Shown here in pieces: positions 1-64,000 of a stretch of 64,000 nt of DNA (position 1 is its first letter; each line of letters opens with the position of its first letter). Made by a program: the position numbers and the translations under genes. This DNA is from an uncultured Nitrospiraceae bacterium. GTDB taxonomy: Bacteria; Nitrospirota; Thermodesulfovibrionia; Thermodesulfovibrionales; UBA6898. The notes below the pieces were generated by a model. The model worked only from the letters and a program-made list of their open reading frames with translations. It was not told where the DNA came from and did not search any database. The DNA is taken from positions 800,001-864,000 of the forward strand of contig CAWEQH010000004.1 of assembly GCA_963811165.1 (NCBI GenBank), in the 5' to 3' direction.

Positions 1-3000
1 TATTTTTTGATAACGCCTCTGAGGGCGTTCGCCAGACTATCCCGGGATTTACGGGGGGAACCATCTCGACTCAGGCGCTCCCGCCGGCCCCGCCCGCCAT
101 TACCGGCGTGACACCACCGACAGGACCTGCTGCAGGCGGCACAAGCATCACCATAAGCGGGACGAATTTTATTAATGTCACGGCCGTTGAAGTAGGCGGC
201 ACGCCTGTGCTTGATCTCGTTGTTGACAATTCGGCACAGATCACTGCCGAGACACCACCGGGTCTTACCGGTCCTGCGGATGTCATCGTGATGACTACCT
301 CCGGTATGACCACCTTTTCCAATGGGTTTACCTACACAGGTCCTCCGGTTATCGACTCTATTACTCCCGCGTATGGTGCACAGACGGGCGGCACGCTGTT
401 TACTGTCAAGGGCAGGGGGTTTGAGACGACGAGCACGATAAGCATCGGCGGGGCCCTGTGTACCGGTATCACATTTGTCGATTCCTCGACACTTACGGCA
501 ATGACCCCTGCGGGAACGCCCGGAGACGCCAATGTGGATGTGACCAACTCGCAGGGGACCACGACTGTCCATAACGGATTCTTTTATCTTTCGTCGTCCA
601 ACACGATTCGCATGAATTTCACCTATGCCAGCCGGACGGCACTCCTCGCGGCCGGATGGGACTTTCTTGCAAGGACGTCTTTGGGAGCGACGCGCGACAC
701 TGAACAGACCAGCGGGTTGGTCGTCTCCTATGACCAGACAGCCCATCCCGGTGTTCTTCGGATACCGATAGACGCAGGAGACATCTGGGAGGGCACGAAC
801 GACTCGAGAAACACCCTCTTCTACAGCCTGCCGGACGTCTGGCGCAGCATAAGGCTCAAAGCTTCCGGCATCAGCCTGAACGATGATAATCAGGAGGTCT
901 GTGTCGTCGCCTATCAGGACGACGACAACTACGTGCTTCTCTGCAGGGCTTTCAATAGTGACGCTCCGGGGAACCAGGTACTCGAATTTGGAGCAGAGAG
1001 TCTTGGCTCCTATGACGTTATTACCCGGGTCGCCGCCGCCGGTTCTGTCTGTTATTTGAGACTTGACAGAGACGTTTCTGGCAATGTCTTTTCTGCCTTT
1101 GCCTCGACTGACGGAGTGAACTGGGGTCCCTTGTCAGGAAGTGTGACAAGGACGCTCACAAGCCCTCGCCTGGGCATCCTTGCCGGTGCGAACGGATCAA
1201 CCACGTCATTCCCCACGGCAGACATCCAATTTGCAGAAATAGTAGCGTTTGTAGCTGATCCTCTCCCGCCCACAGTGAGCAGTGTCAGTCCTCCGAGCGG
1301 GTCGACGGCGGGAGGGACGGTGGTGCAGATAAGCGGCACCGGGTTTGTGCCGGGGAGCACGGTAAAAATCGGAGGGACGAGTGCGACGAGTGTGATAGTG
1401 AACAGTGATATCAGCATCAGCGCCGTGACGCCTGCGAATGCTGCGGGTGCAGCTGATGTTGCGATAACGAACACAAACGGAACGGGGACTCTGACGGGAG
1501 GGTTTATCTATTATACGCCTGGCAGCACCCTTTTCTCTGATGACTTCAACGACGGTAATGCGACCGGCTGGACGATTTCGCCGCTGGGGAATGGGACAGC
1601 CTGGAGCGTGGTCAGCGGGGCATATACAAATATACCTCCCCCGGTACTGGTTAAGCAATTCCTATACAGGGAATGCCTCATGGAGCGATTATACCCTTCA
1701 GGCAGACATACGTTGTCCACGTTGAGCGATTGGCCGGGCGGGATACGGGGCCGGGTGAACCCTGCGAGCGGCGCCGGTTATGCCGCATGGCTCTATCCGG
1801 CAGAGGGAGGTATCATACTGTTTAGTGTTGTAGATTGGGATATCGACAACGGGTATACTGAGTTGGGACGTGTAGACGGAATCACCTTTGACACTACCAG
1901 TTTTCACACTCTTGGGCTCAGTTTCACGGGCAGTACAATCAAGGTGTACTTTGACGGCCTCCTGGTGATCACTGCCACAGACACCACCTATAACAGCGGG
2001 CTGATCGCCCTTGATGTAAGCAATCAGACCGTCGAGTTCGATAACATAAGCGTGGTCTTCGGCACACCCGTATTCCCGCCGGCCATCAGCAGCATCAACC
2101 CGCCGAGCGGGTCTACGGCGGGCGGCACGGTGGTGCAGATAAACGGCAGCGGGTTCATCTCGGGTAGCACGGTAACAATCGGAGGAGTGAGCGCGACGGG
2201 TGTAGTGATCAATAGTTCAACCAGCATTACCGCGACGACGCCCGCGGGCACTTCGGGTGCGGCTGATGTCGTGGTAACAAATACAAATGGAACGGGGACT
2301 CTGACGGGAGGATTTACGTACTATACACCCGGCAGCACCCTTTTCACGGATGACTTTAATGACGGCAATGCCAATGGCTGGACGATTTCGCCGCTGGGGA
2401 ATGCATCAGGGTGGAGCGTTGTCGGTGGGATATATACATACAATGGCAGTGGTCTTACTAACTCCTATACGGGATCCGCCTCATGGAGCGATTACACCCT
2501 TGTGGCGGGTATCAAGCTGTCTTCGCTGTCGGATCTCCCGGGTGGGATACGGGGGCGGGTGAACCTGGCTTCGGGCGCCGGTTATGCGGTCTGGCTCTAC
2601 CCGGCAGAAGGACAGATCAAGCTGTTCCGTGCAACAGGGTGGGACATCGACAGCGTTGGACAGACGCAGCTGGGACCTACTGCCAACGGAATAACCTTTG
2701 ACACGAATTTCCACTCGGTCTGGCTGAATTTCAGCGGCACCACTATCACCGTATATTTTGACGGAACGCCGGTAATCACCGCGAGCGATGCAACCTATGG
2801 CAGCGGGGTGATCGCCCTTGATGTGAACAACCAGCCAATACAGTTTGATAACGTGAGTGTGATCTTTGGTATCCCTGTATTGCCGCCGGCAGTGAGCAGC
2901 GTCAGCCCTCCGAGCGGGTCCACATTGGGCGGCACGGCGGTGCAGATAAACGGCAGCGGATTTATCTCGGGAAGCACGGTGACAATCGGTGGGGCAAGTG

Positions 3001-6000
3001 CGACGGGAGTCGTAGTCAATGGTGCTACCAGCATAAGCGCAGTGACGCCTTCGGGCGGTGCAGGGGGGGCTGATGTAGTAGTGACGAATGCCAATGGCAC
3101 AGGGACCCTGACCGGGGGATTTGAGTATATTACTCCGGGCAGTACCCTCTTGTCAGATGACTTTTCAGGAGGGGCGGGCGCCTGGACGATATCGCCGCTG
3201 GGGATTCTGGCAAACTGGAATGCATCAGGTGATGTACTCTCATACAATGGCGGCGGTTTAAGCAATGTATACCGGGGAGATCCTTTCTGGAGTGATTACA
3301 GCTTCCAGGCGGACATAAGGTTGTACACACTGGACAACTGGCCTGGCGGAATACGGGGTCGAGTGAATCCCACGACAGGTGCAGGGTATGCGGTATGGCT
3401 TTATCCCGCAGATGGTTATATCAAGCTGTTCAACGCGCCGAAGTGGGACATCAATGATGCTTCCACTCAATTATTAATGGATGTCGGAGGGATTAGCTTT
3501 GACACAACGAGTTTTCACACAGTGGGGATGACGTTCTCGGGCTCGACCATCAAGGTCTATTACGACGGCGCTCTGGTGATCACGGCCACGGATTCAACCT
3601 ATACCAGCGGGCTGATCGCCCTCGATGTGAGCGACCAGCCCGTTGATTTCGACAATGTGATCGTCACTACTGATAAAGCGAATCAAACGATCGCAGTGAC
3701 GACCCATGCCCCGGTCAGCGCGGCGTACAACTCGACCTTCAATGTGGCTGCGACAGCGAGTTCAGGGCTTGATGTAGCGATCACATCGTCGGGGTCTTGC
3801 AGCGGCACCGGCACCGGCTCGGCCATTATCACTATGACGAGCAGCACTGGCGCCTGCTCGGTGAACTACAACCAGGCTGGTGACAGCATTTACAACGGAG
3901 CACCCCAGGTTAGCGAGACGACCACGGCCCAGATGGCCAACCAGACGATCAGCTTTGGAGCATTGGGTGACAAGACCTATGGTGATTCACCGTTTACAGT
4001 TAGTGCGACGGCGACATCGGGGTTGACGGTGAGCTTCAGCAGCCAGACCACTTCGGTCTGTACGGTCACCGGAACTACCGTGACGATAGTAGCGAGCGGT
4101 ATCTGTACGGTAAGGGCGTCACAGGGCGGCAACAGCAATTATAACGCAGCGCCCAATGTTGACCAGCCTTTTACGATCAACAAAGCGAACCAGGCAACGG
4201 TGACAGTCAATGCGACGAGTCCGCTGACCTATGGTGGCTCTACGGGGACAGCGACGGCCTCAGGGGGCAGTGGGACGGGGGCGTATAGCTACAGCGCGGG
4301 GGGATCGACGGCGTGCAGCGTAAACTCATCAACGGGTGTAATAACGGTGACGAGCGGTACGGGTACGTGCTCGATAACCGCGACGAGGGCTGGTGACAGC
4401 AATTACAACGTGTCGGCAGTAAGCGCAGCGGCAAATGTGACGATCAACAAAGCGAACCAGGCAACGGTGACAGTCAATGCGACGAGTCCTCTGACCTATG
4501 GTGGCTCTACGGGGACAGCGACGGCCTCAGGGGGCAGCGGGACGGGGGCGTACAACTACAGCGCAGGATCATCGACGGCATGCAGCGTAGGCCTGACTAC
4601 GGGAGTGATCACCGTGACGAGCGGCACAGGCACGTGTGCGATCACCGCGACAAGGCTTGGCGACAGCAATTACAATGTATCAGCAGTAAGCGCAGCGGCA
4701 AATGTGACGATCAACAAAGCGAACCAGGCAACGGTGACAGTCAATGCGACGAGTCCGCTGACCTATGGTGGCTCTACGGGGACAGCGACGGCCTCAGGGG
4801 GCAGCGGGACGGGGGCGTACAACTACAGCGCAGGATCATCGACGGCATGCAGCGTAGGCCTGACTACGGGAGTGATCACCGTGACGAGCGGCACAGGCAC
4901 GTGTGCGATCACCGCGACAAGGCTTGGCGACAGCAATTACAATGTATCAGCAGTAAGCGCAGCGGCAAATGTGACGATCAACAAAGCGAACCAGGCAACG
5001 GTGACAGTCAATGCGACGAGTCCTCTGACCTATGGTGGCTCTACGGGGACAGCGACGGCCTCAGGGGGCAGCGGGACGGGGGCGTACAACTACAGCGCAG
5101 GATCATCGACGGCATGCAGCGTAGGCCTGACTACGGGAGTGATCACCGTGACGAGCGGCACAGGCACGTGTGCGATCACCGCGACAAGGCTTGGCGACAG
5201 CAATTACAATGTATCAGCAGTAAGCGCAGCGGCAAATGTGACGATCAACAAAGCGAACCAGGCAACGGTGACAGTCAATGCGACGAGTCCGCTGACCTAT
5301 GGTGGCTCTACGGGGACAGCGACGGCCTCAGGGGGCAGCGGGACGGGGGCGTACAACTACAGCGCAGGATCATCGACGGCATGCAGCGTAGGCCTGACTA
5401 CGGGAGTGATCACCGTGACGAGCGGCACAGGCACGTGTGCGATCACCGCGACAAGGCTTGGCGACAGCAATTACAATGTATCAGCAGTAAGCGCAGCGGC
5501 AAATGTGACGATCAACAAAGCGAACCAGGCAACGGTGACAGTCATTGCGACGAGTCCGCTGACCTATGGCGGCTCTACGGGGACAGCGACGGCCTCAGGG
5601 GGCAGTGGGACAGGGGCATACAGCTATAGCGCGGGGGCATCGACGGCATGCAGTGTGAATGCTGTTACGGGTGTAATAACGATGACGAGCGGGACAGGAA
5701 CGTGTTCGATCACGGCGACTAGAGCCGGAGACAGTAACTATAACACTTCTGCGGCAAGCGCAGCGGCAAATGTGACGATCAACAAGGCGAACCAGGCAAT
5801 CACCTTCGGAGCGCTTCCGGACAAAACAGCTGATGATGTACCTTTTGCAGTAAGCGCGACGTCGGATTCGGGGCTGGCGGTAAGTTTCAGCAGCTTGACG
5901 ACAGGAGTATGTACAGTAACACCAGATGGCACAGTAACGCTCACACACACGTCGGTAGATACGTGCACGATTCGGGCCTCGCAGGGTGGCAACGAGAATT

Positions 6001-6287
6001 ATAACGCGGCACCCGATGTTGATCAGTCCTTTGCGGTGAATGCGGGACCTGTTTGGAGAGAATTTGGCGGGATTCCAGTATATTACTACTCCACTATTCA
6101 GGCTGCCTTTGACGGTGCAGCAGATCAGGATGTGATTCAGACTCAGTTGATCTCGATTGAAGAAATCGATTTTAGACCGCCTGCCTGGATATCCATCACG
6201 TTGCAAGCGCCCGCAGGACATGCCGCAGTGAAGTCCATGACCATCACCAATGGGGCGGTAACGGTTGACGGACTGTGGATCCAGTGA
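1..6287 (+). CDS. Giant surface protein, 5'-partial: IPT/TIG repeats, ConA/LamG-like beta-sandwich domains, Ig-like tandem repeats, conserved C-terminal domain
   Basis: The frame of ORF 108..6287 is open back to nt 3 (FFDNASEGVRQTIPGFTGG), matching FFDNASEGVPHSLSGFVGG in the next gene, so the real start lies outside the window. IPT motifs (P.SG.TAGGT.V.I.G.GF) and FSDDFNDG...FDNV domains recur. Confidence 0.85.
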   Translation, partial: FFDNASEGVRQTIPGFTGGTISTQALPPAPPAITGVTPPTGPAAGGTSITISGTNFINVTAVEVGGTPVLDLVVDNSAQITAETPPGLTGPADVIVMTTSGMTTFSNGFTYTGPPVIDSITPAYGAQTGGTLFTVKGRGFETTSTISIGGALCTGITFVDSSTLTAMTPAGTPGDANVDVTNSQGTTTVHNGFFYLSSSNTIRMNFTYASRTALLAAGWDFLARTSLGATRDTEQTSGLVVSYDQTAHPGVLRIPIDAGDIWEGTNDSRNTLFYSLPDVWRSIRLKASGISLNDDNQEVCVVAYQDDDNYVLLCRAFNSDAPGNQVLEFGAESLGSYDVITRVAAAGSVCYLRLDRDVSGNVFSAFASTDGVNWGPLSGSVTRTLTSPRLGILAGANGSTTSFPTADIQFAEIVAFVADPLPPTVSSVSPPSGSTAGGTVVQISGTGFVPGSTVKIGGTSATSVIVNSDISISAVTPANAAGAADVAITNTNGTGTLTGGFIYYTPGSTLFSDDFNDGNATGWTISPLGNGTAWSVVSGAYTNIPPPVLVKQFLYRECLMERLYPSGRHTLSTLSDWPGGIRGRVNPASGAGYAAWLYPAEGGIILFSVVDWDIDNGYTELGRVDGITFDTTSFHTLGLSFTGSTIKVYFDGLLVITATDTTYNSGLIALDVSNQTVEFDNISVVFGTPVFPPAISSINPPSGSTAGGTVVQINGSGFISGSTVTIGGVSATGVVINSSTSITATTPAGTSGAADVVVTNTNGTGTLTGGFTYYTPGSTLFTDDFNDGNANGWTISPLGNASGWSVVGGIYTYNGSGLTNSYTGSASWSDYTLVAGIKLSSLSDLPGGIRGRVNLASGAGYAVWLYPAEGQIKLFRATGWDIDSVGQTQLGPTANGITFDTNFHSVWLNFSGTTITVYFDGTPVITASDATYGSGVIALDVNNQPIQFDNVSVIFGIPVLPPAVSSVSPPSGSTLGGTAVQINGSGFISGSTVTIGGASATGVVVNGATSISAVTPSGGAGGADVVVTNANGTGTLTGGFEYITPGSTLLSDDFSGGAGAWTISPLGILANWNASGDVLSYNGGGLSNVYRGDPFWSDYSFQADIRLYTLDNWPGGIRGRVNPTTGAGYAVWLYPADGYIKLFNAPKWDINDASTQLLMDVGGISFDTTSFHTVGMTFSGSTIKVYYDGALVITATDSTYTSGLIALDVSDQPVDFDNVIVTTDKANQTIAVTTHAPVSAAYNSTFNVAATASSGLDVAITSSGSCSGTGTGSAIITMTSSTGACSVNYNQAGDSIYNGAPQVSETTTAQMANQTISFGALGDKTYGDSPFTVSATATSGLTVSFSSQTTSVCTVTGTTVTIVASGICTVRASQGGNSNYNAAPNVDQPFTINKANQATVTVNATSPLTYGGSTGTATASGGSGTGAYSYSAGGSTACSVNSSTGVITVTSGTGTCSITATRAGDSNYNVSAVSAAANVTINKANQATVTVNATSPLTYGGSTGTATASGGSGTGAYNYSAGSSTACSVGLTTGVITVTSGTGTCAITATRLGDSNYNVSAVSAAANVTINKANQATVTVNATSPLTYGGSTGTATASGGSGTGAYNYSAGSSTACSVGLTTGVITVTSGTGTCAITATRLGDSNYNVSAVSAAANVTINKANQATVTVNATSPLTYGGSTGTATASGGSGTGAYNYSAGSSTACSVGLTTGVITVTSGTGTCAITATRLGDSNYNVSAVSAAANVTINKANQATVTVNATSPLTYGGSTGTATASGGSGTGAYNYSAGSSTACSVGLTTGVITVTSGTGTCAITATRLGDSNYNVSAVSAAANVTINKANQATVTVIATSPLTYGGSTGTATASGGSGTGAYSYSAGASTACSVNAVTGVITMTSGTGTCSITATRAGDSNYNTSAASAAANVTINKANQAITFGALPDKTADDVPFAVSATSDSGLAVSFSSLTTGVCTVTPDGTVTLTHTSVDTCTIRASQGGNENYNAAPDVDQSFAVNAGPVWREFGGIPVYYYSTIQAAFDGAADQDVIQTQLISIEEIDFRPPAWISITLQAPAGHAAVKSMTITNGAVTVDGLWIQ
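4173..5774 (+). repeat. Six tandem 267-bp (89-aa) in-frame Ig-like repeats
   Basis: ACGATCAACAA(A/G)GCGAACCAGGCAA begins at 4173, 4440, 4707, 4974, 5241, 5508 and 5775. Units 2-5 are near-identical. Confidence 0.95.
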
Positions 6288-6374
6288 TGAGAAAAGTGAG
6301 AGACAGATACTGTGAACATTCTTGAAGCATAGAGTCGATTGAATAATGTAAATGTACGAGGCAGGAGGGATAAA

Positions 6375-9300
6375 ATGAGGCGACTTTTTGTTGCAATACT
6401 GGCAGGGGTATGCTTTTTAGGGTATGCGGGGGGTGCATTTTGTCAGGATTATAACCTTACCGTTGCCGTGCTCGTGAATTCTACCAATACCAGCGGATAC
6501 AACACGAACGCCGCCAGTCCTGGCGAATATCAGCGGTACCCGGAAAGATACCTGGAGCATTTACAGGTACCTTATAAAGTGTTCGATGTGTCGGTGCAAT
6601 CACCGCCGGCAGACCTTTCCTCCAGGCAGTTGATTCTGATAGGCCACAGCGGAGTCAACTTGCCTTCCCAGTGGCAGACAGCGGTCATAAGCGCTGTCGC
6701 AGGCGGCACCGGCCTCGTGAACCTGGACTGGAGTGTAAACATCGGTTCTAGCTCTTATATCCAGACTATCTTCGGTGCGAGCGGATCGCATGCGGGGACT
6801 CCGGGGACATCCATAACCGTTCCGCTATCGGTCGCGCCGGGAGGAGTGAACGCTCATTACATTGCGGCAATGCAGAAGAAGTTTCTCGGGGATCCCTCGG
6901 GAGATTTTGTGTACAAATTCCACGTAGACCAAAACGGCTCGCTGAAGACCGCGACGAGCACGGTGCTTACGAATGCCGGGGGGATTGTAATCGCCAGAAT
7001 CGGTTCCGATCCTCTTATTGTTGCGACCACATACGGCTCTGGAAGGGCGGTTCATTTCGGAACCCTGGACTACCTGAGGGCTGACCGCTTCGGCTTCTTG
7101 ATGGGGATCGACGACCTTTTCTGGCGGAGCCTCGTCTGGGCCGCCCGCAAGCCATTTGTCCTCAGAGGATATCCAAGACTCTGGGCAGTGCAGATGGACG
7201 ACACGGATGTCGGCTGGGGATTAAGGATACGCGATGTCTACGACCCGACTTTCACCGGCACGGTTGCGCCTGACGGCACCGGCGGTCCCTGGAAGCTCAC
7301 CGGATTTCTTTATACCGATGACCTGCCGGCAGGCGGAGCGGAGAGGGCTTCGGTCACTGCCGACATCCGACAGGGACTCCTCAAGGTGGCGCCTCATACG
7401 TTCGGCGGAGTTACCTACGGCAATCTGTATTGGAACGATGGCAGTGGAGCACTCACCGACACCCAGTGGTCAGCGAATCTCACGCAGGTCCTCCAATGGA
7501 AACAAGGAAATGGAGGAAACGATACGATCCCGTCCTTGTCCCGCTCTCTGGTGGCCCACTACTGGGATATAAGTGACAATACAGGATACGACCTATGGAA
7601 CAGCCTTGGTTTCAGGTACATCACCTCTATTCAGAAGCCCGGCTTCCAGGACAACGCGGATGTAACTATAAATGGAGGAGCCGAGCGACCCCATGCAAGG
7701 CCTTTCTGGCTCTACGAGCAGCCTCCAAAAACAGTGGCTGATGAGGATTACTCCCTTTTCTTTGCCGATGACTATCCTGTCAACAGCCGGTCTGGGTATC
7801 CATCGAAGACGTTTTTCCTTTTCGCGTCACAGTTGCACGATCCGGGGCTGAACTATCCGAGGGTGGATGCCATCTGGCCATCAAGCAGTTATGGCTTTGC
7901 CCCGGCCGACAGCATAGCCCAGTTTGAGCGGTATACATGGCGCTTCTGGTCGTGCCTCGCACCAGTGCAGCTCTTTACCCATGACTACTACAATTACGAA
8001 TGGGCGTCGGCTTCCGACAGGCAACAGGTCATCGTGCAGGTTTCCTCATGGCTCCAGAGCCTGGGGGTCCGTCATGCATTTATGGAAGAGCTTGGCGACT
8101 ATATCTACAGCAGGAACAAATCGGTTCTAACCGATGTCCAGGTCTCCGGCAACAATATCACCTATACATTTACGGGGAATTCCGCCACCGCGGATGGCAC
8201 CCTTGTGAATACAAATGCGCTCGTTTTCTTCGATAATGCCTCTGAAGGAGTGCCGCACTCTCTCTCGGGTTTTGTCGGAGGTATCACTTATACGCTCCAG
8301 CTGCCCCAGGCACCACCGGTTATCAACAGTGTAACCCCATCAACCGGCTCTGTTACGGGGGGGACGAGCATCACCATAAACGGCGCTAATTTCGTAAATG
8401 TCATGGCAGTCAAAGTAGGAGGCAATCCCGTCACCAATTTGGCTGTCGGCAGTTCTTCGCAGATCACTGCGACGACACCTTCCGGCGTCACGGGTTCTGC
8501 GGATGTCGTGGTGGTGACCGCATCAGGGATGACTACCCTTGCAAACGGTTTTACCTATCTGGGCCTTCCCGTTATCGATTCTGTCACCCCCGGGTTTGGC
8601 CCGCAGGCGGGGGGTACGCAGGTTACCATTATAGGCAGAGGGTTTGATGCTACGAGTACCGTAACTGTCGGCGGTGTTCCGGCTACGGGTGTTGTCGTTA
8701 CAGATTCCGCGACCCTGACGGCAATGACGCCCGCGGGTGTCCCGGGGCCTGCCGGTGTGACAGTCACGAATGCACAGGGTGCGACAACACTGTCGGGAGG
8801 GTTCTTCTATCTGTCAGCATCGGACACCATTCACATGGACTTCAAGTATGCCAACCGATCGGCATTATTGAGTGCCGGATGGGATTTCATCGCGAGGACA
8901 TATTCAGGAATCTCACGGAATACGGAACAGACAAGTGGTCTGGTGGTCTCCTACGACCAGACCGCACACCCGGGGACGATCCGAATACCGGTCGGTCCGG
9001 GGGATATGTGGGAGAATACAAACGACTCCCAAAATACCCTCTTTTTCAACCTCCCGGACAACTGGAACAGCATTAATCTGAAAATTGTGAGTTTCAGCCC
9101 CACGGCAGATTTTCAACAGGTCGGTCTCCTGGCCTATCAGGATGATGACAATTATGTGTCAGTGAGCCGGTACTACAGTAGCGGACTGTCATACAAGCAG
9201 ACAGTGGAGTTTGGCATCGAAGACTCCGGCTACTATAACGTAACCGATCAGAGACAGGCTCCTTCAGGCGCGGTTATCTATTTGCGGCTGGATAGGGATC

Positions 9301-12300
9301 CGTCCACCGATGTAATTTCCGCTTTCAGTTCAACCGACGGCAATACATGGACATCTCTGTCAGGAAGCATTACAAAGACTCTTGTGAAGCCTCGCCTATG
9401 CATACTGATCGGTGCTAATTTATCAGGGACATCACCCAACGCCGATCTCGGATATGTTGAAATTGTGGCACACAATAGTACACCACCCGCTCCGACGGTC
9501 ACGGCCATATCACCCACGAGCGGGCCGACAGCAGGAGGCACGACAGTACAGATCAGCGGTACGGGGTTCATCGCGGGCAGCACGGTTAAGATAGGGACAG
9601 TAGCTGCGACGGGTGTAGTTGTCAATAGTGCCACCAGTATAAGCGCCGTGACGCCTGCGGGAACTGCAGGTGCTGCGAATGTAGTAGTGACGAACACGAA
9701 CGGGACAGGCACCTTCTCCGGTGGGTTCACCTATGTGGCTCCAATACCGCCGACGGTCACGGGTATATCACCGGCGAGCGGGCCGACAGCAGGAGGGACG
9801 GCAGTACAGATCAGCGGTACGGGGTTCATTGCGGGAAGCACGGTTAAGATAGGGACAGTCGCTGCGACGGGCGTAGTCGTAAACAGTACAACCAGCATCA
9901 GTGCCGTGACGCCTGCCGGGACTGCAGGTGCAGCGGATGTAGTAGTGACGAACACGAACGGGACAGGCACACTAACAGGCGGGTTTACCTATGTGGCATC
10001 CGGCGGTACGCTTTTTTCGGATGACTTTAATGATGGCAATGCCAATGGGTGGACAATCTCGCCGCTGGGGAATGCAGCCGGGTGGAGCGTTGTGGGAGGT
10101 GTGTATACCTACAACGGTGGAGGCCACACCCAGTCTTATACGGGAGACGCCACCTGGGCTGACTATACCATACAAGCAGACATAGAGTTATCTTCATTAA
10201 GCAACTGGCCCGGAGGCATACGCGGTCGGGTAAACCCTGCTACGGGTGCCGGGTATGTCGTCTGGCTGTACCCTGCTAACGGGCAGATCGTGCTTTGGAG
10301 GGCAACGGGATGGAATATCGATAGCCCTGGGTTGACACAGTTAGGTACAGCCGGAGGAATCGCCTTTGACACTTCGAATTTTCACACAGTACGGATAACA
10401 TTTGCCGGATCAACGATTACCGTATACTACGACGGTGCGTTGGTGATCACTGCCGCGGATGCAACGTATAGCAGCGGTTTGATCGCCCTTGACGTGTCCA
10501 ACCAGCCTGTCAGCTTCGACAATGTGACAGTAATATCGGGTAGCCCTTTGCCACCCGCTCCGACGGTCACGGGCATATCACCCACGAGCGGGCCGACAGC
10601 AGGAGGCACGGCAGTACAGATAACCGGCAGCGGGTTTATCACAGGGAGTACGGTTAAGATAGGGACAGTCGCTGCGACGGGCGTAGTCGTAAACAGTACA
10701 ACCAGCATCAGTGCCGTGACGCCTGCCGGAACTGCCGGTGCGGCGGATGTAGTAGTGACGAACACGAACGGGACAGGCACCCTTACCGGAGGATTTACCT
10801 ACTTAGCACCGCCGTCAGCCCCGACGGTCACGGGCATATCACCCACGAGCGGGCCGACAGCAGGAGGCACGGCAGTACAGATCAGCGGTACGGGGTTCAT
10901 CGCGGGGAGCACGGTCACGATAGGGGGCGCAAGTGCGACGGGTGTAGTTGTCAATAGTGCCACCAGTATAAGCGCCGTGACGCCTGCGGGAACTGCAGGT
11001 GCTGCGAATGTAGTAGTGACGAACACGAACGGGACAGGCACCTTCTCCGGTGGGTTCGTCTATGTGGCTCCAATACCGCCGACGGTCACGGGCATATCAC
11101 CCGCGAGCGGGCCGACCGGTGGAGGGACGGCAGTACAGATCAGCGGTACCGGGTTTATTACAGGGAGTACGGTCACGATAGGGGGCGCAAGTGCGACGGG
11201 TGTAGTTGTCAATAGTGCCACCAGTATAAGCGCCGTGACGCCTGCCGGGACTGCAGGTGCAGCGGATGTAGTAGTGACGAACACGAACGGGACAGGCACA
11301 CTAACGGGTGGGTTCACCTATGTGGCATCCGGCGGTACGCTTTTTTCGGATGACTTTAATGATGGCAATGCCAATGGGTGGACAATCTCGCCGCTGGGGA
11401 ATGCAGCCGGGTGGAGCGTTGTGGGAGGTGTGTATACCTACAACGGTGGAGGCCACACCCAGTCTTATACGGGAGACGCCACCTGGGCTGACTATACCAT
11501 ACAAGCAGACATAGAGTTATCTTCATTAAGCAACTGGCCCGGAGGCATACGCGGTCGGGTAAACCCTGATACGGGTGCCGGGTATGCCGTCTGGCTGTAC
11601 CCTGCTAACGGGCAGATCGTGCTTTGGAGGGCAACGGGATGGAATATCGATAGCCCTGGGTTGACACAGTTAGGTACAGCCGGAGGAATCGCCTTTGACA
11701 CTTCGAATTTTCACACAGTACGGATAACATTTGCCGGATCAACGATTACCGTATACTACGACGGTGCGTTGGTGATCACTGCCGCGGATGCAACGTATAG
11801 CAGCGGCTTGATCGACCTTGACGTGTCCAACCAGCCTGTCAGCTTCGACAATGTGACAGTAATATCGGGTAGCCCTTTGCCACCCGCTCCGACGGTCACG
11901 GGCATATCACCCACGAGCGGGCCGACAGCGGGAGGCACGGCAGTACAGATCAGCGGTACGGGGTTCATCGCGGGAAGCACGGTTAAGATAGGGACAGTCG
12001 CTGCGACGGGCGTAGTCGTAAACAGTACAACCAGCATCAGTGCCGTGACCCCTGCCGGGACTGCAGGTGCAGCGGATGTAGTAGTGACGAACACGAACGG
12101 AACAGGCACCCTTACCGGAGGATTTACCTACTTAGCACCGCCGTCAGCCCCGACAGTCAGCAGCATATCACCGGCGAGCGGGCCGACCGGTGGAGGGACG
12201 GCAGTACAGATAACCGGCAGCGGGTTTATTACAGGGAGTACGGTCACGATAGGGGGCGCAAGTGCGACGGGTGTAGTTGTCAATAGTGCCACCAGTATAA

Positions 12301-13349
12301 GCGCAGTGACGCCTGCGGGAACTGCAGGTGCTGCGAATGTAGTAGTGACGAACACGAACGGAACAGGCACCCTTACCGGAGGATTTACCTACTTAGCACC
12401 GCCGTCAGCCCCGACAGTCAGCAGCATATCACCGGCGAGCGGGCCGACCGGTGGAGGGACGGCAGTACAGATAACCGGCAGCGGGTTTATTACAGGGAGC
12501 ACGGTCACGATAGGGGGCGCAAGTGCGACGGGTGTAGTTGTCAATAGTGCCACCAGTATAAGCGCAGTGACGCCTGCGGGAACTGCAGGTGCTGCGAATG
12601 TGGCGGTGACGAACACGAACGGGAGTGGCATATTAACGGGAGGGTTTACCTATAGCGCCAATTCCTCAACGGCGGTAAAGGCTCTTGACAGCTGGAAAAA
12701 CCTCTACTCTGCCTCGCCGAACAACGCCAGAGCTAGCAACCTTAATGCGGGAAGTTTTGCAGTCGGCAGCGGATCACAGCGCCTTTTGCTCGTTTCAGTG
12801 ATCATGGAGATCGGCACGGCCGCAAACCCGACCATCAGCGCCAAGTATGGGGGGACCACCTTAACCCAGATCGGAATAACCGCCAACACTCAACGTGAAA
12901 TTGTCTGGGTGGGTTATCTCAAGGACGCTCAAATCGGTAGCGGATCCAAGGCCCTGACGATTTCCTACAGCGGCGCATCGGGCAATGTGAGCGCCTTGCA
13001 TGTGAAGTGGGCGTCTTACGCCGGCGTGAACCAGGGCAATCCGGTTGCCAGTTCAGCAGCCCATAATACAGGGTCGACTTCAGTCACCTTTGGCAGCACC
13101 ATCAACTATGTAAATGGCGGCGTGACCATCGTGGTGGCCGGTAACGGTGGTACCCCTGCGACGGGAACGCTCACCGCAACCCCGTCCTTTAGTGCGGGGA
13201 CCGCCACGACGACCAACGCGCAGACCAGCAGGACCTTCGCCACCGCGACACATACCGCGGCTGGCAGCTACTCAAGTTCCACCGCGGTGACCTGGAGCGG
13301 GACGACCAGTCCCCGATCAGGCCTGGTGGTCGTTTCCATGCAGCCATAG
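6375..13349 (+). CDS. Giant secreted surface protein: signal peptide, ~650-aa putative carbohydrate-esterase-like head, about ten IPT/TIG repeats, ConA/LamG-like domains
   Basis: ORF 6339..13349; ATG 6375 follows AGGAGG and gives a signal peptide (MRRLFVAILAGVCFLGYAGGAFC). IPT repeats; VQMDD, APH and LFTHD motifs in the head. Confidence 0.85.
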   Translation: MRRLFVAILAGVCFLGYAGGAFCQDYNLTVAVLVNSTNTSGYNTNAASPGEYQRYPERYLEHLQVPYKVFDVSVQSPPADLSSRQLILIGHSGVNLPSQWQTAVISAVAGGTGLVNLDWSVNIGSSSYIQTIFGASGSHAGTPGTSITVPLSVAPGGVNAHYIAAMQKKFLGDPSGDFVYKFHVDQNGSLKTATSTVLTNAGGIVIARIGSDPLIVATTYGSGRAVHFGTLDYLRADRFGFLMGIDDLFWRSLVWAARKPFVLRGYPRLWAVQMDDTDVGWGLRIRDVYDPTFTGTVAPDGTGGPWKLTGFLYTDDLPAGGAERASVTADIRQGLLKVAPHTFGGVTYGNLYWNDGSGALTDTQWSANLTQVLQWKQGNGGNDTIPSLSRSLVAHYWDISDNTGYDLWNSLGFRYITSIQKPGFQDNADVTINGGAERPHARPFWLYEQPPKTVADEDYSLFFADDYPVNSRSGYPSKTFFLFASQLHDPGLNYPRVDAIWPSSSYGFAPADSIAQFERYTWRFWSCLAPVQLFTHDYYNYEWASASDRQQVIVQVSSWLQSLGVRHAFMEELGDYIYSRNKSVLTDVQVSGNNITYTFTGNSATADGTLVNTNALVFFDNASEGVPHSLSGFVGGITYTLQLPQAPPVINSVTPSTGSVTGGTSITINGANFVNVMAVKVGGNPVTNLAVGSSSQITATTPSGVTGSADVVVVTASGMTTLANGFTYLGLPVIDSVTPGFGPQAGGTQVTIIGRGFDATSTVTVGGVPATGVVVTDSATLTAMTPAGVPGPAGVTVTNAQGATTLSGGFFYLSASDTIHMDFKYANRSALLSAGWDFIARTYSGISRNTEQTSGLVVSYDQTAHPGTIRIPVGPGDMWENTNDSQNTLFFNLPDNWNSINLKIVSFSPTADFQQVGLLAYQDDDNYVSVSRYYSSGLSYKQTVEFGIEDSGYYNVTDQRQAPSGAVIYLRLDRDPSTDVISAFSSTDGNTWTSLSGSITKTLVKPRLCILIGANLSGTSPNADLGYVEIVAHNSTPPAPTVTAISPTSGPTAGGTTVQISGTGFIAGSTVKIGTVAATGVVVNSATSISAVTPAGTAGAANVVVTNTNGTGTFSGGFTYVAPIPPTVTGISPASGPTAGGTAVQISGTGFIAGSTVKIGTVAATGVVVNSTTSISAVTPAGTAGAADVVVTNTNGTGTLTGGFTYVASGGTLFSDDFNDGNANGWTISPLGNAAGWSVVGGVYTYNGGGHTQSYTGDATWADYTIQADIELSSLSNWPGGIRGRVNPATGAGYVVWLYPANGQIVLWRATGWNIDSPGLTQLGTAGGIAFDTSNFHTVRITFAGSTITVYYDGALVITAADATYSSGLIALDVSNQPVSFDNVTVISGSPLPPAPTVTGISPTSGPTAGGTAVQITGSGFITGSTVKIGTVAATGVVVNSTTSISAVTPAGTAGAADVVVTNTNGTGTLTGGFTYLAPPSAPTVTGISPTSGPTAGGTAVQISGTGFIAGSTVTIGGASATGVVVNSATSISAVTPAGTAGAANVVVTNTNGTGTFSGGFVYVAPIPPTVTGISPASGPTGGGTAVQISGTGFITGSTVTIGGASATGVVVNSATSISAVTPAGTAGAADVVVTNTNGTGTLTGGFTYVASGGTLFSDDFNDGNANGWTISPLGNAAGWSVVGGVYTYNGGGHTQSYTGDATWADYTIQADIELSSLSNWPGGIRGRVNPDTGAGYAVWLYPANGQIVLWRATGWNIDSPGLTQLGTAGGIAFDTSNFHTVRITFAGSTITVYYDGALVITAADATYSSGLIDLDVSNQPVSFDNVTVISGSPLPPAPTVTGISPTSGPTAGGTAVQISGTGFIAGSTVKIGTVAATGVVVNSTTSISAVTPAGTAGAADVVVTNTNGTGTLTGGFTYLAPPSAPTVSSISPASGPTGGGTAVQITGSGFITGSTVTIGGASATGVVVNSATSISAVTPAGTAGAANVVVTNTNGTGTLTGGFTYLAPPSAPTVSSISPASGPTGGGTAVQITGSGFITGSTVTIGGASATGVVVNSATSISAVTPAGTAGAANVAVTNTNGSGILTGGFTYSANSSTAVKALDSWKNLYSASPNNARASNLNAGSFAVGSGSQRLLLVSVIMEIGTAANPTISAKYGGTTLTQIGITANTQREIVWVGYLKDAQIGSGSKALTISYSGASGNVSALHVKWASYAGVNQGNPVASSAAHNTGSTSVTFGSTINYVNGGVTIVVAGNGGTPATGTLTATPSFSAGTATTTNAQTSRTFATATHTAAGSYSSSTAVTWSGTTSPRSGLVVVSMQP
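9731..12650 (+). repeat. Intragenic 1329-bp tandem duplication (IPT, lectin-like, IPT, IPT) followed by a 261-bp IPT duplication
   Basis: Matching sequence is offset by 1329 nt (CTATGTGGCTCCAATACCG at 9731 and 11060; shadow ORFs at 10163/11492) and by 261 nt (12128/12389). Confidence 0.9.
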
Positions 13350-13468
13350 AACAGGAAGCCAAGCGACAAGTCAATATTATAGAAAGAAAGGGCGGCCTTA
13401 CGCGAAGAGCATAAAAGTCCTCGGCCCCTCGCGCGCAATGGCCACGTTCTTTTACGCACTTTGAAATA

Positions 13469-15049
13469 ATGAATGAGCAAATCAAAACTGCACGGAGATT
13501 AGCCTGCATGGAAGTGCCCGCGAAGTCTCTGATTTCGACGGCCTTTGTCCAGGAGATGATCGTGCCTGGCATAATCTTCCTGAATCTTTGTATAACGATC
13601 CCGCTTGCCGCAACCCTCAATATATGGATCGATGAAGCGTTCTCACTATATACAAGCGGGAGTAACCTTGCATATGCAGCCAGGCATGCGCTCAATTTTG
13701 AATTGCAGCCGCCGCTCTATTTTATTTTCCTAAACTTATGGAGAGGCTTAGACGCCTCGGCATTTTTTGCCCGACTGTTTTCGATTTTATGCATTGCCCT
13801 CACAATCTATATCGTCGGAAAAATATCGAAGCGGTTTTTTAAGAATCTCCACCCGGGATGGATCGTTGCGTTAGTCGCCTTGAACCCTTTCATAATCTGG
13901 GCTGCGGTTGAAATCAGAATGTACGCAATGGTCATCCTGCTGTCTTCATTATTGCTGCTTTTTTTCTATGACGGGTATCTCTCTGGCATTCCGGAAACCA
14001 GATCACGATGGTGTTATACCGTATGTTCAATCTTGGCCCTGTACACGCAATATTATCTCGGCTTCTTTTTAGTTGCCAATGCCTTTGCCCTTGTTAGCCT
14101 GAAGCGATGGTCTGCGCTCCGCACGTACGTCATGAGCATGATAATTGTCGGACTTTGCTTTGTCCCTCTCTTTCTCACCGTCCTTCATCAGGTAGCCGAT
14201 ATAAACGCCTCAACGAATAACTCTCCTACAACTCTGCTTGATGGTTTGCGAACGACATATTGGAACGTATTCAAATATATCTTGCCGACTGGTGACCTGA
14301 CATGGTTATCTCCGTTAAAAAAATGGGTTTCCCGCCTAGGCGTCATAGTGATGCCGTTCCTCGTCGTCAAGAGCTGTCGACGTCCTGCCGTTGCCGATAA
14401 GGTCGCTCTTTGGACGATTTTTTCGGTCTTGTTTGTTTTATTCGTTATCGTATCTGTGTCTCTGGGCGATGAATTGTTGAAGCTTCGTCATACCGCAGCT
14501 ATCTTTCTTCCTACGATATTAATTGTATTTTCCCTGCTGTCGGTTACTAACAAGAACAGGACCCTTCTTTTCTGTTTTTTTTTAATTCTATTCTTCTACG
14601 CCGGTGCATTGTATTCAATGTATACTCCCATGGCGAAAGATGGTGACTGGTCAAGGGTTGCTTCATATATCATGAAATCGGAAAGACCCGGTGAACCCAT
14701 CATAATCTTCAGGAACGAATTTCTATTGCCTCTGGCAAGATATTATTCCGGGCCTAATCAGATAGTGCCTATACCGCGCAGCCCTGATCTTGAGAAGTAT
14801 GACCTTCGTTCTCAGGCTTTGCGGAATGAGGGAGAAATATCCCGGGCTCTTTCCCGGGTGCCGGGTGATCACGAAAGGGTCTGGCTTGTAACGGGGTTCA
14901 TCGGGAGCTTCCGGGGTGTCAGTATCAATCCTGACATTTTGGAAGCGTTTGTGAAGAGATATTATTCTGTTATAGAAAAGAGGTCTTTTTACCTGTCAGA
15001 GGTGAAATTGCTTCAGAAGAAAAATAATCAGATTGAAACCAACCCGTGA
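13469..15049 (+). CDS. GT-C fold glycosyltransferase (GT39/PMT/ArnT-like membrane protein)
   Basis: WIDEAFS DE motif, QPPLY, EIRMY and many TM segments. Confidence 0.8.
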   Translation: MNEQIKTARRLACMEVPAKSLISTAFVQEMIVPGIIFLNLCITIPLAATLNIWIDEAFSLYTSGSNLAYAARHALNFELQPPLYFIFLNLWRGLDASAFFARLFSILCIALTIYIVGKISKRFFKNLHPGWIVALVALNPFIIWAAVEIRMYAMVILLSSLLLLFFYDGYLSGIPETRSRWCYTVCSILALYTQYYLGFFLVANAFALVSLKRWSALRTYVMSMIIVGLCFVPLFLTVLHQVADINASTNNSPTTLLDGLRTTYWNVFKYILPTGDLTWLSPLKKWVSRLGVIVMPFLVVKSCRRPAVADKVALWTIFSVLFVLFVIVSVSLGDELLKLRHTAAIFLPTILIVFSLLSVTNKNRTLLFCFFLILFFYAGALYSMYTPMAKDGDWSRVASYIMKSERPGEPIIIFRNEFLLPLARYYSGPNQIVPIPRSPDLEKYDLRSQALRNEGEISRALSRVPGDHERVWLVTGFIGSFRGVSINPDILEAFVKRYYSVIEKRSFYLSEVKLLQKKNNQIETNP

Positions 15050-15055
15050 AAAAAT

Positions 15056-15979
15056 GTGACCGACATCAGTGTCATCGTTTGCACGTATAATCGCTCAACA
15101 AACCTTTTAGATACGTTGCGGAGTCTGGACAGAATGATTGTGCCGAATGACATTATCTGGGAGACTCTTGTAGTAGACAATAATTCCACCGATAATACCA
15201 AGAAGGTGATATCTGACTTTATAGAGGTCGGGCACAAGAGATTTCACTATTTATTCGAACCAAATCAGGGAAAGTGTTATGCTTTAAACCGTGGGATAAG
15301 GGCGGCAAAGGGAAGTATTATTGCCTTTACGGATGATGACGCTATAGTCGACGGGCATTGGCTAAAGGCTATCGTGGATACCGTTAAGAAGAGTGACGTC
15401 GAGTGTGTGGGTGGAAAGGTTTTACCAATATGGGAAGGGGCACGACCGACGTGGTTATCTGACGATCTGCTCAATGTCTTGGCAATATTGGATTACGGCG
15501 ATGACAGCTTTGAGTTTGAGCGCCGCAATAATAACCGCATGTTATTTGGTGTCAATGTCGCGTTCAAGAAAGAGTTTTTTGCCAAAGAGGGATCGTTCAA
15601 AGTCGAACTCGGCTCGCGCGGTGAAGACCAGGAAATATTCGAGAGATTGCTGGCCGCGAACGGCAGAGCGATCTACAATCCTGAGATAGTCGTCCACCAC
15701 AAGATAAATCCTCAACGATTGACGAAATCCTACTACAGGAAATGGTACTTTGAAAGTGGAAAGGCAAGAGCCAAATTAAATGCGGCAAGCAGAATAAGTC
15801 TTTTGGGCATACCTGGATATACGATAAGACAATCGGTTAGAAGACTTAAGGCATTCTTATATTCGGCGATCACTCTAAACAAATCGGCTTTTTTTTCGAA
15901 CGAACTGTGGCTGATTTTTTACTATGCTTTTTTCTTGGATAAAGTAAAGTACGCGCTTCTCCGGGCGAAGCAAACATAA
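15056..15979 (+). CDS. Glycosyltransferase family 2
   Basis: SVIVCTYNR, VVDNNSTD, FTDDD, GED. Confidence 0.92.
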   Translation: MTDISVIVCTYNRSTNLLDTLRSLDRMIVPNDIIWETLVVDNNSTDNTKKVISDFIEVGHKRFHYLFEPNQGKCYALNRGIRAAKGSIIAFTDDDAIVDGHWLKAIVDTVKKSDVECVGGKVLPIWEGARPTWLSDDLLNVLAILDYGDDSFEFERRNNNRMLFGVNVAFKKEFFAKEGSFKVELGSRGEDQEIFERLLAANGRAIYNPEIVVHHKINPQRLTKSYYRKWYFESGKARAKLNAASRISLLGIPGYTIRQSVRRLKAFLYSAITLNKSAFFSNELWLIFYYAFFLDKVKYALLRAKQT

Positions 15980-16017
15980 TATCTGAATCTGTCTCACAGG
16001 GTCTTTCCCATATAAAT

Positions 16018-17544
16018 ATGTATAGGGTACTCATAAAAAACATTCTGTCCAACTGGATGAATATTGGAGTCAGTGCGGTCATAGGTTTCTTCTTGATGCC
16101 TTTTCTGGTGCATCACCTCGACAACACTCTGTACGGCATTTGGGTCCTTATTATTTCACTTACCGGGTACGGTGTATTACTGGATTTCGGGATAAGAAGC
16201 TCCATTGTTAAGTATGCATCGCAATACCATGCAACGGACGATAGGGCGAGTCTGAACAGTGTTTTCAATACGGGTCTGGCTATCTACTCAGTGACCTGCA
16301 TGATACTAATGCTTGCGGCCCTTGTCTTTGCCCAGTTTCTGACACGCTTCTTTAATATTGCCCCTCAGCATATGCATGAAGCCAAACTGGTTTTTCTTCT
16401 TATCAGCTTCAGTTTGGCGCTAAAGTTTCCCAGCGGCGTTTTTGAGGGATTCCTGTGCGGCATCCAAAGATATGAAATAACCAACGGTATCAGCATCCTC
16501 GCGGCGGGCCTCAAGGCGATAGCGATTGTTATTTTTCTCAGTGCCGGATATAGACTGATAACCCTCGGTCTCATTGTGATGATGACGGATATAATAGCCA
16601 ACGGTTTGATGGTTTATTTCTGCTTCAAATATCTCCCGTTCCTGCGACTTTCGTCGAAGAGTGTGAACCGAAAAATGTTTAAAAGCATTTACAGGTATGG
16701 ACTATACAGTTTTATCATCATCATTGCCACCAAATTCATCTATGAGTCTGATGCGATTATCATAGGAGTTTTTTTGTCCGCTCAGGCCATTACTTTTTAT
16801 GCGATTGCAAATAATCTGATCAGATATCTGCGGCAAATATCTTATGGATTTGGAAATGTGTTCAGCCCGGCAGCAAGTGTGCTTGATGCCAGGAATGATC
16901 ATCGCAGGATTGAAGAACTGTTTACGTATGGCACGAAGTATTCCCTTCTTTTCATTCTGCCCGTTGCATTCTCTTTAATCTTCTTAGGTAAGGAATTTAT
17001 TACAATTTGGATGGGAAGAGAATATGCTCAATCAAGCGGTGATGTACTGCTAATATTGACTATCTCGCAGATCATCGCGATGGCACAGTTTTCTTCCGGT
17101 TCAATACTCTACGGCTTGAATAGGCACAGGTATCTGGCTTTCATGCTCTTGGGCGAGGCTGTTTGCAAAATTATTATAAGCTTGGCACTGGTAGGTAAGA
17201 ATGGAATAGTCGGTGTGGCATTGGGAACCGCCATGCCGGAAATTGTGGTTTATCTCTTCCTGTTGCCATGGTATATTTCTAAAATAACAAAGTGTTCCCT
17301 GGCAAAATACTTCAGAGAATCTTTTTATTTACCGCTTTTGAGCAGTATTCCTTTTGCAGGACTCCTCTGTATCTTTAAGATTTATTTTCCACCCGTTTCA
17401 TGGATCGTGTTCGTCCTTGAGATTTCCAGCGCGTTAACTGTGTATGGCATAACCTCTTTGTTTTTTTGTTTCGACGAGAAACAGAGAAGTACGATCGGTG
17501 TACTCCTTATGAGCAGGTTTAAGAGGGCGACTGCTATTGGGTAA
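16018..17544 (+). CDS. Wzx-like oligosaccharide flippase (MOP superfamily)
   Basis: Many TM helices; YG.W...LLDFG and IVGVALGT motifs; glycan-cluster context. Confidence 0.85.
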   Translation: MYRVLIKNILSNWMNIGVSAVIGFFLMPFLVHHLDNTLYGIWVLIISLTGYGVLLDFGIRSSIVKYASQYHATDDRASLNSVFNTGLAIYSVTCMILMLAALVFAQFLTRFFNIAPQHMHEAKLVFLLISFSLALKFPSGVFEGFLCGIQRYEITNGISILAAGLKAIAIVIFLSAGYRLITLGLIVMMTDIIANGLMVYFCFKYLPFLRLSSKSVNRKMFKSIYRYGLYSFIIIIATKFIYESDAIIIGVFLSAQAITFYAIANNLIRYLRQISYGFGNVFSPAASVLDARNDHRRIEELFTYGTKYSLLFILPVAFSLIFLGKEFITIWMGREYAQSSGDVLLILTISQIIAMAQFSSGSILYGLNRHRYLAFMLLGEAVCKIIISLALVGKNGIVGVALGTAMPEIVVYLFLLPWYISKITKCSLAKYFRESFYLPLLSSIPFAGLLCIFKIYFPPVSWIVFVLEISSALTVYGITSLFFCFDEKQRSTIGVLLMSRFKRATAIG

Positions 17545-17552
17545 GAAGGATC

Positions 17553-18719
17553 ATGTTATTATTTGAATGGATTTTTTGGGGTTCTGTATCGTTTGTTGTA
17601 GCGGCGACGGTGGGCTACCCTTTGATGATCTCCGTGTTCAGTCTTTTTGTGCAAAGATCAAGGATTTTTCGGGATGATGAACCGACCGTCACGCTCATAA
17701 TAGCGGCCCACAACGAAGAAAAAGTTATAAAAGAAAAAATTGATAACACGTTATCGCTCGATTATCCGAAGAATAAATTAGATATAATTGTGGCCTCGGA
17801 CGGTTCGACTGATATGACCAACGAGATTGTGTCTTCCTTTGCCGACCGAGGAGTGATACTCCGCGCTTACAACAGGCTGGGCAAAACCGGGATACAGAAT
17901 GAATCAGTGAAAAAGGCTAACGGCGAGATACTAGTTTTTTCAGACGCTAACGCAATGTATAGAAAGGATGCCATCAAGAAACTGGTTCGCAATTTCGCGG
18001 ATGAGTCGGTGGGATGTGTCAGCGGCCAACTGATTTATCGAAGTAGAGGCCACTGCGCGGCCGGGGAATCCGAGGGCTATTACTGGAACTATGAAAAATA
18101 CTTAAAGAAAAAGGAAAGTGCTCTCTCTTCACTCCTGGGGGTGAATGGGTCAATCTATGCTGTCAGGAAAGAGGATTACGTGTACATAGACAATAAGCTC
18201 ATCAGCGATTTTGTCGAACCGCTCGAAATAGTGAGAAGGGGGAAAAAGGTCGTCTATGAGCCGGAAGCTATCTCAGAAGAAGAGCCGTCAGTCTCTTATG
18301 ACAAAGAACTCAGGCGTAAGATAAGAATTCTGACCCGGAGCATCCGGGGCTTGCTGCACATGAAAAGTCTTCTGAATCCTTTTAAGTATGGTATTTTTTC
18401 TCTGCAATTGTTCCTGCATAAAGCTTGCAGATACCTCGTTCCCTTCTTTCTTGCCGCGAGCGCAGCCTGTCTGTTAATATTGGCCGGAAGACCGCTTTAT
18501 TTCAGTTTATTTTGCCTGATGATAACGTCTTTTGCGGTGGCTGCGATCGCCAGACTTTTTATAGATATCGCACCGGGCAATAAGATTTTCAAGGTCTTCA
18601 ATTTGATCTATTACTACTTTCTCGTTAATTATGCGGTGACTCTGGCCTGGGTTAATATCGTGAGGGGCTCTGAAATAACGGTCTGGACGACTGACCGGAA
18701 AGGAGCTACCAAAAAGTGA
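17553..18719 (+). CDS. Membrane-bound glycosyltransferase family 2
   Basis: IAAHNEE, SDGSTD, FSDAN, NGSIYA, RRKIRI; N- and C-terminal TMs. Confidence 0.9.
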   Translation: MLLFEWIFWGSVSFVVAATVGYPLMISVFSLFVQRSRIFRDDEPTVTLIIAAHNEEKVIKEKIDNTLSLDYPKNKLDIIVASDGSTDMTNEIVSSFADRGVILRAYNRLGKTGIQNESVKKANGEILVFSDANAMYRKDAIKKLVRNFADESVGCVSGQLIYRSRGHCAAGESEGYYWNYEKYLKKKESALSSLLGVNGSIYAVRKEDYVYIDNKLISDFVEPLEIVRRGKKVVYEPEAISEEEPSVSYDKELRRKIRILTRSIRGLLHMKSLLNPFKYGIFSLQLFLHKACRYLVPFFLAASAACLLILAGRPLYFSLFCLMITSFAVAAIARLFIDIAPGNKIFKVFNLIYYYFLVNYAVTLAWVNIVRGSEITVWTTDRKGATKK

Positions 18720-18774
18720 GGAGGGCCGTCAAGATTATTAATCTCAATGATAGTAAGCGCTATCGTTCTAGGGC

Positions 18775-19983
18775 ATGATGACCAGGAAAGTATCAGATTT
18801 GACAAGATCGTGTGAATTATATAAGATCGACTTTCCGGGCTGCCTTTTTATTGCGACTGTGATGGCTTGCCTGCTTTGCTCTTTTGCTGGTGAAGCCACC
18901 GCGGGAGAGAAGCGCCCGATCGTTATCATTACCGTTGATGTGGAGTCGACCAAGGGGGTGGCCTTGCCCGAACAGGTCAATACCGCCTGTGTGGGTAATA
19001 TAACCTGCGGTCTGCGGGAAATGGTCCGCATGCTGAATGCAAAAGGTTCTGCGGCAACTTTTTTTTTGAACGTAGGTGAATATAAAGAGTACGGGGAACC
19101 CGCTTTACAAGCGATCGCAAGATGGCTCGATAAATCCGGTCAAGATGTCGAACTCCATACACATCCCCAATGGGCGTATGATGAGAAACGGAATATGATG
19201 TTTCAGTACTCCCTGGAAGAGCAGATCCGGATTGTGCGAGAAGGAAAAGATTTATTGCAAAAATGGACGGGCAATCCCGTCGTGGTGCACCGGGCCGGCG
19301 CCTATAGTGCAGATGAAAATACATTAAAGGCGCTGATCGCAAACGGCATCCTTTATGACAGCTCCCTCTTCTTTGGGAATGTGAATTCCAAAATCAATTC
19401 GGGCGACCTGAGAAAAAATGCTCTTTCCATGTATGGCCCTCTTTATGAATTTCCGGTGACGGTGTATCGGAAGAATGAATTGCCGCCGTTCGCAAACGAC
19501 TATCTGTTGCCTCATTCAAAAGTCAGGAAATATGACATCAACTGGTTTGTGGATCAGCCGGAAGCCGAAAAGGCCCTAGAGGAGGCGATTAGGCTGAAGA
19601 TGGACTTTATTATCCTTTTCCTCCACAGTTTTTCTTTCATAAAGGGGGGGGATGGAACTGGACAGATGGTAGCAGACGTCGATGCGATCAAGAGATTCGG
19701 CGATGTCCTGGACTTTATTGGCGCTAAAGGACTGAAGACATCCACCTTCAAAGAGATCCATGATGCCAATACTGGACTGAAAGAATACTTAATGAGACCG
19801 GATATCATACCCGCGATTTCTGTGAAGATCTCAATGTTTCGATATCTGCGGGAATTTATAAGTGGAAATAATTATAAAGAGTATATCCTCCTCGGCGGTG
19901 TGTTGGCCGCGGCTTTTGTACTCCTCTTAAAGAGGCGTACCTTTCGGAACGATAAAAAGCAAAAAGTTGAACCTGACGCGTAA
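18775..19983 (+). CDS. Exported polysaccharide deacetylase (CE4/NodB-like) with C-terminal membrane anchor
   Basis: ITVDVE, ATFF, ELHTH, HRAGAY, LFLHS; signal-like N-terminus; hydrophobic tail followed by KRR. Confidence 0.8.
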   Translation: MMTRKVSDLTRSCELYKIDFPGCLFIATVMACLLCSFAGEATAGEKRPIVIITVDVESTKGVALPEQVNTACVGNITCGLREMVRMLNAKGSAATFFLNVGEYKEYGEPALQAIARWLDKSGQDVELHTHPQWAYDEKRNMMFQYSLEEQIRIVREGKDLLQKWTGNPVVVHRAGAYSADENTLKALIANGILYDSSLFFGNVNSKINSGDLRKNALSMYGPLYEFPVTVYRKNELPPFANDYLLPHSKVRKYDINWFVDQPEAEKALEEAIRLKMDFIILFLHSFSFIKGGDGTGQMVADVDAIKRFGDVLDFIGAKGLKTSTFKEIHDANTGLKEYLMRPDIIPAISVKISMFRYLREFISGNNYKEYILLGGVLAAAFVLLLKRRTFRNDKKQKVEPDA

Positions 19984-20003
19984 TGAGATGGTACCGATAA
20001 ACA

Positions 20004-21368
20004 ATGTTGCAGTTACTTTTGCCTTTTCAGATATTCTTTATACCGGGACTGATACTTCTTTTGCTCTGGTGCATGTATTGTGTCGTCGTGAAAAAGGACA
20101 GGGCGGTCGGCCTAGTATTGTATATCTCTCTGGTGATAATCGTAGATGGCTTCTTAAACACAGGTTTTTATATCCCGGGACTGGATCAGGGCAGCATAAG
20201 GTATTCCGAGATTTGTGCCTTTTTCTTATTCCTCAGCGGCACGGCAAAAGGACTGCCGGAACACAATGATCGCACGATCATATTCTTGGCGTTCCTCTAT
20301 TTTCTTCTCATGTTCTTTTCGGGCATGAGGGGCTATACCTTAATAGACGGTATTTCGGAGTTTCGGAGGATTATGGTGCCGCAAATAATATCTTTTGTCC
20401 TTGCATATAAGGGATTTAAGAGCAGGGAGGATTACAAAAGGTTTTTGTTTTTTTTGGGTACACTTCTTATCATCATCGGCCTAGTTACCTTTTGGGATGT
20501 TTTTTTCGATCGTTCTCTCCTCAAGAGCGATATGCTGTACAAACCTGAATATTGGCAGAATCGAAAAAATGGAAGATTCGGAAGCTTTTTCTTAAATCCC
20601 AATCTTATGGGTGCATTTGGCGTCCTTGTCTTCCCCGTGATGTTTATCAGGACATTTATTGAGGAGATCAGATGGAAGAGGATATACTGCGCCGTCGGAT
20701 TGCTGGCCCTTTCTTTTGCTCTGATCGAGACCCAATCAAGAGGGCCTTTATTGGGACTTGTTATGTCTCTGTTCTTTCTGTTTGCAATACCTACGAGAAC
20801 TTTGTCCATGATGAAGAAAATCGGATATTTGCTGTTGTTTTTAACTGTCTTTTATCTGTTCATGCCTGGATTCTTCGCACATGTAACAGAACGGTTTGAT
20901 GACGTGGAATCGGAAACGAACACGGAGGCGGTATCAAGGCAGACCATGTGGTCCTTCACTCAAAGGATCATCCGCGACTACCCTTTGGCTGGTATCGGAT
21001 TCGGAGAGAAGCAATATATCGAATACGCATTGCAATATGGTTTTAAAGAGGAATATTCGGGCATGCCCCTTGACAATCCGCACAATTCATATCTTGAGAT
21101 GGCGGTGTGTGCCGGCACTCCTGCACTCGTTATATTCATCCTGTTCAATGCTGTAATGGTAAAAAAGGGAATGGGTGTCATTTTGGTGCACAAAGGGAAT
21201 GAGATTTCTCTATATTTGGCGGGATTACTTGCCGGCATCCTTGGCTTTCTCGCGTCTGCTTTTGTGGACATGCATATGTTCACGGAAACGGTGGCTCCCG
21301 CTTATTGGATGACCTGCGGTCTCGCCTATTCGATGATCCGTTCGGCGGAGACGTTCGAGGAAGTATGA
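20004..21368 (+). CDS. O-antigen ligase / Wzy_C family protein
   Basis: NPN, TQSRG, GIGFG and PHNSYL motifs; multiple TMs. Confidence 0.85.
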   Translation: MLQLLLPFQIFFIPGLILLLLWCMYCVVVKKDRAVGLVLYISLVIIVDGFLNTGFYIPGLDQGSIRYSEICAFFLFLSGTAKGLPEHNDRTIIFLAFLYFLLMFFSGMRGYTLIDGISEFRRIMVPQIISFVLAYKGFKSREDYKRFLFFLGTLLIIIGLVTFWDVFFDRSLLKSDMLYKPEYWQNRKNGRFGSFFLNPNLMGAFGVLVFPVMFIRTFIEEIRWKRIYCAVGLLALSFALIETQSRGPLLGLVMSLFFLFAIPTRTLSMMKKIGYLLLFLTVFYLFMPGFFAHVTERFDDVESETNTEAVSRQTMWSFTQRIIRDYPLAGIGFGEKQYIEYALQYGFKEEYSGMPLDNPHNSYLEMAVCAGTPALVIFILFNAVMVKKGMGVILVHKGNEISLYLAGLLAGILGFLASAFVDMHMFTETVAPAYWMTCGLAYSMIRSAETFEEV

Positions 21369-22165
21369 GGGTACTAATATTGACTTCATACACGGCGGCA
21401 AATATTTATTTGGTCAACTACTTAACCGCCAAACATAATGTAGTTGCAAAGATAATTGAAAAACGACCCCTGGCCCTGACATTTGAAGAAAAGCTGAAAA
21501 GACGCAAGAAAATGCTGAACAAATATGGTTTCTATAAAACAATAAACAAGTTGCTTTATAACAAATATAGGGCCTATGTGAACAAAAAGGGGAGGGATGA
21601 AATCATAGGGCAATCATTATTTTCCGGACTTGGTAATGCGCATTATGAAAAAAATGTCCCCTCAATAGAGGTCTCTGATATAAATGAACCGAAATGCGTT
21701 GAATTTATATCATTGCACAACCCGGATATTATTGCGGTCTGCGGAACGACTGTCTTGAAGCCCCCGGTTTTTGAACTCTCCAGGAGAGGCACTATAAACA
21801 TACATACCGGCATTATTCCTGAGTACAGAAGTGCAGACCCGATATTTTGGGCGCTGTACAATAATGAGCCGGACAACGTTGGCGTTACCGTTCACTTTGT
21901 AGACAAGGGGATCGATACCGGGCCTATCATTTATCAGCAGAGGGTGGGTGTTACAAGGGATGATAAGCTTGAAACCCTTTACTGTAGATGCATAAAAAAA
22001 GGAGCTGAACTGATGTCGCAGGCGATCAGTGACATAGAAAATGGTGAAGTAAAAGCTATGAGAAAGGACGGCGTACAGGGCAAGGCATATTATCATATGG
22101 ATCTTGGCATATGGGAGTATTTAGTCTTTCAACGGAGATTTTGCAAACTGAAGAGAACTCTATGA
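21365..22165 (+). CDS. Formyltransferase (probably a sugar N-formyltransferase)
   Basis: INIHTGIIPEYRS and HFVDKGIDTG motifs; ATG 21365 overlaps the upstream TGA (ATGA). Confidence 0.85.
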   Translation: MRVLILTSYTAANIYLVNYLTAKHNVVAKIIEKRPLALTFEEKLKRRKKMLNKYGFYKTINKLLYNKYRAYVNKKGRDEIIGQSLFSGLGNAHYEKNVPSIEVSDINEPKCVEFISLHNPDIIAVCGTTVLKPPVFELSRRGTINIHTGIIPEYRSADPIFWALYNNEPDNVGVTVHFVDKGIDTGPIIYQQRVGVTRDDKLETLYCRCIKKGAELMSQAISDIENGEVKAMRKDGVQGKAYYHMDLGIWEYLVFQRRFCKLKRTL

Positions 22166-23478
22166 GCGATGATTCCCGCGAGGACTATAAAAAATATCGT
22201 TGGTCACTTCGGACAGATGATGTCATGAAGAAAATACTGGACAAGATAAAAAAGAGATACTTCCATTCTAGAAATTCATATATGCATTCCGGGGACAAGC
22301 CGAAACGATTAATAATCGAGAAGGCGAAATGGTTCAATAATGCTGACAGCCCCGTCATGTTGATGATAGACGATCTGGCAAATGCCTGGTACTGCACGAA
22401 TGGGACCAAGACGTGGGATCATGGGGGAGACTGGGGTGGAGGACTGGACAGAAGCGGCTCAGTCATCTCTTTCTTAAGGGAAAAGCTTTTAAAAGACTTC
22501 CCTGAAGTAAGAGTAACCTTTTTTGCTGTCGCAGGAAGGATCAGCCAATACACACACCATCAACCATTTACCTATGCAGAAGCGCTCGATGCAAACGAGG
22601 AAGCGAAGGCATTTTTTAAGAAAATGTGTGATGATGACAGGTTTGAGATCGCCTATCACGGCTTTGATCATGGTACTCCTGGGACGAATACGGAAGGTTT
22701 CGTACAGGAATGGAGAGGATTCGGGTCAGTGGACGATGCCTGCGAACAAATCAGCAGAGGCAAGGAAATATTCAAAGAGGTTCTTGGTGAATATCCGAAA
22801 GGAGGAAAATACGGCGGCTGGCAGTATAATGATTTGGCCGACGAATCCATCGATAGGAGTTCGTTCTCATGGTGGTGCAGGGATTGGATGCCGAGGGATA
22901 CACTCGGTCGGGTGTGTGACGGGTATTATGAGCCCCAATTCTTTGGCCACAACTTTGTCGTGGCACTTCCCTCAACGATACATGGGTTTTATTGGAGCAA
23001 ACATCAGATCGACAAACTTATCGAAAAGAAACAGATCATTTCCATAGAGGAGCATATCGCACCTCTTAGACCGGATGGCCGAATCCAGACACCCAACGTT
23101 ATTGACGACATTCACGAACTCACAGCACTTTTCAGATACTTGCGAGGCAAAAAAGTCTGGCACGCGACGGGAACAGACATTGCCAATTATTTTGTTGCCT
23201 TTACCCGCAGTGTAATTTATGACGTAACCGAGGACAGCTTTAAAATCAGGTATTCCGGCAGAGCCGAAAGACCACCATTGACTTTAAGACTTGATTGCTC
23301 TGGAATTTGTACTCCACAAAAACCCTATATTCATGTGAAACTTCCGGAAAGCGCTCACTTAACTGCACGGGACTACCGATATGATACAATGCGCTGTCGG
23401 CATTGGGTGAATATTCCCGTTCTTGACGGTGAATATACGATTGAGGCAACTTCTGCACCGTGTGATTGTTTCAACTAA
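22162..23478 (+). CDS. Polysaccharide deacetylase-like protein
   Basis: LMIDD, VTFF, EIAYHGFDH; ATGA coupling at 22162. Confidence 0.65.
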   Translation: MSDDSREDYKKYRWSLRTDDVMKKILDKIKKRYFHSRNSYMHSGDKPKRLIIEKAKWFNNADSPVMLMIDDLANAWYCTNGTKTWDHGGDWGGGLDRSGSVISFLREKLLKDFPEVRVTFFAVAGRISQYTHHQPFTYAEALDANEEAKAFFKKMCDDDRFEIAYHGFDHGTPGTNTEGFVQEWRGFGSVDDACEQISRGKEIFKEVLGEYPKGGKYGGWQYNDLADESIDRSSFSWWCRDWMPRDTLGRVCDGYYEPQFFGHNFVVALPSTIHGFYWSKHQIDKLIEKKQIISIEEHIAPLRPDGRIQTPNVIDDIHELTALFRYLRGKKVWHATGTDIANYFVAFTRSVIYDVTEDSFKIRYSGRAERPPLTLRLDCSGICTPQKPYIHVKLPESAHLTARDYRYDTMRCRHWVNIPVLDGEYTIEATSAPCDCFN

Positions 23479-23520
23479 ACGGGAAACTTCTGAAGGGATA
23501 CTCACGAGTAGCGAGAAAAG

Positions 23521-24615
23521 TTGTCAAGGAGCAAGCTGTTCGCAGTGAGAAAAGTATTGAACCCGAAAAAAAACGATATTTTATTAGTAGGCTCATATCC
23601 GCCTCCCTTTGGAGGTCAGTCCGTTCATATTCAGAGTCTGCATTCCCATCTGAAGGACAATGACTTCAGCGTAACAATCTTGAATACGGGTGTTAACAAA
23701 TTAATAGGAACAAGAGAAATCATCAGCATCAAGAGTTCGGGAGATTTGCTAATTTCGCTTCTCTTCAAGTATAACACTCGGCTCCTTCACTTACATGTAG
23801 CGAACTTCGAAGATTTAGGCAAATTGATTCCGGTGTTCGCCGCTGCCATCTTTAAGAAATTCATATGGGTTTTGACTATCCATTCCGGGAATATCGACTT
23901 GACATTGAATAACGGGACATCGGTGCGGAAATTCTTGATTAAGTCAATGTTGTCGCGGGTCGATAAAGTAATTTGTGTCAATGACACAATCAGGGATATT
24001 CTTTCAAAATGGATACATTGTGAAAAGCTCGTGGTTATCCCGGCATTCTATTTTAATTTTGTAGAAAAAAAAACGTCAGAAGAAATAGAAACCTTCTTAA
24101 ATACTCATGATCCGGTTATCAGCTGCGTGGGGTTTTATGAGCCAGTATATGGATTTGATTTGGCATTACTTTCCATTAAAGAACTTATGAAAAATTATAA
24201 GAAGATCGGGTTAATTATTATGGGTGATAAAAAAGGGGAGTCGCTGCGATACGAGACTATGATTCATGAGCACCGGCTGAGTAATCATGTATTTCTGGCC
24301 GGCAACATGGATCATGATGAGTGTTTGTCAGTAATCAAGAGATCCGCATTATTTTTACGGCCCACATTGTTCGACGGTGATTCAATTTCTGTAAGAGAAG
24401 CCTTAGCAATGAACGTTCCGGTTGTAGCTAGCAATACTGAATTTCGGCCTGTAGGTGTGGATGTTTTTAACGGCAGAAATCTCGAAGATATGGTAAAGAA
24501 AATGGTCCTTCGTTTGGGAAGCAATGTTTGTAGATCGGGGTGCACAAATAGCGATCTGAGTAACGTGGAGAAAATCCGGAGAGCGTACACGACTCTTATG
24601 GAGCCTGGACGGTAA
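23521..24615 (+). CDS. Glycosyltransferase family 4
   Basis: YPPPFGG...DGDSISVREALA. Confidence 0.88.
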   Translation: MSRSKLFAVRKVLNPKKNDILLVGSYPPPFGGQSVHIQSLHSHLKDNDFSVTILNTGVNKLIGTREIISIKSSGDLLISLLFKYNTRLLHLHVANFEDLGKLIPVFAAAIFKKFIWVLTIHSGNIDLTLNNGTSVRKFLIKSMLSRVDKVICVNDTIRDILSKWIHCEKLVVIPAFYFNFVEKKTSEEIETFLNTHDPVISCVGFYEPVYGFDLALLSIKELMKNYKKIGLIIMGDKKGESLRYETMIHEHRLSNHVFLAGNMDHDECLSVIKRSALFLRPTLFDGDSISVREALAMNVPVVASNTEFRPVGVDVFNGRNLEDMVKKMVLRLGSNVCRSGCTNSDLSNVEKIRRAYTTLMEPGR

Positions 24616-24650
24616 AGTCATGTCTTTGGTAAGAAGGTAAGTCAGGCACA

Positions 24651-25556
24651 ATGTATTTGGTTAGCGTAATAATTCCCGCATACAATAGCGAACGGTATGT
24701 CGTGGAGGCGGTTCAGTCGGTGTTCACTCAGACGTGCAAGGATTATGAAGTCATTATTATAGATGACGGGTCAAGTGACCAGACCGTCGAACGTATTAGA
24801 CCTTACGCCATGTTGAGTAACTTTAGCATTATAGAACAAGCTAACTCCGGTCCTTCGAAGGCGCGCAATCGTGGAATTAAAGCTGCTCGCGGCAAATACT
24901 GTGCTTTTTTAGATTCCGACGACATTATGATGCCTGAGAGACTTGCATTGCAGGTCACAAAAATGGAGGAAAAGCCAGAGGTGGGAATGGTCTACTGTGA
25001 CTTGATGACGTTCAACGATAGAGGCATGGTTCATTCGACAAAAAAAATCTTCATAAAACCCTATTCCGGGGCGGTTCTAGAAAAATTAGTTCTGGATAAC
25101 TTTATTACGACGTCGACCGTTATGGCAAGAAAAGAATGTTTTGAGAAAGTCGGTTTTTTTGATGAAACGATACGGCATTCTGAGGATTATAAAATGTGGC
25201 TTAATATTGCAAAGGAATATGAAATCGAATACCTTGATATTCCGCTAGTGAAGTATAGGTATCAGTCAGATGGTCTTTCAAGTAATAAGGTGGCAATGAC
25301 CACTTCATCTTTTAATATTATCAATGATTTCTGGGAGGGGAATCGAGAATATAAAAGAAAACATAATATCTTATACAGAATGTCAATTGCCCACCAATTA
25401 ACGAATATGGGTAATGCTTACTACTACTTCGAAAAATATAGTCGGTCAGCGAAGTTCCTAATTGAATCTTTGATCACTTACCCTTTTTTTAAAGAAACGT
25501 ACAAGACAATCATGAGACTGATGTTAAAGAGCTTTCGAAAGAAACTCTTGGAGTAA
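24651..25556 (+). CDS. Glycosyltransferase family 2
   Basis: VSVIIPAYN, DDGSSD, FLDSDD, EDY. Confidence 0.92.
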   Translation: MYLVSVIIPAYNSERYVVEAVQSVFTQTCKDYEVIIIDDGSSDQTVERIRPYAMLSNFSIIEQANSGPSKARNRGIKAARGKYCAFLDSDDIMMPERLALQVTKMEEKPEVGMVYCDLMTFNDRGMVHSTKKIFIKPYSGAVLEKLVLDNFITTSTVMARKECFEKVGFFDETIRHSEDYKMWLNIAKEYEIEYLDIPLVKYRYQSDGLSSNKVAMTTSSFNIINDFWEGNREYKRKHNILYRMSIAHQLTNMGNAYYYFEKYSRSAKFLIESLITYPFFKETYKTIMRLMLKSFRKKLLE

Positions 25557-25622
25557 AGTCGCGTCAACTAATCAGCCGAAATTGCGGAACGTTCTAATCC
25601 AAAACATAATGGAGGTTAACAA

Positions 25623-26663
25623 ATGGAGCATTTAAAAGTTTTTGAAGGGAAGACTGTCCTCGTAACCGGAGGAGCTGGTGCTATCGGAAGCAACTTGACC
25701 GCTGCTCTTTCCGATGCTAAGGCCGCTAAGATCATCGTCTTGGATGACCTTTCGTCAGCAGAAAGGTGGAACATACCTTCACGGTCGAATGTGCTCTTCG
25801 TGGAGGGAAGCATATTAAATGAGGTCTTGCTGAAAAGAGTTTTCATGGAACGGCCGGAATATGTATTTCACCTTGCCGCCTTTTTTGCAAATCAAAATTC
25901 CGTTGACCATCCTGAACTGGACCTTATGACCAATGGACTTGGCACGCTGAAAATTCTGCAATACGCCGTTATGAATGGCGTGAAGAGAGTGGTTTATGCT
26001 TCTTCAGGTTGCGCTATTTACGGCAGCGATGCACCTCTCCCCTTGACGGAAGAATTTACATCTATGAACCTAAGTTCGCCGTATCAGATTACCAAGATGC
26101 TCGGCGAGCTCTACGGCAACTTTTTTAGAAATCATTATAATCTTCCGGTTGTAAAAGCGAGATTCTTTAATTCCTACGGACCCGGCGAGGTGCCCGGTCA
26201 GTATAGAAACGTTATCCCCAATTTCATTTACTGGGCACTTCAAGGAAGAGCTCTGCCCATAACCGGAACCGGTGAGGAGACAAGAGACTTTACGTTTGTC
26301 GGTGATCTCCTGGATGGAATCCTGCGGGGGGCATATTACAATGAGGCAATCGGTGAGGAATTTAACCTTGCGTCGGGTCGCGAAACGAGAATTATCGATC
26401 TCGCAAATATGATCAATAGCTTAACTGGCAATACCGCAGGGATTAGTTTTACGCAGCGAAGAAAGTGGGATACCAAAAGCAGATTGTTGGCTTCGACAAG
26501 CAAAGCTTTCAGACTGATGGGATACGAACCCAAGATGGATTTTGAGCAGGGGTTAAGAAGGACTATCGACTGGTTTAAACAGAACTGGTCAGACATTGAG
26601 AAGGCGGCTCGATTCGCTCCCGGCATGTCTGCAGCCGTCACGGGATATTCTGCAAAGTCGTGA
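25623..26663 (+). CDS. NAD-dependent nucleotide-sugar epimerase/dehydratase (SDR)
   Basis: TGGAGAIG, YQITK (YxxxK), RFFNSYGP; GGAGG RBS. Confidence 0.92.
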   Translation: MEHLKVFEGKTVLVTGGAGAIGSNLTAALSDAKAAKIIVLDDLSSAERWNIPSRSNVLFVEGSILNEVLLKRVFMERPEYVFHLAAFFANQNSVDHPELDLMTNGLGTLKILQYAVMNGVKRVVYASSGCAIYGSDAPLPLTEEFTSMNLSSPYQITKMLGELYGNFFRNHYNLPVVKARFFNSYGPGEVPGQYRNVIPNFIYWALQGRALPITGTGEETRDFTFVGDLLDGILRGAYYNEAIGEEFNLASGRETRIIDLANMINSLTGNTAGISFTQRRKWDTKSRLLASTSKAFRLMGYEPKMDFEQGLRRTIDWFKQNWSDIEKAARFAPGMSAAVTGYSAKS

Positions 26664-26811
26664 GAGAAGTGGTATCAAAAAAGAATGCTGACAGTGCAGG
26701 AGATACAAAAGAGTTATCGGTTGAAAGGAGGGGACCCGGCGGGAAGGTTGGCCGCGAGCTCTGCCAAATAAAGCTCTTGCGTTTGGCTATAATCAACTGC
26801 CGGCGGTTACC

Positions 26812-27918
26812 ATGAAGAAGGTACTCATCATTTTTGGGACACGGCCAGAAGCTATAAAGATGGCTCCTGTCATAAAGGAATTAGAAAGGGTTAACAATTG
26901 TTTTAGGGTTCTTACCTGCGTGACCGCTCAGCATCGCAAAATGCTCGACCAGGTACTATCACTATTCAATATTCATCCTGATTTTGACTTGAATCTAATG
27001 GAGCGCAACCAGACTCTCGGAAATTTAACAGCGAAAGCTGTCACAAGCATCGTAGATGTGTTGAGCAGGATTACCCCTGACATTGTCTTGGTTCAAGGAG
27101 ATACAACAACCGCAATGGCTGCCGGCTTGGCAAGCTTTTATCAAAAAATTCCGGTTGGACATGTCGAAGCCGGTTTGAGGACCTCTGACCGGTACAATCC
27201 ATTCCCTGAAGAGATTAATCGTAGGATTTTAGGCACGTTAAGCAGTTATCACTTTTGTCCCACGCAGAGGACCGTCGACGCCTTGGTGAGAGAAGGCTTT
27301 ATCAAAGAAAATATCTACTTGACCGGGAATACAGTTATAGATGCCCTTTTCATGACACTCTCTAAAAACGGGAAAGTATCCTCAAACATATCCCTCAATG
27401 GCAAGAAAGTTATTCTTGTTACTGCACATCGGAGGGAGAACTTCGGTAAACCAATAGAAAACATTTGCGCTGCTTTAAAGGTGATCGCGGGTCTGCACGA
27501 CGATGTTCAGATCTTTTATCCCGTTCATCCAAATCCCAATATCTATGATCCTGTCTATCGAATATTGTCCGATGTAAAGGGTATCCACTTGCTCGATCCG
27601 CTTGAATATGAACAATGCGTACATCTTATGAAGGAAGCATATATTATTCTCACCGATTCCGGGGGGATACAGGAAGAAGCTCCCTCACTGGGCATCCCTG
27701 TCTTAGTGATGCGTGAAACTACCGAGCGTCCCGAGGCCATTGAAGCGGGTGTAGGAAGATTGGTTGGTACTCAAACTTTAAATATCGTATCCCAGGTAGA
27801 AAGACTCCTAAGTTCTAAAAGCGAGTATCGGGAAATGGCGCGGTCAATTAATCCATATGGTGATGGAAGAGCGGCAGAGAGGATTGTGAAGATTTTGAAG
27901 GAGCGTCTGGACGCCTGA
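26812..27918 (+). CDS. wecB: UDP-N-acetylglucosamine 2-epimerase (non-hydrolysing)
   Basis: FGTRPEAIK, QGDTTT, HVEAGLR, HRREN, DSGGIQEEA, NPYGDG. Confidence 0.96.
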   Translation: MKKVLIIFGTRPEAIKMAPVIKELERVNNCFRVLTCVTAQHRKMLDQVLSLFNIHPDFDLNLMERNQTLGNLTAKAVTSIVDVLSRITPDIVLVQGDTTTAMAAGLASFYQKIPVGHVEAGLRTSDRYNPFPEEINRRILGTLSSYHFCPTQRTVDALVREGFIKENIYLTGNTVIDALFMTLSKNGKVSSNISLNGKKVILVTAHRRENFGKPIENICAALKVIAGLHDDVQIFYPVHPNPNIYDPVYRILSDVKGIHLLDPLEYEQCVHLMKEAYIILTDSGGIQEEAPSLGIPVLVMRETTERPEAIEAGVGRLVGTQTLNIVSQVERLLSSKSEYREMARSINPYGDGRAAERIVKILKERLDA

Positions 27919-28052
27919 CAATAGTGAAGGAAATGATTTGTCGCGAAAGTGGGATTAATATAATCAAGTAAGGCCCGCATGACAACTGGCCGAACTCTCA
28001 ACGCCGAATCACACAAATATAGTATGTATAGCTTAGTGGGGGAAAAGATATT

Positions 28053-29291
28053 ATGAAGATACTTTTTGTTATGGAAGATTCTATACCCAGAGACATGGGA
28101 TGTCCTGTTCGCAACAAATATCTTATGGAGAATCTTAAAGAAATGGGGCTGGACGTGCTTGGGCTAACATCTCCCTTCATGGAATTACTTCCCGGAGAAC
28201 TCGGTAAAGGGTGGGAGATAATCAATGACATACGCTATCATAGAAGTCAATATTTGAATTCCATCAAGAATGTCTCAAATCCCATTTTGCGGTGGGCAAA
28301 ACGCGTTCCGATGTTCACAAAATACTGTAAACTGCTTGAAGCGATATGCCTGCAGGAAAAACCAGATATTATCCATTCAATTACTTCTTATTTCAACGGT
28401 AATGCGGCCAACAGGATTGGAATGAAACTGAATATCCCTCGACTGTACGAAGTAAGGTCTGTTGCCGGGTCTGCTGCCGCTGTGATCGACGGTAAGTCAT
28501 ACAACTCCTTCAAATATCAAACTGTTTGGAGACTTGACAAAAAAGCTATGTTGTCGGCGACGCGGGTGGCCCCGTTGTCTGAGGCTTTAAAAAAGGAACT
28601 TGTCGGGCGCGGAATCCCCGAGGATAAGATGGATGTGGTTCATAACGCTATAGATGTCGATAAGTTCACTCCACAAGAACGGTCGGCAGTACTTGTCCAA
28701 AGATATAATTTGCACAATAAAACGGTCATAGGATTTATAGGGTCCACGCGCAAGATCGAAGGACTTTCTCTTTTAATAAAAGCGGCGCCGCAAATTACGA
28801 GGCGGTGCACGGATGTCGTATTTCTAATTATCGGCGATGGCGACGATCTGGAAAACTTGAAGAAATTGTCTCATCAGCTTGGCGTTGCAAGTTCATTTAT
28901 TTTTGCGGGCAGAATACCACACGATAAAATACATCAATATTATTCCGTAATAGATATTTTTACTATTCCCAGAATTGATGCATTAGTGAATCAGACAGTG
29001 ACGCCGCTGAAACCTCTCGAAGCGATGGCGACCGAGAAAGTTGTCCTGGCAAGCGACGTAGGCGGACTTGCAGAGGCGATACAACCGGGAAAGACAGGTA
29101 TCCTGTTTAAGGCAGACGATGTATCGGATCTGGCCGCGAAAGTTATCGATCTGGCACAGGACAAACAGAAGCGGCTCGTTATCGGGAAAGCTGCCAGAGA
29201 ATGGATTATCAAGAATAGACAATGGAAAGATATGATGAAACTCTATATGCACATTTATGAGAAAACATTTGATCAAGCAAGAAATGGTTAG
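28053..29291 (+). CDS. Glycosyltransferase family 4
   Basis: YEVR, FIGS, VTPLKPLEAMA, SDVGG. Confidence 0.9.
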   Translation: MKILFVMEDSIPRDMGCPVRNKYLMENLKEMGLDVLGLTSPFMELLPGELGKGWEIINDIRYHRSQYLNSIKNVSNPILRWAKRVPMFTKYCKLLEAICLQEKPDIIHSITSYFNGNAANRIGMKLNIPRLYEVRSVAGSAAAVIDGKSYNSFKYQTVWRLDKKAMLSATRVAPLSEALKKELVGRGIPEDKMDVVHNAIDVDKFTPQERSAVLVQRYNLHNKTVIGFIGSTRKIEGLSLLIKAAPQITRRCTDVVFLIIGDGDDLENLKKLSHQLGVASSFIFAGRIPHDKIHQYYSVIDIFTIPRIDALVNQTVTPLKPLEAMATEKVVLASDVGGLAEAIQPGKTGILFKADDVSDLAAKVIDLAQDKQKRLVIGKAAREWIIKNRQWKDMMKLYMHIYEKTFDQARNG

Positions 29292-29327
29292 CTTTCCTCA
29301 TAATGATTCATTGACATAAGAGAATTA

Positions 29328-30101
29328 ATGGGGCAAGCAATGAACATGAAAGCGATACTTGTTATAAATGCGGATGATTTTGGAAAGGATGACTTAGTGG
29401 ACCAAACTATACTTTCCAATCTATGTTCGGGTAGGGTAACGTCAGCATCGATAATGCCAAATGGCGAATCGTTTCAAAAGGCTTGTGAAATGGTTCAGAC
29501 AAAAAATATAGCAAACAGAATTGGAGTTCATCTTACCCTTGACGAAGGAGTCCCCTTGTCAGAGAAAATGAAAGGATTCACTAATATTCGGGGGGAGATG
29601 TGTCTCAAAAGGAAGCTATTCATTAATAACCGCGACTTGTTGGCGGCAGTCTATTGTGAACTGCGCGCCCAGATAGAGCATGTCATTAAGCACGGTATAA
29701 TCCCGTCTCATCTGGATTCTCACCGACATTTCCACGTAGTATTTCCCATTTCAAGAATTGTGATTGCACTCGCAAAAGAATTTGGAATCCCCTATGTGAG
29801 GATTGCGCGTAATGTAGCATGCAACTACGATATTCCGGCACGCCTATATAAGTTACTATTCAATATTTATCTTGCGAGCCGGATCAGGACGACAGACCAC
29901 TTCACTGACCTTTTTGACTTTTATGAAGGGTTTAAGGATAGATGTGTTATTAGAGGAACAATTGAGTGTATGTGCCATCTTGATGCATCTGAAAGAGGAG
30001 TAAGAGATCAAGCATTATTGCGGAGTTTGCCTTTTGAACAGTTTATATCTAACTACGAACTCATTAGTTATGCTATGTTGAGTAAGTATGAGACATTGTA
30101 A
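29328..30101 (+). CDS. YdjC/ChbG/HpnK family carbohydrate deacetylase
   Basis: INADDFG, GVHLTLDEG, SHLDSHRHFH. Confidence 0.88.
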   Translation: MGQAMNMKAILVINADDFGKDDLVDQTILSNLCSGRVTSASIMPNGESFQKACEMVQTKNIANRIGVHLTLDEGVPLSEKMKGFTNIRGEMCLKRKLFINNRDLLAAVYCELRAQIEHVIKHGIIPSHLDSHRHFHVVFPISRIVIALAKEFGIPYVRIARNVACNYDIPARLYKLLFNIYLASRIRTTDHFTDLFDFYEGFKDRCVIRGTIECMCHLDASERGVRDQALLRSLPFEQFISNYELISYAMLSKYETL

Positions 30102-30149
30102 TAAAGCACCTCTGCTAAGTGGCGATGTTTTAGTGTAAATGAGAAACAT

Positions 30150-31316
30150 ATGCCGAAAGAATTAGATCAGACAAGAATAACAATCATTAGTGCTGTTCAT
30201 GCGTGGAATGATACGAGAATTTTTTTTAAAGAGGCGATCTCCCTCGCAAAAAAAAATTACACAGTCATTTTGATAGGGATGTCAGATGAAAAAAATATAT
30301 TGTATCGGAATGGCATCAAGGTCTATACGCTGAAAAGAAAACGGAGACATATTCGTTGGGTTAATTGGATTCCAATAATAAAAATAGTATTAAGAGAAAA
30401 AAGTGAGATGATTCATTTCCACGACCCGGAACTCATCTTTGTCGGCATGATCTTGAAACTATGCAATAAAAAAGTGATTTTTGATATTCATGAAGACTTT
30501 GCGAAACAAATTGGCGACAAGGAATGGCTCCCAAAATATATAAGAAAGGTATTTTCTAAAGTTTATAAACATATCGAAAAGTATTTGCCAAAGATATTTG
30601 ATAAAATTATTTTGGCAGAGGATTCTTATCGTCATAATTTTAGCAAATCAAATAATATTTCTATCATTCATAACTTTCCCAGAATACCCTCTTTATATAA
30701 AAAAGACTACAACTCAAGTATATTTAAAATGATTTATGTTGGTGATATTAGAATAATTAGAGGAATTAATGAGTATATTAATATTTTAGAAATGGCATTA
30801 AGGAATTCGTTAGATGTGCAACTCTTAATCGTTGGGAGCTTTGCAGAAAAAAATCTTGAATTGCAGGTGAAAGAAGTAATAAAAGAAAAAGGACTTGTAA
30901 ACAATATAAAATTATTCGGCCGCATACCCAATGAAGAGATATATTCCATATTAATGAATTGTGAAATAGGTTTAGCTTTATTACATCCCGTGCAAAATTA
31001 TTTAAATTCCTATCCAACTAAAATATTTGAATATATGTCTGTTGGATTACCGGTGTTGGCCTCCAATTTTAAATTATGGAAAAACATAATTTTGGAGAAC
31101 GAATGTGGCAAATGCGTCAACCCGCTGATTATCAATGAATCCTACGAAGTAATTAGAGACTATTATTTTTCAGAAGATTTGCGGAGAAAACATGGCATGA
31201 ATGGTCAAATTGCAGTGAGAATGAAATATAATTGGGGAAATGAAGAGAAATTGCTGTACGAGGCTTATGATAACCTAAAATTAAAAAAAAATAATTTTCT
31301 TTTCACTGTTTTTTAA
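30150..31316 (+). CDS. Glycosyltransferase family 4 (AT-rich gene)
   Basis: H..DTRIF, HFHDPEL, DIHED, PTKIFEYM. Confidence 0.9.
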   Translation: MPKELDQTRITIISAVHAWNDTRIFFKEAISLAKKNYTVILIGMSDEKNILYRNGIKVYTLKRKRRHIRWVNWIPIIKIVLREKSEMIHFHDPELIFVGMILKLCNKKVIFDIHEDFAKQIGDKEWLPKYIRKVFSKVYKHIEKYLPKIFDKIILAEDSYRHNFSKSNNISIIHNFPRIPSLYKKDYNSSIFKMIYVGDIRIIRGINEYINILEMALRNSLDVQLLIVGSFAEKNLELQVKEVIKEKGLVNNIKLFGRIPNEEIYSILMNCEIGLALLHPVQNYLNSYPTKIFEYMSVGLPVLASNFKLWKNIILENECGKCVNPLIINESYEVIRDYYFSEDLRRKHGMNGQIAVRMKYNWGNEEKLLYEAYDNLKLKKNNFLFTVF

Positions 31317-31546
31317 ATAGTTCTTTTGATAGACTAGCACATAGTGACGTAATTAAGCGAATCTTGCAGCATTGTTATGTTTGAATATATTCTCTTGTTT
31401 TGAATTTTTTGAAGAAGAATATTGAGTACAAATTGGGTGATGCAAATCACAGTAACTTTGGCTCTTTTTCCATAAGATTTAACATGGAGAGTTGTTAAAG
31501 ATTGTGACGATACGATGAATGTCACTCATGGAAAGGAATTTACATA

Positions 31547-33049
31547 ATGAAAGTAGAAATTAGTGGTGGTGTAATGTCAAGAGTCTTGCTTTTGTGTCTT
31601 TCAATTTTTTTCCATTTGAACGCATTAAATCCTGCAAACGCCCAGACCACTGGAGGGGTGAACTGGCTTGATCCACTTCAATATACAAAACCTCAGTTTA
31701 TTCCTTTAACTGTGCCTGATGAGGCAACCTGCCCGAACAAGTATTATGTTGACCATGTGAACGGGTCGGGTAGTACCTGTTCACAGGCTTCACCTTGTAA
31801 AACTGTTCAGACTGTTTGCGGGAAGACTGGTACAACGGGAGGCCCTGCCTATATTTACGTTAAGGGGAACACTAATAATTTCACTATAAACGGGACGTGT
31901 TATGGTTCGGCGGGTAATGAGATAGTGATAAAACCATGGCCTACTGATACTACATCAGTTTATACTTTCACTGGAACAGCTTCAAGTACATGGAATATCA
32001 TAGGTGTTTGGGATGGAGGGACAACAACCGTTCACCACATAATAATAGATGGTGGGCCAAATCTTCAGTTTGAATGGATTAATTTGGGTTCGGACTACAA
32101 CAATTCTACTGCTTTGGTCATAGGTGCAAGTAATATTACGATAGCAAGAACAAGAATAAGATTCCCGTCCGCTCCTGGAGCTGGTATCAGTCCTTGCACA
32201 ACCTATAGTAAGGACTGGGTGTGTGATAGCGTCAAGATAATTAACAATGAGTTTTATGATGGTATGCATCAGGCTCAAGGGTCTGTTAATGAACAGAATT
32301 ATGGGATATATGCGGGCAATCTGGGGCCGTGTGGTGCGAATATAGGACAGATAACGAATCTGTATATCCAGAATAATATCTTCCATAACTTAGGTTCGTT
32401 GGGTATACAAGTGGAACCGAGGAAGTCAACTAATGGGGCTTATATATCAGGAAATGCCTTCCATGATTTAGGAATGTTATCCTGCGGAAGCCAATGGAAT
32501 TGCCGACCAGCAATATCTATTGCCGATTCCTGTGGTGCAAACAATACAAATATCAATATCTATAACAATCTTATGTGGAATATCGCTGATGCCTGTATAT
32601 GGGCTTTCGGTACTACTGGTTATGTCTACAATAACACTTGCTATAATTACGCTCAAGGAACAAGTGGGGGTAATGGTATTCAATTTAATGATTTTGTTGC
32701 AGGATATGGTGGATCGTTGGGTGGTGTAACTGTTGAAAATAATATTGCTTATAAATCCGGTGGAGGATGGTTAAATGGAACTCCAAAAGCACAAAGTAAT
32801 AATATTTGTGCTTCAGGGTGTCCTATAACATGGAACTCTAATACAGTTCTCTCTACAGACCAGACTAGTTCAAACTTTCTCAAGATTGGACCTAATTCTA
32901 ATGCGGTGAATCAAGGGGTCAATGTTGGCATCCTAACGGCCTACAATGGTGCCTCAAGACTCAATCTAAATGGTGCTTATGACATCGGAGCTTTTGCATA
33001 CAGGCTGGACAATGAACCAGAACCACCATTTATTCAGAATATACAATAG
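31547..33049 (+). CDS. Secreted right-handed parallel beta-helix protein (pectin-lyase-like) with choice-of-anchor-Q-like end
   Basis: Signal peptide ending ANA; YYVD; repeated I.NN.F/YNN coils; SNAVNQG...YDIGAFAY. Confidence 0.75.
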   Translation: MKVEISGGVMSRVLLLCLSIFFHLNALNPANAQTTGGVNWLDPLQYTKPQFIPLTVPDEATCPNKYYVDHVNGSGSTCSQASPCKTVQTVCGKTGTTGGPAYIYVKGNTNNFTINGTCYGSAGNEIVIKPWPTDTTSVYTFTGTASSTWNIIGVWDGGTTTVHHIIIDGGPNLQFEWINLGSDYNNSTALVIGASNITIARTRIRFPSAPGAGISPCTTYSKDWVCDSVKIINNEFYDGMHQAQGSVNEQNYGIYAGNLGPCGANIGQITNLYIQNNIFHNLGSLGIQVEPRKSTNGAYISGNAFHDLGMLSCGSQWNCRPAISIADSCGANNTNINIYNNLMWNIADACIWAFGTTGYVYNNTCYNYAQGTSGGNGIQFNDFVAGYGGSLGGVTVENNIAYKSGGGWLNGTPKAQSNNICASGCPITWNSNTVLSTDQTSSNFLKIGPNSNAVNQGVNVGILTAYNGASRLNLNGAYDIGAFAYRLDNEPEPPFIQNIQ

Positions 33050-33074
33050 ATCCGTCTATACATAATCAGAGTCG

Positions 33075-33102
33075 GAAGGGGCTTTAGCATAAAAGCCCCT
33101 TC
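33075..33102 (+). terminator. Hairpin after the beta-helix gene, possible terminator
   Basis: GAAGGGGCTTT-loop-AAAGCCCCTTC; no clear U-tract. Confidence 0.5.
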
Positions 33103-33319
33103 GCCGGCTGAAAATTCTCTAGTACATCTCTAAGAAAAAGGCTTAAAGAGAGGTCCTGTTAAACAGTGTTTCGGCCTTTAAGATTTTAGGTCCACAGGCG
33201 CCCGCCTGACATTAATGAAGCTATCTCCTCCCTGGCGGATTTCTGAAAGAAACCCATTAACTCCCTAAAAAAATGTTCTGATGCATGACGACTTTCTTTA
33301 AAGAACGCCATCCAGTAAT

Positions 33320-34162
33320 GTGAATAAGAAGAGGTTTGTTTCTCGGGGATGCACCGTAATTATTTCTCTTTTTCTGGTATTCATTATTTACGGTGTCCGG
33401 ATCGAGCCGTACCAACTGGAAGTTCATCACGTACGGATACGGGATAAATATTTAGGAAAAGTTCTCGGACAGAAAGTTGTTATACAACTTTCCGACCTTC
33501 ATATAGGCAAGATCGGAAGGCGCGAACAGGCGGTTCTCAGGATCTTAGGTGAACTCAAACCAGATTTCATTTTTCTGACCGGCGATTATGTACAATGGGA
33601 CGGAGATTATAAGGCTGCCTTAATTTTCCTGTCTCATTTGAAGGCTACCATGGGTATCTGGGCTGTGATGGGTGATTATGATTACAGCCGTTCCCGGCAG
33701 AGTTGTTTCTTTTGTCACGAAGAGGGAACGGGGACCCCTTCCCGGCGCCATATGGTGAAGTTTTTAAGAAATACGGTCGAACAAGTCAATCTTCCAGGTG
33801 GGCCTCTTTTTGTCGGGGGTGTAGACGTGACGGGGGAGGGTGACCTTTCATCTCCCGGAGGCTCTTTTTTGCAGGAAGTGAAAGGGCCTGCCATCATCCT
33901 CAGTCACAATCCCCTGTCATTCAAGTTTTTGAATGACAGTCAGAATGTGCTTATGCTTGCGGGTGACACTCACGGAGGGCAGATACCACTGCCGGCGTGG
34001 TTATTCGGGATATTGGGACACGAAAAGAATGCCCGCTATAGCCAGGGACTTTTTGAAGTACGTCAGAAAAAGATGTTCGTAAGCCGTGGGATCGGCACAA
34101 GTCATCTCCCCATCCGCATCTTCAGACGACCCGAGGTTGTGATATTGCATTTCCAGCAATAG
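33320..34162 (+). CDS. YkuE-like calcineurin-type metallophosphoesterase with atypical active site and a CxxCH motif
   Basis: SDLH, TGDY, LSHNP, THGGQ, SRGIG; GNHD is replaced by GDYD and GHTH by GDTH. Confidence 0.8.
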   Translation: MNKKRFVSRGCTVIISLFLVFIIYGVRIEPYQLEVHHVRIRDKYLGKVLGQKVVIQLSDLHIGKIGRREQAVLRILGELKPDFIFLTGDYVQWDGDYKAALIFLSHLKATMGIWAVMGDYDYSRSRQSCFFCHEEGTGTPSRRHMVKFLRNTVEQVNLPGGPLFVGGVDVTGEGDLSSPGGSFLQEVKGPAIILSHNPLSFKFLNDSQNVLMLAGDTHGGQIPLPAWLFGILGHEKNARYSQGLFEVRQKKMFVSRGIGTSHLPIRIFRRPEVVILHFQQ

Positions 34163-34187
34163 ATTTTGGAACAGGGACAAGAAATTA

Positions 34188-34739
34188 ATGAGGAGCCCAC
34201 TATGGAGCTTCGGGTTGATTATGATTTTTTCCGTATTACTGCTGCACTGTCATGGAGCCAGCCCAAAGGAGCTTGTACTCTTTGATTTTGAATCCGATTC
34301 GGAATTGGATCAGCTTGAGTGGAAATGTCATACCCTGTATTCCTTGTCGGATGAACATTTGACCCATGGCCGCAAATCACTAAGAATAGAACTCTACCCT
34401 TCCGATTATCCAGGGTTAACTCCCATTCTCAAAGAGAATGACTGGAGCGGCTACGGAGCGCTCTGTTTCGATGCCTACAATCCTCAAAAAAGCGTCTTAC
34501 CGATGATCGTAAGGATCGACGATCAGAGACAATATTCCATCTATGAAGACCGGTTTAATAAAAAAGTTCCGCTTCGGCCCGGTATGAATCACATCAGCAT
34601 ACCACTGAACACGCTTTTGACTTCGGGAACGAGGAGAAGACTGAATGTGACAAGTATTTCGAGGGTTTTATTTTTTTTGCCGCATCCTTCTGAACGGATA
34701 GTTCTCTATCTGGACTATCTAAGACTTTCAAGTAGGTAA
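34188..34739 (+). CDS. Small exported protein, putative carbohydrate-binding jelly-roll domain
   Basis: Signal peptide; LFDFES...THGRKSL...DWSGY..L...YLDYLRL pattern. Confidence 0.55.
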   Translation: MRSPLWSFGLIMIFSVLLLHCHGASPKELVLFDFESDSELDQLEWKCHTLYSLSDEHLTHGRKSLRIELYPSDYPGLTPILKENDWSGYGALCFDAYNPQKSVLPMIVRIDDQRQYSIYEDRFNKKVPLRPGMNHISIPLNTLLTSGTRRRLNVTSISRVLFFLPHPSERIVLYLDYLRLSSR

Positions 34740-34918
34740 TAGAAGATCCTCATTCTCATCTTTGATATCAACATCAAGAAGTTATTGATAATTTTACCAA
34801 AAGAGCCTATGCGTGATTTTTTGGAGATGAACAGAAGAATCATTTTGTACGGCGAGGTTTGCGTCTGTGCGAATTGACTCGAAAACAAAATTGCTGATAT
34901 GAGACCGAAAAGACCTTT

Positions 34919-36949
34919 TTGTTTAATATGATTGACTCCGGGACCATTATCGAGGCGAGAAATTGTATTTCTCATCTCGCAAAGTTTGATTTCTCAGTAT
35001 ACGACAGTATGGGCCGTTTGCTTGTCCCTTCGGTCGCCCGAGATAAAATCAGAGACGCTTTGCTTTCATCGGAGTCAGGAAAGAGGGAGCAGGAACGCTT
35101 TATAAAAAGCGGGATACAGAAGGCGATCATCAGGAAAAAACCCTCCGTATTCAAGGGGCCTGCGAACCAATATCATTTTTTTATTCCGGTGCCGGCCGGA
35201 GATAAGGCTTTAGTTTTTGTGGGGATTGCTTTTTACACATCTATCGAGGATCTGGACGATTTTTTTATCAAGAAAAGCCCTGACTTCGGGGTATCTTTAG
35301 AGGTTATCGCGGCATTGTTGAAAAAAATCGTTTTAACCGATATGGATGAAGCCTTGAATCTCTCAATCGACGTCCAGCGGATATTCAATATTATCGTCAG
35401 GGATAATCTCGGCAAGAATGCCGCAACAGATAAATATAGGCATATGGTTACTGTAATGGAACTTTTTTCCGATCTCGACAGGGACATCAATGAAGAGAAG
35501 CTTTACGATTTGCTCGCTGAGGCGATACTCTTGCTTTACGGCGGAGACACGGTTTCCTTTGCGGTCGCGAATCACGAGAGTTTCTTGCCGACAATAGCAA
35601 AAGGGCGGTTCAAGGATCAGATTATTTCCCGCTCTTTGAAAGCTGATAGCGTTCTTATCTCAAAAGTTCTGAAGAGGCGAAGACCTGTCATGACCAGGGA
35701 CACAATCGAATTGCTGCGGCTCGGATATCCCGATGATATATCGTCTTTACATATTTTTCCCCTCTTACAACGAGATAAGATCTTAGGTCTGTTGAACGTT
35801 TTCAATGGCAGATTTAAAGAGGATGAGATCAATGCCATATCGAGACTATGCGGATTCTTTGTCTTTCTGTTGCGGTCTATCGCTACCCAAAAGACGCTCA
35901 GCGAGCACATCAATGGTCTCACTGCCATGAATTTTGTCTTAGACCTGAATACGGAGTTTCAGGATCCCGATACTCTTTATCAATCGATTGTCGATGTCTC
36001 TTCCAAACTGGTGAGGGCGGAGAGAGTTTCACTCATGCTTCCTGAGGCAAAAAAGGGAGAGCTTCTGATTAAAGCGGTGAGAGGGATGAACAAGGCGATC
36101 GCAAGGAATATAAGGATAACGGTTGGAGCGGGCATTGCGGGTAGTGTATTTGAAAGAGGAAAACCCCTTATCGTTAGTGATATCGAGAGACACCTGTCAA
36201 CACAGAGGGGGCCAACTTACAGAACCGGGGCCTTTATCAGTATGCCCTTGAAGATTGGGAATGAGGCCATCGGTGTCCTCAACTTTGCCGACAGAACCGA
36301 TCGCGACGTATTTTCGAAGGCTGACATGGTTTTTCTGAATTACTTTGTGTCGTATGTCTCCATCGTGATTAAGGGGGCGCAGTACTACCAGATGTCTGAG
36401 GAGATGAGAACTCTTTCCATCACCGATTCGCTGACTGGATTATTCAACCGAAGATATTTTGATGAACGCCTGTTCGAAGAGTTACAGCGTGCGGTGCGCT
36501 ATGACGCCAAGTTTTCCCTTGCAATCATGGATGTCGATGACTTTAAGTTGTTCAATGACTCCGAAGGGCATCTTGCAGGCGATAAGGTTTTAAATGCGAT
36601 AGCAGAAATATCGAGAGAATCTCTCAGGTCAATTGATATTATCGCCAGATTCGGAGGTGAAGAGTTTGCTATCATCATGCCGCAGACCGACAGGGAGGAG
36701 GCTTTTCTTGTAGCAGAGAGAGTCAGGAAAAATATCAGAGAACTCGTGCCGGCGACTTGGAAGAACTTCCCGCGTGAATGCCTGACGGTGAGCATGGGCG
36801 TAGCAACTTTACCCGCAGATTGCAAAGATGCAAAAACGTTGATCAATAATGTAGATAAGGCGCTTTACAGAGCGAAGATGCAGGGAAAAGACAGGACTGT
36901 CATCTCGGGTGAGGGGGATCCGATGAGGCGTAAAGAAGTAGGGCCCTAG
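34919..36949 (+). CDS. Sensor diguanylate cyclase (N-terminal sensor, two GAF domains, GGEEF domain)
   Basis: DSLTGLFNRR, DVDDFK.FND..GH..GD, RSID I-site, RFGGEEF. Confidence 0.92.
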   Translation: MFNMIDSGTIIEARNCISHLAKFDFSVYDSMGRLLVPSVARDKIRDALLSSESGKREQERFIKSGIQKAIIRKKPSVFKGPANQYHFFIPVPAGDKALVFVGIAFYTSIEDLDDFFIKKSPDFGVSLEVIAALLKKIVLTDMDEALNLSIDVQRIFNIIVRDNLGKNAATDKYRHMVTVMELFSDLDRDINEEKLYDLLAEAILLLYGGDTVSFAVANHESFLPTIAKGRFKDQIISRSLKADSVLISKVLKRRRPVMTRDTIELLRLGYPDDISSLHIFPLLQRDKILGLLNVFNGRFKEDEINAISRLCGFFVFLLRSIATQKTLSEHINGLTAMNFVLDLNTEFQDPDTLYQSIVDVSSKLVRAERVSLMLPEAKKGELLIKAVRGMNKAIARNIRITVGAGIAGSVFERGKPLIVSDIERHLSTQRGPTYRTGAFISMPLKIGNEAIGVLNFADRTDRDVFSKADMVFLNYFVSYVSIVIKGAQYYQMSEEMRTLSITDSLTGLFNRRYFDERLFEELQRAVRYDAKFSLAIMDVDDFKLFNDSEGHLAGDKVLNAIAEISRESLRSIDIIARFGGEEFAIIMPQTDREEAFLVAERVRKNIRELVPATWKNFPRECLTVSMGVATLPADCKDAKTLINNVDKALYRAKMQGKDRTVISGEGDPMRRKEVGP

Positions 36950-37307
36950 GCTGTGGCATGTTTAGTCTCTTATTAAATATTTCATGCAATGGTCACTCTG
37001 AAAGAAAATCAGTGAAATCAGAGGCATGGGTGCGACTCCGTCTTATAAGGACACTTATAGGATCAATGCTTTTTTTTCAATATCGAAGTTGAGTAAAATA
37101 ACGTTGTTTCTCATATTGATATGGAGGCGGGAGAGGATCCGAACCGGTTCGAATGCCTTCTGCGAACTTCTCGGTATTTGACGGATCGCGATAATTCGGA
37201 TGCTGAGAGGTCAGAACTTATTGCAAGACTTTAAGAAGAGTTTTTTTGTTTGACTGAGAAAAAAAGTGGGGGGTACCCCTCTATCTTTCTGAAGGAAGGA
37301 GAATCGC

Positions 37308-38615
37308 ATGGACCTGTTGGATAAGATCAAAAATCGCCTGGCGACCATCGGCGTAATTGGACTCGGCTATGTCGGACTGCCCCTCATCATTGAATTCGGG
37401 AAAGCCGGATTTGAAGTAATCGGTTTCGATACTGATGCCGATAAGATTAGGAGGCTCTACGGAGGCAGGTCATATATCAAACACATCCCGTCCAGGGAAA
37501 TAAAGGGATTAAACAATAGCGGAAGATTCAGGGCAACGACGGATTTTTCTCTCCTCAGAGATACGGATTGTGTTGTCATATGTGTCCCTACCCCCCTCAC
37601 CAAACACAGGGAACCCGACCTTTCTTATGTCCTGAAAACTGCAGAGACCATCGCGAAGCATCTGCGAGAAGGACAACTTGTTGTGCTTGAGTCAACGACG
37701 TACCCTGGGACTACCGATGAAGATATGAGGCCTTTGCTTGAATCAACAGGTTTGAAGGCAGGCAAGGACTTTTATCTTGCCTTCTCTCCCGAAAGGGAGG
37801 ACCCAAACAACAAATCTTTTTCTACCAGGACAATTCCGAAGATAGTGGGTGGGTATACCAAGAGCTGTCTTCGGATTGCGAATGCCTTATACAGTACTGT
37901 CATGGAAAAAACAGTGCCCGTCTCTTCAACAAGGGTGGCTGAGGCTGCGAAACTTCTCGAAAACATTTACAGAGCCGTAAACATTGCCCTTGTAAATGAG
38001 TTGAAGGTCCTTTTTGACAGGATGGAGATAGACGTGTGCGAGGTCATCGACGCAGCGAAAACAAAACCCTTCGGCTTCCAGGCTTTTTATCCGGGCCCGG
38101 GATTGGGAGGGCATTGTATACCCATAGACCCCTTCTACCTCACCTGGAAGGCGAGGGAGTACGGCTTCAGCACCAAATTTATTGAGCTGGCCGGCGAGAT
38201 TAATACCTCAATGCCTCATTATGTTGTTGAAAAAGTCATAGACGCTTTGAATAAAAACGGCACGAGTATAAAATCCGCCAAACTCCTCATCTTGGGCCTC
38301 GCTTATAAAAAAGATGTGGATGATACCCGCGAATCGCCGTCTTTAAAATTGATAGAACTCCTGAGGGAAAAGGGCGCCAGGGTCGATTACAACGACCCCT
38401 ATATACCGAAGACCCGCAAGATGCGGTCATACGACTTGAAAATGAGTTCCGTGCCGGTTACCAAGAAAGGCCTGAAGCGCTATGATTGTGTGATTATCGC
38501 AACCGATCATTCCACTTATGATTATGAGTTGATCGTAGAAAACGCCAAATGTGTCGTTGATACCCGAAACGCTACCGGCAGAATGGGAAAAAAGGACAGC
38601 GTAATTAAGGCTTAG
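37308..38615 (+). CDS. wbpA: UDP-GlcNAc/UDP-ManNAc 6-dehydrogenase (WbpA-like)
   Basis: GLGYVG, ESTTYPG, FSPEREDP, GGHCIPIDPFYL, DDTRESP. Confidence 0.88.
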   Translation: MDLLDKIKNRLATIGVIGLGYVGLPLIIEFGKAGFEVIGFDTDADKIRRLYGGRSYIKHIPSREIKGLNNSGRFRATTDFSLLRDTDCVVICVPTPLTKHREPDLSYVLKTAETIAKHLREGQLVVLESTTYPGTTDEDMRPLLESTGLKAGKDFYLAFSPEREDPNNKSFSTRTIPKIVGGYTKSCLRIANALYSTVMEKTVPVSSTRVAEAAKLLENIYRAVNIALVNELKVLFDRMEIDVCEVIDAAKTKPFGFQAFYPGPGLGGHCIPIDPFYLTWKAREYGFSTKFIELAGEINTSMPHYVVEKVIDALNKNGTSIKSAKLLILGLAYKKDVDDTRESPSLKLIELLREKGARVDYNDPYIPKTRKMRSYDLKMSSVPVTKKGLKRYDCVIIATDHSTYDYELIVENAKCVVDTRNATGRMGKKDSVIKA

Positions 38616-38677
38616 TCCGTATCCCTAGCGTTCGTCACAGTTTCTTGACGACCGACAAATCTTCAGCATTTTGCGTG

Positions 38678-38717
38678 AAATTCCCTCCAACCGATTGAGG
38701 TTAGGAGGGAATTTTTT
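38678..38717 (+). terminator. Intrinsic terminator after wbpA
   Basis: AAATTCCCTCC...GGAGGGAATTT followed by a T run. Confidence 0.8.
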
Positions 38718-38857
38718 TCTCATTATGTAATCTAGCCGTAAGACTTTGATTTTACTGGAAAAGTGATGCAAATCACATCTTTTCCCTTGCTTCCCCAGTA
38801 CGATAACAGCATGAAGAGCATTTTCTCTTCATGAGGTCTTTGATATAAAGGTTGCAC

Positions 38858-38955
38858 GTTTCCGAAAAGGTAAACTCTGGGTAACCAGGGGGCACAAAGT
38901 CACGGGTCCTTTCTGAGGAATCTGCCTGAAGGGATGGCCGGTCCGCCGAAGAAAC
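38858..38955 (+). ncRNA. c-di-GMP-I (GEMM) riboswitch 1
   Basis: GGTAAA-CTCTGG-GTAA-CCAGGG-GGCACAAAG P2 with GNRA loop; P3 ending CCGAA; P1 GTTTC/GAAAC. The base of P3 pairs poorly. Confidence 0.82.
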
Positions 38956-38991
38956 AGCACTTCCGGATTTTATCTTTTTAGGAAAAATGCG

Positions 38992-39028
38992 AAAGGCCTG
39001 TTTCCCTTTGAGGAAACAGGCCTTTTTT
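38992..39028 (+). terminator. Riboswitch 1 expression-platform terminator
   Basis: AAAGGCCTGTTTCC-CTTTGA-GGAAACAGGCCTTT plus T run. Confidence 0.9.
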
Positions 39029-39234
39029 ATTATTTTTTTGAGTATTAGATTAAAAAAAATTCATCATTTCTTAATCGTAATTTAATGTTTCTTCTGTAAT
39101 GTCAATGGGCGACGTTAGAGGTGATGATAATGGAGCAAAGAATAATGAATGCAAAAAGGATGGCTATGTCGCTCAACGAAAGACTGCCAAACTCAGCTTT
39201 AATGTTACTGAGCGAAAATCACAGAGGTATACGC

Positions 39235-40794
39235 ATGTCGATAATTACTTCCGTAATAAGATATACGCAGGTTGTCCCACGTTATCTTTTCGTTGGCCTG
39301 CTCGCGTTTGCCGTCATAACGCTGTCTATTTCTTCTCCGTACGGCGCCTATGGCGCTCAGGCAACATTGACTTGGAACGCTCCAGCCACTAACACTGATG
39401 GGACCCCTCTGACGGACCTCTCAGGCTACAAGATTTACTATGGGACAGCCTCGGGTAATTATTCTCAGACTATTGATGTGGGAGGCATAACGAGTTCAAC
39501 TGTTTCCAATTTGACCGACGGAACTACTTATTATTTTGCAATGACTGCATATGATACATCGGGAAACGAAAGCGCATATTCCAACGAAGTAAGTAAAACA
39601 ACACAAACTGTCCAGCAATATTCTCTGGCGATAACGAAGAGCGGGACCGGCTCAGGCACGGTAACAAGTTCTGCGGGGGGAATAAACTGCGGTACTGCCT
39701 GCACGGCGACGTACAGTCCCGGTTCAGTAGTAACGCTGACGGCCGCGCCTGCAGGCGGGTCGACGTTTACGGGCTGGTCTGGAGGCGGTTGTGCAGGGAC
39801 TGGAACTTGCTCATTGTCGATGAATGGCAATATAGCGGTAACAGCCACCTTTGGGAGTAACACTTACTCCATCACCTCAACGGCAGGGGCAGGAGGAACA
39901 ATATCTCCCTCCGGGACTGTGACCGTGAATGCTGGAACAAGCAAGACATTTACGATTACATCGAATGCAGGCTATCATGTATCAGACGTAAAGGTTGATG
40001 GTGCATCAGTTGGTGCTGTCACGACATATACCCTCAACAATGTAACGGCAAACCATACAATAGCATCGACCTTTGCGGTCACTACCTATATAGTCACTCC
40101 TTCAGCAGGAGCACATGGCAGTATCAGTCCATCGACCGCGAGGACAGTAAATTACAACGGAACTGCATCATTCACAGTGACGCCAAATACTGGATATAAT
40201 ATCGTCTCTGTGACAGGCTGTGGTGGAATGCTATCCGGCAGCACATACACCACCGGCCCCATAACGGCGAATTGTACGGTAACAGCCACCTTTGGGATTA
40301 ACACTTACTCCATCACCTCAACGGCAGGGGCAGGAGGAACAATATCTCCCTCCGGGACTGTGACCGTGAATTCTGGAACAAGCAAGACATTTACGATTGC
40401 TCCCTCTGCCGGTTACTCCATCGGAGCTGTGAAGGTTGATGGTGCATCAGTTGGTGCTGTTGCGACGTATACCTTCAGCAATATAAGTTCCGGTCATACC
40501 ATCTCAGCGACATTCAATCCGGCACAAGTAACATGCGGGAGCCAGCCAGTTAAAGACGGAAATGCATATTATCCTTCTGTCCAGACGGCTTACAATGTTG
40601 CGCAAAATGGGGCCGACCTGCAGATTCTCGCGACGAGTTTAAGTGGAACTCCGAATCTCACTCGCAATATTCAGCTTAGCCTGCAGGGAGGGTATGACTG
40701 CGGATTTAACAGCAGTTCTTTATATTCGACTATCTCGGGGGCGCTGGTTATAAGTGCGGGGAGCGTCACAATTGAGAATATTATTATCATCTGA
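39235..40794 (+). CDS. Secreted FN3 plus InlB-B-repeat-like surface protein with conserved C-terminal domain
   Basis: ORF 39121..40794; ATG 39235 follows GAGG and gives a signal peptide. FN3 motifs LTW, GYKIYYG, YYF..TAYD..GNES; GTGSGTV...FTGWSG repeats. Confidence 0.85.
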   Translation: MSIITSVIRYTQVVPRYLFVGLLAFAVITLSISSPYGAYGAQATLTWNAPATNTDGTPLTDLSGYKIYYGTASGNYSQTIDVGGITSSTVSNLTDGTTYYFAMTAYDTSGNESAYSNEVSKTTQTVQQYSLAITKSGTGSGTVTSSAGGINCGTACTATYSPGSVVTLTAAPAGGSTFTGWSGGGCAGTGTCSLSMNGNIAVTATFGSNTYSITSTAGAGGTISPSGTVTVNAGTSKTFTITSNAGYHVSDVKVDGASVGAVTTYTLNNVTANHTIASTFAVTTYIVTPSAGAHGSISPSTARTVNYNGTASFTVTPNTGYNIVSVTGCGGMLSGSTYTTGPITANCTVTATFGINTYSITSTAGAGGTISPSGTVTVNSGTSKTFTIAPSAGYSIGAVKVDGASVGAVATYTFSNISSGHTISATFNPAQVTCGSQPVKDGNAYYPSVQTAYNVAQNGADLQILATSLSGTPNLTRNIQLSLQGGYDCGFNSSSLYSTISGALVISAGSVTIENIIII

Positions 40795-40957
40795 TATCGT
40801 TATCGACCGGTGCCCTGGCTTTCGGGTTACTCGCCTCCCTGGATCTAAATAATAGTCACCTGTGACCTTAATCACAGATTGTTGATGCTGATCGTATTAT
40901 AGTTACGGGAAAGACAGAATATTTGAAGGATCTTTGAAATAGTAGAAAAAGAGTTCA

Positions 40958-41062
40958 TGTTTCCGAAAAGGTAAACCCCGGATAACCGGGGGGCACAAAG
41001 CCACGGGTCCTTTCCGAGGTCAGCATCAGATGGGAAAGGATGGCCGGGTTGCCGAAGAAGCA
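40958..41062 (+). ncRNA. c-di-GMP-I riboswitch 2 (first of the tandem pair)
   Basis: GGTAAA-CCCCGG-ATAA-CCGGGG-GGCACAAAGCCACGGGTCC...GGATGGCCGGGTTGCCGAA. Confidence 0.88.
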
Positions 41063-41091
41063 GTGCTTGCCCAGGGTAAATCTTATTCGGT

Positions 41092-41129
41092 AAAGCCTGT
41101 TTTCCTTCGTGAAGATGGGCTTTTTTTTT
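41092..41129 (+). terminator. Riboswitch 2 expression-platform terminator
   Basis: AAAGCCTGTTTTC-loop-GAAGATGGGCTTT plus a long T run. Confidence 0.85.
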
Positions 41130-41201
41130 GGATTGAGTTCGAGTGAAGACATTTTGGTTCTTGAAGTCGTATCAAGTTTGATTTTTGCCCGTCGCGATAA
41201 A

Positions 41202-41293
41202 CACGAAAAAGGCAAACCATCCGAAAGGATGGGACGCAAAGTCACTGGCCTAAGTTCGGACTGTTCCGGATATGGCAGCAGGGCTGCCGGGTG
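41202..41293 (+). ncRNA. c-di-GMP-I riboswitch 3 (second of the tandem pair)
   Basis: GGCAAACCATCC-GAAA-GGATGGGACGCAAAG is nearly the Vc2 consensus; CCTAAG...TATGG tetraloop receptor; P1 CAC/GTG. Confidence 0.93.
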
Positions 41294-41299
41294 AATACG

Positions 41300-41350
41300 G
41301 TACCTCCTAGGGGCTGGATTTGCACGGTATCCTTAATAATATGGAGGTAC
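41300..41350 (+). promoter_or_regulatory. RBS-sequestering hairpin (translational platform of riboswitch 3)
   Basis: GTACCTCC (41300-41307) is the exact reverse complement of the Shine-Dalgarno region GGAGGTAC (41343-41350), just upstream of ATG 41355. Confidence 0.75.
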
Positions 41351-41354
41351 AGCA

Positions 41355-44273
41355 ATGTCAGCATCAAAGGATCGTCGGAAACATTTGAGCCCACAGTCAC
41401 GTATTTCTCTGGCTGGTATCTTTTCATTTTTAGTTTTTATCGCACTCTTTCTTTATCCCAACAGTGCATTTCCGGGACTGGCTACGCTTACCTGGAACGC
41501 TCCAGCCACTAACACTGATGGGACCCCTCTGACGGACCTCTCAGGCTACAAGATTTACTATGGGACAGCCTCGGGTAATTATTCTCAGACTATTGATGTG
41601 GGAGGTATAACGAGTTCAACTGTTTCCAATTTGACCGACGGAACTACTTATTATTTTGCAGTGACTGCATATGATACATCGGGAAACGAAAGCGCATATT
41701 CCAACGAAGTAAGTAAAACAACACAAGCTGTCCAGCAATATTCTCTGGCGATAACGAAGAGCGGGACCGGCTCAGGCACGGTAACAAGTTCTGCGGGGGG
41801 AATAAACTGCGGTACTGCCTGCACGGCGACGTACAGTCCCGGTTCAGTAGTAACGCTGACGGCCGCGCCTGCAGGCGGGTCGACGTTTACGGGCTGGTCT
41901 GGAGGCGGTTGTGCAGGGACTGGAACTTGCTCATTGTCGATGAATGGCAATATAGCGGTAACAGCCACCTTTGGGATTAACACTTACTCCATCACCTCAA
42001 CGGCAGGGGCAGGAGGAACAATATCTCCCTCCGGGACTGTGACCGTGAATTCTGGAACAAGCAAGACATTTACGATTGCTCCCTCTGCCGGTTACTCCAT
42101 CGGAGATGTGAAGGTTGATGGAACTTCAGTGGGCGCTGTTGCGACATATACCCTCAGCAATGTAACGGCAAACCACGTGATAGCGGCGACCTTTGTGGTC
42201 AATACTTATATAGTTACTCCTTCAGCAGGGGCAAATGGCAGTGTCAGTCCATCGACCGCGATGACGGTAAATTACAACGGAACTGCATCATTCACAGTGA
42301 CGCCAAATACTGGATATAATATCGTCTCTGTGACAGGCTGTGGTGGAATGCTATCCGGCAGCACATACACCACCGGCCTCATAACGGCGAATTGTACGGT
42401 AACAGCCACCTTTGGGATTAACACTTACTCCATCACCGCAACGGCAGGGGCAGGAGGAACAATATCTCCCTCCGGGACCGTGACCGTGAATTCTGGAACA
42501 AGCAAGACATTTACGATTACCCCGAATACCGGCTACTCGATATCTGAGGTGATCGTGGATAGTTTGTCGGCAGGCGCGGTTACATCCTATTCATTCACCA
42601 ATGTAACCGGGAACCACAGTTTATCAGTATCGTTTGCTCCTTTGGATTTTGATGACGATGGTATTTCAGATATAGAAGAGTGGGGACCACAGGGAAATGA
42701 CCCGAACTATGACGGCAATAATGATGGGGTTCCTGACTACCTGCAAAACAGTGTAGCGTCGCTCCACACGGCGGGCAGCAATGACTACATAACTCTCTTT
42801 TCGGCAGATGGATATGCACTTAAGGATGTCATGGCAGAGCCGGTACCTGAGGGAACACCTGTTGGTGCGGAGCTCCCGTATCAGTTCATTAGTTTTACTG
42901 TGGATGAAGTCGCAGCCGGGGCAAGCACAACTGTAGTCGTCAAACTCCCTGATGGTGTTGTGGTCAATGATTACTATAAGTATGGGCCGACACCCGACAA
43001 TCCTGCATTACACTGGTATAGCTTTATGTTCGACGGACAGACTGGTGCCGAAATCTCAGGGAATATTATCACCCTTCACTTTGTAGACGGACTAAGGGGA
43101 GACGATGATCTTATTGCGAATGGACAGATAGTCGACCAGGGAGGTCCCGCAGAGACGCCCGTTGTCGGAGCAACGCCATCCTCCATCGATTTTGGCACAA
43201 CAGCAGTGAACACTACTTCGGTGACGCAAAGTGTGAGTATATCAAACAACGGCCTTGCCCCGCTCATCGTAAGTGCCGTGATGATCACCGGCTCTGATGC
43301 AGGGGACTTCGTGGTTCTTGGGGAGACCTGTTCGTCACAGACTACGGCCTCCGCAGGAACATGCAATGTTAGCGTAGCTTTCGCTCCGCATGCGGCCGGG
43401 AATAAGAACGCATCTCTGACAATTTCCTCGGACGACCCCCGCACGCCGATTCTTGTCATTCCAGTTAGCGGAACGGGAACCATACCTCAGTTTACTCTCT
43501 CCGTAACCAAAACGGGCAATGGAACGGTTTCAAGCAGCACGACAGGTATCATGTGCGGAAGTGCCTGCTCAACCCTCCTAAATGAAGGGACGGTCGCAAT
43601 CTTAACTGCAACTCCTGGGGCGGACTCGATATTCATCGGTTGGTCCGGAGGTGGTTGTGCGGGGACTGGCATTTGCTCATTGTCAATGAATGGCGCTGTA
43701 AGTGTAACGGCCACCTTTGCGGTCAAAACGTACACAATCGCGGCAACGGCAGGTACAGGAGGGACAATATCTCCTTCCGGTGCCGTAACCGCGAATTATG
43801 GAACAAGCAAGACATTTGCGATTACTCCATCTGCCGGTTACTCCATCGGAGATGTGAAGGTTGATGGAACTTCAGTGGGCGCTGTTGCGACGTATACTTT
43901 CAGTAATATCACTGTCAGCCACGCGATCTCTGCTGGCTTTGTGAGCGGGAAAATACCCGCCATCTCCGTATCTCCTGCATCTTACGTCTTCAAGACAACA
44001 AAAGTCGGTTATTCGTCGTCCAAGATATTCAAAATCACAAACATAGGAAAGGCTAATCTTTCGATACTGAAAGTCGAGATTATCGGAACCGATGCGAACG
44101 CGTTCGGTACATCCTTTGCCGGAACAAAGACGCTAAGTCCATCACGGTACTTCTACCAGACAATTAAATTCAGACCGACATCTAAAGGGGTAAAAAATGC
44201 TGTGTTGAGGGTAACCTCGAATGACCCTAAGACCCCAGTCATTGCTGTTCCACTGAGTGGCTCAGGCATATAG
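41355..44273 (+). CDS. Secreted FN3 plus InlB-B-repeat-like protein with Ca-binding DxDxDG motifs and choice-of-anchor U-like and D-like (ASH-type Ig) domains
   Basis: N-half near-identical to the 39235 gene; DFDDDGISD; YYKYGPTP...DGLRGDDD...IVD.GGP; SIDFG...SDDP..P...V.GTG. Confidence 0.85.
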   Translation: MSASKDRRKHLSPQSRISLAGIFSFLVFIALFLYPNSAFPGLATLTWNAPATNTDGTPLTDLSGYKIYYGTASGNYSQTIDVGGITSSTVSNLTDGTTYYFAVTAYDTSGNESAYSNEVSKTTQAVQQYSLAITKSGTGSGTVTSSAGGINCGTACTATYSPGSVVTLTAAPAGGSTFTGWSGGGCAGTGTCSLSMNGNIAVTATFGINTYSITSTAGAGGTISPSGTVTVNSGTSKTFTIAPSAGYSIGDVKVDGTSVGAVATYTLSNVTANHVIAATFVVNTYIVTPSAGANGSVSPSTAMTVNYNGTASFTVTPNTGYNIVSVTGCGGMLSGSTYTTGLITANCTVTATFGINTYSITATAGAGGTISPSGTVTVNSGTSKTFTITPNTGYSISEVIVDSLSAGAVTSYSFTNVTGNHSLSVSFAPLDFDDDGISDIEEWGPQGNDPNYDGNNDGVPDYLQNSVASLHTAGSNDYITLFSADGYALKDVMAEPVPEGTPVGAELPYQFISFTVDEVAAGASTTVVVKLPDGVVVNDYYKYGPTPDNPALHWYSFMFDGQTGAEISGNIITLHFVDGLRGDDDLIANGQIVDQGGPAETPVVGATPSSIDFGTTAVNTTSVTQSVSISNNGLAPLIVSAVMITGSDAGDFVVLGETCSSQTTASAGTCNVSVAFAPHAAGNKNASLTISSDDPRTPILVIPVSGTGTIPQFTLSVTKTGNGTVSSSTTGIMCGSACSTLLNEGTVAILTATPGADSIFIGWSGGGCAGTGICSLSMNGAVSVTATFAVKTYTIAATAGTGGTISPSGAVTANYGTSKTFAITPSAGYSIGDVKVDGTSVGAVATYTFSNITVSHAISAGFVSGKIPAISVSPASYVFKTTKVGYSSSKIFKITNIGKANLSILKVEIIGTDANAFGTSFAGTKTLSPSRYFYQTIKFRPTSKGVKNAVLRVTSNDPKTPVIAVPLSGSGI

Positions 44274-44295
44274 GTGAGTGGTACAGGAGCATGAG

Positions 44296-44323
44296 CAAGG
44301 GGGCAGAACGTCCTGCCCCCTTG
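44296..44323 (+). terminator. GC-rich hairpin after the surface-protein gene
   Basis: CAAGGGGGCAG-AACGTC-CTGCCCCCTTG. Confidence 0.7.
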
Positions 44324-45130
44324 TCATAAAAGAGATGGGGCCGCAAATATTGATCGCTTAATTTCAGCAAGCCGTAATAGGTGGTTATTCGGGAATCTTA
44401 AGATCGGGAAGCAAAAAAATCTTCTGGGCAGGATGGTGGGAATGGTCTGCCGCATGTCAGATTGGTTCTTCCTGCGCTAGAGCAATAACTGCGTTGCCAA
44501 AAAAGGCGTCAAGTAATCTCTTGATGAGGTACCGCAGAAGTCAAGTCTGCGATCGTTTGATCTTCATTTTCACCGGCCCTCTTTGAGACAAAAAACATTG
44601 CCATAATCGCGAGAGCTGATGTGCCACCCAAAAAAAATCCAAGTGTTAAATACATAAGAACCATATGAACCTCCTTTTTAAGACTGTCAACTCCTGCAAA
44701 GAATTCTTCAATGGTTTTTTTTACTTAAGTTATTATACTTCCGGGACTAAGAAAAGTTAAATTAAATTTTTTTCATATTCCCCATTGCGGAGGTCGACTA
44801 AACTATTGTGGAACTGATGTTGATCTCCAGACCTTGCCGCTCGGCGGGCCATGGCGAAGGCCTGGGGCAGTCCCCTCTTTATGCAGAAAGATCTTAGAGG
44901 CTTCGGAGGCGGTAGCCCTGTTTTCATAGATGCGAAGATTTTTCTGGATTGACTCCTTCATTCCAAAAGCGATGCAGAGTCTTATCTGCGCCAAATATCC
45001 TACAGGCTCTATGGGATTGCTCCCGTGCAGGGGCGATGCAGCTGCCTCTGTAGCATCAGAAAGTTATCGGTGCTTAAAAGCGTGATAAAGTATGTTTTAT
45101 TTCCCACATTTCGCGTACGCCTCGATGCTC

Positions 45131-46405
45131 TCAGAACTGGTAAGTGAGGCTGACTCCTATCATATGTAAGTCTGTCCTGTATGTTCCATTTGCGGAAGTG
45201 GTAGGGTTCAAGGCACCGTCAAAGGGATTGTCGTCAATGGCATTATTCTTGGATCTGTCTTTCACCTTCTGATATGCATAAGAAATCCCCAAGAGAAATT
45301 TGTTGAAACGGATGTCTGTCCCCATGCAGTAAACCTGAGATTTGCTCGAAGGTACGATGGGGTCGAATGTCTCATCCGGGACGGGATTACCCTCGTAGAT
45401 GTAGCCTGCCATGAAGGCCACAGTGTTATTTACCTGATATCGAGCGCCCATATTAAGGGAGTAAATATCCTTCCACTTCTTGGGATACGTTATTTCCTGA
45501 AATCCGGCAATGGGCAAGTCCGTATTTATGGTGAGCTTGTCATATGAAGACCATCCTTCCCACCTGCCGCCCACTTCGATAGTCAGCGGTGCAAGACCTT
45601 TGTACGCTATACCGAAGTTCGCCGTTGCAGGAAGACTCAGGGTTGTCCGTGCAGCGGTATTTGGGAACATTGATGTCAGTGTTTCCGGAAGCGGGACGGG
45701 GAAGCTGTGCGAGATGTTTCCGTCTATATCTGTCTTGATCCTGCTCCTGAATGCGGCCCCTATCGAGATGTCCTTGGTGACGTCTATGAGCAGCCCGGTA
45801 TTAAAGCCAAGAGCGAAGTCATCTCCCTTGAAGGTCTGCTTCACATCGGGGATGCCGAGGGAACCCAGGTTGAGCATCTTGTTGAGCTCTGCATCGAGGA
45901 AGAGAAATGAAACTCCCGCAGCAAGAGAAATATTCGGAGTAAGCCGGTATGAGACCACAGGGTTCAGGGTGTAAGTAGTCAGAACGGACTTGGTGGCTAT
46001 ATACCTTCCTTCCCAGTCATCAGACCACTTTGTCGCCAGACCGAAGTTGCTGAAGGCGCCGAAACCGACAGATAACTCCCGGGTCATTTTGTAGGTCATA
46101 TAAAGCGTCGAGGGGAAGAACACGTCGTTCGCAGTCTCAAAACTCTTGCCCGAAAAAGAGCTCTGGAACTTGTTATTAGGGATAAGCAGCGTTGTTCCGA
46201 CCTCCAACTGCATTCCGGGGAGGTCATTTATGAGTGCGGGGTTGAAGAATACTGAAGAAGGGTCGTTTGTATGTGCTATCACCGCATTCCCCTGTCCGAG
46301 AGGGGTTGCACCTTGGGTATTTACTGAAAAGCCGGCCCCATAGGCGGCCTCTGCAACAAGCATGAGGACAACTGTCGATAGGAGAATTTGTCGAAGTGGT
46401 CTCAT
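45131..46405 (-). CDS. OmpP1/FadL family outer-membrane transporter for hydrophobic compounds
   Basis: Mature start AGF, NPA motif, FGLATKW, terminal YQF; ATG 46405 follows GGAGGAGG. Confidence 0.92.
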   Translation of the reverse strand: MRPLRQILLSTVVLMLVAEAAYGAGFSVNTQGATPLGQGNAVIAHTNDPSSVFFNPALINDLPGMQLEVGTTLLIPNNKFQSSFSGKSFETANDVFFPSTLYMTYKMTRELSVGFGAFSNFGLATKWSDDWEGRYIATKSVLTTYTLNPVVSYRLTPNISLAAGVSFLFLDAELNKMLNLGSLGIPDVKQTFKGDDFALGFNTGLLIDVTKDISIGAAFRSRIKTDIDGNISHSFPVPLPETLTSMFPNTAARTTLSLPATANFGIAYKGLAPLTIEVGGRWEGWSSYDKLTINTDLPIAGFQEITYPKKWKDIYSLNMGARYQVNNTVAFMAGYIYEGNPVPDETFDPIVPSSKSQVYCMGTDIRFNKFLLGISYAYQKVKDRSKNNAIDDNPFDGALNPTTSANGTYRTDLHMIGVSLTYQF

Positions 46406-46530
46406 CTTACCTCCTCCCTTAGCTTTACTCATCTGTTTTAAGCATTAGTTACCTTTTTGTCAAGGTAAAAGTTATAATCAAATCATTGTGCTCGAAATAA
46501 TACCCACGAGAGGGCAGCCTTCCTGGAACA

Positions 46531-47370
46531 ATGAAGGAATTAAAGAAACGTCGAAATAAGAACCCTGTGGCCAAGACAAATTACCTCATGGAGAACGAAC
46601 GTGAGGCGATAAGGCTGGACGCAAAGACCGATCTTGAACGCGTAAGGGAGCAAGCGCTATGGGCCGGAGTGGAGCCGGGGATGCGGATCGCTGACATCGG
46701 CTGCGGCATTGGGAAGACCACGTTTATGTTGAACGAACTTGTTCAGCCGGGCGGAAAAACAGTGGGCGTTGACTTTTCGGATTCGAGGATAGGCCTTGCG
46801 AGGGAAATGTATCCCTCCCCGACGATATCATATGAGGTAAGAGATGTCCGCGGAGACCTGAGGACCCTTGGGAAGTTCGATTTCATCTGGGTCAGGTTTT
46901 TTCTTGAATACTTTCGAGGAGAAAGTTTCGACATAGTAAAAAATCTTACAGGCATCCTGAAGAAAGGCGGTATACTCTGCCTGATAGACCTTGACTGCAA
47001 CTGCATGAATTTTCACGGGGCGTCTCCTAAGCTCGAATTGACCCTGGCGCGAGTCATGGAAGCCCTTCAGGAGCGCGGGAATTTTGATCCTTTTATCGGA
47101 AGAAAGCTGTACAGCTATCTTTACGACCTGGGGTACGGGAATATTCGGGTAGATGTCTCGTCTCACCATGTCACCTACGGAGAGTTAAGTGATGCAGATG
47201 CACTGAACTGGCTTACCAAGGTTGAGACAATCGCCAGTAAGGGCTATGTGGATCTTTCGGAGTTTGGCGGTGTCAGCGGCTTTATCAAAGAGTTCCGGAA
47301 ATTTCTCGATGACCCGAGGAGGTTTATTTACTCACCCCTAGTTATGTGCGGGGGGGTAAAAAAGATGTGA
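46531..47370 (+). CDS. Class I SAM-dependent methyltransferase
   Basis: YLME..E..RL, ADIGCGIG, GVDFS, FDFIWVRF, LKKGG. Confidence 0.9.
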   Translation: MKELKKRRNKNPVAKTNYLMENEREAIRLDAKTDLERVREQALWAGVEPGMRIADIGCGIGKTTFMLNELVQPGGKTVGVDFSDSRIGLAREMYPSPTISYEVRDVRGDLRTLGKFDFIWVRFFLEYFRGESFDIVKNLTGILKKGGILCLIDLDCNCMNFHGASPKLELTLARVMEALQERGNFDPFIGRKLYSYLYDLGYGNIRVDVSSHHVTYGELSDADALNWLTKVETIASKGYVDLSEFGGVSGFIKEFRKFLDDPRRFIYSPLVMCGGVKKM

Positions 47371-49353
47371 AGGGATAGGTATAGGTGTTTGTGAGCCGGA
47401 ATCCAAGAGGTTGCCGATATTTTTGTTGCAGTACCTTATAAACGCGTCGATCACTTCAGGATCCAGATGCGTCCCCCTTATGTCCAGGAGGATCTTGAAT
47501 GCAACGTCGAGGGGCATAGCTTCCCTGTAATGGCGCTTGGACGTTATCGCCTCGAAGTAGTCGGCAACGGCTATAATCCTTGAGCCCAACGGGATGGCGT
47601 CTTCCCGGAGTCCTCGCGGATAACCTGTGCCGTCCCATTTTTCGTGATGGCATCCGACGATAATCGGGACCTGCTTGTAAATCCCTTCGAAGTTGATCTT
47701 CTCAAGTATCTGCTGAGTCTTTATCGCGTGGGTTTTTATCTCCTCAAACTCCATTTTGTCGAGCGGCCCCTGTTTCTTGAGAACCGAATCCCTGATGCCT
47801 ATCTTGCCGTAGTCATGGAGCAGGGCTGCGACGCGGATCATCTCCGTAAATTCCTTGTTCATGTCGAGCTCTTGACAGATTCCTATAGCGAATTTGGTAA
47901 CCCGTTCCGAGTGGCCGGCGGTCATGAAGTCCCTTGCGTCGATAGTTGCCGCAAGGGTTTGGATGATAGACCTGAATTGCTGCTCCTTGTTCTCAAAGAG
48001 CATGGTGGTATGCATGCTGACGGCTATCTCCGGCATGATGGTCATGAGAAGGGTGAGGTCGCTTTGGAGCAATGGCCTCTTGGAACGTATGTTGTCCACT
48101 GCGATAATGCCGAGGGACTGCTTCTCGTAGACGACAGGACAGCAGATGAAAGACTTTGCTCCCATTTTTTTTGCGAACTCGATGCTGTATGGTGAGAGAT
48201 CGTCCGTGATTGACTCCACATCGTCGATGAGGAGCGGTTTCTGGTCTTTGAAGGAGACGACAAATGCCCCTTTGGAACTTGTCTTGTTTAGGTGAAACTG
48301 GGTCTTCTTCAAGAAGGAATACTGCTCTGGGGTATAACCAAACCCGGAGTGGAAGACCAGTGTGGTCCTCTCCTTGTTCGGAAGCAAGATAAGCCCCCGG
48401 TCATAGTCGAGCCGGTTCTGGAACGCCTGAATGACTTCGCGGAAGATATCGTCGAGATCGCTCTTTTTGTTGAAGGCGAGTCCGAGTTCGTATATGAGAA
48501 GACTGTCGTTATGTCTGGAGTTGAGCTGGTCCAGGAGTTTATCGGACGAGTCCTGAAGGTTCGACAGGGCCGCATTCAGTTCGTTGTTTTCGAGACGCTT
48601 CACGTATATGGTGATGAGGAAAAGCGCCAGTATAAAAAAAGGAAGGAGGATTGCTATAGCAATGTCCCGGTGGCCGCTAAACGTGACAAGACCGAAGAGA
48701 ATGAGGAGAAAGATCGTAAAATAGGTCCTGACGTTCTTCCACAGTGCGGAGTAAGACTCTTGCCACGTTACAATGTATTTGCATGATGAGCCCCCCCTGA
48801 ACATGCATTCAGGATGTTCAATGGCAGGGAAACGGTAGTTGAATGCTTTTGCGAGGGCCTCAAGGTGGCCCACCCTGTTTTCGCACTGAAAAGCCTTCTC
48901 TTTGACGTCCGTATGAGGGGTGACTGTTATTTCGACCCTATGCTTTCCTATCCTCTTTGCGACGTAGTCGGAAGATTTCGTGAAGAAGGATGAGAATTTA
49001 CCGATCAGTTCATAAGCTCTGCCCGGTCCCACGAGCCCAAGTATATACTGTCTTATGAAGCCAAGAGAATCCGCCGATGCAGCAAATCTTCCGGCCTCCC
49101 GTGCAATGTCCTTGTTGCCGGTCTTCTTCAAGATCTCTTCATAGAACTTGTCCACCTCTTCCTGCGTAAACCAGTGCCCCTGGTCTGCAACCTGGTAAGG
49201 CTTTATGCCCGAATTGGAAAGGATTTCGTTTGCGTCGATGAGAGGGTACCTCTGCCCTAAGTACTTGATGAATGTGTCTATGATGCGGCTGCTGTATAAA
49301 GGCCTTTCAGTCATGGCTGTCCTTTCCAGTATGCCCATGCCTCCATGAACCAA
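47338..49353 (-). CDS. Membrane HD-GYP phosphodiesterase with N-terminal V4R/H-NOX-like domain, two TMs and a GAF domain
   Basis: QCEN..G...EHPEC...G...CKY..W; TM hairpin; GHSERV, HDYGKIG, HHEKWDGTGYP. Confidence 0.88.
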   Translation of the reverse strand: MVHGGMGILERTAMTERPLYSSRIIDTFIKYLGQRYPLIDANEILSNSGIKPYQVADQGHWFTQEEVDKFYEEILKKTGNKDIAREAGRFAASADSLGFIRQYILGLVGPGRAYELIGKFSSFFTKSSDYVAKRIGKHRVEITVTPHTDVKEKAFQCENRVGHLEALAKAFNYRFPAIEHPECMFRGGSSCKYIVTWQESYSALWKNVRTYFTIFLLILFGLVTFSGHRDIAIAILLPFFILALFLITIYVKRLENNELNAALSNLQDSSDKLLDQLNSRHNDSLLIYELGLAFNKKSDLDDIFREVIQAFQNRLDYDRGLILLPNKERTTLVFHSGFGYTPEQYSFLKKTQFHLNKTSSKGAFVVSFKDQKPLLIDDVESITDDLSPYSIEFAKKMGAKSFICCPVVYEKQSLGIIAVDNIRSKRPLLQSDLTLLMTIMPEIAVSMHTTMLFENKEQQFRSIIQTLAATIDARDFMTAGHSERVTKFAIGICQELDMNKEFTEMIRVAALLHDYGKIGIRDSVLKKQGPLDKMEFEEIKTHAIKTQQILEKINFEGIYKQVPIIVGCHHEKWDGTGYPRGLREDAIPLGSRIIAVADYFEAITSKRHYREAMPLDVAFKILLDIRGTHLDPEVIDAFIRYCNKNIGNLLDSGSQTPIPIPSHLFYPPAHN

Positions 49354-49409
49354 GAGCGCCGGAGAATGTTATGTCTGAGAGTATTTGCCTCATGGTCACC
49401 GTCTCCCCA

Positions 49410-51452
49410 TTATTCCCCTCTTACGAGGTGCGAAACGAAGTCTAGATAGTGGTCTCCTGTCTCATGCACATTAAATGACCAGAGCCTGTAAATCTTGTCG
49501 TTTCGCAATGCAACCTTTTCGGCATATGACGTGGGGTAAACGAGGATGGGGATCTCATGCTCTGCGTAATTCTGAACAACTCTATTGCAGGCTGACTGAA
49601 AATAGTCGAGGGGGAGATTGTTACCGTCAAGAATGAAGACCGTGACACAGTTTGTGAGGTTCGACATGTTCAGGCCGAAATCAGATACGTTCGCTATGAA
49701 GACCGCCTTAAGGCTCTTACCCTTCTTCAGTGAGTATAAGTGGCGGTCTCTCTTCATCCCATTTTTTTCGTATATGCCTTTTATCGGCATATCTAAAGGG
49801 GGGGTAGGTTCGAGTTCAAAGGCCGTAGTCATAAGTCCTCCCGATACGTAAGAGTAATAATCCTCCAGCTCGAACAAGTCAGACGCCGTGGAAGGCTCCA
49901 GCGTCATGGAAGCCGGCAGGGAAGGAAGATGCTGGTTTTTCCTAAAGAGGAGGTGCGCAAAGTCGTCAAGTGAGCAGAGTTTTGGGTTTGCGAGGCGCCT
50001 TGCGTAGCCGCCGAAGACGCGGTCCGGGAAATGATTACCAGGCCGGAAATAACAGATGACATATTGCATATGGGACGAATACATGTTATGGACGTCGTTG
50101 ATGTAACGGCCGACCTGATTGAGAACGACGAGTCCTGCTTTTCTTATGCCGAAGGATGCGTGATGGTGGATGAGCCATGTGTTCTCGAAGAAACGTATCA
50201 TTGCGATGTGACCTTGTATCTGTCCCTTGTCCCGGTACATAAAATGGCGGGCTATGTCGGGGCTGTCGAGATAGAGTTTCCTGTAAGTCTCCTTTAACGT
50301 ATCCATGTTCTGATGTATGGAACAGTATTTTTTTGGATAGATGAAACCGGTCTTGAAAAAAAACTTCCAGAGTTCGTCGACGTCTACCCGGGTGCACACA
50401 TAGGAGTTCATGTTCGTGACTTGATGCAGGATGCTGGCGACGAGGATCTGGCTTGCGGGGTCCATGTCGAGAATAGCAATACCGCAATATATGACTGTAT
50501 TGGAGGAAGCCGGAGAGGATGCATCAGAGACAACGCGTTGGGTTATTACCTGGGCCCTGCAGCTTACCTTGACCCCGTATGCAAACTCAACGTCCAAATG
50601 CGGCAGTATCATGCCGGGAACGAGGGTAGCGGACTCGTAGCACTCAGTGACGGAAAACCCCGCCCCGGACATCTCGTCTATCTTAAGCGATACGGTTTTT
50701 CCGCTGAACGGGTGCACGAATATGATGTTGGGAGAGGGGTGGAGTCGATGTCTGGGGCTCCTGTGTGTCTTCGGCTTAAATCGATAAAGATGGTGATTGA
50801 CAGGCTCAAGGACAAAGGTCCTTTCTTTGATCCCTTCGTTGTGCCGTATTACACGGCACTCTCCTGAGTACAGGAGTTCCCCCCCTTTTTTGATGAAGAC
50901 CGTGATCGCAATTTCTGGCGCGATATATTTGAATGACTGGAAGTTTCCCAAAGACATGCCGGCTGAAAAAGAGAAGGCGCTGAAGTCATTAAGTCTTCCT
51001 TTAAAAAAGAGGCCGTTTTGCACCATTTCGACGTCGATCCCTTGGCAGGGATAACGCTCCGCCTTTCTCACCGTGACATCCGCTCCAACGACCTTGCTCA
51101 TGTCGAAACTTATACTTTTTTCATCTATGTCAACGAGATCGGGCTTCAACGAGAATATGCTCTTGCCTGCGGCTACAAGAACGCCCTGGAACACATAAGA
51201 ACTGCTCCTTTCCTTCAGCATCCCCTGGTCCTTCCAGGAGAGATGCAGATAGTCCTCATGACAGGGGAATGGGAATGCTTCGACGGTCACGGTAGTATTA
51301 TATTGCACATGCTTGAATACGGCGTAAACGGCTCTACCCTGGAAATGAAGATAGTTGATCGCGTTGACGATGCGGGCCTTGCTCAATTCGGCTTTTCTGG
51401 CAACGTGGCAAGACGCGTCCATTTCTGGTTTGGTGTGCAGTCCTTCTTCCAC
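49410..51452 (-). CDS. Tandem PilZ-domain protein with putative GNAT-like C-terminal region
   Basis: RKAER...DFSAFS and RSPRH...EMSGAG PilZ-like motifs; alpha/beta C-terminal half (GHIAMIRFFENTWLIHH, ICYFRP.N.FP). Confidence 0.65.
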   Translation of the reverse strand: MEEGLHTKPEMDASCHVARKAELSKARIVNAINYLHFQGRAVYAVFKHVQYNTTVTVEAFPFPCHEDYLHLSWKDQGMLKERSSSYVFQGVLVAAGKSIFSLKPDLVDIDEKSISFDMSKVVGADVTVRKAERYPCQGIDVEMVQNGLFFKGRLNDFSAFSFSAGMSLGNFQSFKYIAPEIAITVFIKKGGELLYSGECRVIRHNEGIKERTFVLEPVNHHLYRFKPKTHRSPRHRLHPSPNIIFVHPFSGKTVSLKIDEMSGAGFSVTECYESATLVPGMILPHLDVEFAYGVKVSCRAQVITQRVVSDASSPASSNTVIYCGIAILDMDPASQILVASILHQVTNMNSYVCTRVDVDELWKFFFKTGFIYPKKYCSIHQNMDTLKETYRKLYLDSPDIARHFMYRDKGQIQGHIAMIRFFENTWLIHHHASFGIRKAGLVVLNQVGRYINDVHNMYSSHMQYVICYFRPGNHFPDRVFGGYARRLANPKLCSLDDFAHLLFRKNQHLPSLPASMTLEPSTASDLFELEDYYSYVSGGLMTTAFELEPTPPLDMPIKGIYEKNGMKRDRHLYSLKKGKSLKAVFIANVSDFGLNMSNLTNCVTVFILDGNNLPLDYFQSACNRVVQNYAEHEIPILVYPTSYAEKVALRNDKIYRLWSFNVHETGDHYLDFVSHLVRGE

Positions 51453-51715
51453 CTTTCCCTTTCAGGCAACCATGAGAACAAAATTTACCAATTAAGGTAA
51501 CCGTACTACAATTATTTAGAAAAATCAAGTGTGAATTAAGCTTGCCCTAAACCTTTTCCTGAAGTCCGGGCGGGTGAGAGGGATACCAGCGCGTCATAAC
51601 TCGATGTGCTTTTACCGCTTCACCCCTGCGCAAGGATCATATGTTTCATGGATCTTTTAGGGTATCTTCCGCGTATTCGCCGATGTTATAAATCACTCTA
51701 TATTACGAATATGCA

Positions 51716-54205
51716 CTATCTCCGTAACAAAACCAGCTTCTCAAACTCATCACTGGGGAGCGGCTTACCCAATAGGTATCCCTGCATCTCATCACATCCA
51801 CTGGAATGCAGAAACGTTAGCTGATCATCAGTTTCAACTCCCTCCGCAACCACTTCCAAATTCATTGTGTGTGCCACTGCAATCATAGCATTCACTATGG
51901 CTTGGTGGGTAAGGTCGGCTTTGAGTTCTTTGATAAAAGACTTGTCAATCTTAAGTTTCTGAACATGTAATCTCTTGAGAGAACTTAAGCATGAATACCC
52001 TAAGCCGAAGTTATCTACGGAAATTCCAATACCGATATCAGCCAGTCTGGTGAGGTTGGCAATGGTAAATTCAATATTTTGCATAACAGCGCTTTCGCTG
52101 ATATCGAGTTCGAGCAGTTCAGGGGCCAAACCTGTCTCTTCCAATATCCGAGAAATCATTTTCACGAGATTCGACTTCTGGAACTGTCGCGTGGAGAGGT
52201 TTATCGTCATACGAATAGGCTTGTATCCTGATTCCTGCCACGCCCTGGCTTGGACACAGGCAGTGCGCAGCACCCACTCATCGATATAAGTAATTACCCC
52301 TATCTTTTCGGCTACTGGAAGGAATTTTGACGGACTGAGCAATCCCAGTTCCGGATGTCGCCAGCGCACGAGTGCCTCCGCACAGAGTATCTGGCGGGAA
52401 CCTACGTTTAACTGCGGTTGATAATGAAGAACCAGTTCTCCGCACTCTATCATCCGGCGCAAATCGTTTTCTAGTAGCATCCTTTCAAGGGTTCTGACAT
52501 TTACGGCCGAACTGTGGAATTGATAGTTATTCCTGCCCTGTCCCTTTGCATGATACATTGCAATATCGGCATTTTTGAGCAGTGTTTCGGCGTTTTCGCC
52601 GTCATTCGGACAGATACTGATGCCAATACTGGCAGTGACGTAGAGCTCCTGGTTTTCAATCTTGAAGGGCCCTTTAAAAATTGACATGATTTTTTTTGCA
52701 ATCGGGACCGCATCATCAGGATAAGAAATATCCGCCAGCAGTATATTGAATTCATCGCCTCCGATACGGGCAATGGTATCGGTTTCACGCATACATGTTT
52801 TCAGTCTGCCTGCAACTTCCTTGAGCAATTTATCGCCTATCGAATGTCCGAGTGTGTCATTAATACTCTTAAAATTGTCGAGGTCCAAAAACATTACCGC
52901 AAGCATCTTGCGATTTCGGCGTGTCTCCGCCAGTTCAAGAGTAAGATGGTCCATAAAGAGCATCCTGTTTGGCAAATCGGTCAGGGGATCGTGTAATGCC
53001 TGAAATCTCATTGCCTCTTCTACTCTTTTCCGCTCCGTAATTTCCTGCAGCACGACATTAATGCCGAGCAGTCCCTGAGCCTCGTCTCTGACGGGGTAAA
53101 AATATGCCAGCCAATCACGCGTGATCCCCGGCTGAGCGTGCGTTGTGCCATGGATCTCCAGTCCTTCCACCGGCTCTCCAGTTTCTATTACACTCCGTAA
53201 GGACGGCTCGCAGAGGTCTGCGAATGAGGGTGCCGCTTCGCGTACTGAGCGGCCAAGGTGCTCGTCGACCGACAAACCACTCATTTCTGCGAATTTCTCG
53301 TTGACGCTTACGTATCGGAGGGCGGTATCCATAAAGCACAGACCGGTCGGCGCTGTCGTATAAATGACTTGCAGCTCTGCCAGACGGGTGCGAGAGAGTT
53401 CCTCACTTTTGCGCAATGCTCCCTCTGCTCGTTTACGCTCGGTAATATCGCGAAAGTAGGTTTCCAGACGGTCATGACTGGGAAAGGCGTGTGTCTCAAA
53501 CCATCTATCGGCCGCACTGAAGTAAGCTTCCGTGTGTACGGGTCTCCTCGCCGAAGCTGCCATTTGATACTGCTGATAAAACTCGGTACCAACGACCTCG
53601 GGGCATTCCTCCCATAAGACCTTTCCGATAAGTTCTTTTGCAGGCCTGCTGAATAACTTCTCGGCCACTTGGTTGATTTCCAAAAAGCGCCACTGGTAGT
53701 CCAGCGCAAAATATGCATCTGTAATGCCGTTTAGTATGTCGCTTAGCCTTTCACTGGTGCTCTGTAAAGCTCCCTCTGTTCGTTTGAACTCGGCCATATC
53801 GTGGGCGATCAGCGAAACTCCGATGATTTCACCGACAGCGTCTTTAATGGGAGACGCGCTGAGAGAAATCCTGATTGGCCTGCCGTCTCTTCTCATACCT
53901 ACTGTTTCATAATGCGTTACACTCTCTCCCCTCGCAGCTTTCGAAAGTATAGGGGGTATCTCATCGCGATGGGCAGGAGAGACAAGGAGGGAGATAGGGC
54001 GACTGAGTATCTCTTCTGCCGAATAACCATAGATTTTTTCGGCGCCCGGGCTCCAGGTCGTAAGGGTGCCATCTGCTCTCGCACTGATTATCGCATTATC
54101 CAGCGATGTCACAACTGCCTCTAACCAGGCATGTGCTTTCTCCGCCCGCTCGCACCTGAATTTTATTGCTTCAAGATTCTTGAGTTGTTGTAGCATCTCT
54201 TTCAT
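51716..54205 (-). CDS. Three PAS domains plus GGDEF and EAL domains
   Basis: Three PAS/PAC units; DPLTDLPNR, RIGGDEF, EALVRW, AEGVET, QGY. Confidence 0.93.
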   Translation of the reverse strand: MKEMLQQLKNLEAIKFRCERAEKAHAWLEAVVTSLDNAIISARADGTLTTWSPGAEKIYGYSAEEILSRPISLLVSPAHRDEIPPILSKAARGESVTHYETVGMRRDGRPIRISLSASPIKDAVGEIIGVSLIAHDMAEFKRTEGALQSTSERLSDILNGITDAYFALDYQWRFLEINQVAEKLFSRPAKELIGKVLWEECPEVVGTEFYQQYQMAASARRPVHTEAYFSAADRWFETHAFPSHDRLETYFRDITERKRAEGALRKSEELSRTRLAELQVIYTTAPTGLCFMDTALRYVSVNEKFAEMSGLSVDEHLGRSVREAAPSFADLCEPSLRSVIETGEPVEGLEIHGTTHAQPGITRDWLAYFYPVRDEAQGLLGINVVLQEITERKRVEEAMRFQALHDPLTDLPNRMLFMDHLTLELAETRRNRKMLAVMFLDLDNFKSINDTLGHSIGDKLLKEVAGRLKTCMRETDTIARIGGDEFNILLADISYPDDAVPIAKKIMSIFKGPFKIENQELYVTASIGISICPNDGENAETLLKNADIAMYHAKGQGRNNYQFHSSAVNVRTLERMLLENDLRRMIECGELVLHYQPQLNVGSRQILCAEALVRWRHPELGLLSPSKFLPVAEKIGVITYIDEWVLRTACVQARAWQESGYKPIRMTINLSTRQFQKSNLVKMISRILEETGLAPELLELDISESAVMQNIEFTIANLTRLADIGIGISVDNFGLGYSCLSSLKRLHVQKLKIDKSFIKELKADLTHQAIVNAMIAVAHTMNLEVVAEGVETDDQLTFLHSSGCDEMQGYLLGKPLPSDEFEKLVLLRR

Positions 54206-54633
54206 TGTTTTTATTATTCTCGCTGTATCATCATTTACTTCGGACGAGAATGATTCTTATTGGAATAAGCGTAAGCTATTAGACTTTCCCCCATTGTTTA
54301 CCATTACGCCATATCAATTGTCAATTTAACCAAGATGATTGTTTAAAGCAAGGAGCTTAACAACAGTTTCTTTACTTCAACAATAGATTCCAATGGATTA
54401 TCGTTTAGGAATTTCAGCCAAATCTATTTTGTTTGACTGTTTAAATGTGGGGACTGTGGGGAGCGCGTTTGATAACGTTCTTGGCGGAGAAGAAGCGATC
54501 AAAAGGTTACAAAGACCAATTGAAGACGTGGGGAAATGTTTTTTATCAGCATCATGTTAAATGTTCAACTGGCAATACGACATTAAATGCAGCACGCTTC
54601 GAATAATTGCGGACCTGACCGACAGCGTGATCG

Positions 54634-56180
54634 TTACACTCCTCCACCCAGCACCTTATAAAGTGTCACCAAATTGATCAGCCGGGAAAGGCGAACCGTA
54701 ATCAGCCCCTGCTGCGCACTGTAAAGAGAGCGCTGCGAGTCCAGGACATTCAGGTAGCTTGCTATGCCATTTTGGTAGCGGGCCTGCGATAAACGGTAGC
54801 TTACGGCGGTGGCATCCGTCAGAGATTGCTGAGCCTCCAGTTGATCGCCAAGGGTGCCACGTTGCGCAAGGGCATCGGCAACTTCCCTGAAGGCGCTCTG
54901 GATCGCCTTCTCATACTGGGCAAGGAAGATTTCACGGTCGACTTCCGTCACTTTCAGATTGGCCCGGTTTCGCCCTGCATCGAAGATCGGCAGGGTAATT
55001 TGCGGTGCAAAGCTCCATGTGCCAGCTCCTCCCTTAAAGAGTCCGGACAGCTGATCGCTTGAGAGACCGATGCTCGTCGTGAGGGTGATGCTCGGGAAGA
55101 ACGCCGCACGTGCCGCGCCGATATTGGCGTTGGCAGCTTTAAGAAGGTGCTCTGACTGCATGATGTCAGGGCGGCGTTGCAGCACGTCCGACGGCAGACC
55201 CGCGCTGAGTTCTTTCAATGCGGTAATCGGACTGAGCCCAGACGGCAGGAGATCAGCTGGCACCGGCGAGCCGATCACCAGCGCCAGCGCGTTTTCGTCC
55301 TGGGCCACCTGGCTTGTGAAGCGGGCAATATCCACCCTGGCCGAATCGACACTGGTCTGGGCCTGACGGAGATCAAGCTCCGAGGAGGCCCCGGCTTCGA
55401 ATCGGCGCTTGATAAGGTTGTATGAAGACTTCTGGCTCTCGAACGTGTCTTGAGCAATTTTCAGGTGCTCTTTATCGGCGGCAAGGGTCAGGTAGTTGCT
55501 TGCGACCTCGGCCACCAAGCTTATCTGCATACTGCGGCGTGCCTCCTCAGTCGCGAAAAACTCCTCCAGCGCCTGGTCTTTAAGGCTCCGCACGCGACCG
55601 AAAAGATCGAGCTCGTAGGCGCTGAACCCGAGGCCGACACTGTATTGATGCACTCTCATGGACTGTCCTGTAGCCGAGAGAGGCTCGCGGGCACCCGCTG
55701 TTCGATTCCGCTGCCGGCTGCGTTCACTGTTGGAAAGAGATCGGCGCGCTGGATTTGATACAGCGCCTGCGACCTTTCGATATTGAGTGCGGCTATTCGC
55801 AGGTCGCGGTTATTTTCAAGTGCAAGGGAGATCAGCTTTTGCAGCTGTTTGATCGATAAAGAACTCCTGCCATTTGATGTCGGCAGCAGCTCTGATCGCC
55901 AGGCTTTGCTGCGTCGCCTTGTAAGCGGGCCGCTCGGCCATTCGGACGGAACAGGCGCTGCCGGCCGCGTATATTTGGGGGCCATGCTCGCGCAGCTGGA
56001 GAGGACAAGCAAGGCAATCGCAGCGGCTGCACCACGGAGATGGTTTGTCATTCCGGCTTGCCTGTGCCCGATGTTTGGGTATCCGGAATCTTTATTCGGA
56101 AGAATTCCCGACGCGCTACGCCTGCGGGAAGGACAGCTAATAAAGTATTTCATTGCACTGTTACTCGATCGTCTTTTCAT
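54634..56180 (-). CDS. OprM/NodT family outer-membrane efflux lipoprotein (frameshifted as assembled)
   Basis: Lipobox [31 protein letters not shown]. Split over ORFs 55656..56246 and 54634..55659. ATG 56180 follows GGAGG. Confidence 0.85.
56046..56135. repeat. 90-bp REP/REPIN/RPE-like palindromic element
   Basis: Ends TGTCATTCC...GGAAGGACA (inverted, one mismatch) enclosing two hairpins, TTCCGG...CCGGAA and TTCCCG...CGGGAA. Confidence 0.65.
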
Positions 56181-56181
56181 A

Positions 56182-59100
56182 TTACTGTTCCTCCGCAGAA
56201 TTGCCAACAGCAGACGCTGCGTGCGGTTTATATTTTCCCCGGCCAAACAGCCGTGACACCATCACAAAGAAAAATGGAATAAAGATCAGGTCGATAAAGG
56301 TGGCCGACAAGCAGCCCGCCGGTAACGGCGGTGCCGATGGCGTTCTGGGCTCCGGCCCCCGCGCCCCTGGTAAGGGCCAGCGGCAATGTGCCGAAAAAGA
56401 AAGCCAGTGATGTCATGATGACCGGCCGCAGCCGGATCTTCACCGCCGTCAGGGTGGCCTCGACCAGTTCATGCCCCTGATGCATCTGTGCCTTGATGAA
56501 TTGAATGATCAGTATGGCGTTCTTGGTGGAAAGTCCAATGGTGGTGAGCAAGCCGATCTGGAGATAGATATCGTCGGGCAACACCCGAAGCGTCACCGCC
56601 GTCACCGCGCCCACCAGACCCAGCGGCAGCATCAGCAGGTTGACAAAGGGGATGGTCCAGCTCTCATACAGTGCAGCCACGGCGAGAAACACCACCAACA
56701 GCGAAATGGCGTAGAGGGCCGGGGCCTGGGCTCCGGCATGTTTCTCCTCGTAGGAGAGGCCGGTCCACTCGTAGCCGATCCCCAGCCGGCAGCTGGGCCG
56801 CCATCTTCTCCATCTCGGCCATCGCCTCGCCGGTGCTGACCCCCGGCGCCGCCTGTCCCTGGATTTCCACGGAAGGAATGCCGTTGTAACGTTCGAGGCG
56901 GGGTGAAGCGTACTGCCAGCGGGCGGTGGAAAAGGCCGAAAACGGCACCATATCACCGCTGCTGTTGCGGACGTACCAGTTGTTGATATCCTCCGGCACC
57001 ATCCGGTATCTGGCATCGGCCTGGAGATAGACCTTTTTGACCCGGCCGTTCTGGATGAAGTCGTTGACGTAGGAGCCACCCCAGGCGGTGGCCAGCACGC
57101 TGTTGACATCAGCCACGGATACCCCCATGGCGCCGGCCCTCACGTCGTCTATGTCGAGCTTGAACTGGGGGGTGTCGTCCTGGCCGTTGGGTCGCACGGC
57201 AATCAGTTTTGGGTTTTTCATGGCCATGCCCAGGAGCTGGTTGCGCGCCTCCATCAACTTTGTCGTGGCCCAGACCGTTGCGGTCCTGCAGTTCCATGTC
57301 GAAGCCGTTGGCAAAACCCAGCTCGATCACCGCCGGCGGTGCGAAGGCGAAGGCCATCCCGTCCCGGAACTTCGAGAAGGCCTGCATGGCCCGGGCGGCA
57401 ATGGCCGGGGCTTTCAAGTCCGGCGTCTTTGCGCAGCTTCCAGTCCTTGAATTTCACAAAGGCCAGACCCATGTTCTGGCCGCGGCCGGCAAAGCTGAAC
57501 CCGGTCACGGTGATTACCCCCTCCACCGTTTTCTTCTCATCTTCCATAAAATGTTTTTCCAGCTGCCTGATGACCTTGATAGTCCTTTCCGTCGTGGCCC
57601 CGGGCGGCAGCTGGACCTGGCAGATGATGAACCCCTGGTCCTCATCCGGGAGGAAGGCGGTGGGGAGCCGCAGGAACAAGAATACCATCGCGCAAACCAG
57701 GGCGACGTATACCACCAGAAAGCGCATCGGTCGGCCGAAGGAGCTACCGACAATGCCTTCATACTTGCTCCTAAAGAAATCGAACAACTTGTTAAACCGT
57801 CTGAAGAACCAGGTGAACCAGCCTGACTTACCTGTATGATCGCCCTTTGCCACCGGCTTAAGCAGGGTGGCGCAGAGGGCCGGAGTCAGGATCATGGCTA
57901 CCAGCACGGAAAGGATCATGGCGGCGATAATGGTGACCGAGAACTGCCGGTAGATGACCCCGGTGGAACCGCTGAAGAAGGCCATTGGCAAAAAGACCGC
58001 TGTCAAGACGGTGGCGATGCCCCAGAGGGCGCTGGTAATCTGCCCCATGGACTTGAGGGTGGCGTCATGGGGCGATAGCCCCTCCTCGGACATGATTCGT
58101 TCCACGTTCTCGACGACGACTATGGCATCATCCACCAGGAGACCAATGACAATCACCAGGGCGAACATGGTCAGAGTGTTGATGGAGAAACCGGTGGCCG
58201 ACAGAACCCCCATGGTCCCCAGCAAAACCACCGGCACCGCGATGGTGGGAATCAGGGTCGCCCGGAATTTCTGGAGGAAAAGGAACATGATGATGAAGAC
58301 CAGGCAGACTGCCTCCACCAGGGTCTGGACCACCTCCTCGATGGAGATCTTTACGAAGGGGGTGGTGTCGTAAGGGTAGACCACCTCCATGCCGGCGGGG
58401 AAGTATTTTCCCAACTCCGCCATCTTGGCCTTGATCCGGTTGCCGGTTTCGAGGGCGTTGGCGCCGGCGGCCAGCCGGATGGCCATGCCGCCCATCGGTT
58501 TGCCCTGGTAGAAGGACTGGATGTCATAGTTCTCGGTGCCGATTTTGGTTTCGGCGACATCCTTGAGCTTCACCGTCGAACCGTCGGGGTTGGTACGAAG
58601 GATGATGTTGTCGAACTGTTCCGGGGTCTGCAGCAGGGTGCGGGCGGTGATGGTGGCGTTTAGTTGCTGCCCCTGAACGGCCGGGGTGGCGCCGAACTGA
58701 CCGGCCGAGACCTGGGCGTTCTGGGCCTGGATCGCATTGACCACGTCTGTGGAGGTCAACCGGTAGTTGTTTAGCTTGGCGGAGTCCAGCCAGATCCGCA
58801 TGGCGTTCTGGGTGCCGAACAATTGCAGTTCTCCCACCCCTTCCAACCGGCTGATGATGTCCTGAATGTTGGAGACCATGTAGTCGGTCAGTGCGTTGCG
58901 GTCCATGGACCCGTCCTGCGACACCAGGCCGACGATCAGGAGGAAGTTGCGGGTGGATTTGACCACCTGGATGCCCTGCCGCTGCACCACCTGGGGCAGA
59001 AGCGGGATAGCCAGCTGTAGCTTGTTCTGCACCTGGACCTGGGCGATGTTCGGGTCTGTCCCTGCCAGGAAGGTCAGACTGATGGAAACCGCCCCAGCCG

Positions 59101-59350
59101 AGTCGCTGGTGGAGGACATGTATATCAGGTTGTCGATGCCGTTGAGCTTTTGCTCAATGACCTGGGTGACCGTGTCTTGCACTGTCTGGGCCGAGGCGCC
59201 GGGATAAACTGCGTTGATGCTGATCTGCGGCGGCGCGATGGGCGGATACTGCGAGACCGGCAGGGTCTTGATGGCCAGAAGCCCCCCCAGCATGACCAAG
59301 ATGGCGATAACCCAGGCGAAAATAGGACGATTGATGAAAAAACGGGGCAT
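56182..59350 (-). CDS. AcrB/MexB family RND transporter (about four frameshifts in the 3' third as assembled)
   Basis: [39 protein letters not shown] and [12 protein letters not shown] are spread over consecutive ORFs. The span fits a full-length ~1050-aa protein. Confidence 0.9.
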
Positions 59351-59362
59351 AGCGGATCTCCT

Positions 59363-60583
59363 TTATTTTTTGGCTGCAGCCGGTTCTGGAGTACCGGCGG
59401 GAGGCATTGCCGGTGCGCTGTTAAAGGGAACAGCCTTGACTGGATTTCCCGGTCGAGCCTTCTGCAGTCCCTCCAGAATGACACGGTCTCCCGCTTTTAA
59501 GCCGTCGCTAACCAGCCAGTTCTCACCAACCGTCCTGACAACCGTGATTGGGCGGACCTCTACCTTCTCCCCGGCTCCAATCACTAGGACCACGGCGTCA
59601 CCTTTAGGATTACGGGTCACGCCGCGCTGCGGGATAAGGATGGCGTTGTCGTTTACCCCCTCTTCCACAATCGCACGCACAAACATGCCCGGAAGCAGGG
59701 TCTGCTTCGGGTTTGGGAAGATCGCCCGCAGGGTAATTGAGCCGGTGCTCTGGTCGACGGTAACTTCTGAAAATTTCAGGGTGCCAGACAATGGATAGGC
59801 GCTGCCGTCTTCAAGCTGCAGCCTTACCCTTGACTGGCCAGCCGCATTGTTTTTCATCAGGCCGCTGGCCAGGTTTTGCTTCAGGCGCAGCAATTCCGCG
59901 CTGGACTGGGTGACATCCACATACATGGAACCAAGTTGCTGGATAGTGGCAAGTGCTGCCTGCTGGCTGGCGGTCACCAGGGCGCCGTCGGTTACGGTCG
60001 AACGGCCGATCCGGCCGGAGATGGGAGCGGTTACCTTGGTATAGGCCAGATTGATTCGGGCAGTCTCGAGTGCTGCCTTGCCGAGTTCGACGTCCGCCTC
60101 AGCCTGCTTGGAGGCCGCACTTGCATCGTCGTAATCCTGCTGGCTGACCGCATTAATTTTTATAAGTTCCTTATACCGCTCGGCCTTGAGTCTGGCTGGA
60201 ATAATATTGGCTTCAGTCCTGGCAAGTGAAGCCTTTGCACTGTGGTAAGCTGCCTGATAGGAAGCAGGGTCAATCTGGTAAAGCGCATCTCCCGCCTTCA
60301 CATCCGTACCTTCAACAAACAGGCGTTTCTGGATGATGCCGCCTACCTGCGGACGCACCTCGGCAATGAGGGAGGCAGAGGTCCGGCCCGAAAGCTCCGT
60401 AGTAAGCGCCACGCGTTGCGGCTGCACCACAACAACGCCCACTTCCAGTGGCGTACCCGGTGCCGTCGGGACTGCGCCCTGTTTTCCGCAGCCAGCCATA
60501 ACAAGGTATCCGCCAAGCATTCCAATGAGAGTAATTATCCCTGCACTTCTCTTGATTAGTATAGGCAGCTCTGCGAACGTCAT
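59363..60583 (-). CDS. AcrA/MexA family RND periplasmic adaptor lipoprotein
   Basis: MAGC lipobox, AEVRPQVGG, LYQIDPA, APISGRIG, LLPGMFV. Confidence 0.95.
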   Translation of the reverse strand: MTFAELPILIKRSAGIITLIGMLGGYLVMAGCGKQGAVPTAPGTPLEVGVVVVQPQRVALTTELSGRTSASLIAEVRPQVGGIIQKRLFVEGTDVKAGDALYQIDPASYQAAYHSAKASLARTEANIIPARLKAERYKELIKINAVSQQDYDDASAASKQAEADVELGKAALETARINLAYTKVTAPISGRIGRSTVTDGALVTASQQAALATIQQLGSMYVDVTQSSAELLRLKQNLASGLMKNNAAGQSRVRLQLEDGSAYPLSGTLKFSEVTVDQSTGSITLRAIFPNPKQTLLPGMFVRAIVEEGVNDNAILIPQRGVTRNPKGDAVVLVIGAGEKVEVRPITVVRTVGENWLVSDGLKAGDRVILEGLQKARPGNPVKAVPFNSAPAMPPAGTPEPAAAKK

Positions 60584-60675
60584 GTCAGTTTCCTCCTGTT
60601 TCCGTAAAACATCTATTTATAACTTATAACCATATCAATCTTGTGGGTCATTTTACTTAATTACTGGAACGAATT

Positions 60676-61914
60676 TTATATGCCTTTTGCTTCATAGATC
60701 GGGCGGACTCTCTCTCTCAGCCCGTCGAGTTTGCCGGCAAAAAAAAGCGACCCTGAAATCGCGCAGATCCCTGCCGCCAGGACTGTGTGCGGTGCGCCGA
60801 TTTTACTTGCCAGCCAGCCGGCAAATAAACTCCCGAAGGGCGTCGTGCCCATAAAAGCCAGTGTAAAAAGGCTCATAACCCTGCCCCTCTTGTCATCATC
60901 GACGATTGTCTGCAAAATAGTATTGCATGCCGCCATCTGAACCATAATTCCAAAACCAATGAAAATCATCATCAGCATCGAAAGCCAAAGATGCCTCGAA
61001 AAGGAAAAGGCAATCACTCCGAAGCCGAAGACTAACGCTGCGGTAACGATCACTCTTCCGAGGCCCCTTACATTTCTCCGCGACGCCAGATACACGCTGC
61101 CGGTAAGTGCGCCGACACCCGAAAAACCCATAAGAAAGCCGAGGGTATTCGGCCCTCCATGCAAAATCTCCCCTGCAAATACGGGCATCAGGACTTGATA
61201 CGATATTGCCGTGAGACTCATCAGCGCCAGAAGTGATAAAAGAGATCTGATAGGTGAAAAGCCGAAAGCGTATGCAAAACCTTCCTTTATTTCACCGAAG
61301 ATCCTGGACCGATGCGATATACGTTCGCCCGGCTGCATTCTCATCGCAAGCAAGGCGCCCAATACCGCCAGATAACTGACCCCGTTGAGAAAAAAACAGG
61401 CCCCTTCGCCCATTACGGCAATCATTATTCCCGCTAGGGAAGGGCCAACCAGCCTTGCGCCGTTGACGAGCGACGAGTTTAATGCAATCGCGTTGCCCAG
61501 GTCCTCCCTCTGCTCGATCATCTCGATCACGAACGACTGGCGCGTAGGGATATCAAATGCAGTGATACAACCCAGAAACGCGCTCAGAAACAGGATATGC
61601 CAAACCTCGATTCTTCCGGTCAAAACCAGAAACGAAAGAATGAGGGCCTGAAGCATTGCCAGCGACTGAATAACAATCAGCTTGCGGAGGCGATTTCCCC
61701 TGTCTGCCAGCACCCCCGCCAGCGGCGTCATGACAAGGGACGGTATCTGGCTGAAAAAGCCTACAGTGCCCATAAGGACTGTAGACCTCGTCAGGCGGTA
61801 GACAAGCCAGCTCATTGCCAGGGTCTGCATCCAGGTCCCCACGAGAGAAACTCCCTGTCCTGCGAAGTAGAGCCGGTAATTTCTGTGCCGGAGTGCACGA
61901 AGAGTATGCCTCAC
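60676..61914 (-). CDS. MFS transporter (MFS_3/DHA3-like)
   Basis: LRHRNYRLYF.GQ..S..GTWMQ, GVLADR, RGRVMS; GTG overlaps the tetR stop. Confidence 0.92.
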   Translation of the reverse strand: MRHTLRALRHRNYRLYFAGQGVSLVGTWMQTLAMSWLVYRLTRSTVLMGTVGFFSQIPSLVMTPLAGVLADRGNRLRKLIVIQSLAMLQALILSFLVLTGRIEVWHILFLSAFLGCITAFDIPTRQSFVIEMIEQREDLGNAIALNSSLVNGARLVGPSLAGIMIAVMGEGACFFLNGVSYLAVLGALLAMRMQPGERISHRSRIFGEIKEGFAYAFGFSPIRSLLSLLALMSLTAISYQVLMPVFAGEILHGGPNTLGFLMGFSGVGALTGSVYLASRRNVRGLGRVIVTAALVFGFGVIAFSFSRHLWLSMLMMIFIGFGIMVQMAACNTILQTIVDDDKRGRVMSLFTLAFMGTTPFGSLFAGWLASKIGAPHTVLAAGICAISGSLFFAGKLDGLRERVRPIYEAKGI

Positions 61915-62555
61915 TGTCGACCCACCCCGCTTTCGGCTTTTCCCATTCCCGCACCCGCAAAAGAGACCAGCATCTCAATCAGGGTTTCGGAATCTGTTTC
62001 AAAGTTCTTCTTCAATGTCCCATATCCGGGGCTCGAGTTCATGCGTATGGCGCGGCCAAGCGCACCGATCAGAAACTGATATCTCCAGAAGACTTCCTGT
62101 CCGGTCAGATCGGGGAGGGCTGCCCCGAGCAATTCGAGCATAATCTGGTTTGCCGGTTTCATATGCCGCAGCAATATCTTTTGTACGGTGTTGTCAGGCT
62201 CCGTGAATGCCCTTCCGATAAGGTTTGTAAAATCCGCCCAGCCCCTCTCTGATTCGCCCGCGCCGAAGACCGGCTCGATATACGCCCGGAGAATCTCTGA
62301 AAGATCAGGTTTTATGTTCCGCTCTCCCGACCTGTTTCGTATCTCCTGCAATCTCTTGAGCCTGAACTCATTTACAGGCCGCAATCTCCGCGCGATAACC
62401 GCCTCAAGCAACGCCTCTTTGGAGCCGAAGTGATAATTTACGAGGGCCAGATTCACTCCGGCACTCTCCGTTATCGCCCTCATCGATGAGGCATGGTATC
62501 CCGAGCGCGCGAAAAGGACTTCGGCAGCGTTGAGAATCTCTTCCTTGGTATCCAC
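61911..62555 (-). CDS. TetR/AcrR family regulator (PsrA-like)
   Basis: TKEEILNAAEVLFA..G...SMRAIT..AGVNLA.VNYHFGSKE; GTG 62555 follows GAGG. Confidence 0.92.
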   Translation of the reverse strand: MDTKEEILNAAEVLFARSGYHASSMRAITESAGVNLALVNYHFGSKEALLEAVIARRLRPVNEFRLKRLQEIRNRSGERNIKPDLSEILRAYIEPVFGAGESERGWADFTNLIGRAFTEPDNTVQKILLRHMKPANQIMLELLGAALPDLTGQEVFWRYQFLIGALGRAIRMNSSPGYGTLKKNFETDSETLIEMLVSFAGAGMGKAESGVGRQ

Positions 62556-62577
62556 AAAAAACCTCTTAAATGTTTGT

Positions 62578-62623
62578 TTTAAACGTACGTTTAAATATAC
62601 CCGAGGGCACCTGTCCGTGTCAA
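62578..62623 (-). promoter_or_regulatory. Sigma70-type promoter with overlapping palindromic TetR operator
   Basis: TTGACA (62623-62618), 18 nt, TATATT (62599-62594); perfect 18-bp palindrome TTTAAACGTACGTTTAAA at 62578-62595. Confidence 0.75.
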
Positions 62624-62741
62624 GAATGAATAGCTGGGTTTTCTTGGAAGGGGTGTGAAAACCGGTCGGGAATCCACTTTTTGTCAAAGACGCCTTTTAC
62701 TCTTGCCGAAGGCCTATTGGGAAAAAAAGTGATTCCGCGCC

Positions 62742-63167
62742 TTAACTATCCTGTCGAGGGTTTTTCTCGGGCTTGCTTTCTGTCTCTAATGTCTGGAGGC
62801 TGTCCCAGAAGGACGCGGCCGGGGCTTTTTGGCCCGTAAGGGCCTTGAACCTGTGAGACGACGGTTTGTCCTGTGTCCTTTTGTATGCACTTTGCAAAGC
62901 GTAGCGCACCTGATACCGGTAAAGAGAAAGTTTCCGGTAACGCGGATAGAGCTCTTTAAAATTGGGGAGGGCCCTCAGCCTGTCACCCCAGGACATGATT
63001 ATGTCTGTAGCTTGTTCGACCGGAATGCCTGTCTCGCGGCAGATAAGTCCGAACGAATAAGAGATATCATGAATGCCCTTTTCCGATTTCGGCAAAATGT
63101 TCAGCAAAATCTTAAGGGCGTCCTGTGCCGCCCTTTTGTCTCCTTTATTAATATCGGCCATACCCAA
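62742..63167 (-). CDS. Hypothetical helical protein, weakly primase-C-terminal (PriCT)-like
   Basis: 141-aa ORF filling the gap; G.H...F.L...G...E.A...I..W...V...L.SAY pattern. Confidence 0.5.
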   Translation of the reverse strand: MGMADINKGDKRAAQDALKILLNILPKSEKGIHDISYSFGLICRETGIPVEQATDIIMSWGDRLRALPNFKELYPRYRKLSLYRYQVRYALQSAYKRTQDKPSSHRFKALTGQKAPAASFWDSLQTLETESKPEKNPRQDS

Positions 63168-63385
63168 TGTTCCCGTAGTTCTTTAATCATACAAGTGTTC
63201 CTTCAGGGAAGACAATATTTTTTTTGACGGTAGTTTATTATAGACATAAGGCAATTATGTCGGCAGGAGGATGAAGTTGGCCCTGCCGTTAGTATCTGCG
63301 CCTTTGCCTGCGCAACATATCCCCGTGTTATGGTTGACTTTTTGCGTGTAGATAGGTTTTAATATCTTTTCGGAGGTGAAATGAA

Positions 63386-63700
63386 ATGTATGCGGTAATC
63401 GAAACCGGAGGACAGCAGCATAAGGTCTCTCCCGGAGAAACACTAAGGGTACAGAAGATTGCAGGTACGGAGAAGGAAATCAGTATCGATAAGGTTCTAT
63501 TGATATCGAAGGATGATGGTGTTCAGGTCGGGTCCCCGTTTGTGAAGAATGCGGCGGTCAAGGCCGAAGTGGTGGGCCATGGGAGGCATGCCAAGGTCAT
63601 TGTGTATAAGCAGAAGCCGCGGAAGGGCTACAGGAAGCTAAACGGCCACCGGCAGGACTATACTGTTCTGAAAATTAAAGATATCGTCTTCGGAGGATAA
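63386..63700 (+). CDS. rplU: 50S ribosomal protein L21
   Basis: [11 protein letters not shown]...GHRQDYT. Confidence 0.98.
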
Positions 63701-63701
63701 C

Positions 63702-63965
63702 ATGGCACATAAAAAGGGTGTGGGAAGTTCGAGGAACGGCCGCGACAGCAATTCGCAGCGACTCGGGGTAAAAAAGTTCGGCGGGCAGACCGTCAAGGCT
63801 GGAAACATTCTGGTCAGGCAGAGAGGGACCAAATTTCATCCGGGCAATAACGTAGGAAAAGGTTCCGACGATACCCTTTTTGCTCTGGTAGATGGCGTCG
63901 TGAACTTCGAGAGAAAAGACAGGGACAGGTTGAAGATAAGCGTATATCCCCGGGCACAAGAATAG
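63702..63965 (+). CDS. rpmA: 50S ribosomal protein L27
   Basis: [16 protein letters not shown]...[10 protein letters not shown]. Confidence 0.99.
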
Positions 63966-64000
63966 TCAAAAAAACTATAAAACGTTTATGAAAGGGCAGA

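Follow-up and report, generated by a model that had tools for sequence, protein, structure and literature searches.

The tail shared by two secreted proteins encoded in the analysed stretch of DNA (the window, 64,000 nucleotides, positions 800001-864000 of contig C4 in a genome of 3.66 Mb) is a real, widespread and uncatalogued protein module, and genes for small secreted fibres with a short common tag at the mature N-terminus are tightly linked to genes encoding it. Linkage and structure prediction together suggest a trimeric fibre as partner of the tail domain, a pairing which is new here. We think it rather probable that the tail is a socket which receives the N-terminal ends of a secreted fibre of three chains, and that varied exported enzymes and adhesins are in this way coupled to a tether resembling a phage tail. 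We rate as evenly poised the broader proposal that the Nitrospirota and Desulfobacterota use such a two-part assembly, in which dozens of secreted proteins (enzymes, adhesins and RHS proteins) would each carry a cut beta-helix as a socket. The socket would plug onto trimeric, phage-like fibres that are interchangeable and bear the 9-residue tag at their N-terminus, so that three chains of one protein would complete in trans the beta-helix of another.

Both tails lie on the forward strand and run to a stop codon, at 6048..6287 and 40546..40794, where the first-pass annotation had placed them. The first closes gene 1, of which the window holds the 3' part (3..6287, forward strand), encoding IPT/TIG domains, lectin-like domains of the 3-keto-disaccharide-hydrolase family and Ig-like repeats, followed by the tail domain; the full ORF of ~2,727 aa starts 1.9 kb before the window with a signal-peptide-like leader. 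At about 1620-1730 the consensus of the lectin-like repeats is briefly lost, in the manner of a frameshift that is later compensated. Several genes are split in this assembly, and at 54634-59350 the genes for an RND efflux permease and an outer-membrane channel each seem to be split into two ORFs. The second tail closes a secreted protein with fn3 and divergent InlB B-repeat domains (the 39121/39235 protein; 39121..40794, forward strand). As had been claimed, the two proteins are otherwise unrelated, with no alignment by full-length BLASTP at E 1e-5, and neither has a transmembrane tail (maximum Kyte-Doolittle values of 1.63 and 1.68 for 19-mers past residue 100) or a tail of the LPXTG or PEP-CTERM type, there being no Pfam or NCBIfam match at E<=1 for either tail or for 12 aligned copies. 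Each gene has a tandem paralogue on the forward strand without the tail domain, at 6339..13349 for gene 1 (74% identity across 1,101 aa) and at 41355..44273 for the 39121 gene (79% identity across 449 aa, with terminal choice-of-anchor U and D domains). A polysaccharide biosynthesis cluster with glycosyltransferases, flippase-like and O-ligase-like genes and nucleotide-sugar enzymes (13469-38615) lies between the two domain genes.

That the two tails are copies of one domain was confirmed, although the gene-1 copy is detected solely by the family profile. Pairwise BLASTP of the two tails alone gave no alignment, and an HMM built on 12 other tails of the same genome missed the gene-1 tail at E<10, but an HMM of 185 outside copies ranked it 14th out of 25,638 six-frame ORFs, with an i-E of 2.4e-4 against 0.87 for the next match. 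The canonical tail of the 39121/39235 protein, used alone as query, retrieved 12 further ORFs of the genome, each ending 0-1 residues before the stop, and the genome-wide profile search gives 14 tail-domain ORFs, all with their copy at the stop; a signal-peptide-like leader is present on 10/14, and 4/14 are split-gene fragments. The alignment shows what is divergent in the gene-1 copy: the GG[YW]D..F loop is absent, while the remainder is kept, the helix cap and final three strands among it. Two public runs, possibly from the source sample, have contigs that cover positions 6105-6347 with one substitution and zero indels, and as far as these contigs show the missing loop is therefore not an assembly indel artefact. 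No orthologues of gene 1 were found among 30 relatives. There was no useful sequence match in the PDB and no match in a plasmid search, a locus scan of named genomes gave one weak, unrelated locus, and a protein-cluster atlas gave unnamed clusters plus a 0.87 lead to DUF1565. A literature search lying mostly outside subscription journals found no description of the tail domain or of a domain-fibre pairing.

The tail domain is predicted to be a truncated, uncapped right-handed beta-helix. In the AF2 model (pLDDT 96.4 for the canonical copy versus 81 for the gene-1 copy) an N-terminal helix cap is followed by two to three rungs of right-handed parallel beta-helix with no C-terminal cap, and the predicted chain stops on the last rung, at its third strand, in agreement with the earlier observation that both proteins end on a beta-strand at the stop. 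The best structural match is the N-terminus of a pectin methylesterase (PDB 1xg2; Z 7.2, rmsd 2.3, 72 residues aligned), followed by other beta-helix starts (PDB 6kfn, 1ru4), and a Foldseek search gave no match at E<=0.001; a Z of 7.2 is middling, and the fold assignment is supported by sequence matches to full beta-helices. The order of secondary-structure elements suggests that the gene-1 copy shares this topology. Like pectin-lyase-like beta-helices the tail domain has the helix cap and three-strand rungs in the same order, and its GG[WY]D..F loop also occurs in environmental beta-helix proteins, but it lacks their many-rung groove and C-terminal cap, stopping uncapped after about three rungs (two to three in the model), and is probably too short for a substrate groove. 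By homology, the rung with which the canonical copy ends uncapped (40738..40791, forward strand) is the predicted fibre-docking edge, and the corresponding rung of the gene-1 copy (6234..6284, forward strand; strands 61-68, 72-76 and 78-80) would be equivalent in fibre contact.

The family profile matches 6,442 protein clusters (50% identity), and carriers make up 13/31 relatives, 56/201 class genomes and 11/151 phylum genomes, with copy number per class genome reaching at least 27; one match bears the name Trichlorobacter thiogenes. Its passengers include subtilases, C1, M4 and M10 peptidases, GH44 proteins, multicopper oxidases, propellers and RHS proteins, and among the homologues of one passenger the tail domain was present in 5/120 and CFI-box-CTERM in 12 of 26 scanned. 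The annotation had inferred a lineage-specific export or surface-attachment domain, and had named a strictly C-terminal position as a point to check. Lineage enrichment, the lack of a catalogue entry and the way in which unrelated proteins with signal peptides carry the domain in their anchor slot bear out part of this, whereas the fold expected by analogy with type IX secretion (T9SS) and the strictness of the position are not supported. The last copy is terminal in all 14 ORFs here and, among the 150 best matches from outside, in 136 (93 single-copy, 43 multi-copy), but N-terminal copies straight after the signal peptide (L090:7908-9998, L092:5994-9506, L121:6548-7540) and internal copies also exist. 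Internal copies occur in RHS proteins, right where the RHS core begins (L028:9571-15987, L089:9426-12965, L063, L064), with tagged fibre genes further downstream on the same strand. In a further RHS locus (G043, L027), which has an apparently split arrangement, the RHS core plus tip is encoded by separate ORFs, each with a signal-peptide-like leader (L027:15042-17505, L027:8813-14383), upstream of a large RHS-repeat protein ending in two domain copies. A different C-terminal module, ending ..AdF.y.P..dG..wF.l, seems common to three secreted proteins of G000 (C4:295653-299144, C10:1026656-1029238, C10:1166028-1168145), where IPTL-CTERM-like tails also occur (C8:39830, C8:311771).

The relation to full beta-helices raises another reading, in which the tail merely acts as an inert spacer at the terminus or is what remains of beta-helix proteins that have decayed. 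Five of the 14 non-terminal matches are full beta-helix proteins which align over the first ~70 columns and then continue, so the homology to the start of such proteins is clear, the distribution is patchy (13/31 relatives) and the gene-1 copy is degenerate. We nevertheless hold this reading to be highly improbable, as thousands of clusters end at the same rung with glycines and core residues conserved, and as it would leave the reuse across unrelated passengers and the linkage to fibre genes without a reason.

This linkage concerns small signal-peptide genes near the domain genes, in which the mature chain starts AxGDL(I/T)VxG or ADKL(I/V)VKD. The tag leads into what looks like the shaft of a tail fibre, and the chain closes with a tip that varies (S74 chaperone, tail collar, Cys-rich or lectin-like), with PF13884 above its cut-off in 4/10 small neighbour proteins scanned, and some of the fibres have only their first 9-15 residues in common. 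A fibre-first scan of metagenomes, using a DNA pattern for the fibre motif and blind to the tail domain, gave 35 loci, with the motif right behind a signal-peptide-like leader in 21 and internal in 14. A domain gene lies upstream on the same strand in 15 of the 21 leader-plus-tag loci (11 within 81-331 bp), or in 13/18 after dropping three duplicates, and in 0/14 of the internal-motif control loci, which all represent one protein family; in the other 6/21 there was no domain within the 0.3-3.2 kb of upstream DNA covered. These counts are to be read with the origin of the pattern, as it was derived from fibres first met beside domain genes, one of the 15 linked loci is a re-find of a seed gene, and kin genomes among the samples are not independent. 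Similarly, in the phylum sample (151 genomes) all seven genomes with a leader-plus-tag fibre fall among the 11 domain carriers, and five looser pattern matches elsewhere in that sample are off-frame or internal to unrelated proteins and reflect chance. Counted from the domain side, a tagged fibre gene was present in 11/14 phylum-sample and 7/19 class-sample loci, and the cargo upstream of the fibres varies between multicopper oxidase, subtilase, PKD/InlB and RHS proteins.

Close to the window the association is sparser. Three of the 14 domain genes in this genome adjoin a tagged fibre gene (two of the three being duplicates), as do 3/26 in close relatives, and neither window copy has an adjacent fibre gene; the fibre genes of this genome, one intact gene for an S74 fibre on contig C3 and two frameshifted ones, are all outside the window. 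Some relatives have at least 25 domain copies yet few fibres detectable with the narrow pattern used, and in G003, with 10 domain copies, no S74 fibre was found. At the place where its relatives encode an S74 fibre behind a domain gene of the multicopper-oxidase type, two secreted proteins are encoded in G003 that start DL(L/V)(F/Y)TPV..PCRI.DTR (L019:14313-16656), which are possibly an alternative partner. In G002 a tagged fibre occurs in a multicopper-oxidase locus whose oxidase is without the tail domain. S74 fibres as a class were considered as a domain marker and proved a poor one, being present in 8/31 genomes, with those of G012 and G020 and one of those of G013 lacking both the tag and a domain neighbour.

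The 1:3 geometry was set down as a hypothesis ahead of modelling, and three fibre chains were then modelled with one domain from a natural neighbouring pair (locus L075, not from the window). The pair had an ipSAE of 0.82 (0.81, 0.85, 0.82) versus 0.00 for the best of three controls, which were unrelated proteins and not an open-ended beta-helix, with at least 89% contact agreement between runs and a partner pLDDT of at least 90. The mark used for this score is reached by 116/157 solved complexes and 2/215 mismatched pairs, counts which apply only roughly here, and the L075 score may gain from likeness to solved spike-tip complexes or from generic edge-to-edge stacking. In the model residues 1-9 of every fibre chain lie against domain residues 66-88, and fibre residues 5-7 of the three chains pair with domain strands 70-72, 78-81 and 84-86. 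As the cargo varies and some of the fibres are alike only in the tag, what is conserved on either side is also what is in contact in the model. The loop that gene 1 lacks falls almost wholly outside the modelled interface, and all three contact strands are kept in gene 1.

If the modelled contacts reflect generic stickiness of beta-edges, the domain could instead bind a surface glycan or an S-layer, or pair with itself by way of its open rung, and the fibre linkage could result from shared islands of surface genes. The ancestry of the beta-helix among polysaccharide-acting proteins, the many domain copies in polysaccharide loci, the excess of domain copies over fibres in this family and the interchangeability of the domain with other anchors are all in keeping with such binding. 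It would however leave unexplained why otherwise unrelated fibre tips follow a conserved 9-residue mature N-terminus, and why 11/21 tagged fibre genes begin no more than 331 bp from one that encodes the domain, and we consider it quite unlikely.

With the tail domain as a fibre socket, its open last rung would be completed by three fibre N-termini, one chain per strand (1:3), and the socket may also help the three fibre chains to register. Cargo and fibre would cross the inner membrane via Sec and meet in the periplasm, then exit together or meet again outside, with a T2SS, judged from gene presence, as the likeliest route, and the variable C-terminal tip of the fibre would bind a surface, matrix or target. 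For the two window proteins a docking function is suggested by homology; their copies would bind the few fibres of the genome in trans, or a trimer of unrecognised type, which is the weakest step of the proposal. Of the two roles left open by the annotation, export or surface attachment, a secreted trimeric fibre as partner fits attachment better than an export signal.

Alternatively, the tail domain might mainly be a signal for crossing the outer membrane through a T2SS or some other translocon, with the fibres binding or adjoining it to hitch a ride. The terminal position of 14/14 copies here and of 136/150 best outside matches, the nature of the carriers (large folded proteins with signal peptides), the two T2SS gene sets in this genome and the asymmetry by which fibres need the domain while most domains are without a fibre would all suit such a signal. 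An obligatory terminal export signal is weakened by the close tandem paralogues of both window genes that do without the domain, and by the copies after the signal peptide or inside RHS proteins, positions which a docking module fits better than a terminal signal. Furthermore, G010 and G014, in which a search for the domain found none, have the same types of secretin locus, T2SS-like genes occur in just 1/59 domain loci, and the distribution of the FadL-like barrel encoded nearby does not follow that of the domain. Taken together this makes the export signal unlikely as the main role.

The annotation had also suggested looking for a co-occurring outer-membrane barrel or protease, and none was found that tracks the tail domain. 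As candidate machinery, the FadL-like gene at 45131-46432, with a weak PorV-family match, has a close orthologue in 1/30 relatives, its distant orthologues occur in carriers of the domain as well as in genomes lacking it, and families of secretin, Omp85 and exosortase-like proteins are present in 5/5 genomes tested, two of them without the domain; all were rejected. A polysaccharide locus of G000 (L034) contains a second secretin beside what we take to be an S-layer-like gene, together with a second T2SS gene set (C8:369943-374603, C8:384225-392391), and this second secretin is conserved among relatives with and without the domain. A tagged fibre gene elsewhere (L073:1635-2318) lies directly 3' of GspF-like and pseudopilin-like genes, which resemble the second T2SS set of the genome.

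The unnamed domain ends thousands of surface proteins of anaerobic bacteria active in sulfur, iron and nitrogen cycling, and with a named partner and a residue-level interface a vague sorting signal becomes a binding event which can be tested cheaply. If the docking proposal is true, it would add a new route to bacterial surface appendages from phage-derived fibres, and give a first answer to how fibres without an anchor are held or exported.

Among known systems, cohesin-dockerin is a comparison one might draw for the domain-fibre pairing. Membrane-anchored sorting tails (PEP-CTERM, LPXTG, IPTL-CTERM, CFI-box-CTERM) gave no NCBIfam match to the tail domain, which has no strong hydrophobic 19-mer. 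The T9SS C-terminal domain, to which the first-pass annotation had compared the tails, resembles the tail domain in its length of about 80 residues, in ending diverse signal-peptide enzymes and adhesins and in finishing on a beta-strand, but it is a seven-stranded Ig-like sandwich cleaved by PorU (PMC5445135), whereas the tail domain is predicted to be a beta-helix fragment and also occurs at N-terminal and internal positions; the analogy is not supported with regard to fold. Neither tail, nor the 12 aligned copies, matched the Por secretion-tail models of Pfam/NCBIfam at E<=1, and models for SprA/Sov and PorP (TIGR04189, PF11751) matched in 0/5 genomes, with control genomes likewise giving no match.

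Closer in geometry are PAAR-VgrG and T4 gp5.4-gp5, where a monomer with local three-fold shape closes off the flat tip of a beta-helical trimer, held by a hydrophobic patch and by hydrogen bonds of the main chain, and where PAAR proteins are able to carry cargo (PMC12407873). The predicted 1:3 joint, a monomer on the end of a trimer by strand pairing, is alike, but PAAR is described there as three wrapped hairpins with a metal site capping the C-terminal end of the spike inside a contractile machine (PMC12407873), whereas the tail domain, which has no PAAR family match in Pfam/NCBIfam and differs in predicted fold, is a cut parallel beta-helix predicted to meet fibre N-termini, with Sec-type leaders on both partners. 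The pairing proposed here would, if true, be a Sec-pathway counterpart of PAAR-VgrG loading. The gp38-gp37 pair of T-even phages likewise has a monomer with a short beta-helix domain on a trimeric fibre, and gp38 structures align weakly with the tail-domain model (PDB 6f45 and 9v85, Z 4.0 and 2.9); gp38 attaches to gp37 at the distal end of the virion fibre by a separate N-terminal attachment domain and not by its beta-helix (PMC12032242). Finally, the Bdellovibrio MATs are phage-fibre-like trimers with signal peptides and variable tips, with and without S74 chaperone, and the authors describe the partner that their N-terminal end binds on the surface as unidentified (PMC10769870). The tagged fibres are similar in having a signal peptide and a fibre shaft, some with an S74 chaperone, and differ, by description, in a tag of 9-15 residues versus the conserved N-terminal domain of ~130 aa in MATs (PMC10769870). 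If true, a socket for fibre N-termini would bear on the tethering of signal-peptide fibres such as these, and yield a small 1:3 protein connector.

Follow-up and report, generated by a model that had tools for sequence, protein, structure and literature searches.

A Gene Cassette Linking a Tandem GNAT Protein, a Methyltransferase, and a Haem-less H-NOX-Fold Receptor: A Candidate Signalling Circuit of Anaerobic Bacteria

Architecture of the Locus

The window analyzed here is a stretch of 64,000 nucleotides from an uncultured Nitrospiraceae bacterium (contig CAWEQH010000004.1, positions 800,001 to 864,000). Four open reading frames, all intact, occupy 45131..51452. The genes for a FadL/TodX-family outer-membrane channel (45131..46432), for a membrane receptor that ends in an HD-GYP domain (47338..49353), and for a protein that joins a PilZ-like region to a tandem GNAT domain (49410..51452) lie on the (-) strand; the gene for a class I SAM methyltransferase (MT; 46531..47370; Pfam Methyltransf_25, E 2e-11) lies on the (+) strand. 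Since the MT gene diverges from the FadL gene, with 98 bp between them, and converges on the HD-GYP gene, with an overlap of 33 bp, the locus comprises three transcription units. This layout rules out a single four-gene operon. An earlier note on this DNA had described four tightly packed genes; all four are real and intact, but they are not co-oriented. A scan of promoters and terminators remained at chance level (8 versus 8.3 and 8 versus 7.2).

A Tandem GNAT Domain behind a PilZ-like Region

The hub of the cassette is the PilZ-like-GNAT protein, for which we found 844 homologues. It matched nothing in Pfam or NCBIfam. Sequence searches of the PDB with the protein and with its C-terminal half gave no match, and neither did a plasmid search with the window protein and with a Streptomyces homologue. 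An Atlas search returned unnamed clusters only, plus a sub-threshold lead to Acetyltransf_1. Structure prediction was more informative. The C-terminal half (residues 346–680; 49413..50417, (-) strand) is modeled with a pLDDT of 92.5 as two GNAT folds in tandem. Foldseek aligned this model with tandem GNATs at E 5e-10, and a VIA fold comparison gave Z 12.2–13.2 across 256–260 residues, so the earlier proposal of an acyltransferase-like C-half with a GNAT fold was borne out. Profile comparison revealed no internal repeat, neither among segments of the N-terminal half nor between both GNAT halves.

The closest fold match is a histidine acetyltransferase holding N-myristoyl-histidine (Z 13.2, rmsd 4.3, 260 residues aligned). 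However, the tandem-GNAT matches are only 7–13% identical, and sugar, protein, and antibiotic acetyltransferases follow within 1–2 Z units, so the substrate cannot be read from the fold. The proposed membership in the LuxI/FeeM type gained no support. The domain is a tandem and not a single GNAT, and the Pfam profile for FeeM (PF21926) matched none of 79 scanned family members and nothing in the genome of the window; the same profile did match in two of five genomes and in one control. FeeM and AHL synthases do not appear among the fold matches listed, and matches beyond that list may exist. A search with PF00765 gave no match anywhere, controls included. The acyl-CoA pyrophosphate loop of GNATs reads R/Q-x-x-G-x-G/A; this motif is missing here, and all that is conserved of it among 123 homologues is A439 (65%) and G440 (95%). 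A deep alignment identified His430, conserved across all branches, as a candidate catalytic residue, and GF[IL]YPxK, N473, and GxNxSxLxN as further motifs.

The region upstream of the tandem GNAT domain (50418..51395, (-) strand) had been read as a double PilZ. One segment is indeed matched weakly by Pfam PilZ in all four homologues tested (E 1e-8 to 8e-4), and the match becomes strong in distant family members. As the canonical signature for c-di-GMP binding, we tested for RxxxR and [DN]xSxxG in one domain. By motif counts over the 123 homologues, neither motif-bearing segment has the full pair. The second segment carries RxxxR in 105 homologues and the complete second motif in eight; the third carries RxxxR in a single homologue (RxxR in 95%) and the second motif in 97. 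The window protein itself contains R129xxxR133 without the glycine of the second motif, followed by R231xxR234 with E260-x-S262-x-x-G265, where most homologues have Asp or Asn at position 260. An essential role of c-di-GMP gating is not supported, given PilZ-less versions such as a GNAT without PilZ (genome G102) inside an MT–GNAT–receptor operon. With its noncanonical motifs, gating of synthesis by c-di-GMP is the weakest step of the model proposed below and one that some lineages do without; we consider its chances about even.

A Membrane Receptor with a Haem-less H-NOX Fold

The receptor consists of an H-NOX-fold sensor (residues 14–200; 48754..49314), a predicted transmembrane hairpin (residues 208–249; 48607..48732), a coiled linker, a GAF domain (E 3e-12), and an HD-GYP domain (residues 468–634; 47452..47952; Pfam HD_5, E 3e-39), all on the (-) strand. 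Its sensor had been described as V4R-like. The predicted model (pLDDT 90.7) instead shows a full-length H-NOX fold, with Z 17.4, rmsd 2.5, and 171 residues aligned to 4u99 and a TM score to H-NOX of about 0.7; V4R proteins rank far lower (Z 8.2). The N-terminal domain of VirS, which has been found with bound compounds, matches at Z 14.0. This fold family binds hydrophobic ligands. A sensor of haem and NO is excluded by the missing proximal histidine: when the sequences are aligned, though the alignment is weak (E 0.8), Tt His102 falls near S121, where 1% of homologues have His. No column of the sensor alignment from residue 73 to 163 contains His in more than 14% of sequences, nor does the alignment contain the YxSxR motif.

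Four residues, C157, H180, C183, and C191, are invariant in 65 sensor sequences and are predicted to form a zinc site of the Cys3His type; G88 and G162 are the hinge glycines. In two distant members, position 180 is Glu instead of His. In V4R ligand sensors, the zinc at a Cys/His-or-Glu/Cys/Cys site is structural. The zinc site raises the question as to whether the receptor senses redox state through zinc and thiols without haem, as does the H-NOX of Vibrio cholerae, with the enzyme genes as coregulated passengers or targets. The four zinc ligands and the hinge glycines are spaced as in H-NOX from S. oneidensis, in which cysteine oxidation can signal without haem (PMC7108781), and the hosts of the cassette are anaerobes. 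We nevertheless judge this explanation highly improbable, given the Glu for His exchange that recalls V4R ligand sensors and the close tracking of the GNAT by MT and receptor, which redox sensing leaves unexplained.

The first of the two helices is marginal: of 114 sequences in a hydropathy scan, 84 are assigned one transmembrane helix and 30 are assigned two. The same scan detected no N-terminal hydrophobic segment, from which we predict that sensor and output domains are cytoplasmic. The HD-GYP residues (D472, H481, H513-D514, H542, H569-H570-E571, G577-Y578-P579, D598, and R607) are in place: HD, HxxxT, HHE, GYP, RxxxxxD, RxY, and the N-terminal acidic residue are all present and 90–100% conserved in 113 homologues. 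Fusion of the sensor to varied outputs, as anticipated in the earlier note, was confirmed by a scan of 23 selected longer receptors: 12 carry a histidine kinase, seven HD-GYP variants, and four a class III cyclase. Many receptors address kinases or cyclases instead of c-di-GMP.

Conservation of the Cassette

That these genes co-occur elsewhere was confirmed in 121 Desulfobacteria, which are kin genomes. All 20 genomes with the MT also encode the GNAT (15 within 10 kb), and so do 30 of the 33 with the sensor (24 of these 30 within 10 kb). The MT and the GNAT occur without a detected sensor in two genomes; the reverse pairing, without the GNAT, occurs in none. Of the 39 genomes with a GNAT, 19 lack the MT, and seven lack both MT and sensor. 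Twelve of the 30 genomes with sensor and GNAT contain several receptors, and the receptors of the three genomes in which no GNAT was found resemble orphan receptors. This grouping is far beyond chance, a result qualified by the kinship of the genomes, and we reject chance adjacency. GNAT, MT, and receptor also stay together in two distant genomes, and their linkage is conserved across phyla and at low identity. Distance correlations (Spearman 0.5–0.65 among GNAT, sensor, and MT at 50 loci; 0.8–0.9 with FadL at 17 loci) are not taken as evidence of coevolution because kin share distances. The hosts include sulfate reducers, syntrophs, Nitrospirota, and anammox bacteria: the GNAT protein is encoded in named records of Ca. 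Kuenenia and Ca. Brocadia, and the receptor in Ca. Brocadia.

Across 95 loci, the variable, putatively tailoring neighbors include B12 radical SAM proteins (14 loci) and enolase-family enzymes (seven loci), with no recurrent genes for fatty-acid synthesis. A hydrolase fusion and an SDR add to these enzymes. This repertoire bears on the idea that no small molecule is involved. Like PixB, the PilZ-GNAT protein could be an effector of c-di-GMP with a protein as the target of its acylation, and the MT could methylate a protein such as the receptor, as in CheR-like adaptation. PixB, with two PilZ domains and a GNAT, acts on motility and has no established substrate (PMC8316039); the protein acyltransferases NMT and VipF are among the fold matches of the C-half; and the GNAT and receptor genes often abut. 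Protein acylation, however, explains neither the variable small-molecule enzymes nor the channel lineage and the thioesterase-MT analogue described below, and the two genomes with MT and GNAT but no detected sensor also speak against it. We regard it as improbable.

A Channel from a Sensor-Linked Lineage

The channel is a full-length match to PF03349 (Toluene_X; E 6e-63, 213 bits versus a cutoff of 29.7) but stays below the NCBIfam cutoff for the FadL equivalog (106 versus 585). Since Met10 (46405) is invariant in the alignment, it is the likely start. The earlier note had counted FadL as a core part, yet it occurs at only 12 of the 95 loci and in one of the 39 GNAT-bearing Desulfobacteria; four close FadLs are found in genomes without the GNAT. 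Where present, its linkage to the cassette is kept across three arrangements. Of six sister FadLs outside the cassette, five adjoin membrane histidine kinases and one lies within 3 kb of one. In genome G559, a sister 63–65% identical, in the same chromosomal neighborhood, is accompanied by a radical SAM protein, an unrelated thioesterase-MT fusion of the PilZ-LuxD-like kind, and a receptor of the type TM-kinase-REC-GGDEF-EAL. FadL is thus an optional part drawn from a dedicated lineage linked to membrane sensors. The pairing of this lineage with membrane sensors and the analogous thioesterase-MT module lend weight to the earlier idea of a lipid signal.

The same observations bear on the possibility that the product is an aminolipid (N-acylated, methylated, and tailored by radical SAM enzymes) that stays in the membrane and is monitored by the cassette itself, with the tethered sensor reading its own inner membrane and no signal passing between cells. 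Consistent with this explanation, the sensor is predicted to be cytoplasmic and membrane-anchored, most loci do not contain FadL, and the B12 radical SAM neighbors give weak scores against hopanoid and lipid methylases. The MT, which contains the invariant residues of its family and belongs to a family that, throughout the genomes searched, occurs only alongside the tandem GNAT, has phosphoethanolamine N-methyltransferases as its best named structural relatives by sequence (E 4e-11). This match, however, is a generic one to the SAM-binding core, the FadL lineage goes with sensors and persists when the genes are rearranged, and orphan and multiple receptors exist. We consider a resident lipid fairly unlikely.

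Proposed Circuit and Related Systems

We incline, if only slightly, toward reading the cassette as a quorum-sensing-like circuit of acyl-amide signal synthase, tailoring MT, channel, and receptor that resembles the DSF and Phc systems but is built from unrelated parts. The directly computed basis of this reading consists of the predicted folds, the intact HD-GYP motifs, the GNAT–MT–receptor linkage, the swapping of outputs, and the tie between the FadL lineage and sensors. In this circuit, an acyl amide produced by the tandem GNAT, probably an N-acylated amino acid or amine, would then be methylated by the MT. The product may leave the cell through the FadL channel and bind in the haem-less H-NOX pocket of the receptor. 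Binding would switch the HD-GYP phosphodiesterase, likely by activation, so that c-di-GMP would fall, by analogy to RpfR and RpfG. The latter is the HD-GYP protein for c-di-GMP breakdown in DSF signalling. Through the PilZ-like region, c-di-GMP would likely adjust synthesis, so that cassettes with an HD-GYP receptor would form a closed feedback loop.

In DSF/BDSF signalling (RpfF with RpfR or RpfC-RpfG), a fatty-acyl signal synthase is also linked to a receptor that promotes the degradation of c-di-GMP, but that synthase is a crotonase instead of a tandem GNAT and the receptor domain is PAS instead of H-NOX-fold; our cassette adds the MT, the PilZ-like region, and FadL, and its signal is putative (PMC13220807). 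The Phc system of Ralstonia (PhcB, phcBSRQ; 3-OH-PAME/MAME) likewise places a SAM methyltransferase beside a membrane sensor, here with a presumed methylated lipid signal. In contrast to Phc, the gene that stays constant is that of the GNAT rather than that of the MT, and the likeness to PhcB drawn here is one of role (PMC13220807).

Nas343 and Nas354 also fuse a second-messenger-binding domain to a GNAT-fold enzyme; these FeeM-type synthases with PilZ were shown to make N-acyltyrosine, and control by c-di-GMP was proposed for them, and NasP is cited in the same source as cAMP-activated (PMC4897644). Their single FeeM domain, which uses a catalytic Glu, precedes the one PilZ domain, and the cited part describes no linked receptor. 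In the protein described here, the GNAT is a tandem, contains a conserved His, lies C-terminal to the PilZ-like region, and does not match the FeeM profile. PixB of Myxococcus xanthus resembles it in domain make-up: PilZ domains are fused to a GNAT that works without PilZ in growth, a parallel to our PilZ-less versions. PixB differs in that only one GNAT domain is recognized and both of its PilZ domains contain RxxxR, and the part of PMC8316039 cited mentions no MT, H-NOX-fold receptor, or FadL.

Oxazolone synthesis by TrzAS/OxzAB pairs an amino-acid N-acyltransferase with a tailoring enzyme, and trzAS adjoins c-di-GMP turnover genes; a role in signalling has been proposed for this synthesis (PMC12856293 and bioRxiv 2020.06.11.147165). 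The acyltransferase architecture differs, and our cassette does not contain a ThiF-nitroreductase, a family that cyclizes N-acyl amino acids (PMC12856293). One distant PilZ-GNAT gene does abut a gene of this family, a single independent case with one close relative in 151 genomes. Bacterial H-NOX proteins (S. oneidensis SO2144, V. cholerae) share the fold, the Cys3His zinc site, and the glycine hinge with our sensor and control kinases and c-di-GMP enzymes. Unlike them, the sensor has neither the proximal haem His nor YxSxR and is joined to its output by a transmembrane hairpin and GAF (PMC7108781). In the literature searched, that is, outside subscription papers and bioRxiv supplements, we found no description of the cassette.

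Conclusions

More tentatively, and with more doubt than confidence, we suggest that the cassette represents a class of signalling between anaerobic cells that has not been described before. A c-di-GMP-tuned tandem GNAT would produce the acyl amide, MT and B12 radical SAM enzymes would impart a "dialect", haem-less H-NOX receptors would be wired to phosphodiesterases, kinases, or cyclases, and one FadL lineage would serve as the shared channel for interchangeable synthase-receptor modules. No Pfam or NCBIfam family matches the putative synthase or the receptor domain above its cutoff. If the proposal is true, the former would be a synthase family and the latter a receptor domain new to bacterial chemical signalling, and the H-NOX fold would serve a membrane receptor to bind an organic ligand. 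The cassette would then provide a cloneable candidate for signalling in granule- and biofilm-forming anaerobes, including anammox bacteria.

Gene layout and linkage

The interval 45131–51452 is occupied by four intact ORFs encoding a FadL channel (− strand), a SAM methyltransferase (MT, + strand), a membrane HD-GYP protein of 671 aa (the receptor, − strand) and a PilZ-like/GNAT protein of 680 aa (− strand) that has no match in Pfam or NCBIfam. An earlier note had described four tightly packed genes of a candidate lipid-signal system. The genes are indeed intact and neighbouring, but they are not one operon: read along the direction of the GNAT gene the order is GNAT > receptor > < MT, FadL >, with MT on the opposite strand, and this layout implies three transcription units and rules out a single four-gene operon. 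Every cassette gene is single-copy in its own genome (another FadL there is only 21% identical), and the closest named homologues are from Thermodesulfovibrionales, which makes a nitrospirote the probable host.

We compared 95 GNAT loci (11 from genomes, 4 from relatives, 80 from metagenomes; the locus itself and one duplicate were left out). Partner profiles built from these same 95 loci detected the receptor at 70, MT at 49 and FadL at 12 of them; at the 48 loci whose downstream sequence reached 5 kb or more, these numbers were 44, 37 and 8. For the reverse test, each profile was searched in 121 Desulfobacteria genomes, many of them fragmented. GNAT matched in 39, the receptor in 33 and MT in 20. 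The components do co-occur elsewhere: GNAT was present in all 20 MT genomes and in 30 of the 33 receptor genomes, although kinship among the Desulfobacteria means that Fisher P values overstate this association. MT lies less than 10 kb from GNAT in 15/20 genomes and the receptor in 24/30; neither partner was found in 7 of the 39 GNAT genomes. Since GNAT occurs in 8 of 201 genomes of its own phylum and in none of seven congeners, its distribution is patchy.

The four-gene layout recurs in six genomes (G013, G019, G280, G322, G269 and G209), but FadL is broken in G269 and cut by a contig end in G209. Two further genomes, G789 and G907, hold distant versions of GNAT (~130 bits), MT (~140) and sensor (~48) together, plus B12 radical SAM and SDR genes. 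B12 radical SAM enzymes (14/95 loci), enolase-family enzymes (7/95) and N-type ATP pyrophosphatases are recurrent extra neighbours. That the core stays constant while the small-molecule enzymes around it vary suggests that the cassette product may be a tailored metabolite.

The tandem GNAT enzyme and its PilZ-like region

The C-terminal half of the hub protein (residues 346–680) was modelled from a 79-sequence alignment as two alpha/beta domains (pLDDT 92.5). The predicted GNAT fold proposed earlier held up: tandem GNATs ranked first in Foldseek (E 5e-10), and a wide structural search placed a histidine acetyltransferase on top (Z 12.2). In a second structural search the best match was the complex of this enzyme type with N-myristoyl-histidine (Z 13.2, rmsd 4.3, 260 aligned, 11% identity). 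Sugar, protein and antibiotic acetyltransferases follow only 1–2 Z units lower, so the fold does not single out a substrate. Protein acetyltransferases being among these matches, the cassette might conceivably acylate and methylate proteins; this would leave the variable small-molecule neighbours and the FadL lineage unexplained, and we regard it as distinctly unlikely. Membership in the FeeM type was not borne out, as the FeeM profile had no match in the organism's own genome or among 79 scanned family members.

His430, at the predicted end of strand 4 in the first GNAT, is kept in all aligned sequences (40 core, 39 stand-alone, 4 distant) and is a candidate catalytic residue. The acetyl-CoA loop of canonical GNATs is reduced. 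The family comprises 1344 representatives (50% clustering) at E up to 0.001 and 422 up to 1e-30. Stand-alone homologues occur in Streptomyces (P0418, P0419, P0422 and P0423, from S. noursei and others). NERD and protein kinase domains precede PilZ-GNAT in two fusions of ~1210 aa (P0251, P0278). At three loci (L105, L106, L113) PilZ-GNAT stands without MT or receptor and has a small STAS-domain gene after it (Pfam checked for L105 and L106), and in G013 a TAG stop splits the PilZ-GNAT gene just within the GNAT part (L129, 7141–9188).

Of the double PilZ in the earlier note, part stands: Pfam PilZ matches one segment weakly in 4/4 homologues tested, and strongly in distant members, but the canonical motif pair is incomplete in both segments. 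One carries RxxxR in 105/123 homologues and the full [DN]xSxxG in only 8/123; the next has [DN]xSxxG in 97/123, with a conserved RxxR in place of RxxxR. In the window protein, Glu replaces the D/N residue. Binding of c-di-GMP is plausible. Some GNAT versions lack PilZ (hhalign probability 99.7, 277 columns); in G102 one lies within an MT > GNAT > receptor-kinase operon.

The receptor

The sensor domain (residues 14–200) had been read as V4R-like. Its predicted model (pLDDT 90.7) instead has an H-NOX fold, matching S. oneidensis H-NOX with Z 17.4 and the ligand-bound VirS N-domain with 14.0, as against 8.2 for DmpR and PoxR. Four residues, C157, H180, C183 and C191, are invariant across 65 sequences. 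Their spacing equals that of the S. oneidensis H-NOX zinc site (Cys139, His161, Cys164, Cys172), and two invariant glycines correspond to its hinge (PMC7108781). The haem-binding His of H-NOX is absent from the corresponding columns of the sequence alignment. The zinc-site match would suit a zinc-thiol redox sensor; this would leave the close association of MT and receptor with GNAT unexplained, and we consider it very improbable.

A predicted TM hairpin, its first helix marginal, lies C-terminal to the sensor, and the receptor has no N-terminal hydrophobic segment; sensor and output are thus predicted to be cytoplasmic. All HD-GYP motifs are intact, their roles being taken from bioRxiv 2021.11.05.467447, in whose text the term V4R does not appear. 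As anticipated, the sensor is fused to varied outputs: among 23 longer receptors picked for scanning, the C-terminal output is a histidine kinase in 12, an HD-GYP variant in 7 (joined by PilZ in 3) and a class III cyclase in 4.

FadL lineage

FadL proved not to be a core part (12/95 loci), with its lineage in just 1 of 39 GNAT-bearing Desulfobacteria; four further FadL genomes there lack GNAT. It is optional, yet not incidental. FadL occurs with the cassette in three arrangements, and among 251 Planctomycetota genomes its lineage is found in 10, including 9/9 with close GNAT, these being close kin, one of them part of the search profile. An optional FadL would fit a resident membrane lipid that is sensed in place; next to the recurrence of FadL with the cassette, this reading seems unlikely to us.

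All six non-cassette members of the lineage from three profile searches (sister FadLs) were inspected. A FadL > MASE11 histidine kinase pair is conserved in four Desulfobacteria (L160, L161, L162, L163) with no adjacent synthase, which suggests a lipophilic ligand for MASE11. In G308 (L119, 278–10008) the sister FadL diverges from fabF > methyltransferase > HisKA_7TM kinase > REC-PAS kinase, an order resembling the Phc layout. In G559 (L164, 9649–17813) the sister FadL comes after a B12 radical SAM gene, a 1075-aa fusion of PilZ, LuxD-like acyl thioesterase and MT, and a five-TM kinase-REC-GGDEF-EAL receptor. The genes flanking this module share 57–87% identity with the cassette flanks of G517 and G369 (63–65% for FadL), while its synthase and receptor have no match to those of these two genomes. 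G559 is the same logic built from unrelated parts, and its acyl-release and methylation chemistry points to a lipid, making it an analogous candidate lipid-signal module. Kinase-linked FadLs nest within cassette FadLs at three places in a quick tree, which gives three independent cases rather than six.

Genomic surroundings

Two paralogous surface proteins with fn3, InlB-like repeats and choice-of-anchor D/U domains (39121–40794, 41355–44273) adjoin the cassette. Upstream of their genes lie c-di-GMP-I riboswitches at 38859–38950, 40961–41057 and 41202–41292 (+ strand, two in tandem), three of the genome's six. All three carry a G at the position that we take to favour c-di-GMP over cGAMP. These genes are plausibly a local output of the cassette; they were not seen as its conserved neighbour. 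Farther upstream, 108–38615 encodes a pair of IPT/TIG repeat proteins of very large size (2059 and 2336 aa) and a GAF-GGDEF cyclase (34919–36949), and contains a low-GC cluster of polysaccharide genes. Taken with a PAS-GGDEF-EAL gene at 51716–54205, the region resembles a biofilm island. Genes for an RND efflux pump and outer-membrane factor (54634–59350, − strand) are seemingly split into several frames; the frameshifts may be genuine or assembly errors.

Proposed mechanism and known systems

We lean narrowly towards a loop in which the tandem GNAT would make an acyl amide, MT would methylate it, FadL, where present, would pass the product through the outer membrane, and the receptor would take it into its emptied haem pocket. 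A switch of the HD-GYP domain through the glycine hinge would follow, c-di-GMP would fall, and the PilZ-like region would feed this back on synthesis. We infer each of these biochemical steps; folds, motifs and linkage were found.

In its working the cassette would be comparable to DSF-RpfR/RpfG and Phc signalling (PMC13220807). It also bears a resemblance to N-acyl amino acid synthases fused to PilZ (PMC4897644), to PixB (PMC8316039) and to TrzAS/OxzAB (PMC12856293; bioRxiv 2020.06.11.147165). Because it lacks a FeeM profile match, the haem-binding His of H-NOX and the canonical PilZ motif pair, we assign it to none of them. A single lead is G395 (L148, 1315–5806), where the genes for a distant PilZ-tandem GNAT (probability 96.3) and a ThiF-nitroreductase overlap at their stop ends. 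The nitroreductase belongs to the Rv1355c family (768 bits; oxazolone synthase family), and a search of 151 genomes gave just one close relative.

We found no account of the cassette in the open literature. It is real and conserved, with a well-supported anatomy, and its function would presumably be signalling. A review attributes anammox AHLs to HdtS-type enzymes (PMC13188143); the cassette would form a channel separate from these.
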